In this document: positions 1 to 64,000 of the stretch, one piece after another
Position numbering within the stretch: the stretch's first letter is position 1
Layout of the letters: each line of letters opens with the position of its first letter
IMG/VR virus record: IMGVR_UViG_2645727839_000001
Coordinates: 51,469-115,468 of that record
DNA: 64,000 bases
From: a virus
Taxonomy: Duplodnaviria > Caudoviricetes
Direction: 5' to 3' (one strand)
Translations under genes and position numbers: made by a program
Notes under the pieces: model-generated
Database searches by the model: none
Told to the model about the DNA's origin: nothing
What the model saw: the letters and a program-made list of their open reading frames with translations, nothing else

Positions 1-107
1 AGATAAAGCGATTGGCCTGTTACCTTCTTGGTATCAGCGTCCACTTCTGCTTTCACAAAACCCCAGTTACTAAGAGATGGGTCCATACCTATGACGGAGA
101 TTTTCAT
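1..107 (-). CDS. RuvC-like Holliday junction resolvase, N-terminal part (runs off window)
   Basis: Manual translation MKISVIGMDPSLSNWGFV; GxDPSLxNWG RuvC-type motif; ATG overlaps stop of upstream ORF. Confidence 0.7.
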   Translation of the reverse strand, partial: MKISVIGMDPSLSNWGFVKAEVDADTKKVTGQSLY

Positions 108-313
108 TCTTCTTCCTCTGTCACCTTATCTAAGGCATCAAGGTATTCTTGAGTGTCATCACCGGATACCAGAATCACAGCGGCAAGAGCCTTATCACCC
201 TCGCCTCGAAATGAAAGAGTCATAGAACCTGCGTTTAACTCTGCCATCTCGTCTGCTACTTCCTTGATGGTCATGTTGCACATCTCATTGGCGTCAATAA
301 ATCTCTTAAGCAT
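104..313 (-). CDS. hypothetical acidic protein
   Basis: 69 aa ORF, translationally coupled in operon. Confidence 0.7.
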   Translation of the reverse strand: MLKRFIDANEMCNMTIKEVADEMAELNAGSMTLSFRGEGDKALAAVILVSGDDTQEYLDALDKVTEEEE

Positions 314-762
314 TACCAGCTCCCAAATTTTTCATTAGATATGTAAGGTGTGTCGTCGGCAGGTACGTCATACATATCTGCATTAGTTACTTCACGGTCA
401 GTTGCTTCGCCTACATCACGCATAAGCTTTGCAAAGTCACCTGATGCTAATCGGTCACCAAGTAGCGTCATTTTTGCCTCAATGAACTCGACATCATTCA
501 TGGAAGCCGGCACTGGCATTTCGTTGTAGTCAGGTTTCAGAACGACAATGAGTTCGTCGGTCTTTTTAGAGCGGTAAGCATCGTAAACAAACAGAGGAAC
601 GGAGTTGTCCACCAGCTTGTTTCGATATTGTCCGTCATAACGTTTAACGATTATCTTGAGTGGCATAGATAGGCGCACTCGAAGACGATCTTCATCTGGA
701 ACTTCTTTGATGTACTGCCTAATCAATCCGTAGGCTTTTAAATCATGACCAGGAGTCGCCAT
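313..762 (-). CDS. hypothetical phage protein (C-terminal FGSW)
   Basis: ORF track 313..783; ATG at 762 preferred; coupled with neighbours. Confidence 0.7.
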   Translation of the reverse strand: MATPGHDLKAYGLIRQYIKEVPDEDRLRVRLSMPLKIIVKRYDGQYRNKLVDNSVPLFVYDAYRSKKTDELIVVLKPDYNEMPVPASMNDVEFIEAKMTLLGDRLASGDFAKLMRDVGEATDREVTNADMYDVPADDTPYISNEKFGSW

Positions 763-1303
763 CTTCCATCCCCACTTGAGCAATTTCTTCTAACTCGGCA
801 TCTGCTTCACGCAAACCAGCCGCTTGCTTAAGAATGGTCATCAGCGACTCACTCTTTGATACCACCTGATCCATTGGGATATTGAAGTGCAGTCCCTCTG
901 GACCCTCGCCTAGACATAGTTGGAATATCAAGCCGTCTTTAGGGTTGCGAACGAATTCTAATAGGTGGAATTCGGTGCCACGTTCGATTTCAACTTTCTT
1001 AGGTTCTTCGGTGCTATTCACATAGCCGTCCCATTCAACGTCTTCATCGATAAAGACAGGTAGTGAGTCTTTGTTGCGATCAACAATCTCATCTACGGCA
1101 ATAGCTAGGTCTTCTAGAGTCTCGTAGCGGTACTTAATGAGGCGACGATACAGTTCTTGAAGCTTATCGAGACGGTGGTGGTCTAGATCAATAAGCTGAC
1201 TTGTTAGGTCTACGGGTAGCTCTACAAATTCCTTTACGAAAGCAGAGTTTTTGGTTTCTTCGATGCTCTGTTTGATAACGGACATCATCATATTGTTACT
1301 CAT
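743..1303 (-). CDS. hypothetical phage protein
   Basis: 186 aa ORF, AGGA RBS, preceded by operator palindrome. Confidence 0.75.
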   Translation of the reverse strand: MSNNMMMSVIKQSIEETKNSAFVKEFVELPVDLTSQLIDLDHHRLDKLQELYRRLIKYRYETLEDLAIAVDEIVDRNKDSLPVFIDEDVEWDGYVNSTEEPKKVEIERGTEFHLLEFVRNPKDGLIFQLCLGEGPEGLHFNIPMDQVVSKSESLMTILKQAAGLREADAELEEIAQVGMEDGDSWS

Positions 1304-1324
1304 ATTTATCCTATTTCCATAACC

Positions 1325-1352
1325 TAGAGTAAGTCACTAGTGACTTACTCTA
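1325..1352. promoter_or_regulatory. perfect 28-bp palindrome containing the 16-bp operator core
   Basis: TAGAGTAAGTCACTAGTGACTTACTCTA is its own reverse complement. Confidence 0.8.
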
Positions 1353-1377
1353 TCACTTAAGAAGAGGCAGTGAAACA

Positions 1378-3318
1378 TCAGGACAATGCATGTCCCTCAA
1401 TTCGTGATAACCCACCCTCTTTAACAATGGTCACACTGTTTGAAATCCAAGACTTCAAATCGGTGTGAGAGATGACAATTGCTGTACCTCGCTCTTTAGC
1501 CTTTTCAGTCAAGATAGACATCAAACGCTCAAGACCAGATTTGTCGATAGCCTGATCGATTTCATCTGCGATTAACAGTTCAATTGGTTTTGATGCTCGA
1601 CTCGATACCAAGTCTTGCAGTGCCAGATAAGTCGCTAAACGTACCTTACGCTTTTCACCACCTGACAGTGACTTGAATGACTTACCGCCAGTCAGTGATT
1701 CTACCGCAATTGAGAACTTCTCTTTCAAAGAGCCTTTTGAATCTTTAGCCAGAGTTGTCCATACAGCAGTAATGTTGCCGTCCGACATAATAGACAGGTA
1801 GTGAGAAGTTCGATCATTTAGATATGGGGTTACTTGATCAAGTAGATGAGCGCGAACACCTGCCGGACTAAACACTTTCGCTGTGCCTTCTGCCACTAAC
1901 AAGTCATATTCAGCCTCTTCAACTTTTTTCACGGCTTCTAACCGTTCTGCAGCCAGCTCATCTTTCTGTTTCTCAAACTTGGCCACCATACTCGTATGAG
2001 GATTTTTCATCGCCTTTGTATCTTTCAACAGTCCGGCGCGAGTCTTTAGTTTGTCTTTGAGTTTCGTTGCTTCTGTACTAGCAATGGTTAGCTCATTCTT
2101 GCGCTCTGATAGCTTGCTGAGAGCGTTTTTATATTTCGTTGTGTCGAAACTAGAGCTATCAATTCCCTCTAGCTCAGAACGCAATTCACGCACGATTTTA
2201 GCTTGAGCCGCAATGATACGTTTTTGCTCAATCATTTTATCAGTGGCTTCTTTGACTTTGCGAGAGTGAGCCTTGATGTGGTTCTTGCGAGCATCAGGAT
2301 CATCGATATCTTGTCCACACTCATCACAAGACGGTGACTCTGCGCTACTAACCTCTGTAAGCTTAGCGTTTGCCGATTTCAATTCAGCTTCTAGGGTATC
2401 TAAAAGACCTTTTTCTCTTCGCAGTGAGCTGGTGGAGCTTTTGAGTTCACCGTCTTTAACTCGGTGGTCGGCTGCTTTTTCGTTTGTAAGCTCAATAGCC
2501 TTCTCGAGCTTCGCAATCTTGCCATCAATCTCTTTGATTTCTGCTGATACATCCTTATCCTCCGCACTCGATAGCTTTTTCTTCAAAGCTATCACCTCAG
2601 TAGTGAGAGTTTTCAGGGATTCGGCTTGCTCAACTTCCCATTTTTCAACTTGAGCCTTAACTGATTCAATATTTGAATCAACCATTGTAGTTTTCGAGTC
2701 GATACCGCTAACAACGCCATTGGCCTCCGACACCACGCCTTTAGCTTTGGACGCCTTTTTGGTTGCAATTGTGTAGCCTCGTTGAAGACGATCAATGCCT
2801 GCGGCCTCTTCAACGATCACTTTAAGTGCTTTGTCGGTCATAGCTGGCAAATCTACTAAGTTCTCCTGACCTGCATAGATAGCAGCGCAGAATACATCCT
2901 TAGAACAACCGACCAACTTAGATACAGCCTCTTGAGTGAGCTTATCTGTGCCTAGAGTTTTATCAACCCATGCCCCCTCTTCGCTCTTTTCGAGCATAAG
3001 ACGGTTCTTATTCTCTTTGTGTTTACGGTGACGAGAGATACGCCATTGGATATCTGCATCTTCAATTAAGATAGATACGCGACATCCTTTACCTGCGGTT
3101 TTATTCACTACGTCGTCACCGGACTCACCTCGAGCCGTGATGCCATAAATCGCCCACGATAGACTATCTGCTATCGTAGACTTACCTGCGCCATTACTAT
3201 CTTGAGATGTATCATCTCGGTTCTCACCTTGAAGAAGAACAAGACCACGCTCGTTCAACTTCAACTCTGCTTCCCCTATGGCGAGAAAGTTATTAATTTG
3301 GGCTTCTAGTATTTTCAT
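1378..3318 (-). CDS. sbcC: SbcC/Rad50/gp46-like SMC ATPase
   Basis: Walker A NGAGKST, coiled coil with CxxC hook, LSGGE signature, Walker B IADE. Confidence 0.95.
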   Translation of the reverse strand: MKILEAQINNFLAIGEAELKLNERGLVLLQGENRDDTSQDSNGAGKSTIADSLSWAIYGITARGESGDDVVNKTAGKGCRVSILIEDADIQWRISRHRKHKENKNRLMLEKSEEGAWVDKTLGTDKLTQEAVSKLVGCSKDVFCAAIYAGQENLVDLPAMTDKALKVIVEEAAGIDRLQRGYTIATKKASKAKGVVSEANGVVSGIDSKTTMVDSNIESVKAQVEKWEVEQAESLKTLTTEVIALKKKLSSAEDKDVSAEIKEIDGKIAKLEKAIELTNEKAADHRVKDGELKSSTSSLRREKGLLDTLEAELKSANAKLTEVSSAESPSCDECGQDIDDPDARKNHIKAHSRKVKEATDKMIEQKRIIAAQAKIVRELRSELEGIDSSSFDTTKYKNALSKLSERKNELTIASTEATKLKDKLKTRAGLLKDTKAMKNPHTSMVAKFEKQKDELAAERLEAVKKVEEAEYDLLVAEGTAKVFSPAGVRAHLLDQVTPYLNDRTSHYLSIMSDGNITAVWTTLAKDSKGSLKEKFSIAVESLTGGKSFKSLSGGEKRKVRLATYLALQDLVSSRASKPIELLIADEIDQAIDKSGLERLMSILTEKAKERGTAIVISHTDLKSWISNSVTIVKEGGLSRIEGHALS

Positions 3319-3650
3319 TGTTTCTCTTCGGAATTAGGTATGTGGTAGATAAACTCTTGCAACTCGGGGTGTTCAAACAGTTCAGTAGGCGATTCAAAGC
3401 CTGCCCAAGCTACGTCTCTTGGTTTGCCATCGGTTAGGTCTAGCAGTCTGTTGTTATCTATATATCCGATACCAATCTCTTGACCTAACGTGTAAGCCCC
3501 ATGCTCTACCATCAATAAATGATCAATTGCGTGATAACTGCTCCAACCCTCTTCGCTATCAACACCTTGAATTAGATAAATAGCACCGGATTCATGCGCT
3601 TCTTTTGCACTCTTGTAGTGCTCGGATCGGTAAGTGAAAATCTCAGTCAT
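3315..3650 (-). CDS. hypothetical protein
   Basis: ORF coupled between neighbours; ATG at 3650 preferred. Confidence 0.65.
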   Translation of the reverse strand: MTEIFTYRSEHYKSAKEAHESGAIYLIQGVDSEEGWSSYHAIDHLLMVEHGAYTLGQEIGIGYIDNNRLLDLTDGKPRDVAWAGFESPTELFEHPELQEFIYHIPNSEEKQ

Positions 3651-3993
3651 TGTTTGGATCTCCACAGCTCATGTAGGCTTCAATCTTCTTAACTGCCGCC
3701 TCTGGATTTATTCCTTCGAAATCTAATCCGTCTGGTGCAACGATACGAACATCGCCAAACCCGATATCACATTCGATAGCGAGAGTTACGCCATTCGACT
3801 TACACTTAGCTGTCATGCGAGGTGATATAACGATGCAGTTCTCACGGTAACTAAACAGCTTGCAATATAAGGGGTGGTCTCTTTCTAGTTGACGAAACGA
3901 ACCATTCGATAACGTCTCAAACTCCCAACTTTTTCGACCTAATAACTTTCTAACGCGACCTAAATTCGCTCTCATTTCGGTTAGAGTAGACAT
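3643..3993 (-). CDS. hypothetical protein
   Basis: 116 aa ORF, start overlaps sbcD stop. Confidence 0.7.
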   Translation of the reverse strand: MSTLTEMRANLGRVRKLLGRKSWEFETLSNGSFRQLERDHPLYCKLFSYRENCIVISPRMTAKCKSNGVTLAIECDIGFGDVRIVAPDGLDFEGINPEAAVKKIEAYMSCGDPNND

Positions 3994-5072
3994 TAAGCTT
4001 CTTCCTCAACCTCTCGTAAAATTGACTCGCAAGATATCTCCACATCTTCCTGCTTCACGTCGAGCTTTTGCTTTGAAAGCCATTCCGAGATGCTTTTGTT
4101 GATCGACTCACCTGCTTCAATCGTTGCCCCACCCTCACGTTCGGCTACTTTGCCTTTGGGTTGAGCCTGAATGAGAACACCTTCTGCTTTGCACTCGTCT
4201 ACCAACCAAGAACGCATCTTCTCAATCTGACTTTGAGTTGCAGTGCCAAGACGAACACGGACGTAATGACCCTCGCAGAAATCTTTCGCCTCTTCTTCTG
4301 TCGTAATCACCGCAGAATCGTAATCACGAAACTCTGGCGCAGTACTTCGAATATGGATAATTTCATCGAGATCGTTAATCATCAGATAACCGGCAACCGA
4401 ATCGATATCACCCCACGTTTGATGCGTTGTAGCACCTACAGAACAAACCGTTTCTGTTAGTTCCTTATGGTTGTGATAGTGACCTGAGAACACACGATTA
4501 AAGCCAAACTTATCTAATGCTTCTGCTGTGATACCGTGAGATGGCAAACCCTCGATAACTCCATCTACCGGAGCATGAATCATCAACGTGTAGTTGGCAG
4601 TTTGTTCACCTAGATCTTCTGCTACTCGACCAATCTCATCTAAGTAGTCCTTTGCCTTGTTGTGCCAGGGAATCATCACCACCTGATCGTCAGGGAAGAA
4701 CTGAGTTTCTGAAACAACCGTTACGCCTTTGATAGTACGTAGAGACTCAATACCATTACTGATTGCACTTGAATCATTGGTTTCTAAATCGTGGTTGCCA
4801 GCTAGGAAGCGAATTTCAACTCCCATATCGCTGATTTCGGTAAACGCATCAATCGTTGGATATAGAACTGATGGTGCAATAGAGCCTCGAACGTGAAACA
4901 AATCGCCAGCGTGATACAAACGAGTGCCACCGTTTTCTTTCACAGACGTAGCCGCAGCCTTTAGTTCGCGTAGGATTTCAATCAATCGACTGTTTAAGCC
5001 ACCTACGTCTTTAGAGAAAGCTCCCCAATTGTGCAGATGACTATCTGAGGCGATGCCGTACTTTATTTTCAT
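3993..5072 (-). CDS. sbcD: SbcD/Mre11/gp47-like metallophosphoesterase nuclease
   Basis: DSH, GDLFH, GNHD, GHYH motifs; near sbcC. Confidence 0.95.
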   Translation of the reverse strand: MKIKYGIASDSHLHNWGAFSKDVGGLNSRLIEILRELKAAATSVKENGGTRLYHAGDLFHVRGSIAPSVLYPTIDAFTEISDMGVEIRFLAGNHDLETNDSSAISNGIESLRTIKGVTVVSETQFFPDDQVVMIPWHNKAKDYLDEIGRVAEDLGEQTANYTLMIHAPVDGVIEGLPSHGITAEALDKFGFNRVFSGHYHNHKELTETVCSVGATTHQTWGDIDSVAGYLMINDLDEIIHIRSTAPEFRDYDSAVITTEEEAKDFCEGHYVRVRLGTATQSQIEKMRSWLVDECKAEGVLIQAQPKGKVAEREGGATIEAGESINKSISEWLSKQKLDVKQEDVEISCESILREVEEEA

Positions 5073-5099
5073 TTTGACCTCTTTGTGATTCTCTTACAT

Positions 5100-5115
5100 A
5101 AGTAAGCAGTGACTT
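5100..5115. promoter_or_regulatory. 16-bp operator-like site upstream of sbcD
   Basis: AAGTAAGCAGTGACTT. Confidence 0.65.
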
Positions 5116-5140
5116 AATAATATACTTAGGAATAAGGTGT

Positions 5141-5914
5141 TTAAAGAGCAATTGGAAATGAGGGCTGCTGTGGCGTCATGTTTTGCCAATGTTGCTGCTG
5201 CTGACTCACAATTTGGTGAAGTAAGGATGTTCTTTCTTCCAAAGAAAGCGGTTTTCTGTCTTTGTGCTCGGCAAAAACAATCGTCTCGTACTCTTCTAGT
5301 GTCAGAGCGTCACCGTGTATGATACATAGACGACCAAGTGACAGTTGATGAATGACGAGATTACAAAGAATTTGTGCCCCACACATACGCGCACAGAGAC
5401 GATCTTTATCTACACCGTGTATCGATACGTAATGAAGTAAGTCAGGTTTATTTAACCAAACCTCTCGAATGGCAGACATAAGCATTGCACCTGCACCGCA
5501 GCAAGGTTCACCTATGCCAAAGTCTTCGTTCTTAGTGGCTCTTTCTTCTAGTTGATCCCAACAATCATGCATTGTCATTTGGCACATGAGTTGAGTAACG
5601 CTATCCGGTGTGAAGAATTGACCTAGAGCCTTTTTATGACCTCGAGAGGCGAGCTCCATATAAATGGGACCCAAGATGTCAGCAAATGGGTAAGCTTGAA
5701 CGGCAGAGCCATAAGTCTTAGTAGCCTCAAACAGAACTTCACGTTCTTTTTCAGATAGTGGCGCAGGATGTTTCTGACCGAACTCGCAAAAGAGATCGTC
5801 TACTAACATCTCCATTGGGTTACGTGTTGAAGTGGTGTAAAGCTTCTCGAGTAAAGAGGTGATTTTGGATACGTATGTTTCTTTACTTGAGTATAGAATT
5901 TTTGCCTCTGACAT
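5141..5914 (-). CDS. N6-adenine DNA methyltransferase-like protein (HsdM-like N-terminal half)
   Basis: GQFFTP and EPCCGAGAM motifs; no NPP(Y/F) motif IV seen. Confidence 0.75.
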   Translation of the reverse strand: MSEAKILYSSKETYVSKITSLLEKLYTTSTRNPMEMLVDDLFCEFGQKHPAPLSEKEREVLFEATKTYGSAVQAYPFADILGPIYMELASRGHKKALGQFFTPDSVTQLMCQMTMHDCWDQLEERATKNEDFGIGEPCCGAGAMLMSAIREVWLNKPDLLHYVSIHGVDKDRLCARMCGAQILCNLVIHQLSLGRLCIIHGDALTLEEYETIVFAEHKDRKPLSLEERTSLLHQIVSQQQQHWQNMTPQQPSFPIAL

Positions 5915-6134
5915 AATCGTTTGCTCTCTAACTAAACTAACGTTATTTTAAAAGTCAGAGCTAGGCGATTAAATCTAGGCAGAAAGAAAAGCCATCCTTA
6001 GCTGTAGGGTTCCTTTCTCGTTATTTTGCTTGATCTTGCGGACAAAGTGCTAAAACCAAACAGGCCCAATTGTACTGTTTGTGGTCAATTGTCCATTAGA
6101 AATTTAGCTCTTGTGTGACCCAGCAAGGCTAACT

Positions 6135-6647
6135 CTATGATTCAATGCATCTACGTAGGTTAATGACAGAGAGAATGTCGTTAGACCTTACGAACATACC
6201 GCCGTAACACCTAACTAGGATGTCATATAACTCTTGAGGCGTAGAATCTTTGCCAATCAGCATATGATTGTGGGAGCTATGCTTGTTTAGCATCTCAGTC
6301 ATATCGCCACTTTCAGAGCTTTCAACAATGGCATGGCCAATTACCTCCATCTCTTTAGACAACAAAGCAACTTTCTGACCCTCGTATACTCTTTTCGACC
6401 ATGCAGCGCCTAAACGAACGGTGTTAAACCTATCATCTAGCCCCAAATAAGGCGGTCTGAATAGAATTGGTAATACGTAGTTATCGCAAGCGTAGATTCT
6501 CGCTTGAGTACCATACTTTCTAATTGCTCTCTGAATGGACTGTCTAGCCTTGCAGTTAGACTCGACCACGCACATCTCGCACAATTCTCTGGTTTTCGCA
6601 CTAAAGGTTGTACCCTCTAGCTTTAACGATCTTAAGTTTAAGTCCAT
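6135..6647 (-). CDS. hypothetical protein, possible ASCH/PUA-like domain
   Basis: 170 aa ORF; FNTVRLG..W..RV..G..V motif; N-terminal CxxC. Confidence 0.55.
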   Translation of the reverse strand: MDLNLRSLKLEGTTFSAKTRELCEMCVVESNCKARQSIQRAIRKYGTQARIYACDNYVLPILFRPPYLGLDDRFNTVRLGAAWSKRVYEGQKVALLSKEMEVIGHAIVESSESGDMTEMLNKHSSHNHMLIGKDSTPQELYDILVRCYGGMFVRSNDILSVINLRRCIES

Positions 6648-6650
6648 ACC

Positions 6651-6672
6651 AAAAAGGGGCTTACGCCCCTCT
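6651..6672 (-). terminator. intrinsic terminator after recA
   Basis: AGGGGC-GTAA-GCCCCT followed by T-run on minus strand. Confidence 0.7.
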
Positions 6673-6673
6673 C

Positions 6674-7678
6674 CTATTCTTCATCTACCATTAAGCCTTC
6701 AATCTGCTCCCAAACAGTCGGCTCACGTAAAGCCAGTGCTCGTAGTTGATTGCGACGATACTTTTTGCCGTCCCACAAAATGTATCCCTTACTTGGTTGC
6801 TCGAGTAAGCCAATCTCAAGTAAGTGATCGATTGAAGAACCAATAACGTCGAACTTACCAGAGCCGTCCGGCATATAAAGGAAGTCCCATTCTACTTTCT
6901 TAAATGGCGCACTTACTTTGTTCTTCACACACTCTGCGGTAACTCGTTGACCGATTTTCTCTTTCTTGTCTGAGCCTGTAATTTGGCTACGAGTAAGCTT
7001 GATACGAACCGATGCGTAGAATCGAGGTGCGTTACCACCGGGTGAAGAGGTTTTATCGCCATACACGACACCAATCTTTTCTCGAATCTGGTTTAAGAAG
7101 ATGGCAAGCATGTTGTTCTCTTCGCAGATTTGAGCCAAAGCAGGGAAACTCGCTGACGTACAACGAGCTAAAGCCGTGTTGTCGTTCATGTTGAAGTCTT
7201 CAGCATCTTTATCTAGCTTCTGCATTGGCACCATGCCAGCTAGTGAGTCGAAAACGATAACAATAGGCGCGTCTTTCTCAATGAACTTGTTCTCTCGAAT
7301 GGCATAGGCAATCTTCTTTGCGTTATCCATCGACTGTTCAAAGGTTCGAGGCGTCTTAAACACCCATCGGTTAGGGTCAGTTTCTAAGCCTAGTTTCTTT
7401 GCAAGCCTTACATCAAACGAACGTTCGTGATCCATAAAGCAAGCAATGCCACCAGCCTTTTGCGCTGACACCATAATCTGAGTAGCGATTGCTGTTTTAC
7501 CGCAACTCTCACCACCAAATATCTCAATGATTCTCGAACATGGAGCACCACCATCGTATTTACTCGAGATGGCTTTGTTGAGTGGCTTAAAGCCGGTATC
7601 CAACCAAACGGACACTTGTTGATGCTCGTCGTTGCCGCCAATGGCAGACTGCAAAGCATCAGCTAACGATTTAGCCAT
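6674..7678 (-). CDS. recA: RecA/UvsX-like recombinase
   Basis: GGESCGKT Walker A, IVFDSLA Walker B, NQIREKIGV, PGGNA..FYAS motifs. Confidence 0.95.
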   Translation of the reverse strand: MAKSLADALQSAIGGNDEHQQVSVWLDTGFKPLNKAISSKYDGGAPCSRIIEIFGGESCGKTAIATQIMVSAQKAGGIACFMDHERSFDVRLAKKLGLETDPNRWVFKTPRTFEQSMDNAKKIAYAIRENKFIEKDAPIVIVFDSLAGMVPMQKLDKDAEDFNMNDNTALARCTSASFPALAQICEENNMLAIFLNQIREKIGVVYGDKTSSPGGNAPRFYASVRIKLTRSQITGSDKKEKIGQRVTAECVKNKVSAPFKKVEWDFLYMPDGSGKFDVIGSSIDHLLEIGLLEQPSKGYILWDGKKYRRNQLRALALREPTVWEQIEGLMVDEE

Positions 7679-7687
7679 GTAATCACC

Positions 7688-8620
7688 TTAGAATAATGAG
7701 TCCCACATTGAGATCTCTTTTAGAATGGTTTTGAACTGACGGTCTTCGCAGAACTCACGGAACTTAGCCGCATCACGATGACCTTTAGTAATGTTCATAT
7801 CGCCTTTTGATGGCTTCGGGCCATCTCGTAAGTCCATCAAGCGATAGTTGAGGTTGAATGCATCAATAAGAGACTTGTCACCGCACATAGCATTGATCTT
7901 GTTACGTGCTCGGTTAAGTGTCGCATTGGCAAAACAACCTTTTTGAAACTCACCGTTTTCGTCATATTTGCGGCATAACTCAGCTACGCCACCTTCGTCA
8001 GTGACAATCGCCAACGCAGTCTTTTCACCAATGCCAGGAATACCACCGATGTTGTCAGACTTGTCTCCCTTGAGAGCCTTAACTTCAATGAAGTCCTGCC
8101 AATCTCGGCAACCTGTGAACTCTTCGAAAGTATCGATAGTGACGGTGCGATTATTGATAGGGTCTACCCACTGGCTGTCTTCTGTTACCAGTTGTAGCCA
8201 ATCTTGGTCTGCGGTTAGAAAGTCAATCTTGAAGCCTTTCTTGATGAGTCGTTCACCAAGAACCCAAGCTAAGTCGTCAGCTTCAAAACCAGTAGCTTTT
8301 AACTGGTCTATACCGAGATAGAACAGAGCGCGAATGATTTGAGGGCGTTGAACCTTGAACTCTTTTCGCATCTGCTTAAGTTCGTCGGTGCTTTCTCGAT
8401 TTGCTTTGTAGTCTGGGAATTCTATCGAACGCCAATCTTTAGGGCTGTCCCATAGAATGATTATTTTGGAGCGTGGATTGTTCTCTCGAATGTTCTTGAT
8501 GGTACGTAACATTCCAAAGATTGCTTGAACTGGTTGCCCGTCACCAGTTTTAAGTGGGCGAGAGTTTTGGGCTGCATAGCCCAAGCTGTTGCCGTCAACG
8601 ACAATTGCGTGTTTAGCCAT
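7688..8620 (-). CDS. 5'-3' exonuclease / flap endonuclease (PolA-N / T4 RNase H type)
   Basis: VDGNS, YKANR, EADD, DQDWLQL, GDKSDNIGGIPGIGEKTA motifs. Confidence 0.95.
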   Translation of the reverse strand: MAKHAIVVDGNSLGYAAQNSRPLKTGDGQPVQAIFGMLRTIKNIRENNPRSKIIILWDSPKDWRSIEFPDYKANRESTDELKQMRKEFKVQRPQIIRALFYLGIDQLKATGFEADDLAWVLGERLIKKGFKIDFLTADQDWLQLVTEDSQWVDPINNRTVTIDTFEEFTGCRDWQDFIEVKALKGDKSDNIGGIPGIGEKTALAIVTDEGGVAELCRKYDENGEFQKGCFANATLNRARNKINAMCGDKSLIDAFNLNYRLMDLRDGPKPSKGDMNITKGHRDAAKFREFCEDRQFKTILKEISMWDSLF

Positions 8621-8637
8621 TTTTCACCTCAAAGAAT

Positions 8638-8658
8638 AAAGGGGCTCAACGCCCCTTT
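8638..8658 (-). terminator. intrinsic terminator after SSB gene
   Basis: AAAGGGGC-TCAAC-GCCCCTTT hairpin. Confidence 0.6.
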
Positions 8659-8670
8659 CTCAACTAGACA

Positions 8671-9546
8671 TTAACCGTCTAAGTCAGCCAGTAACTCATC
8701 TAGCTCGTCCTCGTTGATATCATCTTCGATTGGAGCTTCTTTCATTTCTGGTACTTCTTCGAAGTCAGCATCTACCGCGTCGTCTTTCAACTCTTCGGCA
8801 ATTGATTTGGACAGTGACTTGTCTTCTATAGCACCCATCTCACCTGCACCTGCTGTCGCTGGCGAAGATTTTGGAGCCATCAAAAGACCTGCTGCTGAAC
8901 CAACGGCTGTTAGTGCTTTGTGCAGACCTGATTCATTTTCTTGCGACACGTATTCGTCTAGGTTAAGAGCTTTACCTAGTACCTCTTTCGGTACAGATTC
9001 ACTCTTAGCTGCCGGAATAACCGTGTACTTGGTATCGTTACGACCACTACCCTCTCGGCTAATCGTCAAATCAACACCTTCTTTCAAGTCTGTGATGTCA
9101 CCGTATTCAGCAATGATTTCACAAATTGATTCGAAGATACCGATACCTGCTGCGATAAGAACAGGTTCCTTGTTATTTGCATCGCCACGAACGATTGCAT
9201 TCATTAGATACTGTTGACCAGAGTTAGCATCTTTCAGTAGTTCAATGGTTTCATCGTCGTGAGCACTCTTGATCCCCATGCCGATTGCTTTACAGATTTC
9301 ACAATCTTGACCAAACGTCTTCTCAGTACAAACGTAAACCGCTTCTGTTTCGCCTTTGTCGTTCTTGATGTAGTGAGAACCAAAGTCATGAAAGAACTGA
9401 GGGTCGTCACCAAGACGCCAAGATGGAAGAAGACGAATCTTTGTTTTACCGATAGGAAACTTAAAAGGACGTGCGCGACCTTTTTTGGCTTGAATTTCTT
9501 TCTGCTTCTTAGCAACAAGATCCATGATGGTTAGTGCTTTAGACAT
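8671..9546 (-). CDS. gp32-like single-stranded DNA binding protein
   Basis: KIRLLP, H..C..CxxC Zn ligands, acidic tail ending LDELLADLDG; located beside exonuclease and recA. Confidence 0.8.
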   Translation of the reverse strand: MSKALTIMDLVAKKQKEIQAKKGRARPFKFPIGKTKIRLLPSWRLGDDPQFFHDFGSHYIKNDKGETEAVYVCTEKTFGQDCEICKAIGMGIKSAHDDETIELLKDANSGQQYLMNAIVRGDANNKEPVLIAAGIGIFESICEIIAEYGDITDLKEGVDLTISREGSGRNDTKYTVIPAAKSESVPKEVLGKALNLDEYVSQENESGLHKALTAVGSAAGLLMAPKSSPATAGAGEMGAIEDKSLSKSIAEELKDDAVDADFEEVPEMKEAPIEDDINEDELDELLADLDG

Positions 9547-9619
9547 ACGTGTTTTCCTGTGTAAATTAAATTAATAGGGTCAAGACTTAACGACCACGTT
9601 CAGGCACTGAGTATAAGGT

Positions 9620-9635
9620 AAGTCACTAGTGACTG
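9620..9635. promoter_or_regulatory. 16-bp operator-like site at SSB promoter
   Basis: AAGTCACTAGTGACTG next to minus-strand TATACT. Confidence 0.7.
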
Positions 9636-9732
9636 AACAGTGTTAATTTTACGAAACTGAGACAGGTGAAACAAATAGGGATTTAAGAAAAACCAGAAAG
9701 GAAAGCCCCTCTTTTGAGGGGCTGGGGGTTAG

Positions 9733-10095
9733 CTATTCCGGTGCAGTCATGTCGGATAAAGCAGAAGACGTATTGGAGCCTACCTCTTCTGCATAGCTAT
9801 TCGTTGCCTTGCGAGTTTTGGCGATCTCATCAAGGATGTTGTTTGGGTTGTGAGGGCTGTATGGATTGGTTGGGTCCATAAGTTGCTCTGCACTTGTTAG
9901 TCGCCTTTTTGGCGGCTCACTATAAGAATTCAAAGATGGTATTTGAAAATCTCGTTTTTTCCTATTTGTTACATTCAACATATTAAGTCTGGTTTCGTTA
10001 TGGCGTTTACGTTCTGTTAGCCAAGCAATGCAAAAGAATATATCCAAACCAAGCGTGACAAAGAGCCAGAATGAAAGACCACCTAAAAGTTCCAT
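9733..10095 (-). CDS. membrane-anchored hypothetical protein
   Basis: N-terminal hydrophobic helix, 120 aa. Confidence 0.65.
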   Translation of the reverse strand: MELLGGLSFWLFVTLGLDIFFCIAWLTERKRHNETRLNMLNVTNRKKRDFQIPSLNSYSEPPKRRLTSAEQLMDPTNPYSPHNPNNILDEIAKTRKATNSYAEEVGSNTSSALSDMTAPE

Positions 10096-10793
10096 ACAAA
10101 CACTCTATCCAACTCAGGCCGACTTGCTCTTGAGAAGATAGCCGGACTTGTGAAGATTTGCGGGTCTAAGTCCATAAGTGGGGAGTTTTGATGAACAGAG
10201 AGATTGCCAACAAGAACAAATGTCTTAACACCTGCTCTGATCATCTTCTTGTAATCGACACCAAACATGTTGCCGCCACGTTCGTGAGAAGATTCCATGT
10301 ATTTGTGTGTAACCCAAGAAGCTACCACCACTTTAGGCTTAAAGTTCTTGAATGCTTTGTTGGCGTCTATCTCTACAACATCTTTGCCGTAGTTCACAGT
10401 GGGTTGATGCGCTAGACCATATAGAGCTGCGGTTGCGTACTTATGATTGTTCTTAGGGTGTTGTTGATAGTTATCAACCATTCGAATACCCAAGCTACGA
10501 CCATATACCCCGTTACCTGCTCCGATTTCCATTGCTCTGGATTTGTCTTCTGGTAAGAAGCTACTGATAAAGTTGATAAGCTCTAAAGACGGGATAGAGT
10601 AAAAAGCGTGTTTATGGCAGAAAATTCTTAGCTTACTTCGTGGTATTTCAGCGAGTACATCCATCGGGAGTACCTTCAACTGCCCTTCTTCATCAAGAAG
10701 CAAAGCCTCAACATCGCTAACGTCTTCGGGCTCTAAAATAGATAGGCTACCAAGCATTGTGGATACTTGATCAAAAAGCTTTTCTGAGTGCAT
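10083..10793 (-). CDS. putative SAM-dependent methyltransferase
   Basis: MEIGAGNG class I motif I. Confidence 0.55.
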   Translation of the reverse strand: MHSEKLFDQVSTMLGSLSILEPEDVSDVEALLLDEEGQLKVLPMDVLAEIPRSKLRIFCHKHAFYSIPSLELINFISSFLPEDKSRAMEIGAGNGVYGRSLGIRMVDNYQQHPKNNHKYATAALYGLAHQPTVNYGKDVVEIDANKAFKNFKPKVVVASWVTHKYMESSHERGGNMFGVDYKKMIRAGVKTFVLVGNLSVHQNSPLMDLDPQIFTSPAIFSRASRPELDRVFVWNF

Positions 10794-10816
10794 GTGGTTT
10801 CTCTTTGTGTAGTGAT

Positions 10817-10882
10817 AAGTCAGTGATGACTAATTACATTATAAAGAAACAGAGTAGGCACTTCTACAGTCAGCAGTGACTA
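10817..10882. promoter_or_regulatory. pair of 16-bp operator-like sites bracketing a promoter
   Basis: AAGTCAGTGATGACTA (10817) and CAGTCAGCAGTGACTA (10867); minus-strand TATAAT between them. Confidence 0.6.
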
Positions 10883-10998
10883 ATATAAGATTTTATTGGG
10901 AATTTCCAAAAAACCGCAGACGGGAATTTCGTTTTCTGGGGGTGGTTAGCCCCCAAGATATAAAGAATCTTTGTTGGTTAACAGCTCTAACCTGTCAA

Positions 10999-11262
10999 CT
11001 AACTGTCTAAAGACAACCACTCTTCCTTAGACATGTCAAAGTACACATGTGGCTCTGGTAAATCTTGCGAACGCCTAAGAAAGTCAGCCATTCTAGAATG
11101 GTAAGTTGGATTTTTCTGCATTCTAACTTTGTTAGTACAAAGCTGCGCCCTACGTTTGGGCGATATACTCGCCCAAATTTCGTCACTATAGCCGTAGAAC
11201 GCTTGCGTACCTTTAGCTGAGTAGCTTGGGAACCACAGAATACCCTCTGGTGGTAACTTCAT
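10999..11262 (-). CDS. hypothetical protein
   Basis: 87 aa ORF, ATGA overlap. Confidence 0.65.
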   Translation of the reverse strand: MKLPPEGILWFPSYSAKGTQAFYGYSDEIWASISPKRRAQLCTNKVRMQKNPTYHSRMADFLRRSQDLPEPHVYFDMSKEEWLSLDS

Positions 11263-11882
11263 CGGTTCTCTTTAGACTCCCTAATTTTACCCAACACCTT
11301 AGCTTTCATATCTTCTTTTCCCGCCTCTTTGCTTTTCAGGAATAGCTCTCCCTTAAATTCTTCGAGCTGGTGTTTTGAGCATTGAACGAGCATATCCCTG
11401 CGGTGTTTCAGGGCTTCTGTTGCTTGCTTTGCCATGTCAGCGATCATTCGCGCATCGTTGTACCGTTTCACCGCAGCTCGGTAACGTTTATCAATCATTA
11501 CGCCTTTGGAAATAAAGGACTCTGTTACTTTCTCACCTTTATTCTTATTGCGTATCTCATGATAGAGCTTGGCTTCTACAATCTCCATGTCGTTCTTCGC
11601 CCTGTCCGATTGCAACTGTGCCTTAGCTGCTTGAGTACCATAGTACGAGTAAAGCGAGGCTTGTTTTGCCATCGCTTCATCTAGGTCATGGTCTGAGAAC
11701 GAAACGTCCTTCTTTAATTGGTAAGGGTCGATGAACTGGCGAAGTGAAGCTGATATCTTCAAGGCATCGCGCTCCGCCTCTTCTTCCGCCAATGCGATTT
11801 CGTCTAGCTCGTCCGGTGATAAATCACTCATAAATACCTCTAATTTTCTCGCTCTGTGAGAGCGTTTTAAATTAGACGACAA
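11259..11882 (-). CDS. UvsY-like recombination mediator (start uncertain, possibly 11831)
   Basis: Helical protein with KVTE..I...V..D..Y and ALxxRRDML pattern; co-occurs with RecA and gp32. Confidence 0.55.
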   Translation of the reverse strand: MSSNLKRSHRARKLEVFMSDLSPDELDEIALAEEEAERDALKISASLRQFIDPYQLKKDVSFSDHDLDEAMAKQASLYSYYGTQAAKAQLQSDRAKNDMEIVEAKLYHEIRNKNKGEKVTESFISKGVMIDKRYRAAVKRYNDARMIADMAKQATEALKHRRDMLVQCSKHQLEEFKGELFLKSKEAGKEDMKAKVLGKIRESKENR

Positions 11883-11929
11883 ACAGCAAGCGCGTTCTCT
11901 GGGAAGCTCTCTGTCGTCTTCTCAGTGCG

Positions 11930-14900
11930 TTAAATAATGTCTGCCGTTTGCTCGAATACGTTCTCTAAATAAGACGCTCGAGCAGGTTCAAAGTAAAGCA
12001 TTGCCGGATTGATACCAAACAAGATAGTCATATCCCGTTTAGCACAGTAATGGGATTGGCCTGCCAACTCTTCCCACGAACCTTTCACATCTGGCGCAAG
12101 GTGACGAATCGATACTGAACCCAATGCCACCACCACTGACGGTTTCAATATCTCTAACTCTTTGTCGAGAATAGAACCGTAGTCGATAGCCATCTGATTA
12201 CTAATCTTCTCACCTTTGTTCTTCTCTGATTTCAAGAAGGCAGTATGGTAAGCATCAGAACGTTTTAAACCTGCTGACTGCATTGCCTCGATAACTGGCT
12301 TATAACCCTTACCCTCAGTCATTTGCCCCTTCTCTACCTCTGTCCATGTTGGCGCATCAGTAACGACGACGAACTTAGCTCGTTTTGGTAGATATGGTTT
12401 AGGATGAGAGCGACCTGCTGTTTCTTCACAACATGTACGAGCCTCTTTCAGCACTTCTACTAGTAGTGCACCATCTTCTTTACCCAATTTGATATTACGA
12501 TCGGACTTTAGATTCTCTACTACCAGACCTGGCAATAGGACTTTCTGAGCCTTTAGTCGTTCTGGGTGCATGGCTGGCTGCTGACTTTCATCTAGTGAAG
12601 CGAACGCACCAATCTCATCAAGGTTTGCTTGAATACGTTTGTTCACCGAACGCTTGTTAACTAAGGACAAGAACTCTTCGACAGATTCAAACTTGCCACC
12701 GGCTTTTACCTTTGCCTCTTTGATAGACTCAAGAGCCTTGCCGCTTAACCCTTTTACTTTGTCGAATGGGGTATATAGAACCGTCTTCTCTCGGGCTGCA
12801 TCATAGCTAATCTCAAAACGACCAGATGACTTGTTAACATCAGGCGGCATGATGAGAATGCCTTTTGAGTTGGCATCACGAACGATACCGGGATACTTCT
12901 CTTCTTTTAGGATTGTAAGAGCCGAAGCATAGAACGCAGCCGGATGTTGAACTTTAAGCCACTGTGTCCAGTAAGAGATAAGCGTATAAGCAATGGCGTG
13001 TGATTTGTTGAACTGGTAGCTGGCGTTCGCCTCGATATCACCCCAAACTTTTACCGCTTGGTGCTCACTGATTGGATTCTCACCCTCTGTTGCACCATTG
13101 ATAAAGCTCTCTCGTATCTTTGACATTGCAGCCATGTCTTTTTTACCGATTGCTTTACGAAGTGAGTCTGCTTCTGCCATCGAGAAACCTGCCACAGTCT
13201 GCGCTACTTTCATGGTCTGTTCCTGATAGACCATTTGACCGTATGTTTCTTCAAGTACTGGCTCGAGAGATGGAATTGGATAGTCGGGTTCGCAGTAGCC
13301 ACGCTTAATGTCTACCCACATCTCTGTCATACCTGTCTCGAGTGGACCCGGACGGTTTAACGCTGAGATTGCCGCGATATCCTCAAAGCTAAGCATCTCT
13401 TCTGAACCTGCTTGCTTTAGAAGTTTACGAGCGTTGCCACCCTCAAACTGGAACGTAGCGATTGTGTCGCCTTTACCAAATGACTCGAGTACTTTCTTAT
13501 CATCAAGTGGCAAGTTGAGATAGTCTATCTCCTGCCCTGTTGCCTCTTTGACGTACTCTTTGCCAAGCTTAAGCATATCTAACGTAGACAGACCAAGAAT
13601 ATCGAGCTTGATTAAACCCCAATCCTCTACTGTTCGTTTATCCCAGTTAGAACATGAACCACCAGCTCGACGTTCTACCACTGCACGATTCTTAATTGGC
13701 TCACCTGCTACGATGATACCTGCTGCGTGTTGACCGTAGTTTCTGAACGTACCTTGTAAAGAACATGCCTCTTTGAAGATCTGCATATGCTCATCGGCAA
13801 ACTGCTGAATAGCCGGCACCTGCTCGTAAGCTTCTTCCAATGACACTGACGAACCATGAACTTTCGGTACTTGCTTAGAACATTCAATCTGACTTTCGGT
13901 TAGGCCATGTGCTTTAGCTACCGAACGTAGAGATGATGAAGTACCTAGCTCACCGTAGTTGCTGATACCACAAACATAATCATTGCCGTATTCTTCACGT
14001 AGCCAGTTGATCACCTCGTCACGACGAGAACTCATGAAATCCAAATCGATATCGGGTAAATCGATACGCGATGGGTTAATGAAACGTTCAAAGATAAGAC
14101 CAAAGCGAAGAGGATCAACGTCTGTAATCCCCATAAGGAATGCAACCAATGAACCTGCACACGAACCACGAGCGGGTCCAACCTCGATGCCGTTGTCTTT
14201 CGACCAGTTAACTACTTTGTGAACCAGTAAGAAGTAATCCTCAAAGCCCATCTTATGTAGAACGCCTAACTCATACTTCAAACGACTCACATACTCGGGC
14301 AACTTCTCTTTAGGAGGCATGTAACCCATAGTCGGTTTAGAGATACGCTCTTTCCAACCGTCTTTAGTTAGGTTGACTAGAGTTTTGTAAGGCGTGTCGC
14401 TCATGTGAGGCAAACAGATATCTAGTTTGTGCCACTCGTAAGAACAGAACTCCGATAGAGCGTTAGTGCCAGAGATACCCTTGCTAATGATTGCCGCAAT
14501 ATCATTTGTATCGTGACCTCGTAACAACAGACGCTCATGCATACCTTTTAGCTCAGCTTCGAACTCATAAGCCTGAACAACATACATATCGCTGGTGGCT
14601 GGCTCTAATCGCCAAGTCTCTTCAACGGTATTACGATTCAAGATGCAGCACATGGTGTTACGTACCTTATCATCGTCTTTCTTATACATCGTTGGGCGAC
14701 TGATGATTAACTCGGTGTCGTCGCTGTCTAACGCTACACTAGCGATCAAATCATTAACGCGATCATTGTATGCTGTCTTAACAGGGATAAGCTCATAGCG
14801 AATTAGAGAGCTGTCTAAGTGACTTCCCAGATACTCTAAGATCGCAGTGTGATTCTTATGAGAGAAGAGGCTATGAATATCTCCGGTCGTCATGATTAGA

Positions 14901-15319
14901 TTGCCACGCTTAACAACCTCAACAACCTCTTCAAGCGACAACTGCGGCTCAAAGTAAAAGTGGTCTTCATTGTTCGCCATCGATAGCAGTTCGATAACGT
15001 CCTTTAAACCTGCATCGTTTTTAATGATCAGCTTAGGCATAAAGAAAGGGTTTGGCTTACGTCGAGGTTCACCACGTTTAGCTCGTCGCCAAGTCAGGTC
15101 ATCTACTACCTTTACCGCAGCGCCAAAGCACACTTTGATATCTTTTTCTTTAGCCGTTCTGAATGCTTTCACCAGTGCATTGATACTATTAAAGTCGGCT
15201 ATAGTAACCGACTCGTATTCATAGGTACTGGCTTCTGTCACAAGCTCTTCTGGTGCGAGTATCGACTGACTCAATGAAAAGTGAGTGCGACCGCCTATAT
15301 AGTTTTTAATTTGTTCCAT
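11930..15319 (-). CDS. dnaE: DNA polymerase III alpha with C-terminal UDG-like domain
   Basis: PHP N-terminus, GPARGS, FERFINPSR..LPDIDLDF, HAAG, FNKSHA; start at MEQIK with GAGG RBS. Confidence 0.95.
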   Translation of the reverse strand: MEQIKNYIGGRTHFSLSQSILAPEELVTEASTYEYESVTIADFNSINALVKAFRTAKEKDIKVCFGAAVKVVDDLTWRRAKRGEPRRKPNPFFMPKLIIKNDAGLKDVIELLSMANNEDHFYFEPQLSLEEVVEVVKRGNLIMTTGDIHSLFSHKNHTAILEYLGSHLDSSLIRYELIPVKTAYNDRVNDLIASVALDSDDTELIISRPTMYKKDDDKVRNTMCCILNRNTVEETWRLEPATSDMYVVQAYEFEAELKGMHERLLLRGHDTNDIAAIISKGISGTNALSEFCSYEWHKLDICLPHMSDTPYKTLVNLTKDGWKERISKPTMGYMPPKEKLPEYVSRLKYELGVLHKMGFEDYFLLVHKVVNWSKDNGIEVGPARGSCAGSLVAFLMGITDVDPLRFGLIFERFINPSRIDLPDIDLDFMSSRRDEVINWLREEYGNDYVCGISNYGELGTSSSLRSVAKAHGLTESQIECSKQVPKVHGSSVSLEEAYEQVPAIQQFADEHMQIFKEACSLQGTFRNYGQHAAGIIVAGEPIKNRAVVERRAGGSCSNWDKRTVEDWGLIKLDILGLSTLDMLKLGKEYVKEATGQEIDYLNLPLDDKKVLESFGKGDTIATFQFEGGNARKLLKQAGSEEMLSFEDIAAISALNRPGPLETGMTEMWVDIKRGYCEPDYPIPSLEPVLEETYGQMVYQEQTMKVAQTVAGFSMAEADSLRKAIGKKDMAAMSKIRESFINGATEGENPISEHQAVKVWGDIEANASYQFNKSHAIAYTLISYWTQWLKVQHPAAFYASALTILKEEKYPGIVRDANSKGILIMPPDVNKSSGRFEISYDAAREKTVLYTPFDKVKGLSGKALESIKEAKVKAGGKFESVEEFLSLVNKRSVNKRIQANLDEIGAFASLDESQQPAMHPERLKAQKVLLPGLVVENLKSDRNIKLGKEDGALLVEVLKEARTCCEETAGRSHPKPYLPKRAKFVVVTDAPTWTEVEKGQMTEGKGYKPVIEAMQSAGLKRSDAYHTAFLKSEKNKGEKISNQMAIDYGSILDKELEILKPSVVVALGSVSIRHLAPDVKGSWEELAGQSHYCAKRDMTILFGINPAMLYFEPARASYLENVFEQTADII

Positions 15320-15911
15320 GCTGTCCTCTAGCAACGTACACCCCACCCTTCTTAACAATTAGGTTTAACGCCTCGAATGCTTTGATGGTTGAGTGGTAGT
15401 AAGAACGAACGGTATCTTCCGTCCAGTGTGGAAAGTTTTTTTGCAGCGTTTCTTTTAGGTCTCCGGCTTTAAACATGCCTTTCAAGACCAATTCGAATGA
15501 GGGTTCAAGATGAGCAGGTTTCAAACCGCAGAATGGGTTTCTAGAATTCGCTACTGCTTCAATCAGGTTTGACTCTAGAGATAGCATCTTTCTTGCCAAC
15601 TCAAATGAGCCTCTTGGTAAGTGGGTCAATGCTGAAAGCTTAACGGCTGACACTTTACGTTTAGGTATCTTTTTACGTGCCTTGTTGTGACGCTCAACTA
15701 AGTCAGGCGAATCAGAATAGATAACCTCAAGACCTGTTCGTTTGAGATCTTCTAAGAAGTCACTAACATCGGTCTTGGTGTGAATATCGAGAAGTGTTTT
15801 GCGGCAAGTCTCTGCGCATTGGGTAGCGTGAACGCATTTGCCACAGCTTTCAGACTGACTGCTAAAAGTAACAGCCATTCCAAAACAACCAGGAAGGTTA
15901 TTCATTGCCAC
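15306..15911 (-). CDS. hypothetical protein with Cys cluster
   Basis: PGCFG...CxxCxxxxxC. Confidence 0.7.
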   Translation of the reverse strand: MAMNNLPGCFGMAVTFSSQSESCGKCVHATQCAETCRKTLLDIHTKTDVSDFLEDLKRTGLEVIYSDSPDLVERHNKARKKIPKRKVSAVKLSALTHLPRGSFELARKMLSLESNLIEAVANSRNPFCGLKPAHLEPSFELVLKGMFKAGDLKETLQKNFPHWTEDTVRSYYHSTIKAFEALNLIVKKGGVYVARGQHGTN

Positions 15912-16152
15912 CTCTCTTCGCTCTACGTTTAGCGTAGCGAGTGCTTAGGTAACAACCTTTACACCAAGAATGCGTTTTGGTTTGAGAAGAAGACTCTCCA
16001 TACCAGAACTCAGAGGTTAACGGCCAACTCTCATCGCACTGCGTACAAACCTTTTCCGGTTCATCGTCAGCAATGATGAATTTGCCTCTCCTTACTTGTC
16101 GCTCAATGACTGCCTGAGATATCTCAGGCAAGTAATCAATTACAGGTTTCAT
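15898..16152 (-). CDS. small zinc-finger protein
   Basis: CTQC...WCKGC. Confidence 0.7.
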   Translation of the reverse strand: MKPVIDYLPEISQAVIERQVRRGKFIIADDEPEKVCTQCDESWPLTSEFWYGESSSQTKTHSWCKGCYLSTRYAKRRAKRGGNE

Positions 16153-16160
16153 ACGTACCC

Positions 16161-17342
16161 CTATGACAAGGTACGTTGAGCGATACTAAGTGCGGCTTGA
16201 GCTTCTGCTTCTGGCAGACGGTTCGAGTAGGACACCATCACACCCTTAACAAAGTCACCTCGTAGCAAACCAATCTTTGCGATATTGATTAGAACTCGAG
16301 GACCCAAAGTTAAACTCACCTCTGTAGGGTATGACTGACGAATCTTGGCAGCGAAATCGACAATCTTCTTGGCATCAGACTCGACTAATCCGGTCTTGCG
16401 CATCACGATTGCGGTTTCTTTCTTAGCTGGCATGTATTCAATCTTCTCAACAATACCAAAACGCTCGAATGTAGCGGCATCTTGAACCACTGTTGCTTGA
16501 TACAAGCCTGTCTCATCACCTGAACCGTTCGTGTTACCCGTAGCAACAAAGCGAAAGTTTGGATGAGGGCGAATGTAACGTAGTTCTGGCGGAGCTTCTT
16601 TAATGTGAAGAGCTTTGCCTTCTAACACTGCTTGGTAAACAGAAAGTACGTTTGGATAAGCACGATCGTATTCATCAGCCATGTAAATATCACCGTTAAG
16701 CATCGCGATTGGTAAATCACCCAACTCAAATTCTGTTTTGGCTTTTAGCTCACCGGTTTTTGGGTCTTCAATATGCTTAACAACATACTGACCAACGATG
16801 TGACACTCTTCTGTATTAGGTGTGTGTTGAACACGGCGAAGACGACGATTAGTAGCCGCAGCAATGTTTTCCCAGAACGTAGACTTACCCACGCCAGCGT
16901 GACCCCAAATGTAAGTTGGAATGCTTAACTCGATACCCATTAAGCATGACTTAAGAACGTCCACGTCGAACACATAGTCAGTGTCGAACACTGGCACTAA
17001 CTCAGGCTCTTTCTCAGGCATTTCAAGTGTAGTAATCGGGATTGGATTACCCTTTGCTGTACGCGCTGCTTTGATACTCCCAAGATTGAACAACTCATGA
17101 AGAGGAACTTTACCTGTGTTCTCTTCAACTGCTGCTGCAACTGCTGTCTTTTTAGGTTCTTCTTTCTTAGCCTCCCCTACTGCTTTCTTCTTGGCTTCAA
17201 TCTTAGCTCGAGCCGCTTCTGAAAGTAGTGGTGAACCCGGAAAACGCTCTTCGTAATCATCCACTGTAATGCCATCGTGCTCTTTCTTTAGGTGAAGCGC
17301 GATTGAGTGAACGGATTTGGAACACAGTTTACATTCGATCAT
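16161..17342 (-). CDS. cobS: CobS-like / MoxR AAA+ ATPase
   Basis: GHAGVGKST, ADEYD, HPNFRFVATGNTNGSGD; N-terminal C2H2; start at MIEC behind leader motif. Confidence 0.9.
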   Translation of the reverse strand: MIECKLCSKSVHSIALHLKKEHDGITVDDYEERFPGSPLLSEAARAKIEAKKKAVGEAKKEEPKKTAVAAAVEENTGKVPLHELFNLGSIKAARTAKGNPIPITTLEMPEKEPELVPVFDTDYVFDVDVLKSCLMGIELSIPTYIWGHAGVGKSTFWENIAAATNRRLRRVQHTPNTEECHIVGQYVVKHIEDPKTGELKAKTEFELGDLPIAMLNGDIYMADEYDRAYPNVLSVYQAVLEGKALHIKEAPPELRYIRPHPNFRFVATGNTNGSGDETGLYQATVVQDAATFERFGIVEKIEYMPAKKETAIVMRKTGLVESDAKKIVDFAAKIRQSYPTEVSLTLGPRVLINIAKIGLLRGDFVKGVMVSYSNRLPEAEAQAALSIAQRTLS

Positions 17343-17365
17343 CTTGGTTTCTCTTTGCGTGTGGT

Positions 17366-17443
17366 AAGTCACTAGTGACTTAATTATTTTCTATGTGCTT
17401 ATAGTAATGATCTGCTCAAGGCATAACAAGTCACCGCTTACTT
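17366..17443. promoter_or_regulatory. pair of 16-bp operator-like sites
   Basis: AAGTCACTAGTGACTT (17366) and AAGTCACCGCTTACTT (17428). Confidence 0.7.
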
Positions 17444-17723
17444 ATCTTTCCTTTTCGCCAGAACCGTCGTCTTCTAGAAAATGATTATCCGAATTACTGG
17501 TGTGTACTTTGCCGTCTCTATCAATCCAAGCAATTACAGCGTCACCAGAGGTAATATTGCCAGTAATGTCACCAACTTGGCAGCCATGATGAAACATAAG
17601 CGTCCAAAGGTCACGATGAACCGGAACGCACTCAGTTATTACCACGTTCTCTTCTGAAAGGTCGAAGTCTTTTGAAATCTGACCCATCTCTTGGCGTAGG
17701 CGAATGAAATCTAAACAATGCAT
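17442..17723 (-). CDS. hypothetical protein
   Basis: 93 aa ORF with AGGAG RBS. Confidence 0.7.
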   Translation of the reverse strand: MHCLDFIRLRQEMGQISKDFDLSEENVVITECVPVHRDLWTLMFHHGCQVGDITGNITSGDAVIAWIDRDGKVHTSNSDNHFLEDDGSGEKER

Positions 17724-17762
17724 GGTTTACTCCTAAAAGAAAACCGCCCGTAGGCGGTCTGG

Positions 17763-19814
17763 TTATTTTTGCATGATGGCATCACGTAATTGATGCATTA
17801 CTTGGGTTGGTAAGTCTTCGATTCGGTCTATCACTACCGACTTAGGGTAGTAGCTATTAACACATGTTGTCTGAATACCAATGCCGACTACGTTTACTTG
17901 CTTCTTACTCAGGTCTTTAATCACTGACTTAAGATGCTTTTCAAAACCGTAAGTACTGCCGTAAGCACATGGCTGGCCATCTGACAGAACAATTAAGGTT
18001 TTACCCGGCTCTCGCTGTCGTAGCAGTCGGTTTGCGGCGTACTCTAGGCTTTCACCGTCTACGTTGTTAGCTAAGAAGCGTGAACGAGGGATAGATGCCA
18101 TTCGTTTCTTCTGCTCTACACCAAATCGTTCGTTAAACCCCTTGAAGATAGGAACATAGACAGGTTCTAGGCGTGACCACTTATCAGTTGCGTGACCACC
18201 TCCCATCATCTCATCGTACATGGAACGAAACTCATCGGTTCGCCATGCCCCATCATCAGTAGTGAAGCCTAGAACCTCAAAGTTGATGTTCAATTTACTT
18301 AGAACCTCAGACAGAGCCCACGCTGTCTCGGTTGCAACATGAATACGTCCACCAGACATTGAACCCGAACAGTCAATAAGAAGTGACACAGCCACCTCTT
18401 TTGTCTTCATCTCTTCTTTGGTACGAAATACTCGAGGATCATTGTTGAGTAGACGGCCTAATGCCGAACTGTTCACTCGCCCTCGCTTCTTACCACCTTC
18501 CCAACGAGATTTATTGGCAGCACGAAACGCACGTTCCAAACCTTTCTGCAATGTGCCTGTCATACCAGTTACTTTGCCCTCTATCGCATCGATCCATCTC
18601 GAATTGAACTCAGGGGGTACAACAAATTCCTCTACACGATCCCAATCTTTAGTGAATGGGAAGTAGTCAGCATCACCTTTACCCTCACCAGACATCTCAC
18701 TCACGATATCTGACATGGCATCATCGAATTCTTCAAAGAGGGTTTCATCTTCTTCCGCATCACTACCCTCTAGTGGTGGCGATGTACTTGCTGAGTCACC
18801 ATCTCCCTCGAGCATAGGAATATCATCGTCGTCCTCTGGGAACTCTTCGCTTTCTAGATCATCAATCGATTCATCGGAGCTGGTGGACTCTTCACTGTCC
18901 ATCTCTTCGTCTTCGCCATCGTCAGGTTTAGGGCTTTCAGTTTCTTCCTCGCCCGACTCATCAGAAGGTGAGTCAGTTTCTTCGGCTTCATCCTTGCCAG
19001 GTTCTTCCGGTTCTTTATCTTCTGAATCACTCGAGCTGAAATGGGACTCGTCTTCGCCCTCATCATCTAAGTCCGATGGCGGTTCATAAGTTTCGTCCTC
19101 TTTATCTTCCGAAGATTTGCGAGATTTTGTTTTTGCTTTGTGAGGGTCTTTCTCTTCACCTGCGTCTTCACCGTAAACAGCTTTCTTAATGTCTACCGCA
19201 AGCTCAAGGTTCTCAAACGAATCGGTTGTTGAAAGGATTCTCTTAGTGAACGGCTCTATTGCTTTATGAATGTTTGGGATCAACTCCCACTTGTCTTCCA
19301 TGTAGTCAGCAAAGTGACGTTGACCACCTAGTGCTCGTATTGCGCAAGCTACAAGTAAGTGCCAGTACTCACGTTCTGTTTTGGCTGGGTCTTTGCGATA
19401 GTCTTTAAACTTGGGTTCGATGAAGCGGTTTGTAAAGATGTGGTACATCTTTTCTAAGTTGTGTGATGAGCCAGAGAACTGCTTTTTCATCATACGTTCA
19501 ATAAACACGTCTTCACAAATATTGGTCAGAGCAGCTACCTTTCTTTTGACGGATTGCTCAGCAGCCTTAGAATCTGAGAAAAGCAAGTGTCCAACTTCAT
19601 GATCAACAAAGCCCTCAATAGCTGAAATTAACTCATCACTCGCGTCATCTGGTAAGAACGGGACGTTAACTCGAACCGGAGCTAGCGTGTCTGGGTGGTA
19701 CTCAACAAAAGCATTCATACCTGATTGTGTAACACGAATTCCACGTCCTGATAGGATTCTTGTTACTTTTGTTATGGTTTCGCGAACGATTGCTATTCTT
19801 CTTTTGTTGTCCAT
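17763..19814 (-). CDS. cobT: CobT-like protein (HExxH domain, acidic linker, vWA domain)
   Basis: HEVGH, LIDCSGSM MIDAS, LSDGQP; partner of CobS. Confidence 0.9.
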   Translation of the reverse strand: MDNKRRIAIVRETITKVTRILSGRGIRVTQSGMNAFVEYHPDTLAPVRVNVPFLPDDASDELISAIEGFVDHEVGHLLFSDSKAAEQSVKRKVAALTNICEDVFIERMMKKQFSGSSHNLEKMYHIFTNRFIEPKFKDYRKDPAKTEREYWHLLVACAIRALGGQRHFADYMEDKWELIPNIHKAIEPFTKRILSTTDSFENLELAVDIKKAVYGEDAGEEKDPHKAKTKSRKSSEDKEDETYEPPSDLDDEGEDESHFSSSDSEDKEPEEPGKDEAEETDSPSDESGEEETESPKPDDGEDEEMDSEESTSSDESIDDLESEEFPEDDDDIPMLEGDGDSASTSPPLEGSDAEEDETLFEEFDDAMSDIVSEMSGEGKGDADYFPFTKDWDRVEEFVVPPEFNSRWIDAIEGKVTGMTGTLQKGLERAFRAANKSRWEGGKKRGRVNSSALGRLLNNDPRVFRTKEEMKTKEVAVSLLIDCSGSMSGGRIHVATETAWALSEVLSKLNINFEVLGFTTDDGAWRTDEFRSMYDEMMGGGHATDKWSRLEPVYVPIFKGFNERFGVEQKKRMASIPRSRFLANNVDGESLEYAANRLLRQREPGKTLIVLSDGQPCAYGSTYGFEKHLKSVIKDLSKKQVNVVGIGIQTTCVNSYYPKSVVIDRIEDLPTQVMHQLRDAIMQK

Positions 19815-19928
19815 CTTTTCCTCTACCAATTCATAATACTATAAGATATAGTAAGCAGTGACTTAATATTACTAGAACTAAAAAGGGAACTAAACGTTCC
19901 CTAATTATTTGACCATGTAGGATAGATG

Positions 19929-20099
19929 CTATGTACCCACAACAAAGTTCCGGCCTTCTGAGGAAGAGGTCACAAGGACAAGATATTCACCTTCAATCTC
20001 AAGCTCGTATACAATCGTGTCTTCGCTGTCCATAGAAGATAACGTGGTGGATTTTTCCAAAATCTCTGTTACCTCATCAAAGGAGATTTTACTAATCAT
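19929..20099 (-). CDS. small acidic hypothetical protein (56 aa)
   Basis: AAGGA RBS before MISKISF; followed by terminator at 19880-19902. Confidence 0.6.
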   Translation of the reverse strand: MISKISFDEVTEILEKSTTLSSMDSEDTIVYELEIEGEYLVLVTSSSEGRNFVVGT

Positions 20100-20456
20100 G
20101 ATGTCCTTAAAATACGTAGTGGATATATGACCAGTATAAGATTTGGCAGTCCCGTAGTAAACAAAGATAAGCCCTAGCTCTTTGTGGGCATGACACAGAT
20201 CCCACAACCAAAGAACAATGCTTAGTGAGATATGAGTCACATTGTTTATCCACCTGTTTCTTTAGATTTTCTTATGCAAATTCTTGAAATGCCAGTATTA
20301 GTGTAGAAAAGTAACTCACTAGTGATCTAATATAAGGGTTGGACAAAGTGCACATTGTGCCAGTGACGCTACAAATTCAAAAAAAAGTGGCAATTTTTAC
20401 CTGATATGCCGCAGTAGCAACGCTAACTCATTCTCATTCATTCAAAGAGTAAAACA

Positions 20457-20870
20457 ATGAAACCTAATACGACCGACTTTGAAAGCATTACAGACGATCT
20501 ATATATCGCAAAAACCGATCGTTTCTTTTCAGAGTCAATAATCCCAAGACTGATAACCTCTGCTATACACAAATCTAACAAGACACAAGCTGATATGGCA
20601 GCAGAGTTAAACCTAAACTCTAATCTGATGACTATGTTCAAGCAAGGCAGAACTAAAGTACCTCTTACAAGAGCTAGAGATATAGCTATTGCTTTAGAAC
20701 TACCTGTTGAAGAATTTGTACTGTTAGTCCTAAATGAATACCACTCTGAATTACTAGACGTCATGGACAAGACATTTATAGTTCCTCGTAATAAAGAGGA
20801 AGCTAAAGCTATAAAGGAAATGAAAGTTCAATACAGAAGAGACTCTGAGCCACGAGAGAACTCCGAATAA
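20457..20870 (+). CDS. XRE-family HTH repressor candidate
   Basis: TQADMAAELNL..NLMTMFKQGRTKVP HTH; + strand with own terminator, next to parAB. Confidence 0.8.
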   Translation: MKPNTTDFESITDDLYIAKTDRFFSESIIPRLITSAIHKSNKTQADMAAELNLNSNLMTMFKQGRTKVPLTRARDIAIALELPVEEFVLLVLNEYHSELLDVMDKTFIVPRNKEEAKAIKEMKVQYRRDSEPRENSE

Positions 20871-20890
20871 ATTACATATCTTTAAACTTT

Positions 20891-20916
20891 AAGGGACTCT
20901 ATTAAGTCCCTTTTTT
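20891..20916 (+). terminator. intrinsic terminator after repressor
   Basis: AAGGGACT-ctatta-AGTCCCTT followed by T-run. Confidence 0.75.
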
Positions 20917-20930
20917 ATTATCTAAAATCT

Positions 20931-20954
20931 GATTGTGCCACAGGTAGCACAATC
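20931..20954. promoter_or_regulatory. inverted repeat upstream of parA (possible ParA operator)
   Basis: GATTGTGC-cacaggta-GCACAATC. Confidence 0.45.
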
Positions 20955-21066
20955 GCTCATTTCTCTAAACCTCCCCTCATTCACAAAAATAGGTTAATAC
21001 TTGTTTTTTAGTGAAATCATGCCATAATCCTCGCAACTAATATAAGAAACGGTAAGGGGCTACATT

Positions 21067-22197
21067 ATGGTAGGCAATATCAAAATCGCGAATATCCTTG
21101 AGAAGTTCAATGAAGTAGGTAATGAAGTACTAATTGAATTACGTGAACATGGTGCATCGACTAAGAAATCTTCCGACCCTAGAAAATATGGCGCGCAAGA
21201 AGCTGCACATATATTAGGTCGCTCTCTTCCTTGGCTTCGTGACAACTCACGTCACATTGAAATCTCAGGTAACGGTAGAAGATATTACACGCTTCAAGAC
21301 CTGTGGGATTTGAGAGAGGCTGGTGGATTGATTTATCAGAAGCCGGAAGGAAAGAAAGCAATAAAGAAGGTTGTTGCTAACTTCAAAGGTGGTGTTGGTA
21401 AGAGTACGACCGTTATTCATGAAGCTCACTATATGGCTACATATAAAGGTATGAAAGTTCTAGTTATCGACCTAGACCCTCAAGCTTCAACCACATTCTG
21501 CATCAGCACAATGATTCCCGATTTGGATGTTGCACATGAGGATACGATCGTTGACTCGCTAACCAGTGACGTTTCGCTATGTGCTGATATCTTCCGTGGC
21601 ACATACATACCTGGAGTGGATTTCATACCGGCTAACCTATCTCTTCAAGCTCTAGATATGATGCTGTTGAATGCCGACGATGAGAACATTGATCGCTTGG
21701 GGCCTATTCATACTCGCCTTGATTCGGTTCTTAAGTTGGTAGATGAACACTACGACCTCATCCTTATTGACTGTCCACCTAATATGGGAATGGTTACAGC
21801 AAATGCTATCACTGCGGCTAACGCAATGACTCTGCCAATTCCACCAGCTCTATACGATGTAGGCTCTGCAATTCTATTCAACAAAACTATCAGCCAATTC
21901 CTAGAGCAGTCAGGTAAAGAGTTGGACTACTTCAAGGTTCTTCTAACTAAACACCCTGAGTCGGCTGCTTCTAAGCGAAACGAATCACGTATTCGCCAAA
22001 TCTTTGGTGATTACGTTTACGGTGGCTCAATTGTGGCTACTACTGAGTTTGAAAAGGCATCTGAAAACTTCACTACTGTTTACGACATCAACCGTGAAAT
22101 GACTTCTAAGAAGGTTTACGAGCGAGCACTTGAAAGCCTGAATGAAGTACATGAAGAGATGTTCGCAGACTACCAATCACTAATGGGAAATGAGTAA
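21067..22197 (+). CDS. parA: ParA/SopA type Ia partition ATPase
   Basis: N-terminal HTH, KGGVGKST, DLDPQAS, IDCPP. Confidence 0.95.
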   Translation: MVGNIKIANILEKFNEVGNEVLIELREHGASTKKSSDPRKYGAQEAAHILGRSLPWLRDNSRHIEISGNGRRYYTLQDLWDLREAGGLIYQKPEGKKAIKKVVANFKGGVGKSTTVIHEAHYMATYKGMKVLVIDLDPQASTTFCISTMIPDLDVAHEDTIVDSLTSDVSLCADIFRGTYIPGVDFIPANLSLQALDMMLLNADDENIDRLGPIHTRLDSVLKLVDEHYDLILIDCPPNMGMVTANAITAANAMTLPIPPALYDVGSAILFNKTISQFLEQSGKELDYFKVLLTKHPESAASKRNESRIRQIFGDYVYGGSIVATTEFEKASENFTTVYDINREMTSKKVYERALESLNEVHEEMFADYQSLMGNE

Positions 22198-23357
22198 TGA
22201 CTGACACAAAGAGAAATCAAGACAAGGTACATGCAGCTTCACCTATGCTTGCAGGTTTGAACAGAGATAGAGGTAACGATCGCTCTTCTGTCAGACGTGA
22301 CACAAACAAGCCTAAGTTGGACATCATGAGCAAGATTAATGAGTCCAAAAAACCAATCGAAGAGGGTAGTGCAGCCTCGGAAAGTGTCACCACGCAGGAG
22401 ACAAAATCTGAAAATGTCACCACGCAGGAGACAAATTCAAAAAATGTCACCACGCAGGAGACAAAACCCGATGTTGAGAAAGCTGCTCCTAAAAAGAAGA
22501 AAGCCAAAGAATCTACCGCATCTGAAATAGCTATCGAGTTAATCACCCCTTGGGGGTTTGCTGATAGACCGGATGATGAGTTTGGTGATGATGAAGAATG
22601 GCACTCGTTTGTTCAATCTATTCGCCAAGATGGAATTGACCAGCCTGTTACTGTTCGCCCTAAGAAGGGTGGCAAAGGTTATGAATTGATATGTGGTCGT
22701 CGTCGTTACACGGCTGCACTCGAATGCAACATGAGAGCTATGCCATGTATCGTTCGTGATCTTGATGATATGGAGGCCGCTCTACTTCAAGACCGTGAGA
22801 ACGAACAGCGTAAAGACCTATCGGTTTGGGCTAGAGCCAAGAACTGGCAGAACCTACTCGACAACAATGTATTCAAAAACTCATCACAGTTAGGTGCTCA
22901 TCTTGGTTTAGATCGACGCTACGTAAATAAAGTAATGGTGTTTACTCGCATTGAGCCTGAAATTGAGGCTGCTATTTCCAACAAGGGAAATGTAAGTATG
23001 TCGTTAGCACAAGAGTTGGTTAATCTAACTCGAGTTACTGACCTACAGCCGAAGAGTACTGTTAAGAAAAATATCGAGGCTATCGTTGCTGTAGCGGATA
23101 AGATTTCAATTGGTGGAATGACCGGAGCTAAGTTGAAGTCGCTAATCAATAAGGCTGACTCTGACGAAAGCAAAACAGATAACGAAATTGCCTACGACAA
23201 GAATATAGGTGTTGTTGACGGTACTAGATATATTACTTTGCGTAAGGATAGTAACGGAACACCAACTATCAGTATTTTAAAAGAGGCTAGGGAGCTTATT
23301 ACTGAGCAAGAGATTGCGGAGCTTATTACCTCTCTAATTGTTGACTCCAAAAAATAA
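22197..23357 (+). CDS. parB: ParB/SopB CTPase
   Basis: GIDQPVTVR, ICGRRRYTA, ENEQRKDLS, HTH. Confidence 0.95.
   Translation: MTDTKRNQDKVHAASPMLAGLNRDRGNDRSSVRRDTNKPKLDIMSKINESKKPIEEGSAASESVTTQETKSENVTTQETNSKNVTTQETKPDVEKAAPKKKKAKESTASEIAIELITPWGFADRPDDEFGDDEEWHSFVQSIRQDGIDQPVTVRPKKGGKGYELICGRRRYTAALECNMRAMPCIVRDLDDMEAALLQDRENEQRKDLSVWARAKNWQNLLDNNVFKNSSQLGAHLGLDRRYVNKVMVFTRIEPEIEAAISNKGNVSMSLAQELVNLTRVTDLQPKSTVKKNIEAIVAVADKISIGGMTGAKLKSLINKADSDESKTDNEIAYDKNIGVVDGTRYITLRKDSNGTPTISILKEARELITEQEIAELITSLIVDSKK
22381..22470 (+). repeat. three tandem 30-bp repeats inside parB with identical pseudo-palindromic 19-bp core
   Basis: TGTCACCACGCAGGAGACA at 22385, 22415, 22445. Confidence 0.9.
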
Positions 23358-23524
23358 TAAACAATGATGTGTAGGCGCGAATATTTATATTTAGCGCCTA
23401 TATTAACACTCAAAAATTGAAAGTTGAGTTTGAGAATTCGATTGTGGTGGTGTCAAAATAGAGCTGTGTTTAATTCTCAGAAGAGATTAAAAGAAAGATG
23501 ATAAATGTTAGCAGTGTAAAACTA

Positions 23525-23556
23525 AGCGCTCTCAGAATTGATTTGAGAGCGTTTTT
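23525..23556 (+). terminator. hairpin/terminator downstream of parB
   Basis: CGCTCTCA...TGAGAGCG followed by TTTTT. Confidence 0.55.
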
Positions 23557-23662
23557 GATTTTTGGGGAATTTTCTTATTTTGATGTGAATCGAGGGGAAT
23601 TTTCAGAAAACGAAACGCCAAAATTTTTGAACTGACTTTTGCCAATTTTCAAAATTGCCATT

Positions 23663-24187
23663 TTACTTCTCAATTACCTCTTCAAAACCATTCGACTTGT
23701 TCAACTGCTCAATAGCCAGATTATTCTTTTTAGTTTCTAAACTCACACGGCTAGTTTCAATCGCATCATAAAAAGCCTGCGAGAAAGTAGGCCAAGTTCT
23801 AGAATCCATAACGACAAACTTTTTACCTCGCTCTGTTGGGAAGAAAAAAGTTTCCTCTATATATAGATAGCCATTTTTTACTAATCGCTCTCTTACTTCT
23901 TCCGGTGGCATGATAGAGCCACAACTTTTTCTCATTACACTTTCGCCCAACTCTTCACAAGAATATTGAACAATAGAAGAGGGCTTATCTTCATTTTGCT
24001 CTACACATCCCTTTTTAGTTTGTTCTGGTGTGAATACTTTCAGTCTTGAATCGGTTTCTAACATGGCTGTTTGAAATAGCTTTCTCTCTTTGTGACAAGT
24101 CAGCTCCAATCCCATCTTTCTTATCTCGATAAAAGCCTTAGCAAATGCTAAGGCTTCTTCGGCTGATTCTCGGTTTTTATCAGTCAT
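23663..24187 (-). CDS. hypothetical protein
   Basis: 174 aa ORF. Confidence 0.7.
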   Translation of the reverse strand: MTDKNRESAEEALAFAKAFIEIRKMGLELTCHKERKLFQTAMLETDSRLKVFTPEQTKKGCVEQNEDKPSSIVQYSCEELGESVMRKSCGSIMPPEEVRERLVKNGYLYIEETFFFPTERGKKFVVMDSRTWPTFSQAFYDAIETSRVSLETKKNNLAIEQLNKSNGFEEVIEK

Positions 24188-24202
24188 AGTTATCTCTTCG
24201 TG

Positions 24203-24871
24203 TTAACCGTCTAGGTCATCTAGTAGTGAATCTAAATCTAGGTCATCGAGGTCTTCGGATTCTTCCTTTTCCTCTTTCACAGGGTCACCACTTCCGGCAT
24301 CGTAAACTGTGCCATCTGCGCTAAGGTTTATGACTTCTCCACCTAAGATAGACTCTTCGGGTTCACCATTGGAATCGAGAAGCAATGCGTCGATGGGGTC
24401 ATTAGGGTCTAGCTCTCTGTTGAGCCTTTCTGCTTCTTCTTCCGCTATGACATCAGCCATCAACTCATCCACTTCTGCAATCGAAGCTTCTAAGTCCTCA
24501 TCTATATCAGAGACAAGGTTTGTCATCTCTTCTGACCGGGCTTCCTCAACTGTCTCTTTGTCGTGAAGTGCCTCTAAGCGTTCATCAAGACGATCATCGA
24601 ACTCAACCATTAAGTCTTTAGCTTCTGGCTCTGCCTCTAGAAGTTCGCCTTCTATTACAGGTTCTTTAGTTTTCTCGGGGGGAGGTGTGGTGACAACATC
24701 GGAGGTGATGAGCAAAGCAAAGTCTATCTCTGATTCGGTAGCTGACGACAAGGCTTCTAGAACCTCTGTGGTGCGCTCGTCTGTCTCCTGAGAGTAGAAC
24801 TTAACTAATGGTGATTTAAGAAGGGATTTATTTGCTGCTACTAAATGTAGAATTTGAACCGCTTTGCTCAT
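24203..24871 (-). CDS. highly acidic hypothetical protein with SSB-like C-terminal tail
   Basis: D/E-rich; ends LDSLLDDLDG. Confidence 0.75.
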   Translation of the reverse strand: MSKAVQILHLVAANKSLLKSPLVKFYSQETDERTTEVLEALSSATESEIDFALLITSDVVTTPPPEKTKEPVIEGELLEAEPEAKDLMVEFDDRLDERLEALHDKETVEEARSEEMTNLVSDIDEDLEASIAEVDELMADVIAEEEAERLNRELDPNDPIDALLLDSNGEPEESILGGEVINLSADGTVYDAGSGDPVKEEKEESEDLDDLDLDSLLDDLDG

Positions 24872-24948
24872 AATTGTCTCTTAAAGTGTGTGAACTGAAT
24901 ATGTTCTTACTATAAGAGACTAAGCGAGGGATATCGGGGAGGCTTTTA

Positions 24949-25206
24949 CTAATTGCCGACAATGAAAGTATCGATTCTTGGCACTTCACATAAGCCTAGA
25001 AAGCTTGCGAGAGACATACAGGCGACAATGTGTTTAACGAGAGAACCGGATTCATCCACTCCTATCTCAGTTTTTCCCTCTATATATAGAGAGCAAAGTG
25101 CCTCTTCATCGATGAATCGGATTGGCATGGAGTAAAGTTCTGACTTTTCCAGAAATGAAAAATGGGGATGGTTAAGGATGTCAGGGATATCTTTAAGGAA
25201 TTTCAT
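24949..25206 (-). CDS. hypothetical protein
   Basis: 85 aa ORF. Confidence 0.5.
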   Translation of the reverse strand: MKFLKDIPDILNHPHFSFLEKSELYSMPIRFIDEEALCSLYIEGKTEIGVDESGSLVKHIVACMSLASFLGLCEVPRIDTFIVGN

Positions 25207-25262
25207 GGTGCCACCGTTCTTAAGTTGTAAGGCAGGGTAGCACCACGAATAGAAAGATCAAA

Positions 25263-25556
25263 TTAATCTAATTTGGAGACCTTATTTCTCAAAATAGCCA
25301 GCTCACTCTCAACAGAGCTAGTTTGTCGCTTGAGGCGGCCAATCGACTTTTTGGCTTCATCAATGACAGGTTCGTACCTTTCTTTGGCTTCATCTAGACC
25401 TGCAAACTTGCCTATCTCCCAAGCTGTCTTAGTGACAGAGAAACCAAATATGGCTATCGATATAATGTGAAAACCTAATATCACTGACAACAGAAAGAAG
25501 AATAGGTTAAGGGCATAAACAATCTTAAGTTTCTTTGAATGCTTCACTGCTAACAA
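25263..25556 (-). CDS. membrane protein with C-terminal coiled coil
   Basis: long hydrophobic segment then heptads. Confidence 0.6.
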   Translation of the reverse strand: MLAVKHSKKLKIVYALNLFFFLLSVILGFHIISIAIFGFSVTKTAWEIGKFAGLDEAKERYEPVIDEAKKSIGRLKRQTSSVESELAILRNKVSKLD

Positions 25557-26932
25557 CCCTGTCCATCTTCTGCCGACTTGTCAGTTCGGATCTTAATGTA
25601 ACGTGGGTGACGCAAACTACCGTCCTTAGTTTCTTCGTGAGCATGTACCTGAATGACTTGGCCCACCAGCATCTCACCGTTAGGTTCTATGACATGCTCA
25701 ATGGTTTCGTTACCTTTCTTGGAGTAATAAGTGACAGGCTCATCATGGTAGTTAGCCCAATGCTGCGCACGTTCTTCAATAGACCAGCCGCCACCGATAC
25801 GAACCTCAACGGTTTTACCCTTTGAGTTCTCATAGTCACAGATAGCAGCACCCATTAGGTGTTCGAACTCTTTACCTTCTTCGCCTGGCACCAACTCTTT
25901 AACTACCAAGTCCTTATCAATAAGACCTTTCATTTTTAGCCAGTTCTTCGAACGCTTACCTTCCCATAGGCCGTTAGGCACTTTAACTATCAGACCCTCT
26001 TTACCGGAATCATGAACTCGTTTGAAGTACTCCCTAGCATGAGCCTCATTTTGAATGCTAACTGCATCGGTTAACGAGATACGTGGGAACTGTTCACCAT
26101 ACTTAAAGAAGAAGTCCTTCATCTTCTCTCGACGTTCGGAGTAAACCAATCGACTCTTTCTAGAATCGAATTCGTTTTGAGTAAGGATATCGATAACCTT
26201 TATCTGCATAGTCTTAGTGCCACCTTTCTTACGAGCGCCACTAACAGAGTCGTTGAAGTCGTCGCTTGCCTCAACCATCTCACTATCTATAACCATCAAA
26301 CAGTCTGCATCTTCCACAAACTCTTTTCGCCAACAGCTCATTAAGATCTCTGATTGAGCCTTTAACTCTTCATTGGCATATAAAGGAAGACCATTTCGAG
26401 ATACGTACTCATGGCTCTTGTTCTCTAAACAGAACCCACGAACGCCATCTTCCTTTATCTCAGCGAAAGCCGGCCACTCAATCTCATGACAGTAATCATC
26501 AAAGGGATGAGCCAACATGTTTTTGAAAACATAGATGGTGTTAGGGAACACCTTGTTAACCGTAGATTCTGAAAAACCTGCCTTTAGGTTTCTCTTAATG
26601 ATACGGCTTAAGAGTTCAGAGGATTTAGGAGTAAGTCTTTCTAACTCATTTTTGACCGCATCTTTCGCAGCGTTACCAGTAAGAAGTCGATCTCTTAGGT
26701 TTTGAAGAAGTTCTAAGGTTTCTCTAGAGAACTCCTCATCTCCAAAATGAGAGGTTTTAGGTAGCTTGTTCATACCAAATGTTATGAAAGGGTCTAGTGA
26801 ACTACACAAAACCATTTTAAAGAGTCGATTCTCCCAATATTCTCGGATTAGATTTTCTTTGTCTGTTTTACTGGATAGCTCAGAAATGTTTTCTAAAAGG
26901 TCTAAGACCTCATCAGAGTGCAATTGGATCAT
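25550..26932 (-). CDS. ATP-dependent DNA ligase
   Basis: EIKEDGVR (KxDG), EGLIVK, WLKMK, SLRHPRY motifs. Confidence 0.95.
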   Translation of the reverse strand: MIQLHSDEVLDLLENISELSSKTDKENLIREYWENRLFKMVLCSSLDPFITFGMNKLPKTSHFGDEEFSRETLELLQNLRDRLLTGNAAKDAVKNELERLTPKSSELLSRIIKRNLKAGFSESTVNKVFPNTIYVFKNMLAHPFDDYCHEIEWPAFAEIKEDGVRGFCLENKSHEYVSRNGLPLYANEELKAQSEILMSCWRKEFVEDADCLMVIDSEMVEASDDFNDSVSGARKKGGTKTMQIKVIDILTQNEFDSRKSRLVYSERREKMKDFFFKYGEQFPRISLTDAVSIQNEAHAREYFKRVHDSGKEGLIVKVPNGLWEGKRSKNWLKMKGLIDKDLVVKELVPGEEGKEFEHLMGAAICDYENSKGKTVEVRIGGGWSIEERAQHWANYHDEPVTYYSKKGNETIEHVIEPNGEMLVGQVIQVHAHEETKDGSLRHPRYIKIRTDKSAEDGQGC

Positions 26933-27450
26933 TTGTTACCTCTTGAGTAGCGTTTGGCAAATTGAATTGGAGTCTCCCCTTTTTTTGGTTTGATGACGCT
27001 CGGCGTTTTTGATTCGCGATGTATGGCGGCATTGATTGCCACTGACATGTCAGAGCCCATCATTTCCTCGTCGATAGACTTAGGTTTTGATTTTTGAGGG
27101 GTAGGTTTGGTAGTCGAAGAAAAAGATCTTCTCTTTGAAGTAGATGAGTACGGCTTAGCAATAGGGGTCTTGATAACTTCCTTGCGCTCGACAAAGTACA
27201 GACCTTTGCCTACTTCCTTTTCTTCCTCTCTCATAGTGAAAGCAATGCATTCACCTTTTCTAAGAGCGGTTTGGCAATCTGGAAAGGACTCACCAATCCT
27301 GTTCTCTTCAACTGCCATCAAAAAGTTTACGCAGATTGAGTAATGACACCTTCTATTAAGTGCGCCACAACCAATGATGTGAGTGTTCTTACATGAAGCC
27401 GACACATTAGCTCCACTTAAGCGTTCATGTCTCATCCCCAAGCTCCCCAA
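26929..27450 (-). CDS. hypothetical Cys-containing protein
   Basis: 173 aa ORF coupled to ligase. Confidence 0.7.
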   Translation of the reverse strand: MGSLGMRHERLSGANVSASCKNTHIIGCGALNRRCHYSICVNFLMAVEENRIGESFPDCQTALRKGECIAFTMREEEKEVGKGLYFVERKEVIKTPIAKPYSSTSKRRSFSSTTKPTPQKSKPKSIDEEMMGSDMSVAINAAIHRESKTPSVIKPKKGETPIQFAKRYSRGNK

Positions 27451-27890
27451 TCAGCGTGAAATGCCGACTCTGAAACTCTTCTGGTTTTGACAATGTTAGG
27501 GTCACCAAAGACTACTTTACCTAGCTTCTCTTCCGACTCTAGTTCGGCTCTCAGCTCAGTGAAGCTTTTAGCCTCTGCCTTTGAGTAAGGGATACATTCT
27601 TTGATCGTCTTCTCTAGCTCTTCGATGCTAAACATACCGTACATAGTCATATCGCCATCACCGTACTGGCGTTCTTTGCGCTTCTTACGTTCCGCTTTGA
27701 ACATGCCTTTACCGAGATTGATGTTCTTGTACACGTCTAACTTGAAAGTGCCTTTGGTTTGAGTTTTACCCCAACGCTTTAGTACGTAGCTTTGTGATTT
27801 CTCACCTGTATCTATCAGAAACAGGTCATAGTCCTTACTTCCGCTAGTGTGCTGAAAGTGGATATGAGTAAGGGAGATAGTGGGTCCCAT
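27432..27890 (-). CDS. WGR-domain-like protein
   Basis: SKDY.L......V..RWGK...KG...K.K..Y pattern. Confidence 0.55.
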   Translation of the reverse strand: MGPTISLTHIHFQHTSGSKDYDLFLIDTGEKSQSYVLKRWGKTQTKGTFKLDVYKNINLGKGMFKAERKKRKERQYGDGDMTMYGMFSIEELEKTIKECIPYSKAEAKSFTELRAELESEEKLGKVVFGDPNIVKTRRVSESAFHADWGAWG

Positions 27891-27914
27891 AAATGATTCC
27901 TCTTTGTGTGCGAT

Positions 27915-27930
27915 AAGTCACTTGTGACTT
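27915..27930. promoter_or_regulatory. 16-bp operator-like site between -10 (TATACT, 27939-27944 minus) and RBS
   Basis: AAGTCACTTGTGACTT. Confidence 0.75.
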
Positions 27931-27999
27931 ATTTGTGTAGTATAAGAAATCATAAACGGGGAAACAACAAGGGACTATGAAAGTCCCTTGCTTTCTAAC

Positions 28000-28692
28000 C
28001 TAACCAAGAATGTAGGAAAACTTAACTAGTAGCTCATTACGCGAAGCTACTTGGGTTTTTTGAAAGATGTGGTTGATGTGGGTTTTGACTGTAGCTAGAG
28101 ATACCCCTAAAGACATTGCTATGTTTTTATTATCTAAACCTTTCATAATGCTTTCTAGAACATCCATCTCTCGGCTTGTGATGCAAAACTCAGAGCGAAT
28201 GCTGTCGCGGCAGCTATCTCGTTTAGGTAAGTAAAGGGTTTTGATAGAGAACTCTATGAATCGGTGCAAAGCGTTCATCGTGTTAATTTCCTCTTTAGTG
28301 AAGGGAGGAAATGAGTCATCTCTTAGTATCGTCAAAACCGCGACAATGTTTTTAGAGTTATCCCTAAAGAACATATCCGCAACGTGCTCTATATTGAGTG
28401 GTTGCAAAAATTCTTTGTAGTATACGGAGCTGCGCCAGTTGGTGTTGTGGAACAGCTTTTCCAAAATTACTAATTTCTCATCGCTTTTTTCGAATCGACG
28501 AGGCGCAGCTAGATCAAGCTCGAGAAATCTATCTCGGTACTCTCTGTCAGTGCTTGCGGATACTCCATTCAAAGCAATGCCTCTTGCGCTCATGTGTTTA
28601 TCCACAAAGTAAAATGCAGATGAGGTGATAGGCATTAGTCCATTAATTAGTTGCAGTATTTCCTTATGTAGTAGTTCAATTTCTTGTGACAT
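28000..28692 (-). CDS. LuxR-family regulator with N-terminal sensor domain (MoaR-like)
   Basis: ITSREMDVL..G..NK.IA..LGVS..TVKTHI..IF.K LuxR HTH; adjacent to MoaF-like gene. Confidence 0.85.
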   Translation of the reverse strand: MSQEIELLHKEILQLINGLMPITSSAFYFVDKHMSARGIALNGVSASTDREYRDRFLELDLAAPRRFEKSDEKLVILEKLFHNTNWRSSVYYKEFLQPLNIEHVADMFFRDNSKNIVAVLTILRDDSFPPFTKEEINTMNALHRFIEFSIKTLYLPKRDSCRDSIRSEFCITSREMDVLESIMKGLDNKNIAMSLGVSLATVKTHINHIFQKTQVASRNELLVKFSYILG

Positions 28693-28704
28693 TTTAAAGT
28701 TCCA

Positions 28705-28734
28705 AAAAAAAGCCGCTCTAGTGTTGAGCGGCTT
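28705..28734 (-). terminator. intrinsic terminator after moaF-like gene
   Basis: AGCCGCTC..GAGCGGCT followed by T7. Confidence 0.75.
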
Positions 28735-28754
28735 ATCATTACTATAGGCTTTTG

Positions 28755-29579
28755 CTATTCAATATGATGCTCAGTTTCATTAAGAATAGACGCCTTAGCA
28801 CCGACTGGGAAGTTGTTAATCTTCTTAAACTCAGTGCCGTCAAAGCCTAAAATTTTACCTGTAGTCTTGAAGCGGCTCAGGTCGATCATGATGATACCCA
28901 GTGTAGGGATCACCTTTTCACGCCATACGAACAGGAATAGATCATCTGCCACTTTAAAGTGGTGACACTTATCTGTCTCAACCAAACCTCGTTCTACACC
29001 TTTCATGCAATGCCATGTGTAGTAGTTTGAGTTTAGGTAAATATGTTCGTAGTACTCATGAGGGCTGTATTCGTACTGAACGCGCTTACCAACTAACTCT
29101 TCTGTCTCTTCATGGCCGGACATCTCGCCAAATGGCTTGCCAATTGAGCATTGAAGAATGTCCACCTGAACACTTGTCAGCAACTCACCAGACTTAACTC
29201 GTTGGTAAATTGGGCGCATTGCTTCGCTCTCACTTGGCATTTGGCCAACTACGATTGTCGCTTTCTCTTCCGCCAGGTTCAGAACAATGCTTGCGCTTGC
29301 CGCAAACTCTTCCTCTTTGACGAAATCGACGAAATAAATTCCCTCACGGAGACAAGTAGCCTTGTAGATACCTTGACCTTTAGCGCCTTTCTCAACGCCA
29401 TCTAAAACTTCCCAAGTTAGAACCTTTTCAGATTCAAAGTGGTGGCTAATTGCCATATCTTCTGCGTGAAGAATAAAAGTTTTACCTGTCAAATCATTTA
29501 CGTGCTCTAGGATGTTTGCTTCCTTTGCAAACCCTTCTGCTAGTGCGTCTACTTGTACCCATTCAGTTTGTGCATTCAT
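28755..29579 (-). CDS. moaF: MoaF-family protein
   Basis: ELVGKRV.Y.YS..E.YEHIYLN...YTWHC..G.E.GL..TD, LFVWREK pattern recalled for MoaF. Confidence 0.7.
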   Translation of the reverse strand: MNAQTEWVQVDALAEGFAKEANILEHVNDLTGKTFILHAEDMAISHHFESEKVLTWEVLDGVEKGAKGQGIYKATCLREGIYFVDFVKEEEFAASASIVLNLAEEKATIVVGQMPSESEAMRPIYQRVKSGELLTSVQVDILQCSIGKPFGEMSGHEETEELVGKRVQYEYSPHEYYEHIYLNSNYYTWHCMKGVERGLVETDKCHHFKVADDLFLFVWREKVIPTLGIIMIDLSRFKTTGKILGFDGTEFKKINNFPVGAKASILNETEHHIE

Positions 29580-29724
29580 TTCAATAATTCTCTAAAAAAC
29601 CGCAGCTCTCTTTCGCTGCGTAGTCATCATCGTGATTTTGAATGCTCTCTGACATCAATCTAAAGATTGAATGTTGTTACTATAAGAAAAAATATACATG
29701 AGTCATGCAGGTGTTAACAGACAT

Positions 29725-29752
29725 AAAAAAAGGGCTTCCGAAGAAGCCCTTT
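29725..29752 (-). terminator. intrinsic terminator after maa
   Basis: GGGCTTC-CGAA-GAAGCCC with A/T runs. Confidence 0.75.
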
Positions 29753-29757
29753 ATTTT

Positions 29758-30309
29758 TTAAAGAGATTTGATAGGTTTAGCAGGGACACCCGCTACCACC
29801 GTATTGGGCGGTACATCCTTATTTACAACGGCACCAGCTGCAACAATTGAATTCTCACCAATAGTTACTCCGCCTAAGATTGTTGCGTTCGCGCCAATCC
29901 ACACACGGTCACCAATTACAATAGGTAATGATTGCTCATAGCCTTCTGAACGCTGAATGGCATCAAGAGGGTGACCAGTTGTGGTAATCACAACGTTAGG
30001 CGCAAGCAGTACTGACTCACCGATTGTAACGAAGTTACCATCAAGAATGGTGCAGCCATGATTTGCATAGAAGTGATCACCTACAATGATATTGCAACCG
30101 TAATCGCAATTAAATGGTGATTCTAGGTGTGCTGTTTTGTTACCAATAAGTTCTGCGGTGATACGCTCACGAACTTGGGAGTCAAAAGCTTGATTTAGTT
30201 GGTAACATTTGAATTTTGTAGTGGCTCGCTCTTCTTCAAGGCTTGTTTCAAAAGCCATGTACATTTCGCCAGTTAACATTTTTTCTCTTTCAGTGTTGAT
30301 ATTCATCAT
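29758..30309 (-). CDS. maa: sugar O-acetyltransferase (Maa/LacA family)
   Basis: EREKML.GE.Y, PF.CDYG.NI..G, hexapeptide repeats, VWIG, GVPAK. Confidence 0.9.
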
Positions 30310-30369
30310 AGTGTTTCTCTTTGTGTAGTGAGTTCTCAGTATATGAGAATAATCAAGGTTACTAAAGAT

Positions 30370-30400
30370 AAAAAAAAAGGACTTCCGAAGAAGTCCTTTT
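30370..30400 (-). terminator. intrinsic terminator
   Basis: GGACTTC-CGAA-GAAGTCC with A/T runs. Confidence 0.75.
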
Positions 30401-30430
30401 ATGACATGAAAGATGTTATGCGTAACTCTA

Positions 30431-30814
30431 TCAACCTTTCAGTACTGAGTTCAAAAGGTTCGTATAGGCTGACTTGACACCTGTATCCTCGACCTCAGTT
30501 TCACTCTGGTCGATCTCAACTTTTCTGTCTAAGCCGCGAACTAGGCAACTAATGTAACCAATGCTCACACCTGTTATTTTGGAGATATCTCGTAAGCTGT
30601 ATTTCTTATCAGCCATTGCTCTTATTTTGGCAATGACCTCATCAGAGTACTGCTTACTTCTTCCTCCAACCTTCTGTTTAAACTCCATACCGTTTCTATA
30701 TAGGTATTGATAGATAGTTCTTCGACTTTTCCCTGTTAACTCCGCCAGCTCATCCAAATCCATAAATTGCGAGTTGGTTTCAACTATCTGTCTTTGTTTA
30801 TCAGTCCAAGCCAT
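30431..30814 (-). CDS. double-HTH DNA-binding protein
   Basis: [16 protein letters not shown] and [17 protein letters not shown]. Confidence 0.7.
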
Positions 30815-30825
30815 GATACACCTTG

Positions 30826-32280
30826 CTATTTGTTAAACTGCACCTTCATTGCAGCGGCAACTTTATCTACTTTGCCTATACCTACAATGACCTGCACAGC
30901 GGTTTCGCTTAGTTTAACAACAGCCGTTGCACCAAGAGCTTTAACTGCGTCCTCATCAATAGCTTTTGATGATTTAACTGTTAAGCGAAGACGAGTAATG
31001 CAGTTATCGATTTCAACCAAATTATCATTGCCACCTAGAGCTTTAATGTAATTATCGGCTAAATCTTCAATACTGCCACCGTCTTCTTTATTCAAGTCTT
31101 CACCTCGACCTAGAGTCTTAAGGTTGAATTTCTTGATAGCAAAGCGGAATAGCACATAGTAAAGAACGAAGAATACTAAACCTTGAGCAATCAGCATGTA
31201 CCACTGAGTTGCTAGAGGGTTTTGTGTACCTAGTACGAAGTCAACGAAACCTGCTGAGAAACCGAAACCTGACATCCAACCCATGTGAGCTGAGATAAAT
31301 AGGCTTAAACCAGTTAGTACAGCGTGGATGAAGAACAGTACTGGCGCTAAGAACATGAACGAGAACTCAAGAGGTTCTGTGATGCCCGTAAAGAACGATG
31401 CAGCAGCAGCCGCAATCATTACAGAGAACACCTTCGTTTTGTTCTTCTTGTCTGCGCTATGGTAGATAGCTAGTGCAGCAGCAGGTAGACCGAACATCAT
31501 GATCGGGAAGAAACCTGCTTGGTACATACCAGTTACACCCGGTGTCGCTGTGCCGTTAGCAATAGACTGAGCACCACCTAAGAAGTTAGGGATGTCATTA
31601 ATGCCTACTACGTCAAACCAGAAAACAGGGTAAAGAGCGTGGTGCATACCGATAGATAGCATTAGACGGTTAAAGAAACCGAATAGACCAGCACCTACAG
31701 CACCCATATCTTGCAGAGCTGTACCTAATGTTAGAAGACCGCTGAATACAACTGGCCATACTGCCATTAGAACGAACGCTAGAATCATACCTGCAATAGA
31801 GGTCAGGATAGGAACGAGACGTTTGCCTGAGAAGAATGCTAGTGCTTTAGGTAGCTCGATGTGAGAAGTACGGTTGTAAATCTCAGCAGAGATAATACCG
31901 ACTACGATACCAACGAACTGGTTAGCAACCTTGTCAAACGCCATGTTTACGTTTTCGACAGGAATGCCTTGTAGTTGTGCGATTACACCTTTAGATAGAA
32001 GAGTTGTAACCACCAGCCACATAACAAAACCTGAAAGTGCAGCAGAACCGTCTTTGTCTTTTGACAGACCGAATGCAACACCAACAGCGAATAGAACTGC
32101 CATGTTATCAATGATAGCCCCGCCTGATTTAATAAGGAACGCAGCCAAAACACTGTTCGAACCCCAACCAGTTGGGTCTAACCAATAACCGACACCCATA
32201 AGAATAGCCGCAGCAGGAAGAGTAGCTACAGGCACCATAAGAGCCTTACCTACTTTCTGCATATACCCTAGTATATCCAT
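30826..32280 (-). CDS. nagE: PTS N-acetylglucosamine-specific EIICB
   Basis: Vibrio-type N-terminus QKVGKALMVPVATLPAAA, GITEPLEF, EIIB DNCITRLR with phospho-Cys. Confidence 0.9.
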   Translation of the reverse strand: MDILGYMQKVGKALMVPVATLPAAAILMGVGYWLDPTGWGSNSVLAAFLIKSGGAIIDNMAVLFAVGVAFGLSKDKDGSAALSGFVMWLVVTTLLSKGVIAQLQGIPVENVNMAFDKVANQFVGIVVGIISAEIYNRTSHIELPKALAFFSGKRLVPILTSIAGMILAFVLMAVWPVVFSGLLTLGTALQDMGAVGAGLFGFFNRLMLSIGMHHALYPVFWFDVVGINDIPNFLGGAQSIANGTATPGVTGMYQAGFFPIMMFGLPAAALAIYHSADKKNKTKVFSVMIAAAAASFFTGITEPLEFSFMFLAPVLFFIHAVLTGLSLFISAHMGWMSGFGFSAGFVDFVLGTQNPLATQWYMLIAQGLVFFVLYYVLFRFAIKKFNLKTLGRGEDLNKEDGGSIEDLADNYIKALGGNDNLVEIDNCITRLRLTVKSSKAIDEDAVKALGATAVVKLSETAVQVIVGIGKVDKVAAAMKVQFNK

Positions 32281-32536
32281 CTTTTACTCCAAATTTTTAA
32301 AGAACAATTTTTTAAGCTTGGGAAGAGAGAAGGGGGAACAACTCTCTTCCCCGAAAGGACGCTACCCCTTTCTGTATTAAGCAGTGACTAGCTACTTAAT
32401 AGATTGCTAATTTAACTTTCAGATCTAGGGCAAACAATGCTACTCAAAGCTAACGCCTTAAGAGTCATAAGCACAGATTAAATAAAGTGTCTACTTAAGC
32501 TATATTTATAAAAACTTGCTTGCCGCTTACTAAAAA

Positions 32537-32597
32537 CTTAATTTGCGTTGCGTAGTATAAGAGTCAGAACCAGTGAACTCAACGAACCTAGATCACA
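32537..32597 (-). promoter_or_regulatory. nagE promoter: -10 TATACT, -35 TTGAGT, CRP-like site at about -41.5, NagC-like operator
   Basis: -10 32554-32559; -35 32577-32582 (17 bp spacing); TGTGATCTAGGTTCGT 32582-32597; CTTAATTTGCGTTGCGTAGTATA 32537-32559. Confidence 0.6.
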
Positions 32598-32619
32598 ATT
32601 CCTGACTCTTACTAGGGTT

Positions 32620-33699
32620 TTATATCATTAAATTTAGTCTTATCTTAGCCATCGTGAGCGAGTTCACTGGTTCTGACCTATAAAACGCCAGTCTTACTTC
32701 ATCTTTCGAAATTTCATTCGGGTCTTTTCCGTCTGGTAATCTAGCTAAACGGACATCAAAACCAAAACTTCTCAAATGCAATGCTTGTTTACATGCAGCC
32801 TTGATAGCTGACGGTTCTCCATCCCACATAAAGGTGACAGTTCGCAAGCCTTTCTGTTTTAGGTCGAACAACTGAGTGAGCTGACATCCTTTCTCGCCAT
32901 CTGTAGACAGAGACTTACCAAATGACCCCACCACACCTACGCTATTCAATGTCGAATCATCTTCGAACGCCATAATTACAGCCGCCACGTCGAATGCGCC
33001 CTCTGCAATTACAATACTCTCCAAGCCTATTACGTTATGAGCGTTGTACAGGTACTTACCAGTACCAGCTAAGCCAGGGGGGAATAGATATTTCTTATCT
33101 GACCTATTTGTGATGTCGCGACCTTGAAACGTGACAAGATCACCTGTCATGTCAAAAATAGGAATAATGATCCGATTGTCATACACCTGATACCGGTCTT
33201 TCTCAAACAAGGTGTAATCGAATCGACCTGATTTACAGAATCGTAAGCCCAAATACTCTGTCACCTCGAGAGATATGTTTCGGTCAGAGAGATATTTGAG
33301 GTTCTTGCCTTTGATTGGAAGAGGAAAGGATTTTGGAAGCTTAACGCTTGTTTGGAGGTTTGTTGCTCGAGCTTTTTTCTTTACTGGAATCCAGCCAGTT
33401 AACTCGATGTACTTCTCTAGCTCTTGATAGGCGGCCTTGCCATTACCGAGTAGATGTTTGGCAAAGGTGAATAGGTTAAAGCCCGGTTCACCAACACATG
33501 AGCCGTGAAAGCAATTGCCAAGCCCAGTATCTATGCCTAAATAGACTTTCCAAGAGTTACCCCCACAACGGGGGCACTCCTTAATGTTAGCCTGAACGCC
33601 AGAGCTGCCTTGTGCGATTCTCATATCTACGCCTAAGTGCGATAGAAAATCCTCTACATCGACCTGCTCTAGCATTTCTTTTAATTCGCTATGAGCCAT
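32620..33699 (-). CDS. DNA primase (Zn-binding + TOPRIM)
   Basis: CPRC..CFHGSC, QGRDI, EGAFD, WDGE, KDPNE. Confidence 0.9.
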   Translation of the reverse strand: MAHSELKEMLEQVDVEDFLSHLGVDMRIAQGSSGVQANIKECPRCGGNSWKVYLGIDTGLGNCFHGSCVGEPGFNLFTFAKHLLGNGKAAYQELEKYIELTGWIPVKKKARATNLQTSVKLPKSFPLPIKGKNLKYLSDRNISLEVTEYLGLRFCKSGRFDYTLFEKDRYQVYDNRIIIPIFDMTGDLVTFQGRDITNRSDKKYLFPPGLAGTGKYLYNAHNVIGLESIVIAEGAFDVAAVIMAFEDDSTLNSVGVVGSFGKSLSTDGEKGCQLTQLFDLKQKGLRTVTFMWDGEPSAIKAACKQALHLRSFGFDVRLARLPDGKDPNEISKDEVRLAFYRSEPVNSLTMAKIRLNLMI

Positions 33700-33862
33700 T
33701 ATCTTTCCATACTCTATGAAGCCAGATAAAAGTCAGTGCGCAGATAATCGAACCAATAGCGACAGCACTTCTCTTAGTGTCGCCTAGTGCGCCCAGACCA
33801 AATGTAACCAATTGAGCGATTAGTGAGATCGCTATAATTCGTACCGTCTTCTGGATATTCAT
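33689..33862 (-). CDS. small two-TM membrane protein
   Basis: MNIQK start behind ACACAAAGAG leader; two hydrophobic segments. Confidence 0.65.
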   Translation of the reverse strand: MNIQKTVRIIAISLIAQLVTFGLGALGDTKRSAVAIGSIICALTFIWLHRVWKDNGS

Positions 33863-33879
33863 GTGATTCTCTTTGTGTG

Positions 33880-33895
33880 TAGTCACTGGTGACTT
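33880..33895. promoter_or_regulatory. 16-bp operator-like site
   Basis: TAGTCACTGGTGACTT. Confidence 0.7.
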
Positions 33896-33907
33896 ATGTG
33901 TTTACTA

Positions 33908-35401
33908 CTAGCAAATATCTATAACCCCGTCGATGAAGCTCATCTTGTCGAGGGTTTGTTTAATCCGAACTGAGAATTCACCTGATTGGTTACGACTGGC
34001 TGCAAAGTACAGTCGAGCCTCACCTTTGTCTCGTTCTTCGTCAGTACGGTTAATTGAAAGCACAAGGTCGGCAATTCGAATCTTGTTAAAGTCTTCTGCC
34101 ACGTCTTCTGCTTTAGCGGTTGTGTTCTTGAAGCCAGAACGGTTCGTCTGAGTAGCGGTAAGCATTGCGCAGTTTTCCACCTGAGCAATCGCACGCAAAC
34201 CCAACCAAATCTGTTTGCTGTTTTCAATCTCACTTTGGGTCATGTAATCAGGGGCCATGATGTCGGCATAGTCTACGATGATTACATCGAACTTAATACC
34301 TTCTCCGCGATACCTTTCAATTACACGCTTAAGCTCCTTACAAGTAAGCGTACCCGATGGGAATTCACAAATCTTGAACTCACCAGCCATAGTACGTTTG
34401 GCGCGAATCTCGTCTCGAATAGAAACTAGGTTCTCGTCTAAGTCGCCCATCGATGTTTTTGTTACGTTGGCATCAAGACGATCCGAGATGATCGCGTGTG
34501 ATACCTCGAGCGTTGCGTAAAGAACGTTGTAACCCTGCAAGCTGAAAGCCATACCGAAGTGGCCCAGACCCATAGACTTACCTTTCTTAGCACCACCCAT
34601 GATGACACTAAGCTCTTTACGGCCTACGCCTTTGTGATAAAGCAGATCATCAATCTTCTTGTTGCCTGTCGGGATACCGGTTGGCTTAATTAGACCGCTT
34701 ACCTTATCTTTTCGTCGTTCGGTACGCTCATCGATGTCAGCCCAGTAATCCAATTCTTCATACGAGCGAGTGACACCCATATTGAATGCTTTGGTAAAGT
34801 TCGATTCGATAGCATCAAAGTCGCCACGTTCAGCGTTGTCTATTGCTGAGTGGATAGCTTTCATGATCTCCTGTTTTTTACAGAAGTCAGCTACACGGTC
34901 GAGCACGAAGTCTGAGTTAGACAGGCTCTCTCGCTTGATTGAACGCCACTTGTCGATGACACCACGTTTAGCTTCTTCTCTAATGATTCGATGGTTAATC
35001 GCATCTTTTAGAATTTCTGTCCAAACTGAGCCATCACCGCTAGGTAACTGCGCGTACTTATCAAAGTGTTTTTGAGCTAAACCAACTAGCATTGCTTCAT
35101 TGTAGTTCTCGAAATGATGAGGTTTGATCATGCCGTCTACTCGACGCATGAAATTCTCATCACGAATCATCAATGCCGCAATCTTAGTTTGGAAGTCCTC
35201 TGCGAAATCGAAGGGGAGCTCCTTTGGTTTCTCTTCAGGTTTGATAACCGGAGCAGGGTGTTTCTCTTCCTTGCCTACTCCACCCATCATCATTGCCCCA
35301 ACGTCTTCCGCCACTGATTTCTCAGTGGCAACTTTTGGTTTGGGTTTTGATGTGGCAATTTTTGCCCGAACTGCTGCTATAGCATCTGGTTCTCTATCCA
35401 T
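33908..35401 (-). CDS. dnaB: DnaB-like replicative helicase
   Basis: GGAKKGKS Walker A, TLEVS, IVDYAD, TATQTNR. Confidence 0.9.
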   Translation of the reverse strand: MDREPDAIAAVRAKIATSKPKPKVATEKSVAEDVGAMMMGGVGKEEKHPAPVIKPEEKPKELPFDFAEDFQTKIAALMIRDENFMRRVDGMIKPHHFENYNEAMLVGLAQKHFDKYAQLPSGDGSVWTEILKDAINHRIIREEAKRGVIDKWRSIKRESLSNSDFVLDRVADFCKKQEIMKAIHSAIDNAERGDFDAIESNFTKAFNMGVTRSYEELDYWADIDERTERRKDKVSGLIKPTGIPTGNKKIDDLLYHKGVGRKELSVIMGGAKKGKSMGLGHFGMAFSLQGYNVLYATLEVSHAIISDRLDANVTKTSMGDLDENLVSIRDEIRAKRTMAGEFKICEFPSGTLTCKELKRVIERYRGEGIKFDVIIVDYADIMAPDYMTQSEIENSKQIWLGLRAIAQVENCAMLTATQTNRSGFKNTTAKAEDVAEDFNKIRIADLVLSINRTDEERDKGEARLYFAASRNQSGEFSVRIKQTLDKMSFIDGVIDIC

Positions 35402-35413
35402 GATTGCTCCTTA

Positions 35414-35704
35414 CTATTGAGCAACTTCGTTATAACCAAGCAGCGAGCTTTTGAAGACCGTAAATGGGGTAGGTTTTCCGATCTCTACGGTGATGGTGAA
35501 AGCATCGTAACTTTTAAGCTTACCCTTAATCACAAGGCCAGAGTTGGCATGAAGTTCAATGTCTGCTTCGCGACGAAGTAGATCTAGCAGGTGAGCATCG
35601 TGACCACGAATGCCTTGCTTCTTACGTTCCTGACTTCCGTAGTTCTTATGAGCACCTTTGCCCTTGTGGTTCTGAGGAAGGCGACGGTTATTTTTGTTAT
35701 CCAT
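35414..35704 (-). CDS. hfq: Hfq/Sm-like RNA chaperone
   Basis: HDAHLLDLLRRE..IELHANSGLVIKGKLKSYDAFTI..VFKSSL parallels Hfq [40 protein letters not shown]. Confidence 0.75.
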   Translation of the reverse strand: MDNKNNRRLPQNHKGKGAHKNYGSQERKKQGIRGHDAHLLDLLRREADIELHANSGLVIKGKLKSYDAFTITVEIGKPTPFTVFKSSLLGYNEVAQ

Positions 35705-35762
35705 TTTCTTATCTCTTTATGCGTGAAACATTAATAATAAACTTAAGTAAGTGGTGACTGAA

Positions 35763-36461
35763 CTATTCAGCTAAAATTTTCGCTCGAGCGACGGCTTTTT
35801 CACCGAACTGTTGAATCGCTTCTGTATGCTTCAACATTGGGTTTTCGTAAACGTATGCAGCTAACGAGAACTCTGGTCGAGAACTACGCTGTATCTGTCG
35901 CATGAGCGATATACGGTGTGCTCTCTGATAAGGGTGCTCAACGTTATTCTCGATCTGGTAAAAATCATCAGTGCTGACAAGTAGGTTCACCTGTCGCCAC
36001 TCGTTCCACCTGGTCAAGATGAACTCCACCATAGAAATGGCAGACCACGTTTCTGATTCTGCTTTTACCGATTCCGAATACAAGTGACACGGCTTAGGTG
36101 GATATGGCCAACAACAAAGATCGGCATATTCCATAGCTCTGTGGCACCAGAACTCGTATGGCACACCATGTTTGTCGGCTATCTTTCTAGCTTTCCATAA
36201 CCCGGTGATTGTTGTCTTTGACTCAAGCAGCAAGTCACCTTTCTTTAGAACCCTAGCGTTCATACCTATGTAAATGTCGATCTGCTTTTTTAAAGCTGAC
36301 TTCATTGCTTTTACATACGCATCAGCAAAAACTCTGGTTGCTTCAAGTGGGTGCATTAGCCTGTAGTCCCACCACTTTGACTTGTACAGGTCAGCTTCGC
36401 CATCTAAGAGGGCAGGGCTGACAGTAATGATTGTTAGGTGATCTAGTTCCGCACTGTTCAT
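35763..36461 (-). CDS. hypothetical protein heading the helicase/primase operon (initiator or loader?)
   Basis: 232 aa ORF; position only. Confidence 0.7.
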   Translation of the reverse strand: MNSAELDHLTIITVSPALLDGEADLYKSKWWDYRLMHPLEATRVFADAYVKAMKSALKKQIDIYIGMNARVLKKGDLLLESKTTITGLWKARKIADKHGVPYEFWCHRAMEYADLCCWPYPPKPCHLYSESVKAESETWSAISMVEFILTRWNEWRQVNLLVSTDDFYQIENNVEHPYQRAHRISLMRQIQRSSRPEFSLAAYVYENPMLKHTEAIQQFGEKAVARAKILAE

Positions 36462-36552
36462 TAGTTAAGTCAGTAGTGAGTGATGTTGATATCTTATAGA
36501 TAGTAGAGTGGTAATGAAAGAGAAGCTGATCTTAATACCGCGTTATATTTCT

Positions 36553-36651
36553 TGGACTAGGAGAGGGTAAAAATACGTTCTGTATAATATATATCTATCT
36601 TTGATAGATATATTAATATAAGGGACTGCGGAAAAACCCTCTCCTAATCCA
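36553..36651. repeat. long interrupted inverted repeat with AT-rich core
   Basis: TGGACTAGGAGAGGGT ... ATATATCTATC-TTT-GATAGATATAT ... ACCCTCTCCTAATCCA. Confidence 0.8.
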
Positions 36652-36772
36652 TACTTTAATTTTCTCCGTGAAAAAATATTTGCATTGCCTCATTCTCATC
36701 GTTTAGAGTAAGTCACTGCTGACTGATTCATATAGTGAGCTTGCACTGTATACACACACACAAAGAGAAACG

Positions 36773-37117
36773 ATGGTGAGAACTCGAAGCATACCTCAAG
36801 AAGAATTGATAAAGCTTTACGAGTATGAACGTTCATTATCAAGAAGGCTGCTCGGCTTGGGCGAGAAAATTAAGGTCGCCAGAGAAGCTAATCGATACTC
36901 GCAAGAAACAATCGCGGAATGCTTGAACGTATCACGCTCCACAGTTAGCGCAATCGAAAGAGGTAAGAGCACTCCTTCTTTGGCGTTATTGTTAAAGATA
37001 TCGTACATAACCAATCGTCCACTTGATTGGTTCTTCGATAGAAACATAGATCCCTTAGCGGGGATCAAGTCAATCAAGCTAAACCTGAACAACGGACTCT
37101 ACGAAATAGAGTACTAG
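36773..37117 (+). CDS. XRE-family HTH regulator
   Basis: LGEKIKVARE...SQETIAECLNVSRSTVSAIERG. Confidence 0.9.
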   Translation: MVRTRSIPQEELIKLYEYERSLSRRLLGLGEKIKVAREANRYSQETIAECLNVSRSTVSAIERGKSTPSLALLLKISYITNRPLDWFFDRNIDPLAGIKSIKLNLNNGLYEIEY

Positions 37118-37143
37118 CGTCTTACTACACAAAGAGAAACACT

Positions 37144-37677
37144 ATGGCACTACCACACATTTTACTTTCTGAACTAGAGAAGAAGAGTCAGACAGGCTAC
37201 GACATAAGCTGTATTTTGATTCGCACACCTCACGGGCGTTATTGGCGAGCTAGCCACCAGCAAATTTATCGAGATCTAAACAAGATGCTCGAAAATAAAC
37301 TGGTAACAGTAAGGCTAGTACCGCAAGTAGGTAAACCTGACCGTAAGATTTATTCAATTACCAAGCTAGGGAGGGTTGAACTAAGTGAATGGCTAAGTTC
37401 ACCACCTGAATTGCCTACGTTCCGAGATGAAATGGCCTCTCGAATTATGGCTGCGAAAGGTGAGGACATACCGGGTTTGATTGAATCACTTCTCGAAATG
37501 GAAAACGAGTGCGAAAAGTACCTAGATGTAGTCACAGAAAATCGTAAAATGATCGACGAAGCCGACATTTCCAAGTTTGAAAAGACAAAATTCAAAATCA
37601 TGTTTAACCGAGCAGAAGAGCACTGGTTAAGTTTTTATAACTGGTCAGTAGAAACTCGCCAATTACTGGTGTTGTAG
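37144..37677 (+). CDS. aphA: PadR-family regulator, AphA-like
   Basis: LPH..L..L....TGYDI, W.ASHQQIYR.LNKM, PQ.GKPDRK.YSIT, PT.RDE as in Vibrio AphA. Confidence 0.85.
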   Translation: MALPHILLSELEKKSQTGYDISCILIRTPHGRYWRASHQQIYRDLNKMLENKLVTVRLVPQVGKPDRKIYSITKLGRVELSEWLSSPPELPTFRDEMASRIMAAKGEDIPGLIESLLEMENECEKYLDVVTENRKMIDEADISKFEKTKFKIMFNRAEEHWLSFYNWSVETRQLLVL

Positions 37678-37687
37678 GAGAAATAAA

Positions 37688-37789
37688 ATGCGAATTGATA
37701 AAGGCTTCATCTACTACTTCGGCTGGGCTGCACTCTTGGGAATGGGTGCTCCGTTTATTGTTTTATACCTAGCTGTCAATGGCGGCTAA
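37688..37789 (+). CDS. 33-aa single-pass membrane peptide (absent from ORF track)
   Basis: AGGAG RBS; MRIDKGFIYYFGWAALLGMGAPFIVLYLAVNGG. Confidence 0.6.
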   Translation: MRIDKGFIYYFGWAALLGMGAPFIVLYLAVNGG

Positions 37790-37831
37790 TCACTAGAAAG
37801 GAAGGTGGGCGAAAGTCCACCTTGATATGTT

Positions 37832-38542
37832 ATGCACAAAGAGAAAATCACTATCGAGGTTGGCAACCTCCGTATCAACGCACTGGTTGATTCACAATTA
37901 ACAGCTATCACTAAGCTAGGCCAAATCACTGACGTAGAAATCAGTGAGCACCATGAAATCCACAATGTTCTAACCAAAATTGTGCGCTCGAAGATTCCAG
38001 AAGAGCTATTGCCACCAACGCAAAAGCAACTTAATTACGCCAATAACATTGCCAAAGATTTACGAATCGAACTGCCAGAGAAAGCAAAGCGTCGTCAATT
38101 AGAATGCGAGATGTTTCTAAACAAACACGCAGCTATCCATAGCAACCAAGTTACGTTCAAATGCATGATCAAAGATATAATCAAGCCATATTTACCTCGA
38201 GCGAGAAAGATAGCTAAAGGTGCTACGGCTATCGACATGCTAGAGGAAGGTAAAACCGAAGACCAAGTTCGTAAACATTTTGATGTTGTTAATTGGAGAA
38301 CGGTTGAGAACTACATCTTAGCGTTTAAAGCATTTGACCCAACGGGCCTGAGCGAAGAGACGGCAAACATCGGCTTTCTATCTGTTCTAATTAAAAGCGG
38401 TCTAGTTCCCGAAGAGCATTTGGCGTGGGATCTTGCTCAGATGAACCCAAATCTGAGTGGCGAAACAGATTTCCAAATCTTTAATCCTAAAGTTTTGACG
38501 ACTCAGATCATGACGGACTGCTGTGATATCAAGATGCACTAG
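37832..38542 (+). CDS. hypothetical protein
   Basis: 236 aa; PPTQKQLNYA..IA..L.IELP motif. Confidence 0.7.
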   Translation: MHKEKITIEVGNLRINALVDSQLTAITKLGQITDVEISEHHEIHNVLTKIVRSKIPEELLPPTQKQLNYANNIAKDLRIELPEKAKRRQLECEMFLNKHAAIHSNQVTFKCMIKDIIKPYLPRARKIAKGATAIDMLEEGKTEDQVRKHFDVVNWRTVENYILAFKAFDPTGLSEETANIGFLSVLIKSGLVPEEHLAWDLAQMNPNLSGETDFQIFNPKVLTTQIMTDCCDIKMH

Positions 38543-38587
38543 TAGACTACGTATTATCATTATTATGTTAAATATCAAGCACTTAAG

Positions 38588-38947
38588 ATGATTTCTTATA
38601 TTTTAATTGGCAAGAATCCAGTCGCTATCACTCAAGATCAACACCTTGAGTGGGGGCGATGGATGCAGCATCAACCAAGACATGTTGCGTACACAAAGAT
38701 ACCGGCTAAAAAGCCTTTGCGTAAAGGCAACCCTAGAATGCTTAAGCTATTGAACCTAATACGTACTCAGGATGTCGTAGTTAGCACAGTATTTCTAGGT
38801 TTAGATCACCGTCACTTTGGCGAGGGACATCCTATCCTCTTTGAAACAATGATATTCGGAGGCAAGGATAACGATGCTCAATGGCGTTATTGTGATTGGG
38901 ATACCGCAGCTGGTCATCATGCTCACCTTATAGATAAAATGCAGTAA
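38588..38947 (+). CDS. hypothetical phage protein
   Basis: VSTVFLGLDH..PILFETMIFGG; followed by terminator at 38951-38978. Confidence 0.7.
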   Translation: MISYILIGKNPVAITQDQHLEWGRWMQHQPRHVAYTKIPAKKPLRKGNPRMLKLLNLIRTQDVVVSTVFLGLDHRHFGEGHPILFETMIFGGKDNDAQWRYCDWDTAAGHHAHLIDKMQ

Positions 38948-38991
38948 GACAAAGTCCCTCAATAGAGGGGCTTTTTTTATGTTCTGAACGT

Positions 38992-39025
38992 CTTAAGGCT
39001 AATGTATGCATACGTTAGCCTTAAG
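38992..39025. repeat. 34-bp near-perfect palindrome
   Basis: CTTAAGGCTAATGTATG|CATACGTTAGCCTTAAG, one mismatch. Confidence 0.85.
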
Positions 39026-39036
39026 GGGTGGGACTT

Positions 39037-39489
39037 CTACTTGCCCCCAATAGCCTTTTGGTATTCGCTTTGAACAATACGGATATCACTTAAGGTTTCC
39101 TTCCAATATTCATTAGCCTGTTCGCGATAGGCTAACGTCATTTGAACAACAACCTCTTCGTTATTCGAATTGCTTTTCCTTTCACGACCTGCCGTTCCAA
39201 ACACGCCTACTAGAATCTTCTGGCTTCCAGTTCTGGCAAATAGGTTCACGCAAAGTTTTCTGGCTAAGCCGGGTGTCATATCCAGATTTCTATCGATGGT
39301 CATGTTGAGAATAAACGAAACCATTCGGCTTGTTTTGTATCGCTTAACTGCTGCTGAGAGGCGAGCTGCCCTTTGAGGTAATTCCCAAAACTCCGTATCA
39401 AATAGCTCTATCTCTTCCATGTAATCAGAGCGGAGATTGTCTAAAGAATATCGGTATTGTTCGGTGAACTTTTGGTGTGCGCTATCCAT
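39037..39489 (-). CDS. hypothetical protein flanked by related palindromes
   Basis: ORF 39037..39528; downstream ATG (39489 or 39501) preferred because upstream part is the palindrome. Confidence 0.7.
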   Translation of the reverse strand: MDSAHQKFTEQYRYSLDNLRSDYMEEIELFDTEFWELPQRAARLSAAVKRYKTSRMVSFILNMTIDRNLDMTPGLARKLCVNLFARTGSQKILVGVFGTAGRERKSNSNNEEVVVQMTLAYREQANEYWKETLSDIRIVQSEYQKAIGGK

Positions 39490-39502
39490 GTCATACCCCA
39501 TC

Positions 39503-39534
39503 AGGTTAATGTAAGCATACGTTAGCATTAACCT
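39503..39534. repeat. second palindromic site sharing a 20-bp core with 38992-39025
   Basis: AGGTTAATGTAAGCATACGTTAGCATTAACCT. Confidence 0.8.
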
Positions 39535-39629
39535 AGCGGAATATACAACTGATAGACGTAAAAAAGCCCCTACTAAGAGAGGCTTTAATTTTAACTAGCT
39601 AGTAATCATTTGCTGACATACTAAACCTT

Positions 39630-40673
39630 TTAACCTTCGTTAAAGAGTTCGCCACTCGCGAATGAAATACCGTAGACCTCATTTGTCAGAGTCATTGTAA
39701 TCTTACTTGGCTTAGTAAGATCTTTCACCGTAAATGCAGCCTCAATTTCAATTGGAGCCGTAGGCTTCTTAGCAAGTTCTGTCGCAACAGACGCCACAAT
39801 ATTTGATTTAAGCGTATCGAAATCAACTGTCTTACTTGGAACTGCTATCCACTGACTGTTCTCCATGTTAACGGAATCAATTAAGATCTTAGAACCTGGC
39901 AAATTATGCTCATGTGGACCTTCTGTCATAGATACGCCATACAGTGAACCGTATGAGCCAGGATTGTCAAAATCTGCGACCAATTCGGCATATTTAGCTT
40001 TAGCGAAAATTTCAGCATCCTTACCTTGGAATTTTTCGCTTTCTACTCCGCCTCTAATAACCCCGTCAGTGTCCACATAATAGCCATATATTTTGGACAC
40101 AACATATTGAAGTTCAGGCGTTACAACCGTCTCGCGTTCAATTTCAACAACCGTGTCATCGGGTTTTGTAATGACAATTCGATGGATGTTATCGCCACTG
40201 CAATTAATACCAAAGTAAAGATACTCTTTGGCATCTTTTGTAAAATACATAGCGGCCGTTACTGGGGCTCCTTTTGGGAACTCCGATTGCCATTTTGTAA
40301 TAAGAGAATCAAAATGGTCGGCTGTTGGCACTGCTAAATGTATCTCTTTAATTTTGCCACCTGATACTGTCTCAAGACGAATAACACCCAGTTCCCAAGA
40401 TACGTCGTCATCAGCATTTAAATTGGAGCTATAGCAAAAGTACTTCGCAAATTTAGTTGTAATATATTTGCCGAGAAAAACACTCATCTCATTGGTGTCT
40501 GTTTTTGCAATAGCCTTTTGCACTTCAAGGTCAAAAGCTCCACCTTTTAATGTCTCAGCCAGCGGCGCATAGTCACTCAATGACGTTAGAATATCGCCGT
40601 TCGTGCTTGGCTTGTCATGACAATTCCTGCAAGCACCATCAAATGTATGTTCGACTATTAAGTGATGTGACAT
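39630..40673 (-). CDS. hypothetical moron protein with N-terminal CxxCH
   Basis: AGGAG RBS before MSHH; CRNCH; own terminator at 39560-39586. Confidence 0.75.
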   Translation of the reverse strand: MSHHLIVEHTFDGACRNCHDKPSTNGDILTSLSDYAPLAETLKGGAFDLEVQKAIAKTDTNEMSVFLGKYITTKFAKYFCYSSNLNADDDVSWELGVIRLETVSGGKIKEIHLAVPTADHFDSLITKWQSEFPKGAPVTAAMYFTKDAKEYLYFGINCSGDNIHRIVITKPDDTVVEIERETVVTPELQYVVSKIYGYYVDTDGVIRGGVESEKFQGKDAEIFAKAKYAELVADFDNPGSYGSLYGVSMTEGPHEHNLPGSKILIDSVNMENSQWIAVPSKTVDFDTLKSNIVASVATELAKKPTAPIEIEAAFTVKDLTKPSKITMTLTNEVYGISFASGELFNEG

Positions 40674-40993
40674 TTTTACGCTCCTAAAATGAACTCTCAA
40701 AAGAGGTGTTTCGTTGATAGTTAAGTCACCACTAACTTATCAATCTATTAGGAGGAAGTCGGGGCATGTTCTTCGCATTCGTGACATAGACATAAAAACG
40801 CCTGAAAGGGACTGCAAGTACCAGAATTGGGATCGTGTGGACCCAAATAAACTACGTCTCCGAAATCGACTGCCTTTTCACAATTGCTACATTCATATTG
40901 CATTTTACATAACCGTATTTAACTTAAAATAAACTATACGCACCAATCGTACCGAGCTGAGAATGCGATTCTCAGACACGGTACGTTGTAGCT

Positions 40994-41221
40994 CTAGCTT
41001 ATCTTCACTTTAGGAAGACCAATACGCTGTAAATCTTTCGCGATATCTTGAGCTTGTTTTTCTGTGAGTCTGTTTGTATTCATGCGAGTCAGCTTGTTTA
41101 ACTGACGGGAAAGAATACGAGTGGCCAAACGTTCCGCCACCACCTGCCACGGAAGCTTCTTAAATGCGAAGCCCAATAGGTCTTTGCTTAAGCCGTATAG
41201 AATTGATTCCATCTGCCCCAC
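40994..41221 (-). CDS. small lysis-region protein (holin-like?)
   Basis: immediately downstream of endolysin; AAGGAG RBS. Confidence 0.5.
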   Translation of the reverse strand: MGQMESILYGLSKDLLGFAFKKLPWQVVAERLATRILSRQLNKLTRMNTNRLTEKQAQDIAKDLQRIGLPKVKIS

Positions 41222-41224
41222 TCC

Positions 41225-41671
41225 TTAAAGTAATTCATACTTTGTTTTGCCGTTCAACCTTGTTGCTTTCAATGCTTGCTTGCGTGGCAAACCGATATGA
41301 ACCCAACTGTCATACTCGTTAATCACTTGGTCATAGCCGTTAGCTTCTTCAATAATGAACTGGACGACCTGAGCAACGGTTAGTCCTGGCACTCGGAAGT
41401 CAGCCGCTAGTCCTTTCATGTGAGAAGAGGTTCGACTACCTTTGATTGCCGTGTTTAGAGCTGGCGTTCGATAGCCGGATGACACGATGATCTGAAATTC
41501 ACGATCAAACTTCTCTTTCAATTTGTTTCTTAAGCCTTGAAGCCACCAAGCTGTATTACGTAGGTGTACTTCATGCTCTCTGCTAACAGGGACATTAAGC
41601 AGCCCTAGTTCGTCAGCCTTAGACGAGCGGAGCAATTCCCTGCGACTGATGTTTTCTGGATATTCCATCAT
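41225..41671 (-). CDS. endolysin, peptidase M15 family
   Basis: SSGYRT..LN..IKG...SSH..G.AADF, WVHIG. Confidence 0.9.
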   Translation of the reverse strand: MMEYPENISRRELLRSSKADELGLLNVPVSREHEVHLRNTAWWLQGLRNKLKEKFDREFQIIVSSGYRTPALNTAIKGSRTSSHMKGLAADFRVPGLTVAQVVQFIIEEANGYDQVINEYDSWVHIGLPRKQALKATRLNGKTKYELL

Positions 41672-41678
41672 TCTCCCT

Positions 41679-41694
41679 AAGTCACTGGTGACTT
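41679..41694. promoter_or_regulatory. 16-bp operator-like site upstream of endolysin
   Basis: AAGTCACTGGTGACTT. Confidence 0.75.
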
Positions 41695-41734
41695 ACTATT
41701 CATACAAAAATAAAAGGGGCGCAACGCCCCTAGT

Positions 41735-42019
41735 TTAAAGCCCTTGACGTTTTTGTTTAATCAAAGCCGACATTCTTGCCTCTTCAAGAGGAAACGGGGT
41801 TGCTACTGGCCTACCTGCTCTTTCCAGATGCGCAGCAATCGCCTCATCGATAAACTCATCGATAAGATTGGTTTCTGACCTGATCTTATCGAGCTTACAT
41901 TTAGATACCCAAATGTTGGCGCAGACAATATCTCTCTTACCTGCTTCTTCTTTTAAAATTTTCTGACGTTGACGTGAGCGTTTTACAATTTCACTTCTAG
42001 TAAAAGGTTGGTGATTCAT
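41735..42019 (-). CDS. small basic protein (RHH-like?)
   Basis: 94 aa; preceded by operator TAGTCACCTGTGACTT at 42032. Confidence 0.6.
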   Translation of the reverse strand: MNHQPFTRSEIVKRSRQRQKILKEEAGKRDIVCANIWVSKCKLDKIRSETNLIDEFIDEAIAAHLERAGRPVATPFPLEEARMSALIKQKRQGL

Positions 42020-42097
42020 TTTTATCCCTTTTAGTCACCTGTGACTTATCATTGTTTACCAAAGCTAAACCAAGAGAACTTATAAGTAAAGTTCTGG

Positions 42098-43390
42098 TCA
42101 GACGTCTATATATTTGTGGTTATTAATATTTGTATCAATTTGTGTAAACTTATTTTGGTTTATTACATTTCCATCTAAGTACTTGATTGTTTGTTCACCT
42201 ATAAACTGTAATCCGCTCAATGTTTCATGATCAGTACCGGGATGCTTTGAAACATTTAGCCACGCTTCTTTTTTCACGGCGCACATTTTGTACTCAAACT
42301 GGTAAGTGTTTCGACTCACTTCTTCCTGCAATGCTGAATCCTCAAGCATGAAGGCAAAGTTGTCGCTACTGATACCCATCTGGCGACACTTGAGAGATAA
42401 CCGGCTTGCCATCACTTCTGTCATACCTGTTTGCACAACTCGATACTCTTTAGGAAGTACTTTGTACCCCTCTTGATTCTTAGTGCCGTACAGTTCAAGC
42501 ATTTTCTTAACCACTCGAATTGTTTCTGTAACGCTCTCTGAGCTATCGGGACAAATATATAGTGTAAGATTCTTTTCTCTAGCTAAACGCTTTATGTCGT
42601 CGCATACGAGAAGCGAGAAGCAGCTCCAAACGTTGTACGTGTCGATAATACAAATGACATCGCTATAATCGGGTAGCTCTTCAAGGTACTTGAGATAATC
42701 TTTCTCACTTTGCCAACCGATTATCACGTTGTGCTCAAGCAAGTATCGACGTGGCGCAAATCTTAATGGTCGTTCGTAATACTGCTCTAGGAAAAGGTCT
42801 GCACTGATAGAGTCAAACGATGGGAACGCCAGCTTGGTGGCAGAAGATGCCAACTCACACGACATGCTAGGGCAAGCTCGTCCGGTGATGTCATACACGA
42901 TCTTGTGCTCGTCGTGACCAGATAGACTCTTCCAATCATCCAGTATCTCGCGAATCCCCATCATCTTGGTTAGCATTGTCGATGGGTACCAAATTGAACG
43001 CAGCAACAAACTATCCAACTGGTATAGAAGCCAGATAAAGTCTGACGAGTAGCATTCCACCGTCAGCATTACCTCACCGCCTGGCACAAACAATCCTTCC
43101 TCCACAGAACGAATTGAAATAGGCAGATAACCCCCATGATCTTTGACGATTCTCTCCCACCCTTTGATGAACTCTAGATCTCGCTCACCTCGAGCAGCGA
43201 GAACTCTCTTAGCTTCATTTAAGTGGTCTTGGGTTACTGGTTGCTTTAGGAATTGTTGTACGAACGCAGAGATACCAAAGAAATAGCAGTCCTTCTTTGC
43301 TCTCAAGTAAAACTGTGCCGCCTTAATCTCTCGATCGATCAAGTCACGGTTCAATACTTTCGCAGCATCACACGCCAATATCAGATTCAT
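42098..43390 (-). CDS. divergent NAMPT/NadV-like phosphoribosyltransferase (paralogue 1)
   Basis: FFGI..F..Q.L..P.T, GW..I...HGGYLPI.I..V.EG, IWYPST, EH, DTYN, PDS; several catalytic residues altered. Confidence 0.85.
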   Translation of the reverse strand: MNLILACDAAKVLNRDLIDREIKAAQFYLRAKKDCYFFGISAFVQQFLKQPVTQDHLNEAKRVLAARGERDLEFIKGWERIVKDHGGYLPISIRSVEEGLFVPGGEVMLTVECYSSDFIWLLYQLDSLLLRSIWYPSTMLTKMMGIREILDDWKSLSGHDEHKIVYDITGRACPSMSCELASSATKLAFPSFDSISADLFLEQYYERPLRFAPRRYLLEHNVIIGWQSEKDYLKYLEELPDYSDVICIIDTYNVWSCFSLLVCDDIKRLAREKNLTLYICPDSSESVTETIRVVKKMLELYGTKNQEGYKVLPKEYRVVQTGMTEVMASRLSLKCRQMGISSDNFAFMLEDSALQEEVSRNTYQFEYKMCAVKKEAWLNVSKHPGTDHETLSGLQFIGEQTIKYLDGNVINQNKFTQIDTNINNHKYIDV

Positions 43391-44733
43391 AGACTCACCT
43401 CTTCACACTTGCACTTAAAGCGATGACTCACCACTCGATACTTTTCCAAGTTCAACATGCCATTTTCATACATCACCAATCCATCAATGCTTTGAACACC
43501 ACTTAGAGTTTTCTTGCCCGCATCATGTTTTGGATTTTTACAGACACCGGTTGTTTTCCCTGAATGCTTCACTGCGCAGATTTTCTGGATGAAACCTAAC
43601 TCTGCTCTTTGCAATCCAGTTTGGAAATAGTCATCTGACAGGACAAAGAAGAATGAATCGAGTGACCACTTCTCTTGCTCAAGACGATAGATAAGGCGTT
43701 TTAATTGGTCGATGCTTAGATCTTCTGACTGAGAAAGAATGATTGGCGCAGCAAACGACTTGTATCCTTTTTCGTTAACTGTGTGACCGAATGTTTCCTC
43801 CAACATATCTCTAACGAGGAAGAAATCTCGTTCGATGTTGGTTGAGTCAATAGCCATAGATACAGCATGAGATCGGTTGGCAATCTCGCTCTTAAACTTC
43901 TTACCTACCAACTCATTCAACACGTATTCATAGTTGTAGGTATCTAACATGAAATGACACCAACGATGTGGGTAAGCATCTAGTGTTTTACGAATCAGGG
44001 CTTCTTCATTGCCAACGTGTGCCAAAACACAAGCATGATCTTGAACGACATCAAATTCGACCATGAACTTTTCCGTTCGATACATATTGGTAAGCTGACG
44101 AGCGGCTTTAGTTGTAAGGCAGCCGGGAAAGGCCATGCCTAGTATGCTCTGTAAGATGCCAGTCGCATGAGCTGTCCCTAAATCACCGCCACTTCCTGCT
44201 TTGTAATCCGCCATGAATGGGTACAACGATGTCTTCTCGCCATACCAAGACAGTAAACGCCTAGCTCGAGCCGTCTTCAAAGCGATTGTGCTGTCATGCC
44301 ACACACAGGCAAGAAGAAGCTTATCAACCATAGAGGGAAGCATTGGGTAATTGGTATCAGTACTTTCGATTAGATAGATAGGTTCGCCAGCCTTAACGAG
44401 TGAACCCTCTGGTAGTGCTGTGATTTTTACAGGTAGATAACCACCCTGCTCTAGAATCGATTCCCAAAACTCTCGAGGGAAATACTCATTCGCCAACGCT
44501 GCAGCCGATTCTATCTGTTCTTGAGTAATAGGCTTAGCCAGAAACTCTTGAATGAAACGATGAACACCGAATACAGGGATAAGCTCATCTTCCTGACCCC
44601 AGACTCGAGCGCAACCATACGCTTGAGTCCATTCTAATGTCTCAGGTGTCACATTGAGATAAGCCAGCTTCTTACTTTCAATCGCCTCAATTATGCTCAC
44701 GCTTCTTTCCTCGCACGTACTTTTGGAACTCAA
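43387..44733 (-). CDS. divergent NAMPT/NadV-like phosphoribosyltransferase (paralogue 2)
   Basis: VFGV..FI.E.L.KPIT, GGYLPVKI.ALPEGS, DTYN, N.KGYK, K.P..D.GKK. Confidence 0.85.
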   Translation of the reverse strand: MSSKSTCEERSVSIIEAIESKKLAYLNVTPETLEWTQAYGCARVWGQEDELIPVFGVHRFIQEFLAKPITQEQIESAAALANEYFPREFWESILEQGGYLPVKITALPEGSLVKAGEPIYLIESTDTNYPMLPSMVDKLLLACVWHDSTIALKTARARRLLSWYGEKTSLYPFMADYKAGSGGDLGTAHATGILQSILGMAFPGCLTTKAARQLTNMYRTEKFMVEFDVVQDHACVLAHVGNEEALIRKTLDAYPHRWCHFMLDTYNYEYVLNELVGKKFKSEIANRSHAVSMAIDSTNIERDFFLVRDMLEETFGHTVNEKGYKSFAAPIILSQSEDLSIDQLKRLIYRLEQEKWSLDSFFFVLSDDYFQTGLQRAELGFIQKICAVKHSGKTTGVCKNPKHDAGKKTLSGVQSIDGLVMYENGMLNLEKYRVVSHRFKCKCEEVSL

Positions 44734-45628
44734 CGAATTGACCGCAACCGGTTACCAGATGATTATCGCCGGAGGTCATCGGGCCATAGAACGGCAGTAC
44801 CTCGTCATACCCCATGTTTCTCAACACATCGCAGAACTGATCCACCAGCAAGTTAGCTGCCTTCTCACCATCTGGATTTTCAGTACCGTTCTTGCTGTAG
44901 AGAAATTGAATACAAGGAATCCAAACGTCAGGGTCAAAGGTTTCTAGCATCAACTCTGCCGTTTCCTGACTCTGTTCTTTGTTGAAGATGTTGTATGAGA
45001 AGCTGAGTTTATTGGTGGGATTGATATCAAACAACTCTTTGCCGAGCTTTACTATCTCGAGCATCGTTAGCTTGTCGTTAAGCGGAATAAGGTTGTTACG
45101 TTCGATGTAATCCATCTTATGAATTGAAAAGCTAAGAAGAAGTCTCTCACCGAAATCGCGCTGCCAACCCTTCACTAAATCGTAATCGCAATGCAATGGG
45201 CCAATCGAGCTAACAAGCATCATCCAATCTGGATAGTGCTTCACGATGTATCGCATGGCTTTGTCTACTTCAACCACGTTAAGTAGCGGTTCGCCCATGT
45301 ACATCCACTTCACAAACTTAAGTGAGTATTCTGATAGGTCGCCCATGTCATCGATCATCTCTTCAAATTGAGCAATCAATTCATTGGCAGTGGCAGGTCT
45401 TAAGTGGATTCCGTTTGTGCCGCACATTCTGCAGCCGACTGGACAGCCTGAATGTGTAGAAAGATAGATAGAGGCATCATGGCCATTGTGTTTTTTCCAC
45501 CAGTGACCTTCAAACAGAGATTGTCTGTCTAAGCCTTCAAAAGTGAACTTCGATACCATTCTATCAGGCGTGTGAACGGCTCTAATTTCCGCATAGAGAC
45601 TAGAGCCGTTTATTGTTTCCCATTCCAT
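44687..45628 (-). CDS. RlmN/Cfr-like radical SAM enzyme
   Basis: GCPVGCRMC (CxxxCxxC), MYMGEPLLN, SIH, C-terminal GCGQ. Confidence 0.85.
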   Translation of the reverse strand: MEWETINGSSLYAEIRAVHTPDRMVSKFTFEGLDRQSLFEGHWWKKHNGHDASIYLSTHSGCPVGCRMCGTNGIHLRPATANELIAQFEEMIDDMGDLSEYSLKFVKWMYMGEPLLNVVEVDKAMRYIVKHYPDWMMLVSSIGPLHCDYDLVKGWQRDFGERLLLSFSIHKMDYIERNNLIPLNDKLTMLEIVKLGKELFDINPTNKLSFSYNIFNKEQSQETAELMLETFDPDVWIPCIQFLYSKNGTENPDGEKAANLLVDQFCDVLRNMGYDEVLPFYGPMTSGDNHLVTGCGQFVEFQKYVRGKKREHN

Positions 45629-45643
45629 TCTTATTTCCGTGTT

Positions 45644-45659
45644 AAGTCACTGGTGACTT
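45644..45659. promoter_or_regulatory. 16-bp operator-like site upstream of radical SAM gene
   Basis: AAGTCACTGGTGACTT. Confidence 0.75.
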
Positions 45660-45690
45660 ATTCTATCAGCAATAAGAAAAGGATTGCCAG

Positions 45691-48600
45691 TTATACGAAA
45701 GAAGCTTCCTTCCAATCAGACCAACTTCCTGCAGTATTGGCTAATGAGCGAACCCATACTTTGAAATGTAGAAACTTATCCGAATCGTCGTAAACGTTAG
45801 CTTTGTAGGTTTGAATGAACCCCTCACCTGCTGACGAACAAACTAGCTGACCCAATGCACCCTTTTCAGGATACCCATTAGCAACCGTAGCGTACTGCTT
45901 ATGCTTCTGAGTAAAGACTGCATCACCTTTGAGAGTATCTAGGCTTGCACCCTCCAACTCACCCGGATTCTTCAATGTAAGCTCAAGCTGAGTATCGATG
46001 TTTCCGGTGTGAAGCATAGTGTATTTGGTTCTGTTGTCGCTGATCATGACAGTTGGATCGGTCTTCGAGTAAAACTGTAGCGGCACTCGACTAGCACCAA
46101 CTTCTAGATCCCCATCAGTACCCGGAGTCATCTTGATAACTTCGTGCCAATCAGGTGAGCCACCGTCATCTTTTGATTTGACGCGAAGCGGTACATTGTT
46201 CTCTAGTAAAATATCACCATTAGAGCCAACGTATAACGTGCCATCTACATCGCCACCAGCAAGCGGCAGATACTCACCAAACTTGGCAATCAAATCTGTC
46301 TGATTATCAATAGTGCCAATGATAGAACCCCAAGAGCTACCACCACTTGCAATATCGATGTTGCCGTTTTCATCAGGGGATGCATTGTTGATGGTCAGAA
46401 CGAGACGTTTTTCAATGCCACCGACACTTTCCCAAATAGGCACCGTTGTACCTGCGTACAAAGCACCATCGTTCGCACCAAAGCCTTTAATGAATGCACC
46501 CATTACGCCGTGATAACCAAACATTGCGCTATCGCTAGCCACTCGAACAGAGCCAGCTAGAATTTTCTTGAAACCTACATCGATATCACCGTCTGTGTTT
46601 GTTCGAACCACATCAGAGAGATCCGCTTTCAATGCATACAGAGCCAGCTTATCAATTAGGTCTTTCTGAGCATTGATGTCTCCACTGATATATCCCCAAC
46701 GAGCAGGGTTAACGCCAATGTCTAGGTGAACCCACTCGTTACCTGCATCTTTAGACCACATGATAAGGTCACCGCGAGACACATCCATCTTAATGCCAGT
46801 ACAGATTTCAAAGTCTGGATTAGCGACTGTTACAACATAAGCGACACCGCTAGGCTTATCATCTGGCGACTCAAGGTTAGGTGCTACACCACACTCAAGA
46901 GTGGTATTTAACGCATCACCAGTAATCGCATTGGTCATTGCGTCTAGATAGCCACGTACACGAATGAATTCAGGTGTTTCATGATGGAAGTATTCCCAAC
47001 CATTTCCTGTCGGGTTAACACGAATGGATTTACCCACATTTCCTTCTTTGCCCGAAATGACAGGTTCAGCTTGAATACTCTCAGGTGTTAATCCGTGTGG
47101 GTTAACTTCTTTCTCATGGTTATGAAGCTCAGTTGTAAGAGCTGCCAATGCCAATTTACTTGCAGCACCAATGATATCTGTCGTTACACCGTGAGGGTTA
47201 GTCGCAAGTAAGTGGTTATCAAAGACTGTATTTGATAACGCATCGATCATGTCAGGCGTAATCTTATGCGGATTAATTACCTGCAAGTGGCTACTAAAGG
47301 TAGAAATAGGCAATGCGCCAATTTGACCAGGCTGTAAATCAATGCGACCACCACCAGTAGGAGGATTAACACCATTGATTGAAGTAACCGCAGATTGACT
47401 TACCCATTGGCCATCGCTAATACCATAGAAGCCGCCTAGCATTGGGGCTTTGCTCTGGTACTTGGCAAGTTCGGTCTGTAAGTCTAACTGGTTAGCGATG
47501 TCACCTGCGATAAAGCCCCACTCAGCCTTGCCGCCGCCAGATGAAGGATTGAAGTATTCCCAACCTGTGCCTTGCGCGTTTACTCGAATTGATTTGCCGA
47601 TGTTAAGCGGTTTGTTTTCAATTACAGGCTCTCGCTGACTAAGAGCAGAGGCTAAATCTAGCTGCTTCTCGATGTCACCTTTAATTTCGCCCCATTCCAG
47701 AACAGGAACAGCCGGAATAAAATACTCCCAACCATCACCAGTACTATTCACTCGGATAGTCTTACCAACGTTCCCTTTCTTGTCAGCAATCTCAGGTTCG
47801 GCTCCAACATTCAAAGCAGTCAGTAGAACTTTACCGCCTCCGATTGGCGCCTCGATGTCGTTGATTTGGGTGACAGGGTTGCGCTCAGTCCATACGCCAT
47901 TAAGAACACCAACAAAAGATGGTCCAATAGGCGCAGCTACTTGTTTTAGGTTAAGTGCGTCTTGAAGGTCTGCTTGGTTGGCAATATCACCAATGATCGT
48001 TCCCCAAGCCGGTTCTTGCGAAGCTGGCGTGTAGAACTCCCAATTGTTGCCCGTGGCATCAACTCGAATTGCTTTGCCTACGTTAGTGGCCTTGTCTGCA
48101 ATAACAGGTTCTTTTCCATCTAGCTTAGCCATAAGGTCTAGCTGATCTTCAATTACACCTGCAATAGCACCCCATTTAGCACCATCTTGATCACCTACAA
48201 CAAAATATTCCCAACCGTCACCTCGATTGTTAACACGAATTCCTTTACCTACGTTATTAGGTTTGTCTTGAATAAAGGGTTCCATGCCTTGGCGAGACTG
48301 CATGATGATTGATTCAACCGCAGAGCGAGTAAGCGCGTAGGCAAAGTCTGTTGTGTCGGAGTGTCCGGCTGTTAACGCTTTACCATCTCGAGCTAATGCA
48401 CCGACATTGACGTAATCAATCTGAACATTGCCCTGTAGATCTGGTAATTCACCGTTAACGCTGTGTACGCTGCTGCCTACACCACCTTTAACAACCTGCC
48501 ACTTGCGATCTTGTCTTGCATACTGACGACCATCTTGTGGAGCTTCTTCGACACCCCAAGTAACTTCCATACCATGACGATTGAACGCCACAAGCAATTC

Positions 48601-48867
48601 GTTAATTGAGATTTCGCGAGGTGTGTATTCGTCTATTACGATAGTGCCACGATCTAGTTGATCACGACCCTTAGTGATAGTGACACGGTAACGCCCATAG
48701 TGAGCGATTAGAGTGTAATTGCCATCCTTGTCGCTTTTACAGCTAACATTTGTGGAGTCAATTACATCGTAAGAAGTGAGGGATGCGGTCAAGGATACAT
48801 TGCCGAATGGAACAGGCTTGCCATCTGGCCCCTTGAGCACCCCTTTGATTGTAATGTAGCTACTCAT
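45691..48867 (-). CDS. tail fibre / side-fibre protein with internal repeats
   Basis: Stf-like N-terminus (I.GVLK.PDGKP), EAP.DG..YAR.D..W, repeated WGxIxG..Q.DL and NVGKxIRV..WEY. Confidence 0.8.
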   Translation of the reverse strand: MSSYITIKGVLKGPDGKPVPFGNVSLTASLTSYDVIDSTNVSCKSDKDGNYTLIAHYGRYRVTITKGRDQLDRGTIVIDEYTPREISINELLVAFNRHGMEVTWGVEEAPQDGRQYARQDRKWQVVKGGVGSSVHSVNGELPDLQGNVQIDYVNVGALARDGKALTAGHSDTTDFAYALTRSAVESIIMQSRQGMEPFIQDKPNNVGKGIRVNNRGDGWEYFVVGDQDGAKWGAIAGVIEDQLDLMAKLDGKEPVIADKATNVGKAIRVDATGNNWEFYTPASQEPAWGTIIGDIANQADLQDALNLKQVAAPIGPSFVGVLNGVWTERNPVTQINDIEAPIGGGKVLLTALNVGAEPEIADKKGNVGKTIRVNSTGDGWEYFIPAVPVLEWGEIKGDIEKQLDLASALSQREPVIENKPLNIGKSIRVNAQGTGWEYFNPSSGGGKAEWGFIAGDIANQLDLQTELAKYQSKAPMLGGFYGISDGQWVSQSAVTSINGVNPPTGGGRIDLQPGQIGALPISTFSSHLQVINPHKITPDMIDALSNTVFDNHLLATNPHGVTTDIIGAASKLALAALTTELHNHEKEVNPHGLTPESIQAEPVISGKEGNVGKSIRVNPTGNGWEYFHHETPEFIRVRGYLDAMTNAITGDALNTTLECGVAPNLESPDDKPSGVAYVVTVANPDFEICTGIKMDVSRGDLIMWSKDAGNEWVHLDIGVNPARWGYISGDINAQKDLIDKLALYALKADLSDVVRTNTDGDIDVGFKKILAGSVRVASDSAMFGYHGVMGAFIKGFGANDGALYAGTTVPIWESVGGIEKRLVLTINNASPDENGNIDIASGGSSWGSIIGTIDNQTDLIAKFGEYLPLAGGDVDGTLYVGSNGDILLENNVPLRVKSKDDGGSPDWHEVIKMTPGTDGDLEVGASRVPLQFYSKTDPTVMISDNRTKYTMLHTGNIDTQLELTLKNPGELEGASLDTLKGDAVFTQKHKQYATVANGYPEKGALGQLVCSSAGEGFIQTYKANVYDDSDKFLHFKVWVRSLANTAGSWSDWKEASFV

Positions 48868-48880
48868 TTAATTCACCCTA

Positions 48881-48910
48881 TAGAGATAAGTCACCAATGA
48901 CTTATCTCTA
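48881..48910. promoter_or_regulatory. extended palindrome containing the operator core
   Basis: TAGAGATAAGTCACCAATGACTTATCTCTA. Confidence 0.75.
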
Positions 48911-48918
48911 ATAGTAAA

Positions 48919-50253
48919 TTAAACCTCTTCCTTTTGGTACAAAGCTAACTTCAACCATTGACCGCTGTGGTTGCCAAAAATCACCTCATCTTCTTTGTAG
49001 TCATGAGGGTATTTCTCGGTCATTCGGTCGATAACCCTTGAGATGATGTAATCAAAATCGGCATACAAATGAACCATGCCGTTTTCATACGCAAGATTCA
49101 TCTTAGATGCATCAATATAATTATCATCCCACTCAACAGTCTTGTAGCTGATATCTTCCCTAAGCTTTACAGAAGCATCAGAAACGATCTTCTCTGTTAC
49201 TTCGAACGAATACCCATCTACACACCAGTTGTCTTCTCTGAGAGCTTTACAGATAGTTTCAATCTCACTGGCAGAGTCAATGATAGACGGCACACCAAAT
49301 TGCTTGTCTAGATACTTGTAACCCATCGAGTTCATTTCTGAACCAACAAGGTCTTCTAACGTATTCAGCCAAAACTTAGCTCGCTTAATCTTGTCACCGC
49401 CAACTGGGATGAAGTTAATCGAGTTAAGGCGGTCATTTAGAATATCCGGGTACCTTGCTCTAAGGGCTTCTTCAAACTCCTGCTCATCTTCTTCCAAAAT
49501 ATAGAAGTTGATATGAGTAGTTGGTGCAGCCGTTAGAACGTTACCCAGATGCTCTTCAATGCTGATACCACTTAAGCAATGAGAGTAAGCTGATACCGTG
49601 TTCCAGTTCTTCATACCAGATGTATAGTGATCGCTAATCACTTTGAAAGCAGACGGTGTTGTGTCGTAAGGGCTGATCGCTTTGAACGCTAGAGACAGGT
49701 ATTCCAACTCTTGCAGCGTCATGCCTGAGCTTGGCTCCATCATAAAGAGTTTAGCTAGGTCGGTATTAGGTCGGTCAGAACTAAGAACAACCTCTTTACG
49801 AACGGCTTCTCGAGCTTTCAATAGAGCGGCAGACAGTTGCAACACTTTCTCTAGGTGCATCTTAAGCATCCAAGCGATTTGATGGGTAACCCAAACATGC
49901 TCATCGCTGGTGGACTCAATAACTAGAACCACATTTTTGTTTTCTAGGATATGTCCCTCTTGCTCACAGTAGATGCGAACAGGTGGTAAACCATCGAGAT
50001 CGTTTAAAATGCCCTGCCAATCAGCCTTGATAAGATTCAAGCCACCTTTGAAACGTTGCATTGCATCTTCTAGATCATCAAACGTAATGCCTTGCAGATA
50101 CTCGTTAAGAAATGGAATGACACCCATCAGAACCGCATCATCTTCCGACTCTAGTGAGAAACGTACCTGCATACCTTTAACATGCTTGTTCAAAACAAGA
50201 GGTGCTGAAAGACGACGGCTCGAGCTTGAAAAGATTAGATTACTATTCGGCAT
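48919..50253 (-). CDS. highly divergent NAMPT-like protein (paralogue 3)
   Basis: GV..FL.EYL..IT..D..DA, W..IL...DGLPPVRI...EG, N.MGYKYL. Confidence 0.7.
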   Translation of the reverse strand: MPNSNLIFSSSSRRLSAPLVLNKHVKGMQVRFSLESEDDAVLMGVIPFLNEYLQGITFDDLEDAMQRFKGGLNLIKADWQGILNDLDGLPPVRIYCEQEGHILENKNVVLVIESTSDEHVWVTHQIAWMLKMHLEKVLQLSAALLKAREAVRKEVVLSSDRPNTDLAKLFMMEPSSGMTLQELEYLSLAFKAISPYDTTPSAFKVISDHYTSGMKNWNTVSAYSHCLSGISIEEHLGNVLTAAPTTHINFYILEEDEQEFEEALRARYPDILNDRLNSINFIPVGGDKIKRAKFWLNTLEDLVGSEMNSMGYKYLDKQFGVPSIIDSASEIETICKALREDNWCVDGYSFEVTEKIVSDASVKLREDISYKTVEWDDNYIDASKMNLAYENGMVHLYADFDYIISRVIDRMTEKYPHDYKEDEVIFGNHSGQWLKLALYQKEEV

Positions 50254-51073
50254 CGTAAGCCTCCAATTTAGCCTTAATCACACCTGAGTTTCGGATGTAA
50301 TGTTTCTCGACGTGCTTCTTAAGACGGTGAACGTCATTCGCGATACCGGTTTCTTCTTCCAAGTACGGAATGAACTCGTTCATAAAGTCCAATTTGTTGC
50401 CATCTAAGGTCACACTATCGAACGCATCGCAGTATTCCTGCAACATGGCCACTAAACGAATACTTGGAGTTTCAAACGGTGACGGAATTTGAGTAGTCAT
50501 ACCTAGAGCGTGATACGCGCCTTTCTTTCTCATGCAAGAGAAACAGCTACCACAACCAAATTCACCATGTAGTTTGCTACGGCAAGTATGGCTACGTGTA
50601 AGCTCACCCAAATTCATAGCCAAAGACTTAGCTCGTTTGATCACGTCAATTTTCCCATAGCCCTTTTCTGCTAGAGGGAAGCTTAAGATATCGCGCTCAA
50701 ATCGCTCGTTGAACTCATACGCCCAACCTAGCGTGTTGTCTTCAAACAAAGCAGAGTCTGTCATCAATACACCCATGACAATCTTATCTGCTTGGTAGTG
50801 ACGCATTACGTCATACAAGATCCCTTCATACATGAACGGGAACAAATCAACGCCCTCAACATCACGCTTAGGTAGGATATTTCCATAGCCTTTAAAGTCT
50901 CGACGCTGAATTCGTTCTGGTAAGGCTGCATACTCAGCTTCGCTAAATGGCAAACCCAAGTCATACCAAACTGGAATGATCTCTTCGTTCTGGTACTCAA
51001 GCTCTGTCAGCTTAAGTGCTAGTAAGCTATCCATGCCGCTTACCAGTACTACAATTTTCTTTTTAGACATCAA
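50243..51073 (-). CDS. QueC-like PP-loop ATPase, degenerate (paralogue B)
   Basis: IVVLVSGMDS (one Gly missing), TC..CGSCFSCMRK Zn site. Confidence 0.8.
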   Translation of the reverse strand: MMSKKKIVVLVSGMDSLLALKLTELEYQNEEIIPVWYDLGLPFSEAEYAALPERIQRRDFKGYGNILPKRDVEGVDLFPFMYEGILYDVMRHYQADKIVMGVLMTDSALFEDNTLGWAYEFNERFERDILSFPLAEKGYGKIDVIKRAKSLAMNLGELTRSHTCRSKLHGEFGCGSCFSCMRKKGAYHALGMTTQIPSPFETPSIRLVAMLQEYCDAFDSVTLDGNKLDFMNEFIPYLEEETGIANDVHRLKKHVEKHYIRNSGVIKAKLEAYDAE

Positions 51074-51869
51074 CTAATCCCTCTAGTGACAAATCGTTTG
51101 CACGTTCCTTTAGCAACTCAAGTACCCGCTCTGGCTCATCACAACCAAAGTAAGACTCAACGCCGCGGCAAACCACATCGTTCTGAGCCCTTTCCGTTCC
51201 CTCGAATCGAATAGCGGAGTAATCCATAGATAGTTGCTCAACTATCTCATAACAATTCATTGGGTTTGTCTCATCAAAGTCTTTTAGACCAATGGCAGAG
51301 AAGACAGCCCAACGCTTAATACAAACATGGCACTTGCCGCATTTCTTGTGTTCGTGGTGCATACAGCTTGAAGAGTCTTTCAACTCTTCAACTGTCATAC
51401 CATTATCGATAGCCCACTTTGCAGCTTTCAACTTATCAAAGCCGATAGCCTCAAGTGGTGCTTCTACCTCGACTCGCTTGCCAGTTGGCGACACGATGCT
51501 TAATAAATGGTTAAGGCGGTAATAGAACTCATAGCTTTGATCTAAGTACGAGTTCATTTCGCCATATAGAAGACCCAAGAAGATGCGATCTGGGTTCTCC
51601 TGAATCATTGCTTGAGCAATCATGGCAAAGTCTCGACCCGGTAGGTGGGCTTCATCCGATTCTGACACCAAGTAAGGCTCGTTCGGGTTAAGCCATTCGA
51701 ATTTTCGAATGACTGTTCCCTTTGGCAATGATTGACGCTCTTTAAACTCAAACGGATGCCCGTAGTCATAGTGAAGCAGAACAACCTCTGCCTCTGGGTA
51801 GTTAACTTTAGTGAAGTGCGTAAGGATGGTGCTATCCATCCCACCACTAACGAGAACGACAATCTTCAT
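51063..51869 (-). CDS. QueC-like PP-loop ATPase (paralogue A)
   Basis: VLVSGGMDST, DYG, LPGRD, SC..CGKCHVCIKR; GGAG RBS before MKIVV. Confidence 0.85.
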   Translation of the reverse strand: MKIVVLVSGGMDSTILTHFTKVNYPEAEVVLLHYDYGHPFEFKERQSLPKGTVIRKFEWLNPNEPYLVSESDEAHLPGRDFAMIAQAMIQENPDRIFLGLLYGEMNSYLDQSYEFYYRLNHLLSIVSPTGKRVEVEAPLEAIGFDKLKAAKWAIDNGMTVEELKDSSSCMHHEHKKCGKCHVCIKRWAVFSAIGLKDFDETNPMNCYEIVEQLSMDYSAIRFEGTERAQNDVVCRGVESYFGCDEPERVLELLKERANDLSLEGLVDV

Positions 51870-52962
51870 ATTTGCTCCATTCAATCTGAGAGATGAAAAG
51901 GTTTGGTGATAATGCTGATTCAGGGCATTTGCCATTTGGTCTGCTAGATTCGTCATAGATAACCATTGAGTTCTCACCCAAAGTCACAGCTTCACCTTCT
52001 TCGCCAGAATCTCCCCCGACTTTAAGACTGCCACCTGCGCCACCACCTGCACCACCGACTTTACAAACAGGACTTGTTCCAGAACATGAGGCTTTACCGC
52101 CTGTTTTACCAACCAAACCAAAACCACCACCTGCACCACCTGCACCACCGTAAGGTGTTTTTCCCGTAGGTGAGCCGTTACTGCCATTAGGGATACCTTT
52201 GCCGCCAAAGCCTCCCTGACCAGCATCGTAATCGTATGCACAACCACCTTTAGAACAGCCAGTTGTATGACGGTGAGCGCCACCGCCGCCGCCGCCACCG
52301 CCACCACCACTTACAATAGAGTTAGATCCTTTGACAAATCTGACTGTGGCGTTTGTGCCGCCATGAACACCGCCACCGCCTTTACCTCCGCCGCCTCCAT
52401 TCTTAGGGTTCTTAGGGGTGTTGCCATCAAAACCTCCGCCTCCGCCTCCATTACCACCACGACCGATGATTCGGGCACCAGATGACAATTTGATTTTGAC
52501 ACTGGTTTTACCACCGCTAGGCATATTACCCACGGCAAAGGCATAGCTACTCGTTGATGCAGAGCCAATCCGAGCATTAGTGGCCACAGTCACCACAACG
52601 TTTCGAACGTGGTGCTTCTTGATTGACTTCAAGTGAGCTTCTAGGTTGAAGTTGTTACGGGTAGTAATGCTCACAAAGATTGTATTAGAAACCCCATAGA
52701 ATCGAGAGAATGGATAAGGGTTGCCCGGACAAGGCTTACCCGTGTTATCCGCTTCAATCTTACAAAGAATGCCTTTCACATCGCTGATCTTGTTTGGTCG
52801 AGCATCTTCAAACTCTTTACCAATCTGAGCTAGTGTGATTTTTCCCGAGCCCGGTAGCTTGTAATCATCTGGCTTCTGTTTAGGGGCGTTAATATCCACC
52901 CCATCGACAATCTCTTTATTTGTTCCATCTTGGTTAGGAATTAAAATTGGTGCTTTGCTCAT
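51847..52962 (-). CDS. glycine-rich receptor-binding adhesin (gp38-like)
   Basis: IIGRGGNGG, IVSGGGGGGGG polyglycine motifs; directly after S74-bearing fibre. Confidence 0.75.
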   Translation of the reverse strand: MSKAPILIPNQDGTNKEIVDGVDINAPKQKPDDYKLPGSGKITLAQIGKEFEDARPNKISDVKGILCKIEADNTGKPCPGNPYPFSRFYGVSNTIFVSITTRNNFNLEAHLKSIKKHHVRNVVVTVATNARIGSASTSSYAFAVGNMPSGGKTSVKIKLSSGARIIGRGGNGGGGGGFDGNTPKNPKNGGGGGKGGGGVHGGTNATVRFVKGSNSIVSGGGGGGGGGGAHRHTTGCSKGGCAYDYDAGQGGFGGKGIPNGSNGSPTGKTPYGGAGGAGGGFGLVGKTGGKASCSGTSPVCKVGGAGGGAGGSLKVGGDSGEEGEAVTLGENSMVIYDESSRPNGKCPESALSPNLFISQIEWSKYEDCRSR

Positions 52963-55900
52963 GCCGCAACCCTCCCTTTAAGCTCTTCCACTTCTTGCTT
53001 AAGTTCTTTGATTGCTTCGATAAGCAGACCAACCATGTTCCCGTAGGCAACTGACAAGTGACCATCTTCACCTGCAACCACTACTGCTTCTGGCAATACC
53101 GCTTGTACCTCTTGAGCAATAACACCGGTTTGACGAAGCGGGTTTCCATCTTCACCTTTGACATCAATACGATCAAACGTGTAACCGCCAAGTTTCTCAA
53201 CTTTAGCTAGAGCATTATCAATAACTTCAATATTGGTCTTAACTCGTTTGTCCGAATAAGCAGTTACGTTACCTGCCGTCCAAACACCATCACCAATAGC
53301 ACTCTTCGGCACACCATTGGCACACCACACAGCCTGATGACCACCAGCCATCGTACCGCCTGTGGTATTAGTTGTGTGCTTATAACCAAAACCATATAGC
53401 TTGCCGAAATTTGCCCCTGTGGAGTCACCCGGATATGCGGTACCCATTGTCCAAATTACATCGGTCTTTTTGGAATCGTATGTACCACATAAGCCTTTGG
53501 CTCGATTTGTTGAAACTAGGTTGTCACTGAAGCTGCCACCATTTTTACCCATAGCCCCAACTTCACCGTAAGTCGGCTTATGACCCTCGTGGTAAACTTC
53601 GTGCCCCCCTGAAATATCCGCGCTCGTAGCAAACTTAAGTTTCACCCCTGCATCGATACCTAAGTACCTAGATGCTGTGCCTTTGAATTGAATACCAATA
53701 TTTGACTGACCATCTCGAGCCAAAATTAGAGGTGTTGCAGTTGATTTACCAAACGTACCAGTGCCTTTACCTGTAACAGCGCCCGTAACATTTACGCTAC
53801 CGCCTCCAAACTTGTTAGCCCATGCTTCTTTAAACCACCACGTTGAGTTACCAATCTGAGAAGTAGCTGCGCCGCCAGTGCCTTGAGTATGAGGAAGAAA
53901 ACCTGTGGTAGTAGAACCAGCTTGAAGCCACTTATTTCCACCAACTCTTAGGTAGCTATCTGCCACTTTGACATAGTTGTTACCGCCCACGACTGACCAA
54001 GAAGGTTTAAATCCCTCATGGTAGATACGTTGGAACTTCTTATCTTTCCAGTTGTACGAGGTGATGTCACCGGTCTCTGTCTCAAGAACGGTTTGAGTAA
54101 TTTTTGGGTTACCCAAATAAACACGTCGAGTTAGAGGGTTGCCAGAGCCAGGCGGTTTTGTTGGGTCTTTCCCTTCGTTTACACCTGCTACCACCTGACG
54201 AGAGCCACCACCCTGACCCGGACCACCCGGAGGGATGTCATTAGGCAAATTCGTAGAGTAGAAACCTCGGTGTGTAAATACCTTGTCACCTTCAATAGTG
54301 CCGGATACATCTACATTGCTGCCGTAGTAATTCACCACAAAAGCTTTGCCGAATCGCCAACTATCAGTACCAATACTTGAGTTGCCTGTATCTGTGGCTT
54401 TAGATTCGAAAGGTAAGATGCCTAGAGATTTAGACGCAACGCGCAACCAACGAGTTTTTACGAGCGTGTGTCCACCTGACTCACTAAACCAATTTTCACC
54501 ACCTACATCTTTCCAAGTTGGTTTATGCAAGCTTGTATAGATAAGGGCGTTCTTCCACGCTGCTGTGTTTATTTTTGTAGCAAAACGCAGCTCTGTTGGC
54601 TTGGAGTGCTCAACATAGATTGAATGGAAGTAGCTAGAGCCGCCACCCTCATGACCCCAGTGGATAGCATCAGAGTATTTGTTTGGCTGTGGGTCATTTG
54701 CACCTTGAGGCGCACTTGATACCCATAGGCGACTTTTGTTTTTAGTAGCCCATGCACGATTTGTAATGTTGTTTAGGTCGTCGGCTAGTGCCGAGTTAAC
54801 GGCCTTGCCACCAGCTGGTAACACTTTTAGCTCTGCGGCAGTTGGTTTGTGACCTTCGTGATAAACCTCTAGGTCTTTGCTGTTCACATTAAAGATGAGC
54901 TTTTTGTTGATACGTAAGTAACCCTCCCAAGATGTATCTTTAAGAGAGAAACCAATAAACGCACCATCAGCGGATTGACGAAATACAGCTCGTTTTTCCC
55001 CTGCTAAAGCAACAAACTCTTTACCAGTGCCCGTAGCATTATTGATAACAATGTCTGCATCAGTCGATAATCGACCTGTCATCTTATCGCCAGCTTCATT
55101 TAGATAGCGGTCATCAAAGTTCTTTTGGGTCCAGTTTGGAAGATTGCTGATCTTAAGCGCAGCTCTCATTGTGCCGATTGAGATAGGACGAGCTTGGTTG
55201 TCTGAACCTGCACCAACTTCTTTTTGAGCTAAGAAGAAAAGTACGTCATTAACCTTGTGCTCACCTGCGTTAGTTCGAAAGTATCGACTTACCGCGTCAC
55301 CGCCACTGTCACGTAAGAGAAGTGTATTTTTAACAGCTCCCGAATTGGCAGTTTTACCCTGCAACGCGCTTGAGTCATCAGCTTTACCATGAAGAGGCAA
55401 AAACTGAGCTGCGGCTTCTGATTTAAGGATAAGACCACCCGGCCCTGCATTAGCTTCACGCATCAGAGTCGGTAGAATACCTTTGTGGTACACATGGAAA
55501 TCAGTGCCATCGCCACTTCGAAACTTAAGACCATCATTCGCTTTGGCCATCATCACGACAGTCGAGTTGATATCGCCAATGACAGAGTTCTTGTAAGCCC
55601 CTTTAGCGTCAGCTTCCCAACCTACAATTTTAATGTCTGGGTTTGTACCCTGACCTTTCTTCGTAATAGAAGCGTCTTTCGATAACTGAACGTTACCAGT
55701 GAACTCGCCACCGGTTTTTAAAACGCCTCCCATATCGACTACGTTTTCAGATCGAGTCCATCGATCATCTAGCTCTTTTCTCAAGCCAAATACGTGCTCG
55801 ATTTTTAGCTTATCAAGCATGTCTTTGTTGGCGTCGATCATGTCGATAATTTCTTGGAGCTTTTCAACTACCTCATCTGGGTCGCCAACAACTTCAAGCC

Positions 55901-56360
55901 ATGTATCAAAATCATCACGTAGTTTTTTAGTTAAAGCCGCAGACCAAGCTTTGCTAGCATCACCGTTCTTACGATCATTGGTAATGTTGTCTTTGAAGAT
56001 AACATCTGTCGCAGGACGACCATTTACCTCAACAACGTCTACAGCAGGTGTGTTGATACCCAAGTAAGACTTGTCGTGGTTGTGGGTGCGGATTCGAGTA
56101 TCTACATATTCTTGGTTAGTTGCAGTTTTGGTTGGATCGATAATCATCTGCCAATTGGCAGCAGAGCCCACTTGGAGTAGGTAAAGTTTGTTTTCTACCG
56201 TTGAATAGAAAAACTGACCGGGTGCCACCAGCTCTTGGCTTTTAGGGTCTGGGAATTTGGAACCGCTGTTTGACGAAAGTACGGTATGCAAAGAGTTATT
56301 AATCTTCGCAAGACTTTCATAGATGGTGTCTGTGTCTTTAATTACGCTGAAGTGTTGCAT
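52959..56360 (-). CDS. long tail fibre with C-terminal peptidase S74 chaperone
   Basis: VYHEGHKPT repeats; YSDKRVKTNI..GVIAQEV..V.Y..MVGLLIEAIKEL. Confidence 0.9.
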   Translation of the reverse strand: MQHFSVIKDTDTIYESLAKINNSLHTVLSSNSGSKFPDPKSQELVAPGQFFYSTVENKLYLLQVGSAANWQMIIDPTKTATNQEYVDTRIRTHNHDKSYLGINTPAVDVVEVNGRPATDVIFKDNITNDRKNGDASKAWSAALTKKLRDDFDTWLEVVGDPDEVVEKLQEIIDMIDANKDMLDKLKIEHVFGLRKELDDRWTRSENVVDMGGVLKTGGEFTGNVQLSKDASITKKGQGTNPDIKIVGWEADAKGAYKNSVIGDINSTVVMMAKANDGLKFRSGDGTDFHVYHKGILPTLMREANAGPGGLILKSEAAAQFLPLHGKADDSSALQGKTANSGAVKNTLLLRDSGGDAVSRYFRTNAGEHKVNDVLFFLAQKEVGAGSDNQARPISIGTMRAALKISNLPNWTQKNFDDRYLNEAGDKMTGRLSTDADIVINNATGTGKEFVALAGEKRAVFRQSADGAFIGFSLKDTSWEGYLRINKKLIFNVNSKDLEVYHEGHKPTAAELKVLPAGGKAVNSALADDLNNITNRAWATKNKSRLWVSSAPQGANDPQPNKYSDAIHWGHEGGGSSYFHSIYVEHSKPTELRFATKINTAAWKNALIYTSLHKPTWKDVGGENWFSESGGHTLVKTRWLRVASKSLGILPFESKATDTGNSSIGTDSWRFGKAFVVNYYGSNVDVSGTIEGDKVFTHRGFYSTNLPNDIPPGGPGQGGGSRQVVAGVNEGKDPTKPPGSGNPLTRRVYLGNPKITQTVLETETGDITSYNWKDKKFQRIYHEGFKPSWSVVGGNNYVKVADSYLRVGGNKWLQAGSTTTGFLPHTQGTGGAATSQIGNSTWWFKEAWANKFGGGSVNVTGAVTGKGTGTFGKSTATPLILARDGQSNIGIQFKGTASRYLGIDAGVKLKFATSADISGGHEVYHEGHKPTYGEVGAMGKNGGSFSDNLVSTNRAKGLCGTYDSKKTDVIWTMGTAYPGDSTGANFGKLYGFGYKHTTNTTGGTMAGGHQAVWCANGVPKSAIGDGVWTAGNVTAYSDKRVKTNIEVIDNALAKVEKLGGYTFDRIDVKGEDGNPLRQTGVIAQEVQAVLPEAVVVAGEDGHLSVAYGNMVGLLIEAIKELKQEVEELKGRVAA

Positions 56361-57180
56361 ACGTCTCCAATGCCTCTAATCGCTCGTTCAGGTTTTTAAC
56401 TGCCTCAACCAGCAATCCAGAGAGATTCCCGTATGCGACAGAAAGGTAGCCTTCACTATCAACTCGCACTGCCTCTGGGACGCTTCTTAGAACGTCTTGA
56501 GCCACCAAACCAATGGAATGGGTGTCCGAGTCTTTGTATAGGAAAGTCACGCCTCTCAATTCCTTTAGTCGCTCAAAGGTATTCTTGATTGGAGTAATAT
56601 CTGTTTTTAACCGCTTATCAGAGTAAGCAGTAACGTCGCCATCTGAGACGACCGATTTTGCGCTCAGTGTTGCCACTGAGAAGTTTTGGTTCTTGTTACC
56701 AGCTAATAAAGCTCGAGCTGAAATGCCACTAGTATTCGTAGTGACTCTTCCATCAATGAGCTTAACAACCTCATTCAAATCTCGAACGGCTTTGGAGCTG
56801 GCAATTGAACTCGAGCTGTTATCCGAGTAGCTATCGCTAATCTTGTTCGGTAGCGTCCCTAGGCCGACATCAGCTTTCGTCGTAGACCTTGCTCGAAGAG
56901 ACGTGTAATCCCCGTCTTTAAGAGCGAAGTTTCCATCAACATAAGACTTAGGCACATAGCTCTGATTCAAGTCAGCAATCAAAGTCCAAGTGCCTGGCAA
57001 TGCCTTAAGTTGATACAGCTTCTTTTGGTCTTCTCGATAACAAAGCATCCCTACTGCGTTATAGCCACTAGGGAAAACCGTACCTGCACTGCAGGAGATG
57101 GCGGTTAAATCGTTATTGAGAAGCGGTTCACGACTGTCAGTTAAGGTGTCGGAGGGAGCAACGGGTGTAAAATCTTGCAT
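56338..57180 (-). CDS. short tail fibre with peptidase S74 chaperone
   Basis: YSDKRLKTDI..GLVAQDV; N-terminus paralogous to the long fibre. Confidence 0.85.
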   Translation of the reverse strand: MQDFTPVAPSDTLTDSREPLLNNDLTAISCSAGTVFPSGYNAVGMLCYREDQKKLYQLKALPGTWTLIADLNQSYVPKSYVDGNFALKDGDYTSLRARSTTKADVGLGTLPNKISDSYSDNSSSSIASSKAVRDLNEVVKLIDGRVTTNTSGISARALLAGNKNQNFSVATLSAKSVVSDGDVTAYSDKRLKTDITPIKNTFERLKELRGVTFLYKDSDTHSIGLVAQDVLRSVPEAVRVDSEGYLSVAYGNLSGLLVEAVKNLNERLEALETYATLQRN

Positions 57181-57181
57181 A

Positions 57182-58582
57182 TCAATACCCTTGTGCTTTC
57201 CAGTTAACTGTTCCTCCCACAACCGTATTGTTCTCCGGGTTGCGCAGCTCAACATCAAACCCAGTCAAAGTAATAGATTCGACTTTGACCATTGGCACAA
57301 ATGCTGTAGTACCTGCGTTAACCACGACTGAAACTTGCGGTATGGTGTAAAACTGTTTCTTAAAGTTAATGGTGGTTCGACTAGCCGGGATACTCTCAAT
57401 CCCTTTGTCGAAGATATCTGGCAAATCTACTTCTACCCTCAACTGTTCTATGTAAGGTCGAGAACTGTTTTGGGTTGTCATGATCACTTTTAACAATGCT
57501 TCTTGATATTCATAGTCACCAGCCAAGAACGGTTTAAATTCACCGAAGTCTTTAGGGGCTGATTTTATGAATAGCTCATCGAAGTCAGCGTCAGTTAGGG
57601 CGTGCTCGAGCACTCGAAGATCTGAAACCGTCACCCCACCACCTAAAAAAAGCTCATCTAAGATTCTAAGCTTGTCGATAAATGGCTTTGTTGTGGTTTT
57701 AGAAATCGCTTCTTCAACATCTAGGTTCTCATCAAAGTAACGATTGAAAAGAATGGTTGATGCCATACGATCTAAGATACGAAGCTTGTTTTCTTGGAGT
57801 TTGTAGTAGCCCTTAGCGATGGCTTCGGTGATTCCGAATCCACTCTCAATAGCTTTTTCAATTGTTTTGTCAGTCCAATAAATCACACCAAAATCTTCAT
57901 CAAAGGTGCGTCTAAAGTCAGCGACAGTCTTGAAATACCATTCAGGTTTTCCCGTATTCAATTGCAGCGTTCGCCATGACACCTGTAGGAAGTTAAAAAC
58001 AGGATGAGCATCTACTAAGGAGAACTGCTCTTTCTTTTTGAGGAACGTACCAATTGCGGAGCTACTATCTATTGCTACCGACGAATCGAAGTACCGTAAG
58101 AACTCAAGAACTTCCGTATGTTTAGAGGCTATTGAGAACTTCTCAGCCTCAGACTTGGTAAAAGAATGACGACCACGATTAGGAGAGATAGCAAAGTACC
58201 CTTCAAATTCTTTGGCCAAGTTGTTAGCAACACTGTCGTCAACACCAATTCTTTTACTAAGTTCTTTCAAAAGGTGAAAGCTTACGTCGCCTCTATCCTT
58301 GAGACGAAAATAAGCCATCAGCTCTTTTGAGAGGTCTTTTGAAATCTTGACATCCTCTGCCTTTAAAACTTCCCGACAGAACTTGTCTACCGCTCTGCGA
58401 ACGTCAGAATCATCCAAGCCAAACTTTGCGCCTGTAATCGTTGCTGTGAAGTAGATAAGACCAAATTCTGCCCACGGCTTAAGGCGGCAATCATAGGTAT
58501 TCCATTGCCAGCCTTTCCTTCTCATATCTCGCCATGTGTACATTTGACGGATATCTTTATCGACATCGACAGAATAGGTCAT
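57182..58582 (-). CDS. tail/fibre-attachment structural protein
   Basis: position in tail module; C-terminal F...F...P.V...TGF.V..W.AQGY. Confidence 0.7.
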   Translation of the reverse strand: MTYSVDVDKDIRQMYTWRDMRRKGWQWNTYDCRLKPWAEFGLIYFTATITGAKFGLDDSDVRRAVDKFCREVLKAEDVKISKDLSKELMAYFRLKDRGDVSFHLLKELSKRIGVDDSVANNLAKEFEGYFAISPNRGRHSFTKSEAEKFSIASKHTEVLEFLRYFDSSVAIDSSSAIGTFLKKKEQFSLVDAHPVFNFLQVSWRTLQLNTGKPEWYFKTVADFRRTFDEDFGVIYWTDKTIEKAIESGFGITEAIAKGYYKLQENKLRILDRMASTILFNRYFDENLDVEEAISKTTTKPFIDKLRILDELFLGGGVTVSDLRVLEHALTDADFDELFIKSAPKDFGEFKPFLAGDYEYQEALLKVIMTTQNSSRPYIEQLRVEVDLPDIFDKGIESIPASRTTINFKKQFYTIPQVSVVVNAGTTAFVPMVKVESITLTGFDVELRNPENNTVVGGTVNWKAQGY

Positions 58583-58589
58583 GACTCAC

Positions 58590-59039
58590 CTAAGACAGCG
58601 TAAAGCTGAACTGAATAGTAAGGCTGTCATCAATACCTTTGTTGATAACACCAAACACAACACGGTCTAGCATGATGCCGCCCGTATCAGCATTGAATAC
58701 ACCTGCTTCTTGAATCGCATCTTGGCTTTCAGAACCCGGAGGGAACGTAGAGGTAAATGAAAATACCTTTGAACCTGTCTTGTAAGCGTAAGATGCCGGC
58801 AGTCGGTGAACCTCACCAATAAGAGCATCATCACCAGCCGCAGGTGCTTGGCTTTCACGGCCAATAGCAATGTGAGTCATCGCACTAGGGCGAGATTTAG
58901 AGTCGCCAATTGAGTTACAAATAAAGTCGTAACCAACGTCAACAATAAGGTTGTCCTTACGAGTCACCTCAACAGAACCATCTTGTTTTACTAGAGTGGC
59001 AAGCAATGTGCCTTTCATCTGAATTTTGTCATTAATCAT
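58590..59039 (-). CDS. tail structural protein
   Basis: NLIVDVG, HIAIG, EAGVFNA..GG.MLDR motifs typical of tail/baseplate proteins. Confidence 0.7.
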   Translation of the reverse strand: MINDKIQMKGTLLATLVKQDGSVEVTRKDNLIVDVGYDFICNSIGDSKSRPSAMTHIAIGRESQAPAAGDDALIGEVHRLPASYAYKTGSKVFSFTSTFPPGSESQDAIQEAGVFNADTGGIMLDRVVFGVINKGIDDSLTIQFSFTLS

Positions 59040-59056
59040 TTTTCATGCCTTTTGTT

Positions 59057-59102
59057 AATTAAGCGGTGACTTACTAAGTATACACTAAGTCACTGGTGAC
59101 TG
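59057..59102. promoter_or_regulatory. pair of 16-bp operator-like sites bracketing TATACT
   Basis: AATTAAGCGGTGACTT (59057) and AAGTCACTGGTGACTG (59087). Confidence 0.65.
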
Positions 59103-59108
59103 AACAAA

Positions 59109-62100
59109 TCAACTTTGTTTATGCAGATGAAGTCCTAGACCTATGTTACGCAGCTTGCCCGGAGCTCTCATCTCCCGAACACACTTCTTAGTAACACCTG
59201 AGCCAGCAAGCCGAACCCTAAGCACTCGAGTAGTCCCTACTTGAGAGATGCAAACTAACGCAAAGTCACCCTGATTTGGATAGAAGTTCTCGATAATCAA
59301 ATCCAACTCACCTGCCTCTCGAGCGATGAAGCGACGATCTCGAGGGCTAAAGATAAATTGAACCGTGTTATCCCCTTCTGTCTCTAGGAATCCACACACA
59401 CCACCATGCGAACGCTCAAACAGTGCTTTAGGGAATAAAGCCCAAAATGCTACCGACCATTCCTCATCTTGAGTGATTGGCCACTTAACGTAGGTAGTCG
59501 GGTCCACTAGAACGCCTTTGTCATAACGAGCTGGCGAATAGGTAACATCTGTGTCCGATTCCGGTAGCGGTTCTGTGTGAGTCAAAATACCTTTCAAATC
59601 CTCATTAAGAGGAAATAGGTACTTAGTGCCGGGGAAAACATCATCAGTTTTGGTCTTCATCGAGATGTACGACTTGAAACTAACCATCTCTGGATCACCC
59701 GAGCCAGCCCAAGGCATTTTTGCAGGCTCACTTACCCAAGGAAACCTAGCGTCTTTCCACTCAAGTTCATTCTTAACCAATACCCCGACTTTCAGACCAA
59801 CCGCATTACGAGCACGAATCTTACCTAGCCCTTTGGGGATCGTTAACCGAGCTGTGTATTCGGCATAAGCTACGTCATCAATCATCTGAATTGGGTTTGC
59901 ACCCTCACAGTTCAGTTTGATACCGTCAGCTTTGAACGAACCATCTGGCTGTTTGCCGTGATAGACCTCATAAACCATATTGCGGTCTTCAAGGTTAGCT
60001 ACCTCAGTGGTAGAGAAAACGGACTCTTCCGAATCAAGACCTACCAAATCTACTGCTTTAATCCAAAAAGTACGAACACCCGGTACTGTTGCAGGTAGCT
60101 CAAACGAAGTACCCGAAATAGAACCAACCAGAACTGAGTTACTCCAGTTATCACCCTCACGTAGCCAGAAGTTATTCACTGTACGATCATCAGGGCGATC
60201 CCACTGAAACAAGATCTTGTCGATGTGCTGTACAGAGGTGAAGTTCTTCACTCGTTCAGGTCGAATCAGACCAATAGCTACTTTGGCAGGGTGCAGAGAT
60301 AAGTTGCCACTCGTATCGATGGCTCGAATTTGGTAGACGTACTCACCCGGCTCTTTGATAGGTACAAAGAGAATCGTAGAACCTAAGTTCTCCGCAATGA
60401 TTTCCCCTTTATCCCAAGATGAACCTTGTCGAATCTCATAACCATCAATATCAAGCTCTGGGTTTGAGTCCCAAGTAAGCTTGATACCGCCTACTTCCTT
60501 ATCGATTGCGAAGTTAACAACATCGGCAGGTGGAGCCGTCTTACCAAGTACTAGGTATTTATGCTCAGTTACGTTATTGATACCCATCGACAAGCCCGAG
60601 CTGTCTACAGGTACTAAACGGATTCTGAGTTGAGCGTTATCCTCAGACTCAAAACTCACCTGACTACGGTTTGAGTTAATCGATTCGAACTCGCCACCGT
60701 TTGAAGCCACATAGACTCGAGTGGTTTGATACCGGTTGCTTTGGTTTACATAGTTAATGGTTACTTTTGGACGTAAGTTTTTACCAATGCGAACCAGTGT
60801 TTCGTTGATCTCACTTAACTCTGTTTCTTTTAGAATGCCTAAGTCAGATTCATCACCACCTGGTGTAAACGGAATATCCTTATCGTAGATAGACTCGTTG
60901 TACTCAATGGCGCGAATGGTACGAACGTGATCGGTGTTGAAGTCGATACCCATAATGCGGAATCGCTTCTTCATTTTGTTTATCTTGCCCGTCATAAACT
61001 GAGCATAGGGATCGGGATCAAACCCAAACTCTTCTGTTACGGTAACGCTCTCACCGTTTACACCTGCGATTAAACGCTCTTCGAAGATTTCGGTTTCCCA
61101 AAGCTCACAAACCTCGCCCGAATAAATTGGGTCGAATACATGATCGACGGTAACTTCTGACTCTGTAGCACTCGTCTTGCGAATTCCCACAACGTCGTAA
61201 TCTCTGCCGCTAATTACAACCCTAGTAATGTTTAAACCCGCTGCGTTCATTCGAATACGGAATGTATTTCCAGATACTCGAATAATCGGAGCTTCACCGC
61301 GTTTCTGCGCTGACTTGTGCAAGAGGATATTGGTTGGTGTCTCACCACTCATAGCTTCCGAGATGTCGTAGTCCAACAAGATTTCAGAGCGAGTACTGCC
61401 AGCTCGAATTCGGCCAGAGTAACCCCACTGAGGCATATCATGTTGAACATAGATTACCGAACCAATCGTACAAGCAATGGCGTCAACGTGAGCATCAAAG
61501 GCAACCGTCTGTTGAATGTATTTGTTGACGTTCATTGCCAACAAACCCTCATAGAACGCCTTTTCTTCCTCTACACAACCAATCAATGTCATTGCCATTG
61601 GACGCTGTAATTCGCCTCGAGCTAATGAATCCTCATCGTAGACCTTGACTGTGCGCTGTTGGTTTCGAAACTTCTTATCAAAGTAAGTAACCTCAATCTC
61701 ATTAGCTCGGTCATTCACAGACAGCCAATCAATTGAAAAAGAATCTCGAATGATATTGGCATTACTGAACATCATCACTGGCACATCTGGCTTCTCTACT
61801 GATACCGAAATCTTGGTACCAACAGAAACCATCTTGGCGTGTCCAGCGCGAAAGACCGGTTCCAAAGAATCAAACAGGTTTGAGTCGGCATCAAGAACAC
61901 CATCAAACGTTAGTTCTTGGTCTTCACACCATGCCGCCCACTCTTTAAATTTTCTTAATTGGATGAAGTCATCTTTAATGCCACCACCATAGCGGGCATT
62001 GGACAAAACGTCATAGACAATCCAAGCTGGGTTATTCGACGACTTACGGACCCACTTCTTCCCATCCCACACTTTGATTTTGATACCTTTGTGCAGGAAC

Positions 62101-63344
62101 GTAATCTTTGGTTGGTTGTTCAATTGGTCAGTAAGCTTGATGCGAATACCCAAAAGAGCTGTATGTTGATAGCGAACCTTTTCAACCAAGATTTCGTTTA
62201 CGTCCGAAATGCTTACCGTGTCGTGAATGTAATCACTCGTCGATTCTTCGGTTGTTCTTCGCACTCGAACTTCGGTCATCTGTTCAAACAACAGGTCAGA
62301 TTTTACCGACCTACGCAGCGTTGAACCGGTTTTACCTTTTACTCGGAACGAGCTGTAAGTTGTATTGCCTCGGTCATCAATCCAAGGAAGCAAGTTCCAA
62401 TTCTCTTCCGGTTTGTTATTCGGGTCGTAAGCTCGGTACTGCATCTCAAAAGACACTTCGACCTCGTAACGATCGCCGTTTTCCTCATTGATCCCTGATA
62501 GGCCGGATGGGAAAACAAAGTCGAGTCGAACCTTATCGATTTCATCTCGAGTGGTATAAGTCGTCCACTCTTTCGATACCTTTGAGCCCATCGAATAAGG
62601 CTTAACAATCTCACCGAACCAACCAATGATTTTTTGGTCTGCTGAGCCATCTCGTACTTGATAGTTAACCTCTGAGAAGTTCTCAACGGGTTGGTCGTTA
62701 ATAAGAATGCTCTCGATACCTGCAATCTCACCCTCACCTGCGTTAACAAGCGTGTAGAGGTACTGAGTCTCGTTTATGTTCTCAGTAAATGTCGAGATGA
62801 CATTGCCAGCCACTCGATAGTTACCGTAAACCAAAGGAACAGGCAGACCTTCTTGAGAGGTATTTTTGGCGCCATCTAAACCGTAAGTAGGGCTATCTTT
62901 TAAGTCGTTCGAACCTGCATTGGTTGGAACGGCTGGTGGTAGAATTTCATTAATGATTGCTACACCACCAATAAACGCAGCACTGGACGCGGCAAACTGC
63001 ATACCAGAGCTTAGACCTGCTCCTGCAAAGACTGAACCTGCACCCATTGTGAAATAACTAAGAGCAACGACAGCAACGAATCGAAGAATGCCTTTACCAC
63101 CACCGTCTCCACCAAAAGGAATTGGGCTGACAATGATGTGATCATCTTGTCTAAGGAAGATTGACTTGTAATCTTCCTCTTCAACTAGCTCACCATTGAG
63201 TGAAACAATGTACTCACCCTTTAGGTCGCCCAGATAACCCGCAAGCGTCTGTCCCTCAATAACTGGCAGAAAATCTTTAATAGGATTTTTAGCAGGTTCA
63301 AACGGGTTCGTAATGATGGTTAGGTTTACGCTATTAGCCAACAT
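59109..63344 (-). CDS. tail tip / host specificity protein (gpI-gpJ-like fusion)
   Basis: ubiquitin-like N-terminus, PVPLVYG, GEGEI, NPAWI.YD.L...RYG, FN3 repeats. Confidence 0.9.
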   Translation of the reverse strand: MLANSVNLTIITNPFEPAKNPIKDFLPVIEGQTLAGYLGDLKGEYIVSLNGELVEEEDYKSIFLRQDDHIIVSPIPFGGDGGGKGILRFVAVVALSYFTMGAGSVFAGAGLSSGMQFAASSAAFIGGVAIINEILPPAVPTNAGSNDLKDSPTYGLDGAKNTSQEGLPVPLVYGNYRVAGNVISTFTENINETQYLYTLVNAGEGEIAGIESILINDQPVENFSEVNYQVRDGSADQKIIGWFGEIVKPYSMGSKVSKEWTTYTTRDEIDKVRLDFVFPSGLSGINEENGDRYEVEVSFEMQYRAYDPNNKPEENWNLLPWIDDRGNTTYSSFRVKGKTGSTLRRSVKSDLLFEQMTEVRVRRTTEESTSDYIHDTVSISDVNEILVEKVRYQHTALLGIRIKLTDQLNNQPKITFLHKGIKIKVWDGKKWVRKSSNNPAWIVYDVLSNARYGGGIKDDFIQLRKFKEWAAWCEDQELTFDGVLDADSNLFDSLEPVFRAGHAKMVSVGTKISVSVEKPDVPVMMFSNANIIRDSFSIDWLSVNDRANEIEVTYFDKKFRNQQRTVKVYDEDSLARGELQRPMAMTLIGCVEEEKAFYEGLLAMNVNKYIQQTVAFDAHVDAIACTIGSVIYVQHDMPQWGYSGRIRAGSTRSEILLDYDISEAMSGETPTNILLHKSAQKRGEAPIIRVSGNTFRIRMNAAGLNITRVVISGRDYDVVGIRKTSATESEVTVDHVFDPIYSGEVCELWETEIFEERLIAGVNGESVTVTEEFGFDPDPYAQFMTGKINKMKKRFRIMGIDFNTDHVRTIRAIEYNESIYDKDIPFTPGGDESDLGILKETELSEINETLVRIGKNLRPKVTINYVNQSNRYQTTRVYVASNGGEFESINSNRSQVSFESEDNAQLRIRLVPVDSSGLSMGINNVTEHKYLVLGKTAPPADVVNFAIDKEVGGIKLTWDSNPELDIDGYEIRQGSSWDKGEIIAENLGSTILFVPIKEPGEYVYQIRAIDTSGNLSLHPAKVAIGLIRPERVKNFTSVQHIDKILFQWDRPDDRTVNNFWLREGDNWSNSVLVGSISGTSFELPATVPGVRTFWIKAVDLVGLDSEESVFSTTEVANLEDRNMVYEVYHGKQPDGSFKADGIKLNCEGANPIQMIDDVAYAEYTARLTIPKGLGKIRARNAVGLKVGVLVKNELEWKDARFPWVSEPAKMPWAGSGDPEMVSFKSYISMKTKTDDVFPGTKYLFPLNEDLKGILTHTEPLPESDTDVTYSPARYDKGVLVDPTTYVKWPITQDEEWSVAFWALFPKALFERSHGGVCGFLETEGDNTVQFIFSPRDRRFIAREAGELDLIIENFYPNQGDFALVCISQVGTTRVLRVRLAGSGVTKKCVREMRAPGKLRNIGLGLHLHKQS

Positions 63345-63726
63345 ACTCGTAAACTCCCAACATTCTTCTTTCCCACGTAGAAAGGTCTTCGATAACAACG
63401 CCACCTGACATTTCCCAAGTGTGAGCAAAGCGACCATCACCAAGTAGATAACCCACATGAAGATGACGAGCTGTTCTGAATAGCGCGACCATTCCCTCTG
63501 TGCGCTTCTCTGTGCGCTCCCAAGAGTTCATCTCGCTAGTGATGAAAGAATTCACTAAACGCTTGTCAGAGGGTGTGTAGTAATCGGGAATAGAGATGCC
63601 GCGCTCTTCGCAAAGAAATTTGACGAGCCCGTAGCAATCAAGCTTCCATTTGTGATTACGCCCACCCCAACCAAACGGCACACCAATGAGGTTATGCTCT
63701 TCAATCAGTTCATAGCTTTTATTCAT
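63334..63726 (-). CDS. NlpC/P60 tail-associated protein (gpK-like)
   Basis: G.PF.WGGR..LDCYGLV, HVG..LG..F.H. Confidence 0.9.
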   Translation of the reverse strand: MNKSYELIEEHNLIGVPFGWGGRNHKWKLDCYGLVKFLCEERGISIPDYYTPSDKRLVNSFITSEMNSWERTEKRTEGMVALFRTARHLHVGYLLGDGRFAHTWEMSGGVVIEDLSTWERRMLGVYEYVG

Positions 63727-63733
63727 ACATGCC

Positions 63734-64000
63734 TCATTGATTAGTAATGCCAGGGAAACCGCCAAAGTTCCCCTCGTTGTCATGAGCGGTACAGCCATTC
63801 AAACCTTGAAGGCTTAAGTCGCAGTACTTTTGTGCTCCCGTATAACCGCACTCTTTGCTCTTATATCTCCAACAGCAACGGTTTCTCATCTGCCTACGCC
63901 TTGGGGTTCGAACTCGTAATAAGTCCATTGCCCCTAGCGTCCATGACACTTCGTAATTCTTCGCTGACGCACCGGTTACTTGGAATGTTTCCAAAATATC
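63734..64000 (-). CDS. minor tail protein L-like, C-terminal part
   Basis: C.WRYK..ECGY.G..CD.....C..H.N..NFGGFPG. Confidence 0.85.
   Translation of the reverse strand, partial: DILETFQVTGASAKNYEVSWTLGAMDLLRVRTPRRRQMRNRCCWRYKSKECGYTGAQKYCDLSLQGLNGCTAHDNEGNFGGFPGITNQ

Follow-up and report, generated by a model that had tools for sequence, protein, structure and literature searches.

Three known enzyme types are represented by six strongly diverged copies in the region of a complete siphovirus genome that separates its tail-fibre genes from its endolysin. We tentatively interpret these genes as an accessory cluster, specific to the clade, whose enzymes have been neofunctionalised and act on nucleobase or nucleotide metabolites of the host. 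Judged from its gene content, the cluster matches none of the known phage pathways using such enzymes. The source record is 115 kb long (completeness assigned by CheckV), carries parAB and has Nickievirus-like synteny; the window analysed is a stretch of 64,000 nucleotides from it, and phage kin are located on Vibrio-labelled contigs. The phage that hosts the cluster is marine.

The minus-strand order is S74 fibre, gp38-like adhesin, QueC-A, QueC-B, NAMPT3, second fibre, RlmN-like radical SAM, NAMPT2, NAMPT1 and endolysin. Both this order and the family assignments of the original prediction are borne out by profile matches (Pfam, PHROG, NCBIfam). The frame overlaps are likewise confirmed; they occur inside each triplet and measure 4 to 47 nt within blocks. 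The cluster genes are, to judge from the sequence, real, and each triplet is predicted to be translationally coupled. The distal tail fibre (52959..56360, minus strand, 1133 aa) ends in an S74 intramolecular chaperone domain (Peptidase_S74 PF13884, 1.3e-17; phrog_11011, 1.5e-54). Its gene overlaps by 4 nt that of a 371-aa Gly-rich adhesin (51847..52962, minus strand), which resembles PF05268 Gp38 clusters in the ESM Atlas (features 0.97, structure TM 0.60-0.73) and has no match in Pfam, PHROG or NCBIfam searches. The second tail fibre (45691..48867, minus strand, 1058 aa) matches PF08400 phage_tail_N (6.5e-8) and tail-fibre PHROGs. Of the lysis genes proposed at the far end, a 148-aa endolysin (41225..41671, minus strand; phrog_894, 7.9e-29) was recovered and marks where the inserted interval ends downstream, but neither the 94-aa nor the 75-aa flanking product matches a family or contains a hydrophobic segment.

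None of the six cluster proteins satisfies its family signature, and their NCBIfam scores all fall far under the curated cut-offs. The three lead enzymes, QueC-A, NAMPT1 and the RlmN-like radical SAM protein, keep what appears to be a coherent, non-canonical catalytic set. To speak of six enzymes is too strong, since QueC-B, NAMPT2 and NAMPT3 lack most catalytic residues and NAMPT3 is without a detectable homologue; these degenerate paralogues most likely persist as relics or serve as partners without catalytic activity.

QueC-A (51063..51869, minus strand, 268 aa from ATG; PF06508, 4.4e-18; PADLOC QueC, 4.6e-17) is a predicted QueC/Cap9-type PP-loop ATPase of near-canonical character. Aligned with 3bl5 and 2pg3, it displays the motifs SGGMDS, YxYxHxxE, LPGRD, YLDQ...F and C(x)7CxxCxxC, and Met occupies the Tyr189 position. 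The equivalents of SGGxDS, Tyr35, His39, Glu42, Arg99, Tyr131 and Asp133 are retained together with the Cys4 site, the QueC signature used for this comparison being that given in PMC13329287. Kin sequences are 59-73% identical, and no QueC-A-type relative was found in IMG/VR. QueC-B (50243..51070/51073, minus strand; PF06508, 2.1e-6) shares 27.6% identity with QueC-A. Its P-loop is one Gly short (S-GMDS) and the equivalents of His39, Glu42 and Arg99 are gone from the alignment; the Cys4 site is retained with C(x)9C spacing.

QueC-family ligases of type IV CBASS and Qat carry out N-terminal carboxydeazaguanylation, according to PMC13329287. By analogy with Cap9 and QatC, QueC-A might act as a deazaguanylating ligase on a protein of phage or host, the target being the gp38-like adhesin encoded just upstream or a host immunity protein. 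Its QueC fold, most of the ancestral QueC motifs, the C(x)7C spacing (as described for Cap9 in PMC13329287) and a YxD...F motif are consistent with such a role, as are the match of its model to Cap9 chain 9nto_B (TM 0.58 by target) and the 23-nt overlap of its gene with the adhesin gene. However, QueC itself (3bl5) is matched at least equally (TM 0.63), and QueC-A is phage-encoded and, at 268 aa, longer than Cap9 (~185 aa), its C-terminal extension being helical. It carries no QatC motifs and its match to NCBIfam QatC is negligible (0.0022, 16.9 bits). No CD-NTase, Cap10, QatA, QatB or QatD is present to complete either system, nor any Cap10/TGT-like partner, and we consider conjugation of a nucleobase to protein the most improbable of the explanations weighed here.

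Among the NAMPT-fold proteins, NAMPT1 (42098..43390, minus strand; phrog_448, 1e-55), NAMPT2 (43387..44733, minus strand; phrog_448, 7.1e-51; start at TTG 44733 or in-frame GTG 44700) and NAMPT3 (48919..50253, minus strand; phrog_448, 1.7e-12; NCBIfam PRK09198, 8e-17) all lack the nicotinamide sandwich (Phe/Tyr'), Arg306 and both ribose-phosphate loops (GDG, GG), residues that both Nampt and Namat retain according to PMC12774641. NAMPT1 preserves EHN and the equivalents of Asp215, Arg192, Asp308 and Arg399, and its replacements are Phe to Ile, Tyr' to Ala, Arg306 to Cys, GDG to TGM and GG to ED. Orthologues P0046 and P0047, at 38-43% identity, show the same replacement motifs and the same retained residues. 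This agreement indicates that the NAMPT1 pocket has been coherently remodelled, with purifying selection apparently acting on the changed form. No NAMPT1-type relative was found in IMG/VR. NAMPT2 retains the catalytic His, as does NAMPT1, together with the Arg399 equivalent, and its base-binding and phosphate-binding motifs are gone. Fused double-NAMPT proteins (P0048, P0053, P0062) provide precedent for asymmetric NAMPT pairs. NAMPT3, a putative NAMPT-fold relic, has lost nearly every core motif and has no Pfam match, and a homologue search among 5.8e9 proteins returned only itself, with none even on the kin contigs. Thus, at least one cluster member may be decaying. NAMPT branches are very long on the tree, the NAMPT3 end branch reaching 8.6.

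The third enzyme type is represented by a short RlmN/Cfr-like class A radical SAM protein (44687..45628, minus strand, 313 aa; RlmN TIGR00048, 1.9e-13; PDB Cfr/RlmN, 3e-5 to 5e-4). Residues 52-297 align with 115-357 of RlmN chains 3rf9 and 5hr6, and the protein shares with RlmN and Cfr the cluster motif CPVGCRMC (CxxxCxxC; Cys62, Cys66, Cys69), a GEP motif and the methyl-carrier Cys295 in CGQ. In contrast to these enzymes, it lacks the N-terminal RlmN domain (PF21016 is found only on canonical matches), scores far below cut-offs, and has Tyr55 at the position of the resolving Cys118. The roles of the methyl-carrier and crosslink-resolving Cys in the RlmN/Cfr mechanism are those described in PMC9692996. 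Tyr at this position occurs in 6 of 107 aligned relatives, namely two paralogues of this phage and four kin. Although an RlmN-like protein is present in the module as predicted, it is not the sole copy, a paralogue of 36% identity being encoded outside the window (G000:C1:29054-30016).

These two paralogues are the only radical SAM matches of the genome, which therefore has no QueE. The original prediction had remarked that the partners of known pathways are missing from the window, and this absence extends to the complete genome, none of them lying elsewhere. Profile searches of the whole genome returned no TGT, GTP cyclohydrolase I, PTPS, CTP_transf_like, NUDIX or Pribosyltran_N, so that FolE, QueD, TGT/DpdA, NMNAT, Nudix and PRPP-synthetase-like (Prs/Adps) genes are lacking genome-wide. 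The further claim, that neither deazaguanine DNA modification nor NARP1/NARP2 accounts for the cluster, thus stands, with no partner gene in the genome and no NAMPT copy having the conserved Nampt/Namat core. A queuosine or dpd pathway is ruled out for the complete genome by the lack of FolE, QueD, QueE and TGT/DpdA.

Phage 7-deazaguanine DNA modification clusters, such as those of Menderavirus phages, comprise FolE, QueD, QueE, QueC and DpdA. The present cluster shares with them a QueC-family PP-loop ATPase, and the closest phage relatives of QueC-A (~30% identity) come from Menderavirus clusters, where they accompany FolE and a QueE-like gene beside replication genes. Host CDG or preQ0 might then be turned into a deazapurine nucleotide for phage DNA, with a NAMPT-fold protein replacing DpdA in coupling base to ribose; a near-canonical QueC-A and a NAMPT1 pocket without nicotinamide-stacking residues would suit this. 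We nevertheless regard such hypermodification as quite improbable. Besides the missing deazaguanine genes, no kinase or reductase able to make a dNTP was identified, and the genes, including two QueC copies of which one is degenerate, lie in the fibre-to-lysis interval, away from the replication genes.

NARP1 consists of Adps and Namat, and NARP2 of Nampt and NMNAT/Nudix. The NAMPT fold and the catalytic His of NAMPT1 and NAMPT2 recall these pathways, and in other phages the short RlmN-like radical SAM family adjoins NARP1-like or NARP2-like genes: in 11 of 80 IMG/VR loci it stands on the same strand beside NAMPT/NAD-reconstitution genes (3 with a Prs-like and 6 with an NMNAT/Nudix gene). The association recurs in 1 of 80 metagenome and 2 of 80 genome loci. 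In Vibrio phage 496E54-1 a Prs-like gene is followed by a NAPRT-family gene and then by the radical SAM gene, and the distant relative RHph_X66 has NMNAT/Nudix and NAMPT. An ancestral radical SAM and NAMPT pair might accordingly have come from a NARP-type operon as an NAD-centred counter-defence module still able to rebuild a pyridine or adenine dinucleotide or to alter one, the product being, for example, an NAD analogue resisting defence NADases. The QueC-like proteins would then perform NadE/LarE-like amidation of a pyridine carboxylate, LarE being a PF06508 member that acts on pyridinium carboxylate mononucleotide (PMC13329287). Conversely, the residues replaced in all three NAMPT copies are those kept by Namat and Nampt, the genome lacks Adps/Prs, NMNAT and Nudix, and QueC-A has a Zn site and QueC-type motifs that are absent from LarE. 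The association itself is confined to a minority of loci. We consider this origin unlikely; NAD reconstitution by NARP1, NARP2 or NARP3 as such is rejected for the cluster.

Linkage in kin was seen for three of the members. Orthologues of QueC-A, the radical SAM protein and NAMPT1 share the same kin contigs (176,346 and 110,544 bp), and on the latter their accessions (...564, ...567, ...570) fall within seven consecutive genes, an order inferred from accession numbers only. However, QueC adjoins the radical SAM family in none of 80 viral, 80 metagenome or 80 genome loci, and the three families co-occur in no clade but this small one. Since most genes are common to the kin genomes in any case, such linkage is a weak argument for a shared function. 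A general link to tail fibres does not hold: in the syntenic phage nickie the same interval has only fibres and chaperones, and a fibre-like S74 match lies near radical SAM homologues in just 2 of 80 viral loci. The place beside the fibres reflects an insertion-tolerant, plastic interval and not a fibre-assembly role.

A less likely alternative is that unrelated morons and decaying pseudoenzymes entered this hypervariable interval separately and form no joint pathway. Several would be inactive relics and the active ones independent, the radical SAM protein serving for instance as an RNA methylase and QueC-A boosting host preQ0. The orphan NAMPT3 with almost no core motif, the key residues lost from QueC-B and NAMPT2, the very long NAMPT branches, the absence of cluster genes from nickie, and the genome-wide repeat at the borders of the blocks, which might favour shuffling, all agree with it, as does a radical SAM family that in 69 of 80 viral loci occurs without NAMPT and is never accompanied by QueC. 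On the other hand, frames overlap in each triplet, kin of only 38-64% identity still have the three families inside a run of seven consecutive genes, and the replacement motifs of NAMPT1 orthologues are conserved, not random.

If the genes instead form a neofunctionalised accessory cluster, as we tentatively favour, the metabolites it works on would come from the host. QueC-A, probably dimerised with QueC-B, would use ATP to adenylate a heterocyclic carboxylate, most likely host 7-carboxy-7-deazaguanine, and then transfer it to an amine, whether ammonia or another. With NAMPT2 as the probable other half of an asymmetric dimer, NAMPT1 would join a non-nicotinamide base to a ribosyl donor via the conserved His, the donor being held although the usual 5'-phosphate loop is missing. 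On an adenine-like ring, the radical SAM protein would either methylate an sp2 carbon or remain bound to it. The outcome might be a nucleotide or nucleoside of an unusual kind, with counter-defence as its most plausible use; the substrates named here are guesses from motif changes. Points for the proposal are the overlapping frames of each triplet, the complete genome without partners, the motifs retained by QueC-A, the conserved NAMPT1 replacements, the fused double-NAMPT proteins, the kin linkage, the rare Tyr and the lack of these genes in nickie, and points against it are the co-occurrence restricted to a small clade, the lack of NAMPT1- and QueC-A-type relatives in IMG/VR and the orphan state of NAMPT3.

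The palindromes taken for module operators are not specific to the module. TAAGTCA-N4-TGACTTA is a genome-wide repeat with 38 copies at <=2 mismatches, compared with 0.56 expected from 50 shuffles, and its sites precede genes of either strand in the replication as well as the structural regions. Nearby copies precede the second fibre gene by 20 nt (48887..48904) and the radical SAM gene by 15 nt (45643..45660); others lie upstream of the gene for the 94-aa product (42031..42048, 1 mismatch) and before the endolysin (41678-41695).

The record of 115,468 bp, of which the window takes up bases 51469-115468, is rated 100% complete by CheckV. A minus-strand structural operon encoding terminase, portal, scaffold, major head protein and tape measure (genome 806-14311) runs over the end of the record into a J-like central fibre gene at window positions 59109-63458. 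The fibre genes are followed by endolysin and then by replication genes for DnaB, primase, ligase, CobT/CobS-like proteins, DNA polymerase, SSB, exonuclease, a UvsX/RecA-like protein and SbcCD. This gene order agrees with that of Pseudomonas phage nickie, whose portal protein is the best GenBank match of the portal encoded here (∼50% identity). The CobS-like and CobT-like genes (window 16161-19829, minus strand) are located between the DNA polymerase and ligase genes, as they are in nickie.

Relative to this nickie-type layout, the cluster of diverged enzyme-like genes is an insertion that is conserved in a small clade. The minus-strand gene order originally described is borne out by the ORF list and family scans: an S74 fibre of 1133 aa (52959-56360), a Gly-rich protein of 371 aa (51847-52962), QueC-A (51063-51869), QueC-B (50243-51070/73), NAMPT3 (48919-50253), a second fibre (45691-48867), the RlmN-like radical SAM enzyme (44687-45628), NAMPT2 (43387-44733) and NAMPT1 (42098-43390), then a gene for a 94-aa product and, downstream of it, the endolysin gene (41225-41671), all on the minus strand. 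Reading frames overlap within blocks as claimed, by 4 nt between the 1133-aa fibre and the Gly-rich protein, 23 nt between the latter and QueC-A, 8 nt between the two QueC genes, and 11 nt between QueC-B and NAMPT3. The overlap of the radical SAM gene with NAMPT2 is 47 nt, or 14 nt should NAMPT2 begin with the in-frame GTG at position 44700, and that of NAMPT2 with NAMPT1 is 4 nt. Of the lysis genes thought to border the cluster, only the endolysin gene is supported. The flanking 94-aa and 75-aa products (window 40994-42019, minus strand) have no family match and no hydrophobic or transmembrane-like segment, and the vicinity of the endolysin gene has no recognizable holin or spanin. Base composition does not mark a foreign island, as the G+C content of the genes is 0.43-0.49 versus ∼0.44 in the window, and a recent duplication of the paralogues is ruled out by identities of only 23-28%.

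The Gly-rich 371-aa protein has no Pfam match at E≤0.01. It resembles clusters of the Gp38 family (PF05268) both in ESM Atlas features (0.97) and in structure (TM scores of 0.60/0.73 for the Atlas model), and it contains poly-Gly runs and overlaps the distal fibre gene by those 4 nt, as a Gp38-like adhesin might. Upstream of the 1133-aa fibre gene, two further fibre-module genes (window 56338-58582, minus strand) encode a 306-aa protein with tail-fibre PHROG matches, whose S74-type C-terminus shares 43% identity with that of the 1133-aa fibre, and a 466-aa protein ending in an H-type lectin domain (PF09458, 3e-7). Nothing in these data connects the enzymes with the assembly of fibres. The best explanation for the position of the cluster among fibre genes is that it was inserted where the genome is plastic.

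Conservation of the cluster was judged from contigs of equal size and from accession order. Close relatives of the radical SAM enzyme are encoded on contigs of 176,346, 110,544 and 119,050 bp, those of QueC-A on contigs of 115,571, 110,544, 176,346 and 119,050 bp, and those of NAMPT1 on contigs of 176,346 and 110,544 bp. On the 110,544-bp contig, the NAMPT1-like, radical SAM and QueC-A-like proteins are MEO9497564, MEO9497567 and MEO9497570. Provided that accessions are numbered along the contig, the three genes lie within a run of seven there, as they do here. No such relatives were recovered by megablast of the cluster against GenBank phages, by IMG/VR pattern scans with the radical SAM, QueC-A and NAMPT1 alignments, or by a search of genome contigs with the QueC-A alignment, and the radical SAM alignment retrieved only distant or canonical RlmN from JGI metagenomes. 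Outside the clade, the three families occur apart from one another. A QueC relative is absent from all of the best 80 IMG/VR loci of the radical SAM family, two of which have an S74-type match.

PMC13329287 gives a refined QueC signature consisting of SGGxDS, YxQxHxxE, VPxRN, YPDC, an essential Tyr189, and C(x)8CxxCxxC. QueC-A carries the P-loop (SGGMDS) and the four zinc-binding cysteines in the form C(x)7CxxCxxC, a spacing one residue shorter than the canonical one. The remaining canonical motifs are not intact. In a profile alignment with Bacillus subtilis QueC (3bl5), QueC-A has YdYgHpfE (Gln to Tyr), lPgRD (Asn to Asp) and YlDQsyeF (Cys to Gln), as well as a Met after the first zinc Cys, where the B. 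subtilis enzyme has Tyr; this position probably corresponds to Escherichia coli Tyr189. The TIGR00364 (QueC) score is 59.3 bits versus a cut-off of 150.3. QueC-B is 27.6% identical to QueC-A and retains all four cysteines (C(x)9CxxCxxC). Its P-loop is defective because one Gly is missing (S-GMDS), the His, Glu and Arg equivalents are gone, and we read it as a putative non-catalytic partner or relic.

QueC-A is 59-73% identical to four proteins of the clade. Its nearest phage relatives beyond these, at ∼30% identity, are in Menderavirus phages, where QueC is encoded with FolE and a QueE-like gene beside replication genes, a context that is absent around QueC-A. A search of PLSDB plasmids yielded only four matches of 24-28% identity, none of them close kin. 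At one locus of the Neorhizobium petrolearium plasmid NZ_CP123001.1 (219301-231903), a short QueC-like gene, 28% identical to QueC-A, shares an operon with genes for several TIR-domain proteins, a “DNA lyase”, a kinase of the PfkB type and a DUF4231 protein, in surroundings that resemble a defense island.

Given the QueC homologs of bacterial immunity, the cluster could serve protein deazaguanylation. The C(x)7C spacing of QueC-A is also that of Cap9, according to PMC13329287, and a structural model of QueC-A (pLDDT 76) gives TM scores by target of 0.63 for QueC 3bl5, 0.58 for Cap9 9nto_B and 0.57 for QueC 2pg3. The predicted fold thus fits QueC and Cap9 about equally and does not discriminate between them. 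The operon partners of Cap9 are a CD-NTase and the TGT-like Cap10, those of QatC are QatA, QatB and QatD. The NCBIfam QatC model scores only 16.9 bits versus a cut-off of 280, QueC-A alone among eight proteins scanned with PADLOC gave a match, to the generic QueC model, and the genome contains no TGT match that might represent Cap10. We regard protein deazaguanylation as very unlikely.

The three NAMPT copies share 23-27% identity with each other, and score 205 (NAMPT1), 174 (NAMPT2) and 61 bits (NAMPT3) with PRK09198 (NCBIfam) versus a cut-off of 405. We aligned them with ten canonical phage NAMPTs and database representatives, and compared them with the residues listed in PMC12774641, where the NMN-binding core comprises a Phe189/Tyr15′ sandwich, Arg192, Asp215, Arg306, Asp308, a GD(G/A) loop, a G(G/S) loop, Arg399′ and the catalytic His. 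None of the three copies preserves this core. All of them have lost the nicotinamide sandwich (missing are the DSYK Tyr and the DFGxRG Phe), Arg306 and both the GDG and the GG loop. NAMPT1 retains the catalytic His (EHN) and the equivalents of Arg192, Asp215, Asp308 and Arg399, and has Ile, Ala, Cys, TGM and ED at the other core positions. NAMPT2 retains only His, Asp308 and Arg399, and NAMPT3 retains almost no core residue. Because Namat keeps the NMN core of Nampt, according to PMC12774641, and these copies lack that core, NAMPT1-3 are neither Nampt nor Namat. Identity as Namat was rejected on this ground, and canonical NAD salvage was ruled out by the motif analysis together with the absence of partner genes.

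The replacements in NAMPT1 are not haphazard. Two orthologous database proteins of 38-43% identity (P0046 and P0047), encoded on the 176,346- and 110,544-bp contigs, share with it D[AT]AK or ETQK, DI[TA]GR, EHN, [CT]PDS, [TN]G[ML], [LF]ED[SN] and SRxTYxFE[YF]K. These common replacements form the pattern expected of a pocket that has changed and yet is under selection. The ED in place of GG, and the Ile and Ala in place of Phe and Tyr, suggest that here the type II phosphoribosyltransferase fold works with a new combination of donor and base. NAMPT3 stands apart, and a word-based search among 5.8 billion proteins recovered only itself. In a quick tree, the end branches of NAMPT2 and NAMPT3 measure 3.3 and 8.6, and that of NAMPT1 measures 1.05 on a stem of 1.61, versus a median of 0.86, branches so long that tree placements are unsafe. 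Three other database proteins, P0048 (1000 aa), P0053 (1054 aa) and P0062 (751 aa), are fused double NAMPTs with unequally degenerate halves. These natural pseudo-dimers of the NAMPT fold provide a precedent for asymmetric NAMPT pairs, and by analogy NAMPT1 and NAMPT2 may form one.

The radical SAM protein most closely matches RlmN (1.9e-13, 50 bits versus a cut-off of 290) and also Cfr among NCBIfam families, and its best PDB matches are Cfr (9p0p) and RlmN (6fz6, 4pl1, 5hr6 and 3rf9). It belongs to a family with 273 tblastn-confirmed places in IMG/VR, whose members are ∼310 aa long and lack the N-terminal domain of RlmN. Correspondingly, the alignment of this 313-aa protein begins near residue 80 of RlmN models, and among the matches only canonical RlmN proteins of 354-375 aa have a recorded N-terminal RNA-binding domain (PF21016). 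The catalytic hallmarks of RlmN and Cfr are present: the CxxxCxxC motif (Cys62, Cys66 and Cys69) and Cys295 within CGQ are all invariant in alignments A1 and A3, and Cys295 aligns with position 355 of RlmN, where the methyl carrier is C355 (C338 in Cfr).

The resolving cysteine, in contrast, is missing, since Tyr55 aligns with the corresponding Cys of Cfr 9p0p and RlmN 6fz6. This residue, C118 in RlmN and C105 in Cfr, is described in PMC9692996 as indispensable, because it resolves the covalent enzyme–RNA crosslink and so frees the methylated RNA. We aligned 107 relatives (38 database proteins, a second paralogue from this phage and 68 ORFs from IMG/VR loci), of which 101 have Cys at this position. 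The six with Tyr are the two paralogues of this phage and four proteins of the clade. The second paralogue, of 320 aa and 36% identical to the cluster copy, is encoded outside the window on the plus strand (genome 29054-30016; loci L083/L168) and has CGS instead of CGQ. Its gene is 0.9 kb upstream of that for dihydrofolate reductase, with one 198-aa ORF in between. Given that the Cys is indispensable in the RlmN and Cfr described there, the Tyr might fill its role, the enzymes might catalyze another reaction, or they might stay bound to their substrate. Retention of Tyr in two paralogues and four relatives makes this clade a ready-made test of the RlmN/Cfr mechanism.

To the absence of partner genes, originally noted for the window, we can now give a wider scope. 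Six-frame HMM searches of the complete genome at E≤1, in which control genomes matched every time, revealed no TGT, GTP cyclohydrolase I, PTPS, CTP_transf_like, NUDIX or Pribosyltran_N domain. Radical SAM matches (PF04055) occur at only two places, the cluster gene and its plus-strand paralogue, and since both are RlmN-like the genome carries no QueE; with no PTPS match either, the linkage of QueC to queD and queE is lacking. The possibility that partners encoded elsewhere in the genome explain the cluster finds no support, because these searches found none and ten neighboring ORFs of no assigned function have nothing relevant in Pfam. The cluster thus lies outside known deazaguanine DNA modification and NARP1/NARP2, in line with the original proposal. 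DNA hypermodification from host-supplied precursors would agree with the P-loop and zinc site of QueC-A and would dispense with phage-encoded precursor synthesis. However, no DpdA/TGT (PF01702), the hallmark of dpd-type systems, was found at E≤1, although 14 of 14 control genomes matched, and we consider this explanation decidedly improbable.

Does the cluster instead derive from a NARP island and still act on NAD? Among the best 80 IMG/VR loci of the radical SAM family, 11 have a NAMPT within 10 kb, in several cases as immediate neighbor. A NAMPT ORF was called in 10 of these, always on the strand of the radical SAM gene, and the 11 include three with a Prs-like gene and six with an NMNAT or Nudix gene. 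Radical SAM genes with NARP-like neighbors are found at loci L014, L016, L028, L048, L055, L059, L060, L063, L068, L073 and L079, and at L173 and L178. L173, from Vibrio phage 496E54-1, has the order Prs-like gene, NAPRT-family gene and radical SAM gene. No NARP-like neighbors were observed in phages Arash and ANB28, and the association recurs in 1 of 80 metagenome loci, where canonical RlmN predominates, and in 2 of 80 loci from prokaryote assemblies. For comparison, 1017 of 50,697 GenBank phage records contain any NAMPT1 relative, a rough baseline given that both genes are overrepresented in large phages. Since NAMPT adjoins the radical SAM gene outside the clade, the pair may be older than the cluster, with an association restricted to a minority of loci. 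The short RlmN-like family may therefore be an unrecognized accessory gene of counter-defense islands that carry NARP1-like or NARP2-like genes. Nonetheless, the Adps, NMNAT and Nudix partners of NARP1 and NARP2 (PF13793, PF01467 and PF00293) are without a match in this genome at E≤1, with all control genomes matching, and together with the lost NMN core this makes an NAD-centered derivative of NARP unlikely.

Judged by sequence, each of two families contributes one plausibly active member and one or two degenerate ones to the cluster, which also has an unusual radical SAM enzyme. The degenerate copies, and the separate occurrence of the families elsewhere, would also suit a set of unrelated morons or relics, which would be of modest interest. 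The linkage within the clade and the shared replacements in NAMPT1 point the other way, and we hold this alternative to be rather doubtful. Our preferred reading, though a tentative one, is a clade-specific accessory pathway that would act on host-supplied nucleobase or nucleotide metabolites, most plausibly for counter-defense.

A more specific scheme, in which all three enzyme types would jointly attach a nucleobase to protein, appears highly improbable. Like Cap9 and QatC in bacterial immunity, QueC-A would act as a ligase that joins carboxy-deazaguanine from the host to a protein of either phage or host. The radical SAM enzyme with Tyr in place of Cys118 would keep a methylene-bridged adduct, acting as a single-turnover crosslinker or through new C–C chemistry on the adenine ring, and the remodeled NAMPT pair would supply or recognize the ribosylated base. 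If true, this would be the first viral deazaguanylation and would include a natural radical SAM methylase variant that lacks the resolving cysteine.

Known roles of these enzyme types in phage–host interplay are NAD reconstitution (Nampt), deazaguanine modification of DNA or protein (QueC), and rRNA or tRNA methylation (RlmN). Their occurrence together, lacking the usual partners and with coherent changes in their active sites, marks three new subfamilies whose substrates are directly testable. In a full-text literature search, no paper turned up that brings these families together in a phage, and the text of the NARP preprint (10.1101/2024.02.11.579819) contains neither “radical” nor “RlmN”; supplementary tables of QueC membership and neighborhoods and Table S1 of the preprint, which lay outside the scope of that search, might already list the subgroup or the radical SAM neighbor. 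The novelty would lie in the three enzyme subfamilies and in a natural RlmN/Cfr variant devoid of the resolving cysteine, with functions that are putative.

Proteins of the clade are encoded on 110-119-kb contigs in assemblies labelled Vibrio owensii and Vibrio splendidus MAG, labels from which we infer a Vibrio host. The phage also carries ParA-like and ParB-like partition genes on the plus strand (window 21067-23357), in a lower-GC islet inside the minus-strand replication module. This partition pair and the occurrence of clade proteins on the Vibrio-labelled contigs suggest a phage-plasmid lifestyle.

The operators assigned to the cluster are not specific to it. The perfect palindrome TAAGTCA-N4-TGACTTA has 38 copies in the genome with up to two mismatches, versus 0.56 in shuffles, a count that rules out a module-specific operator. 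Copies precede genes of all modules on both strands, mostly 0-90 nt upstream of start codons, for example at window positions 1330-1347, 17365-17382, 27914-27931, 41678-41695, 45643-45660 and 48887-48904. The palindrome is a genome-wide intergenic element rather than a regulator of the cluster. It might form an RNA hairpin, mark a processing site, serve a phage regulator as operator or promote recombination as a hotspot. Genes for a Cro/CI-type HTH_3 protein and a PadR-family regulator (window 36773-37677, plus strand), divergent from the replication genes, are candidates for control of lysogeny or the plasmid state, or for binding the palindrome.

Follow-up and report, generated by a model that had tools for sequence, protein, structure and literature searches.

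Gene content of the locus

We analysed a 64,000-nucleotide window of a Vibrio phage-plasmid (IMGVR_UViG_2645727839_000001, complete record 115,468 bp). One region of the window carries three intact, heavily remodelled NAMPT-like genes in this one element, termed P1, P2 and P3, together with the following features (coordinates are those of the window).

41715..41731, minus strand: intrinsic-terminator-like hairpin with a 7-bp stem (6 G-C pairs), then a T-run
41735..42019, minus strand: ORF for a basic 94-aa protein that matched no family, final gene ahead of the terminator
42098..43390, minus strand: P1, NAMPT-fold paralogue, 430 aa (alignment, PHROG 448, PDB NAMPT, ESM Atlas model)
43387..44733, minus strand: P2, NAMPT-fold paralogue, 448 aa from a TTG at 44733 (ORF, PHROG 448, alignment)
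44687..45628, minus strand: RlmN/Cfr-like radical SAM protein (rSAM), 313 aa, cluster motif CPVGCRMC (TIGR00048, 1.9e-13, under the cut-off)
45691..48867, minus strand: tail fibre protein, 1058 aa, separating P3 from the rSAM-P2-P1 triplet (PHROGs for tail and tail-fibre proteins, 8e-16 at best)
48919..50253, minus strand: P3, NAMPT-fold paralogue, 444 aa (PHROG 448, PRK09198, model, alignment)
50243..51073, minus strand: QueC-like B, 276 aa, degenerate PP-loop (SG-MDS), four-Cys motif present
51063..51977, minus strand: QueC-like A, 304-aa ORF, intact PP-loop (SGGMDS), four-Cys motif present

The likely start of P2 is a GTG at 44700, giving the 437 aa also recorded for this protein in the protein collection, and that of QueC-like A is M37 at 51869. 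The P2 stop and P1 start overlap by 4 nt (ATGA) and are served by a GAGG ribosome-binding site. Overlaps of 14 nt and 11 nt are seen, respectively, between the rSAM stop and the GTG start of P2 and between the end of QueC-like B and the start of P3. The gene layout suggests two translationally coupled triplets, QueC-like A/QueC-like B/P3 and rSAM/P2/P1, which flank the tail-fibre gene at the end of a late operon, where the terminator-like hairpin would close the unit after the 94-aa ORF. Metabolic and anti-defence genes do not usually lie in a late operon, a point against the explanation favoured below.

Several familiar identities were considered for the locus and rejected. A 7-deazaguanine pathway (DpdA/FolE/QueD/QueE/QueC) was set aside on finding 0 genome matches each to PF01702 (TGT), PF01227 (FolE) and PF01242 (QueD); rSAM is of the RlmN type and is not a QueE; and known defence systems were dismissed as PADLOC returned a single match, that of a generic QueC model to QueC-like A. 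Among four phage records inspected for rSAM homologues, one has a NAMPT-family gene alongside: in Vibrio phage 166E36-1 the homologue adjoins an Adps/Namat pair, and in ANB28, Arash and Ahp1 it has no NAMPT-family neighbour.

Three NAMPT-fold paralogues in one genome

All three proteins match PHROG 448 (NAMPT; 1e-55 for P1, 7e-51 for P2 and 1.7e-12 for P3) as well as NCBIfam PRK09198 (2e-60, 4e-51 and 8e-17, respectively), the latter far under its 405-bit cut-off in every case. P1 and P2 also match NAMPT entries in the PDB (2e-38 and 7e-24), and the N-terminal domain PF18127 is passed by P1 (46.7 bits, cut-off 25), with P2 falling under it at 22.6 bits. The catalytic domain PF04095 gave 0 matches genome-wide: P1 and P3 produced none, and P2 reached 16.8 bits against a gathering score of 20.8. 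Predicted models agree with this assignment, that of P3 (pLDDT 90.6) aligning to 7yqo with a TM score of 0.78, indicative of a NAMPT fold, and the ESM Atlas model of P1 aligning to a NAMPT cluster with a TM score of 0.91, which serves as fold confirmation only. A NAMPT-type search of phage records found 1018 places in 1017 records, so that several copies in one phage are rare.

Remodelling of the active site

Residue calls were made on a MAFFT alignment that places P1, P2 and P3 among 61 canonical NAMPT/Namat homologues, and they agree with HMMER alignments against NAMPTs of known structure. Numbering follows human NAMPT and was checked on mouse chain coordinates with an assumed offset of +3. 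R196, H247, D279, R311, D313, D354, G381, G383, R392, K400, K415 and K423 are each present in 61/61 canonical homologues and G353 in 60/61; since the affected sites are (near-)invariant in the canonical set, the losses in P1, P2 and P3 exceed what chance would give. A proper alignment had been named as a way of overturning the losses that were first seen by eye; with both methods in agreement, they hold.

In NAMPT, R40, R392, K400 and K415 are basic residues of the partner subunit that bind polyphosphate; we presume K415 to be a partner-side residue, for which the sources cited below offer no backing. The division of NAMPT residues into cis and trans sets follows parts of the Namat structure paper (PMC12774641) and of a chain-labelled docking table (PMC11431865). 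For the nicotinamide pocket, passages of PMC3665594 and PMC12774641 assign stacking to Y18' and F193 and a hydrogen bond to D219, and sections of the latter report that Namat mutants in R306 (equivalent to R311) and D215 (equivalent to D219) lost activity, making the R311 equivalent essential.

Measured against this framework, the alignments support the loss of the canonical nicotinamide and ribose-5-phosphate pocket from all three paralogues. The nicotinamide pocket (Y18', F193, D219) is intact in none of them, D219 surviving only in P1, and the ribose-phosphate site (R311, G353/D354, G383/G384) is likewise incomplete in P1, P2 and P3. By contrast, the H247, D279 and D313 set is complete in P1 and P2 and incomplete in the P3 clade. 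Where NAMPT has DSYK, P1 has CDAAK and P2 IESKK, and the Gly-rich loop FGxGGG reads FMLEDS in P1 and FVLSDD in P2; the sequence-only reading had noted the loss of both motifs.

P1 retains a cis core comprising D192, R196 (YDITGR), D219 (FDS), E246-H247 (LEH), D279 and D313 (CPDS), in which the R196, D219, H247 and D313 equivalents first picked out by eye are borne out, together with the trans residues R392, K400 and K415. It lacks Y18, F193, R311, G353/D354, the G381/G383 loop and K423; here Y18 is replaced by A, F193 by I, D354 by T/M/T across orthologues and G383 by E (the loop thus reading E-D-S), the loss of K423 noted previously is confirmed as H/Q/L in the three orthologues, and R311 is Cys in 3/3 orthologues, a loss that had been overlooked. 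Retention shows no asymmetry (6/8 trans against 7/13 cis, p=0.40), so that a P1 homodimer would be short of only K423. All of these retained cis and trans residues are invariant in 3/3 orthologues. That the trans residues of P1 persist in every orthologue is a point against a P1-P2 heterodimer, since they would be unexpected facing a dead P2 pocket; they are compatible with a P1 homodimer.

P2 lacks the entire HDFGxRG loop, D219, R311 and the Gly loop, with Y18 replaced by K, F193 by G, D354 by E and G383 by S; it retains D-H247, D279, D313, E354, R40, R392, K400, K415 and K423, the last in P2 only among the three. The previously described losses of R196 (L/M), D219 (L) and R311 (A) and the retention of R392, K400, K415 and K423 were thus correct. 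Seven of eight trans residues remain in P2 as opposed to three of 13 cis residues (Fisher p=0.0075), an asymmetry that supports the pattern expected of a partner-only subunit. The proposal that P1 and P2 had suffered complementary losses therefore stands on the P2 side but not on the P1 side: because P1 still has R392, K400 and K415 of its own, the two are complementary only at K423. Furthermore, no dimer restores the canonical site, as R311 is lost from both.

In P3, no catalytic residue is conserved. Across the four proteins of its clade, H247 is H/K/E/R, D279 is L/N/K/E, D313 is V/N/E/gap, Y18 is R/E/R/A and G383 is T/T/S/N, with F193, R311 and D354 also varied. The phospho-acceptor histidine once ascribed to all three paralogues is hence upheld for P1 (E-H) and P2 (D-H) and withdrawn for P3, whose sequence indicates that it is probably a pseudoenzyme, that is, a non-catalytic paralogue.

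Conservation among orthologues

A V. owensii contig, which encodes MET2951221-MET2951225, carries the P1-P2-P3 trio in unchanged order, and P2 and P1 are again adjacent there, with consecutive accessions. The ORFs are intact and 57-60% identical to their V. owensii counterparts; P1 is 39% identical to an ENA orthologue, whose contig has P1-like and P3-like genes and no P2-like gene detectable by a shared-word search, which can miss such relatives. P3 is kept in four elements. Searches for closer DNA relatives returned no near-identical phage DNA (megablast) and, with P1 or the P1-clade alignment against viral, metagenome and genome contigs, did not find the DNA of the relatives. In plasmids, tblastn with P1 matched 187 records, all under 60% identity (27-29% for the best among the matches listed), which, where annotated, are called nicotinate phosphoribosyltransferase.

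Within the P1 clade, 44/72 ungapped family-critical columns are invariant compared to 85/321 background columns (OR 4.4, p=6e-8), and within the P2 clade 58/76 compared to 190/359 (OR 2.9, p=2e-4). The alignments support fixation of the replacement residues within the orthologues of each clade; invariance at sites where the canonical residue has been replaced (12/35 in P1, p=0.32; 25/38 in P2, p=0.17) is not significantly above background. Terminal branches are similar for P1 (0.47/0.47) and P2 (0.58/0.45), and P3 evolves about twice as fast as either.

Interpretation and alternative explanations

Judged on their sequences, P1, P2 and P3 are a real, rare and constrained variant of a known fold. 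The explanation that we favour, tentatively, is that selection maintains P1 and P2 as co-translated proteins of the NAMPT fold that would have lost both the nicotinamide plus PRPP chemistry of NAMPT and the nicotinamide plus ADPR-PP chemistry of Namat. Both keep the phospho-histidine apparatus (E/D246-H247, D279, D313) and the polyphosphate-binding basic residues R40, R392, K400 and K415, with the base sandwich and ribose-5-phosphate loops replaced by clade-fixed residues. Their likeliest arrangement, we infer, would be a P1-P2 heterodimer with one composite pocket, in which the cis half of P1 would meet the trans half of P2, the opposite pocket being degenerate. This pocket would act on a different heteroaromatic base, use a different ribosyl or phosphoryl donor, or both; PRPP-type chemistry is doubtful because no pairing of these proteins would supply R311 or the Gly loop. 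P3 would be a non-catalytic paralogue, and the two coupled triplets would probably form a nucleobase- or nucleotide-tailoring module, not an NAD salvage system.

The even retention of cis and trans residues in P1, invariant in its orthologues, and the ENA contig with its P1-like and P3-like genes alone detected, would also fit a P1 homodimer acting as an enzyme of new specificity, with P2 and P3 as separate non-catalytic regulators, scaffolds or ligand binders. We regard this as doubtful, though a serious contender: the trans basic residues and K423 of P2 would then be purposeless for want of a live cis half, the P1 and P2 genes are tightly coupled and are neighbours in two elements, and P2 evolves as slowly as P1. 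It is also conceivable, if unlikely, that all three proteins are pseudoenzymes turned to binding or structural use, for instance as sponges or decoys that take up molecules derived from ADP-ribose or nucleotides, or as tail-fibre partners. This could be suggested by the loss from all three of R311, of the aromatic sandwich and of the phosphate loops, by the persistence of P3 in its four elements with no conserved catalytic residue, and by the setting of the genes, amid tail-fibre genes where the late operon ends. A pure binder, however, would have no need of the H247-D279-D313 triad and E/D246 seen in P1 and P2, the intact cofactor motifs of rSAM and QueC-like A point to chemistry, and the PADLOC match is limited to the generic QueC model.

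Ordinary phage NAD+ reconstitution, by a NadV-type NAMPT (NARP2) or a Namat (NARP1), is what the database names and PHROG 448 would imply, and an rSAM homologue does lie beside Adps/Namat in Vibrio phage 166E36-1. We nevertheless consider it very improbable here, given that Y18, F193 and R311 are gone from all three proteins and D219 from all except P1, that the Namat clamp is absent and the genome has no Prs/Adps, and that the PF04095 cut-off is unreached. Decay of functionless duplicates is scarcely credible: many canonical residues are indeed gone and P3 changes at about double the rate of P1 and P2, yet full-length ORFs persist in three to four diverged elements, as had been argued earlier from their intactness, conservation is enriched at family-critical columns, and coupled starts and gene order are conserved.

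A broader proposal, which we consider quite unlikely, joins six genes (QueC-like A, QueC-like B, P3, rSAM, P2 and P1) in one new pathway that makes or attaches a modified heteroaromatic nucleotide. Such a pathway would comprise two enzyme/pseudoenzyme pairs (QueC-like A/B and P2/P1) and a C-methylating radical SAM enzyme, and its product would be a methylated pyridine or purine riboside that is also carboxylated or amidated. By analogy with the QueC-family nucleobase-protein conjugation described in parts of PMC13279940, the modification might be directed at a protein, for example the neighbouring tail fibre. If this were true, the NAMPT family would have in P1-P2 its first member that is heteromeric and re-specified.

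Phage NAMPT homologues are now read as NAD+ reconstitution enzymes (NARP1, NARP2), and this trio shows the fold taken elsewhere: constraint in P1 and P2 spares the catalytic His apparatus and the polyphosphate binders, and the nicotinamide and ribose-phosphate pockets are rewritten. A P1-P2 mixed dimer, if real, would be a clean natural enzyme/pseudoenzyme pair on an active site that spans the interface, and new phage nucleobase chemistry could come to light from its substrate and from the QueC-like and RlmN-like genes nearby. At a minimum, caution is warranted before genes of this kind are annotated as NAMPT or assigned to anti-defence NAD salvage.

Comparison with known systems

We found no description in the literature of heteromeric or pseudoenzyme NAMPT paralogues in phages, and the main text of a QueC-family survey (PMC13329287) mentions neither nicotinamide, phosphoribosyltransferase nor radical SAM. 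The closest relative is NAMPT/NadV, the NARP2 enzyme and a type II phosphoribosyltransferase, whose full-length fold is common to P1, P2 and P3, with the N-terminal PF18127 passed in P1 and H247, D279, D313, R392, K400 and K415 present in P1 and P2. It differs in having Y18, F193, R311, G353/D354 and the G381/G383 loop, which are replaced here, in having R196 and D219, which P2 also lacks, and in that the phage proteins leave PF04095 unreached and occur as three diverged copies in one genome.

Namat (NARP1), as portrayed in parts of PMC12774641, is similarly a phage NAMPT homologue with altered donor specificity and a dimer pocket built across both protomers. In contrast to the proteins described here, it has the whole NAMPT catalytic core, an aromatic (adenine) clamp, GSxxxxxxTRD, and a Prs-like Adps partner. 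At the position of the clamp motif P1 reads FMLEDSALQEEVSRNT and P2 reads FVLSDDYFQTGLQRAE, so the motif is absent; a search of the whole 115,468-bp record with PF13793, for the Prs-like Adps, gave 0 matches, and NARP1 was rejected on the absence of Prs from the genome.

The neighbours can be set beside the QueC and RlmN/Cfr families. The QueC-like proteins share with QueC a PP-loop ATP-pyrophosphatase with a four-Cys motif, and rSAM shares with RlmN/Cfr a radical SAM CX3CX2C motif of the RlmN type, but their scores are far under the family cut-offs, one QueC-like copy has a degenerate PP-loop, and rSAM has no Cys aligned to the Cfr/RlmN Cys seven residues ahead of the cluster.

Finally, a parallel, by analogy only, is provided by trypanosomatid deoxyhypusine synthase, which differs in its unrelated fold and organism and in that the phage P1-P2 complex is only proposed, but which, as described in portions of PMC3663545, likewise unites an impaired catalytic subunit with a dead paralogue in sites at their interface.

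NAMPT-like paralogues and their gene neighbourhood

By their sequences, the three NAMPT-like paralogues of this virus (P1, P2 and P3) are real, rare and constrained, and their mechanism is one that we infer. Profile and structure-database sequence matches identified all three as NAMPT homologues, and none of them passed the Pfam threshold of the catalytic domain (PF04095). The ESM Atlas model of P1 gave a TM-score of 0.91 against a NAMPT cluster; the AlphaFold model of P3 (pLDDT 90.6) gave 0.78 against Xanthomonas NAMPT 7yqo (E=9e-24), from a 30-row input alignment that included canonical NAMPTs and thus leans to the NAMPT fold.

Genes around the NAMPT-like paralogues, all on the minus strand, in order of transcription
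1. Central tail fibre J, 1449 aa (−)
2. 149-aa protein (−)
3. 57182–58582 (−), 466-aa protein of the fibre cluster with a C-terminal H-type lectin domain (PF09458, 3e-7)
4–5. Two tail-fibre proteins, 306 and 1133 aa (−)
6. 51847–52962 (−), glycine-rich 371-aa protein with long Gly runs and without a family match
7. 51063–51977 (−), QueC-like A
8. 50243–51073 (−), QueC-like B
9. 48919–50253 (−), P3, 444 aa
10. 45691–48867 (−), 1058-aa tail fibre, separating P3 from the radical SAM gene
11. 44687–45628 (−; L004 8019–8945), RlmN/Cfr-like radical SAM protein
12. 43387–44733 (−), P2, 448 aa from TTG or 437 aa from the likely GTG start at 44700
13. 42098–43390 (−), P1, 430 aa
14. 94-aa ORF (−)
15. 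Strong terminator-like hairpin, followed by an M15 endolysin

Gene overlaps set two coupled triplets. QueC-like A, QueC-like B and P3 are joined by 11-nt overlaps at both junctions (from coordinates), and in the other triplet the radical SAM gene overlaps P2 by 14 nt, provided that P2 starts at GTG 44700, while P2 and P1 share an ATGA with GAGG upstream. The 371-aa Gly-run protein sits between the 1133-aa tail fibre and QueC-like A, and its end runs into the QueC-like A ORF when that is taken in its long form. In the 1058-aa tail fibre, inspection of the translation by eye revealed several copies of a GNVGKxIRVNxxGxGWEYF-type motif.

The complete record (115,468 bp, of which the window takes bases 51469–115468) has a partition and replication gene set of ParA- and ParB-like proteins, a large DNA polymerase, a DnaB-like helicase, a primase and a ligase, and on this basis it resembles a phage-plasmid. 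Against the J-like tail proteins of 112-kb Pseudomonas siphoviruses, its own shows an identity of only ~31%. The ParA-like (1.6e-51) and ParB-like (2.4e-27) genes at 21067–23357 (+), and the near-equal length of a Vibrio owensii contig that carries orthologues of the trio (115,571 bp), suggest a plasmid-like prophage lifestyle. Adjoining the DNA polymerase gene is a pair within 16161–19829 (−): a 403-aa protein matching PHROG 249 (porphyrin biosynthesis, 1e-75) and, more weakly, an ATPase family, and a 688-aa neighbour whose matches, to families annotated as CobT and cobalamin biosynthesis, are weaker.

Relatives and sequence constraint

The case for constraint is made at the protein level. 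The family is very rare yet recurrent among ~15 billion proteins, with orthologue identities of 60% and 39% for P1, 57% for P2 and 41%, 33% and 23% for P3. The V. owensii contig encodes P3 (MET2951221), P2 (MET2951224) and P1 (MET2951225) orthologues in the same order as here, two genes separating P3 and P2; a 176-kb ENA contig has P1-like and P3-like proteins, and a V. splendidus MAG contig a P3-like protein.

We aligned 73 proteins of 380–580 aa out of 85 retrieved, leaving out 12 shorter or longer ones, and set the nine members of the P1, P2 and P3 clades against 61 canonical homologues, a reference set that excludes the odd or fragmentary rows P0035, P0080 and P0083. At 79 family-critical columns, those with 85% identity or more among the canonical proteins, invariance was enriched in the P1 clade (44/72 ungapped critical columns vs 85/321 elsewhere; OR 4.4, p=6e-8), in the P2 clade (58/76 vs 190/359; OR 2.9, p=2e-4) and in the P3 clade (11/63 vs 24/339; p=0.013), where the 11 invariant critical columns are all of a structural kind (Gly, Pro, Tyr or Glu-type). 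In a quick 70-row IQ-TREE tree, a fully supported branch keeps all 61 canonical proteins together on one side, and each of P1, P2 and P3 forms a monophyletic clade on a long stem. The three likely share one origin, a reading limited by the meeting of long branches, of which the tool warned. P3 has terminal branches (1.24 and 0.9) roughly double the length of those in P1 (0.47, 0.47) and P2 (0.58, 0.45).

Pocket residues and a putative P1–P2 dimer

Human residue numbers were checked against printed mouse-chain coordinates; D16 and Y18, which we take to lie at the DSYK motif, and R40 were placed by motif. The P1 clade (n=3) retains D16, K19, D192, R196, D219, E246, H247, D279 and D313 together with R392, K400 and K415. 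Its replacements are Y18 to A, F193 to I, R311 to an invariant Cys, D354 to T/M/T, G381 to M/G/T, G383 to E and K423 to H/Q/L, with a gap at G353. The P2 clade (n=2) retains E/D16, K19, R40, H247 (as D-H), D279, D313, R392, K400, K415 and K423, has E at the D354 position, and has lost Y18 (K), D192, F193, R196, D219 (L), R311 (A) and the Gly loop. This phosphate-binding loop has turned acidic, reading E-D-S in 3/3 P1 orthologues and S-D-D in 2/2 P2 orthologues. The residue list of the sequence-only reading for P1 and P2 was thus correct; its phospho-acceptor His in all three paralogues holds for P1 and P2 and fails for P3, in whose clade (n=4) no catalytic residue is retained consistently and the H247 column has H/K/E/R.

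In the Namat structure, one protomer supplies the equivalents of F193, R196, D219, R311, D313, G353/D354 and G383/G384 and the other those of D16, Y18, R40 and R392, according to the available text of PMC12774641. The available part of a human NAMPT docking table (PMC11431865) places R311, D313, D354, G355 and G383/G384 on chain A and R40, R392, D393, K400 and K423 on chain B. With 13 cis (own-protomer) and 8 trans (partner-given) sites, the side of K415 not being assigned by these sources, P2 retains 7/8 trans vs 3/13 cis residues (Fisher p=0.0075), and so looks like a subunit able to give only the partner half of a pocket; P1 retains 6/8 trans and 7/13 cis (p=0.40). This asymmetry fits a putative P1–P2 dimer, as do the conserved adjacency of the two genes and their ATGA coupling; the working pocket of such a dimer would combine the P1 cis half with the P2 trans half. 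The complementary losses proposed earlier stand on the P2 side, but that proposal missed the R311 loss in P1 and P1's retention of most trans residues. Complementarity is in fact one-sided: K423 is the only trans-side loss in P1, and P1's own trans residues are invariant, which would be unexpected if they faced a dead pocket. A P1 homodimer is therefore an open alternative to the P1–P2 dimer.

Proposed chemistry

P1 and P2 both have H247, D279 and D313, described in a review (PMC12143786) as promoting His phosphorylation, and both keep the basic residues that surround the polyphosphate. The base sandwich would now be I193 and K18' in the composite pocket proposed above. From the kept His triad and basic residues, the new sandwich, the acidic loop and the R311-to-Cys change, we infer an enzyme that handles ATP or pyrophosphate and acts on a different base, probably with another ribosyl or phosphoryl donor as well. 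Counting against neofunctionalisation, invariance at replaced canonical columns did not significantly exceed the background (P1 12/35, p=0.32; P2 25/38, p=0.17).

The neighbours belong to QueC-like and RlmN/Cfr-like families, all of which act on heteroaromatic bases, making a putative nucleobase-tailoring module the most economical reading. QueC-like A has an intact PP-loop (SGGMDS) and a four-Cys motif, and QueC-like B keeps the four-Cys motif with a degenerate PP-loop (SG-MDS); by these motifs the two (50243–51977, −) are a second pair of enzyme and degenerate twin in the cluster. The radical SAM protein is of RlmN/Cfr type (TIGR00048 1.9e-13; Cfr 9p0p 3e-5). Alignments show Leu in place of the Cys that Cfr and RlmN have seven positions ahead of the cluster motif, and the protein ends with GCGQF, which we take to resemble the RlmN C-terminal Cys motif. 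The interleaving of the module with fibre genes at the late operon end leaves room for a rival to nucleobase tailoring, in which the role would be virion-linked or one of binding. Profile searches found no TGT, FolE or QueD in the genome, so the earlier hint at preQ0 or CDG is without pathway backing.

Comparison with known systems

In Vibrio phage 166E36-1, a Prs-like gene and a Namat-type NAMPT (GSYSYQYVTRDT) are immediately followed by a 26%-identical radical SAM homologue, a second adjacency of radical SAM and NAMPT-family genes; this adjacency was not seen in the three other phages examined (ANB28, Arash and Ahp1). Namat, in the available text of PMC12774641, combines the whole NAMPT core with a GSxxxxxxTRD clamp and depends on the Prs-like Adps; mutation of its R306 (R311 here) lowers activity 11-fold and of D215 (D219) 8-fold, and earlier work cited there found R306G to abolish activity. 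Unlike Namat, P1, P2 and P3 have all lost R311 and have no clamp, and a profile search of the whole virus genome found no Prs; we rejected Namat identity on these grounds. Many distant database matches of P2 do carry the Namat signature, so the method was able to detect it. Our literature search, covering the main text of the QueC-family survey (PMC13329287), found no paper on such NAMPT paralogues. NAMPT/NadV and Namat are the closest known systems, sharing the fold and the phospho-His core with P1 and P2 and differing from the paralogues here in substrate pockets, copy number and partner genes.
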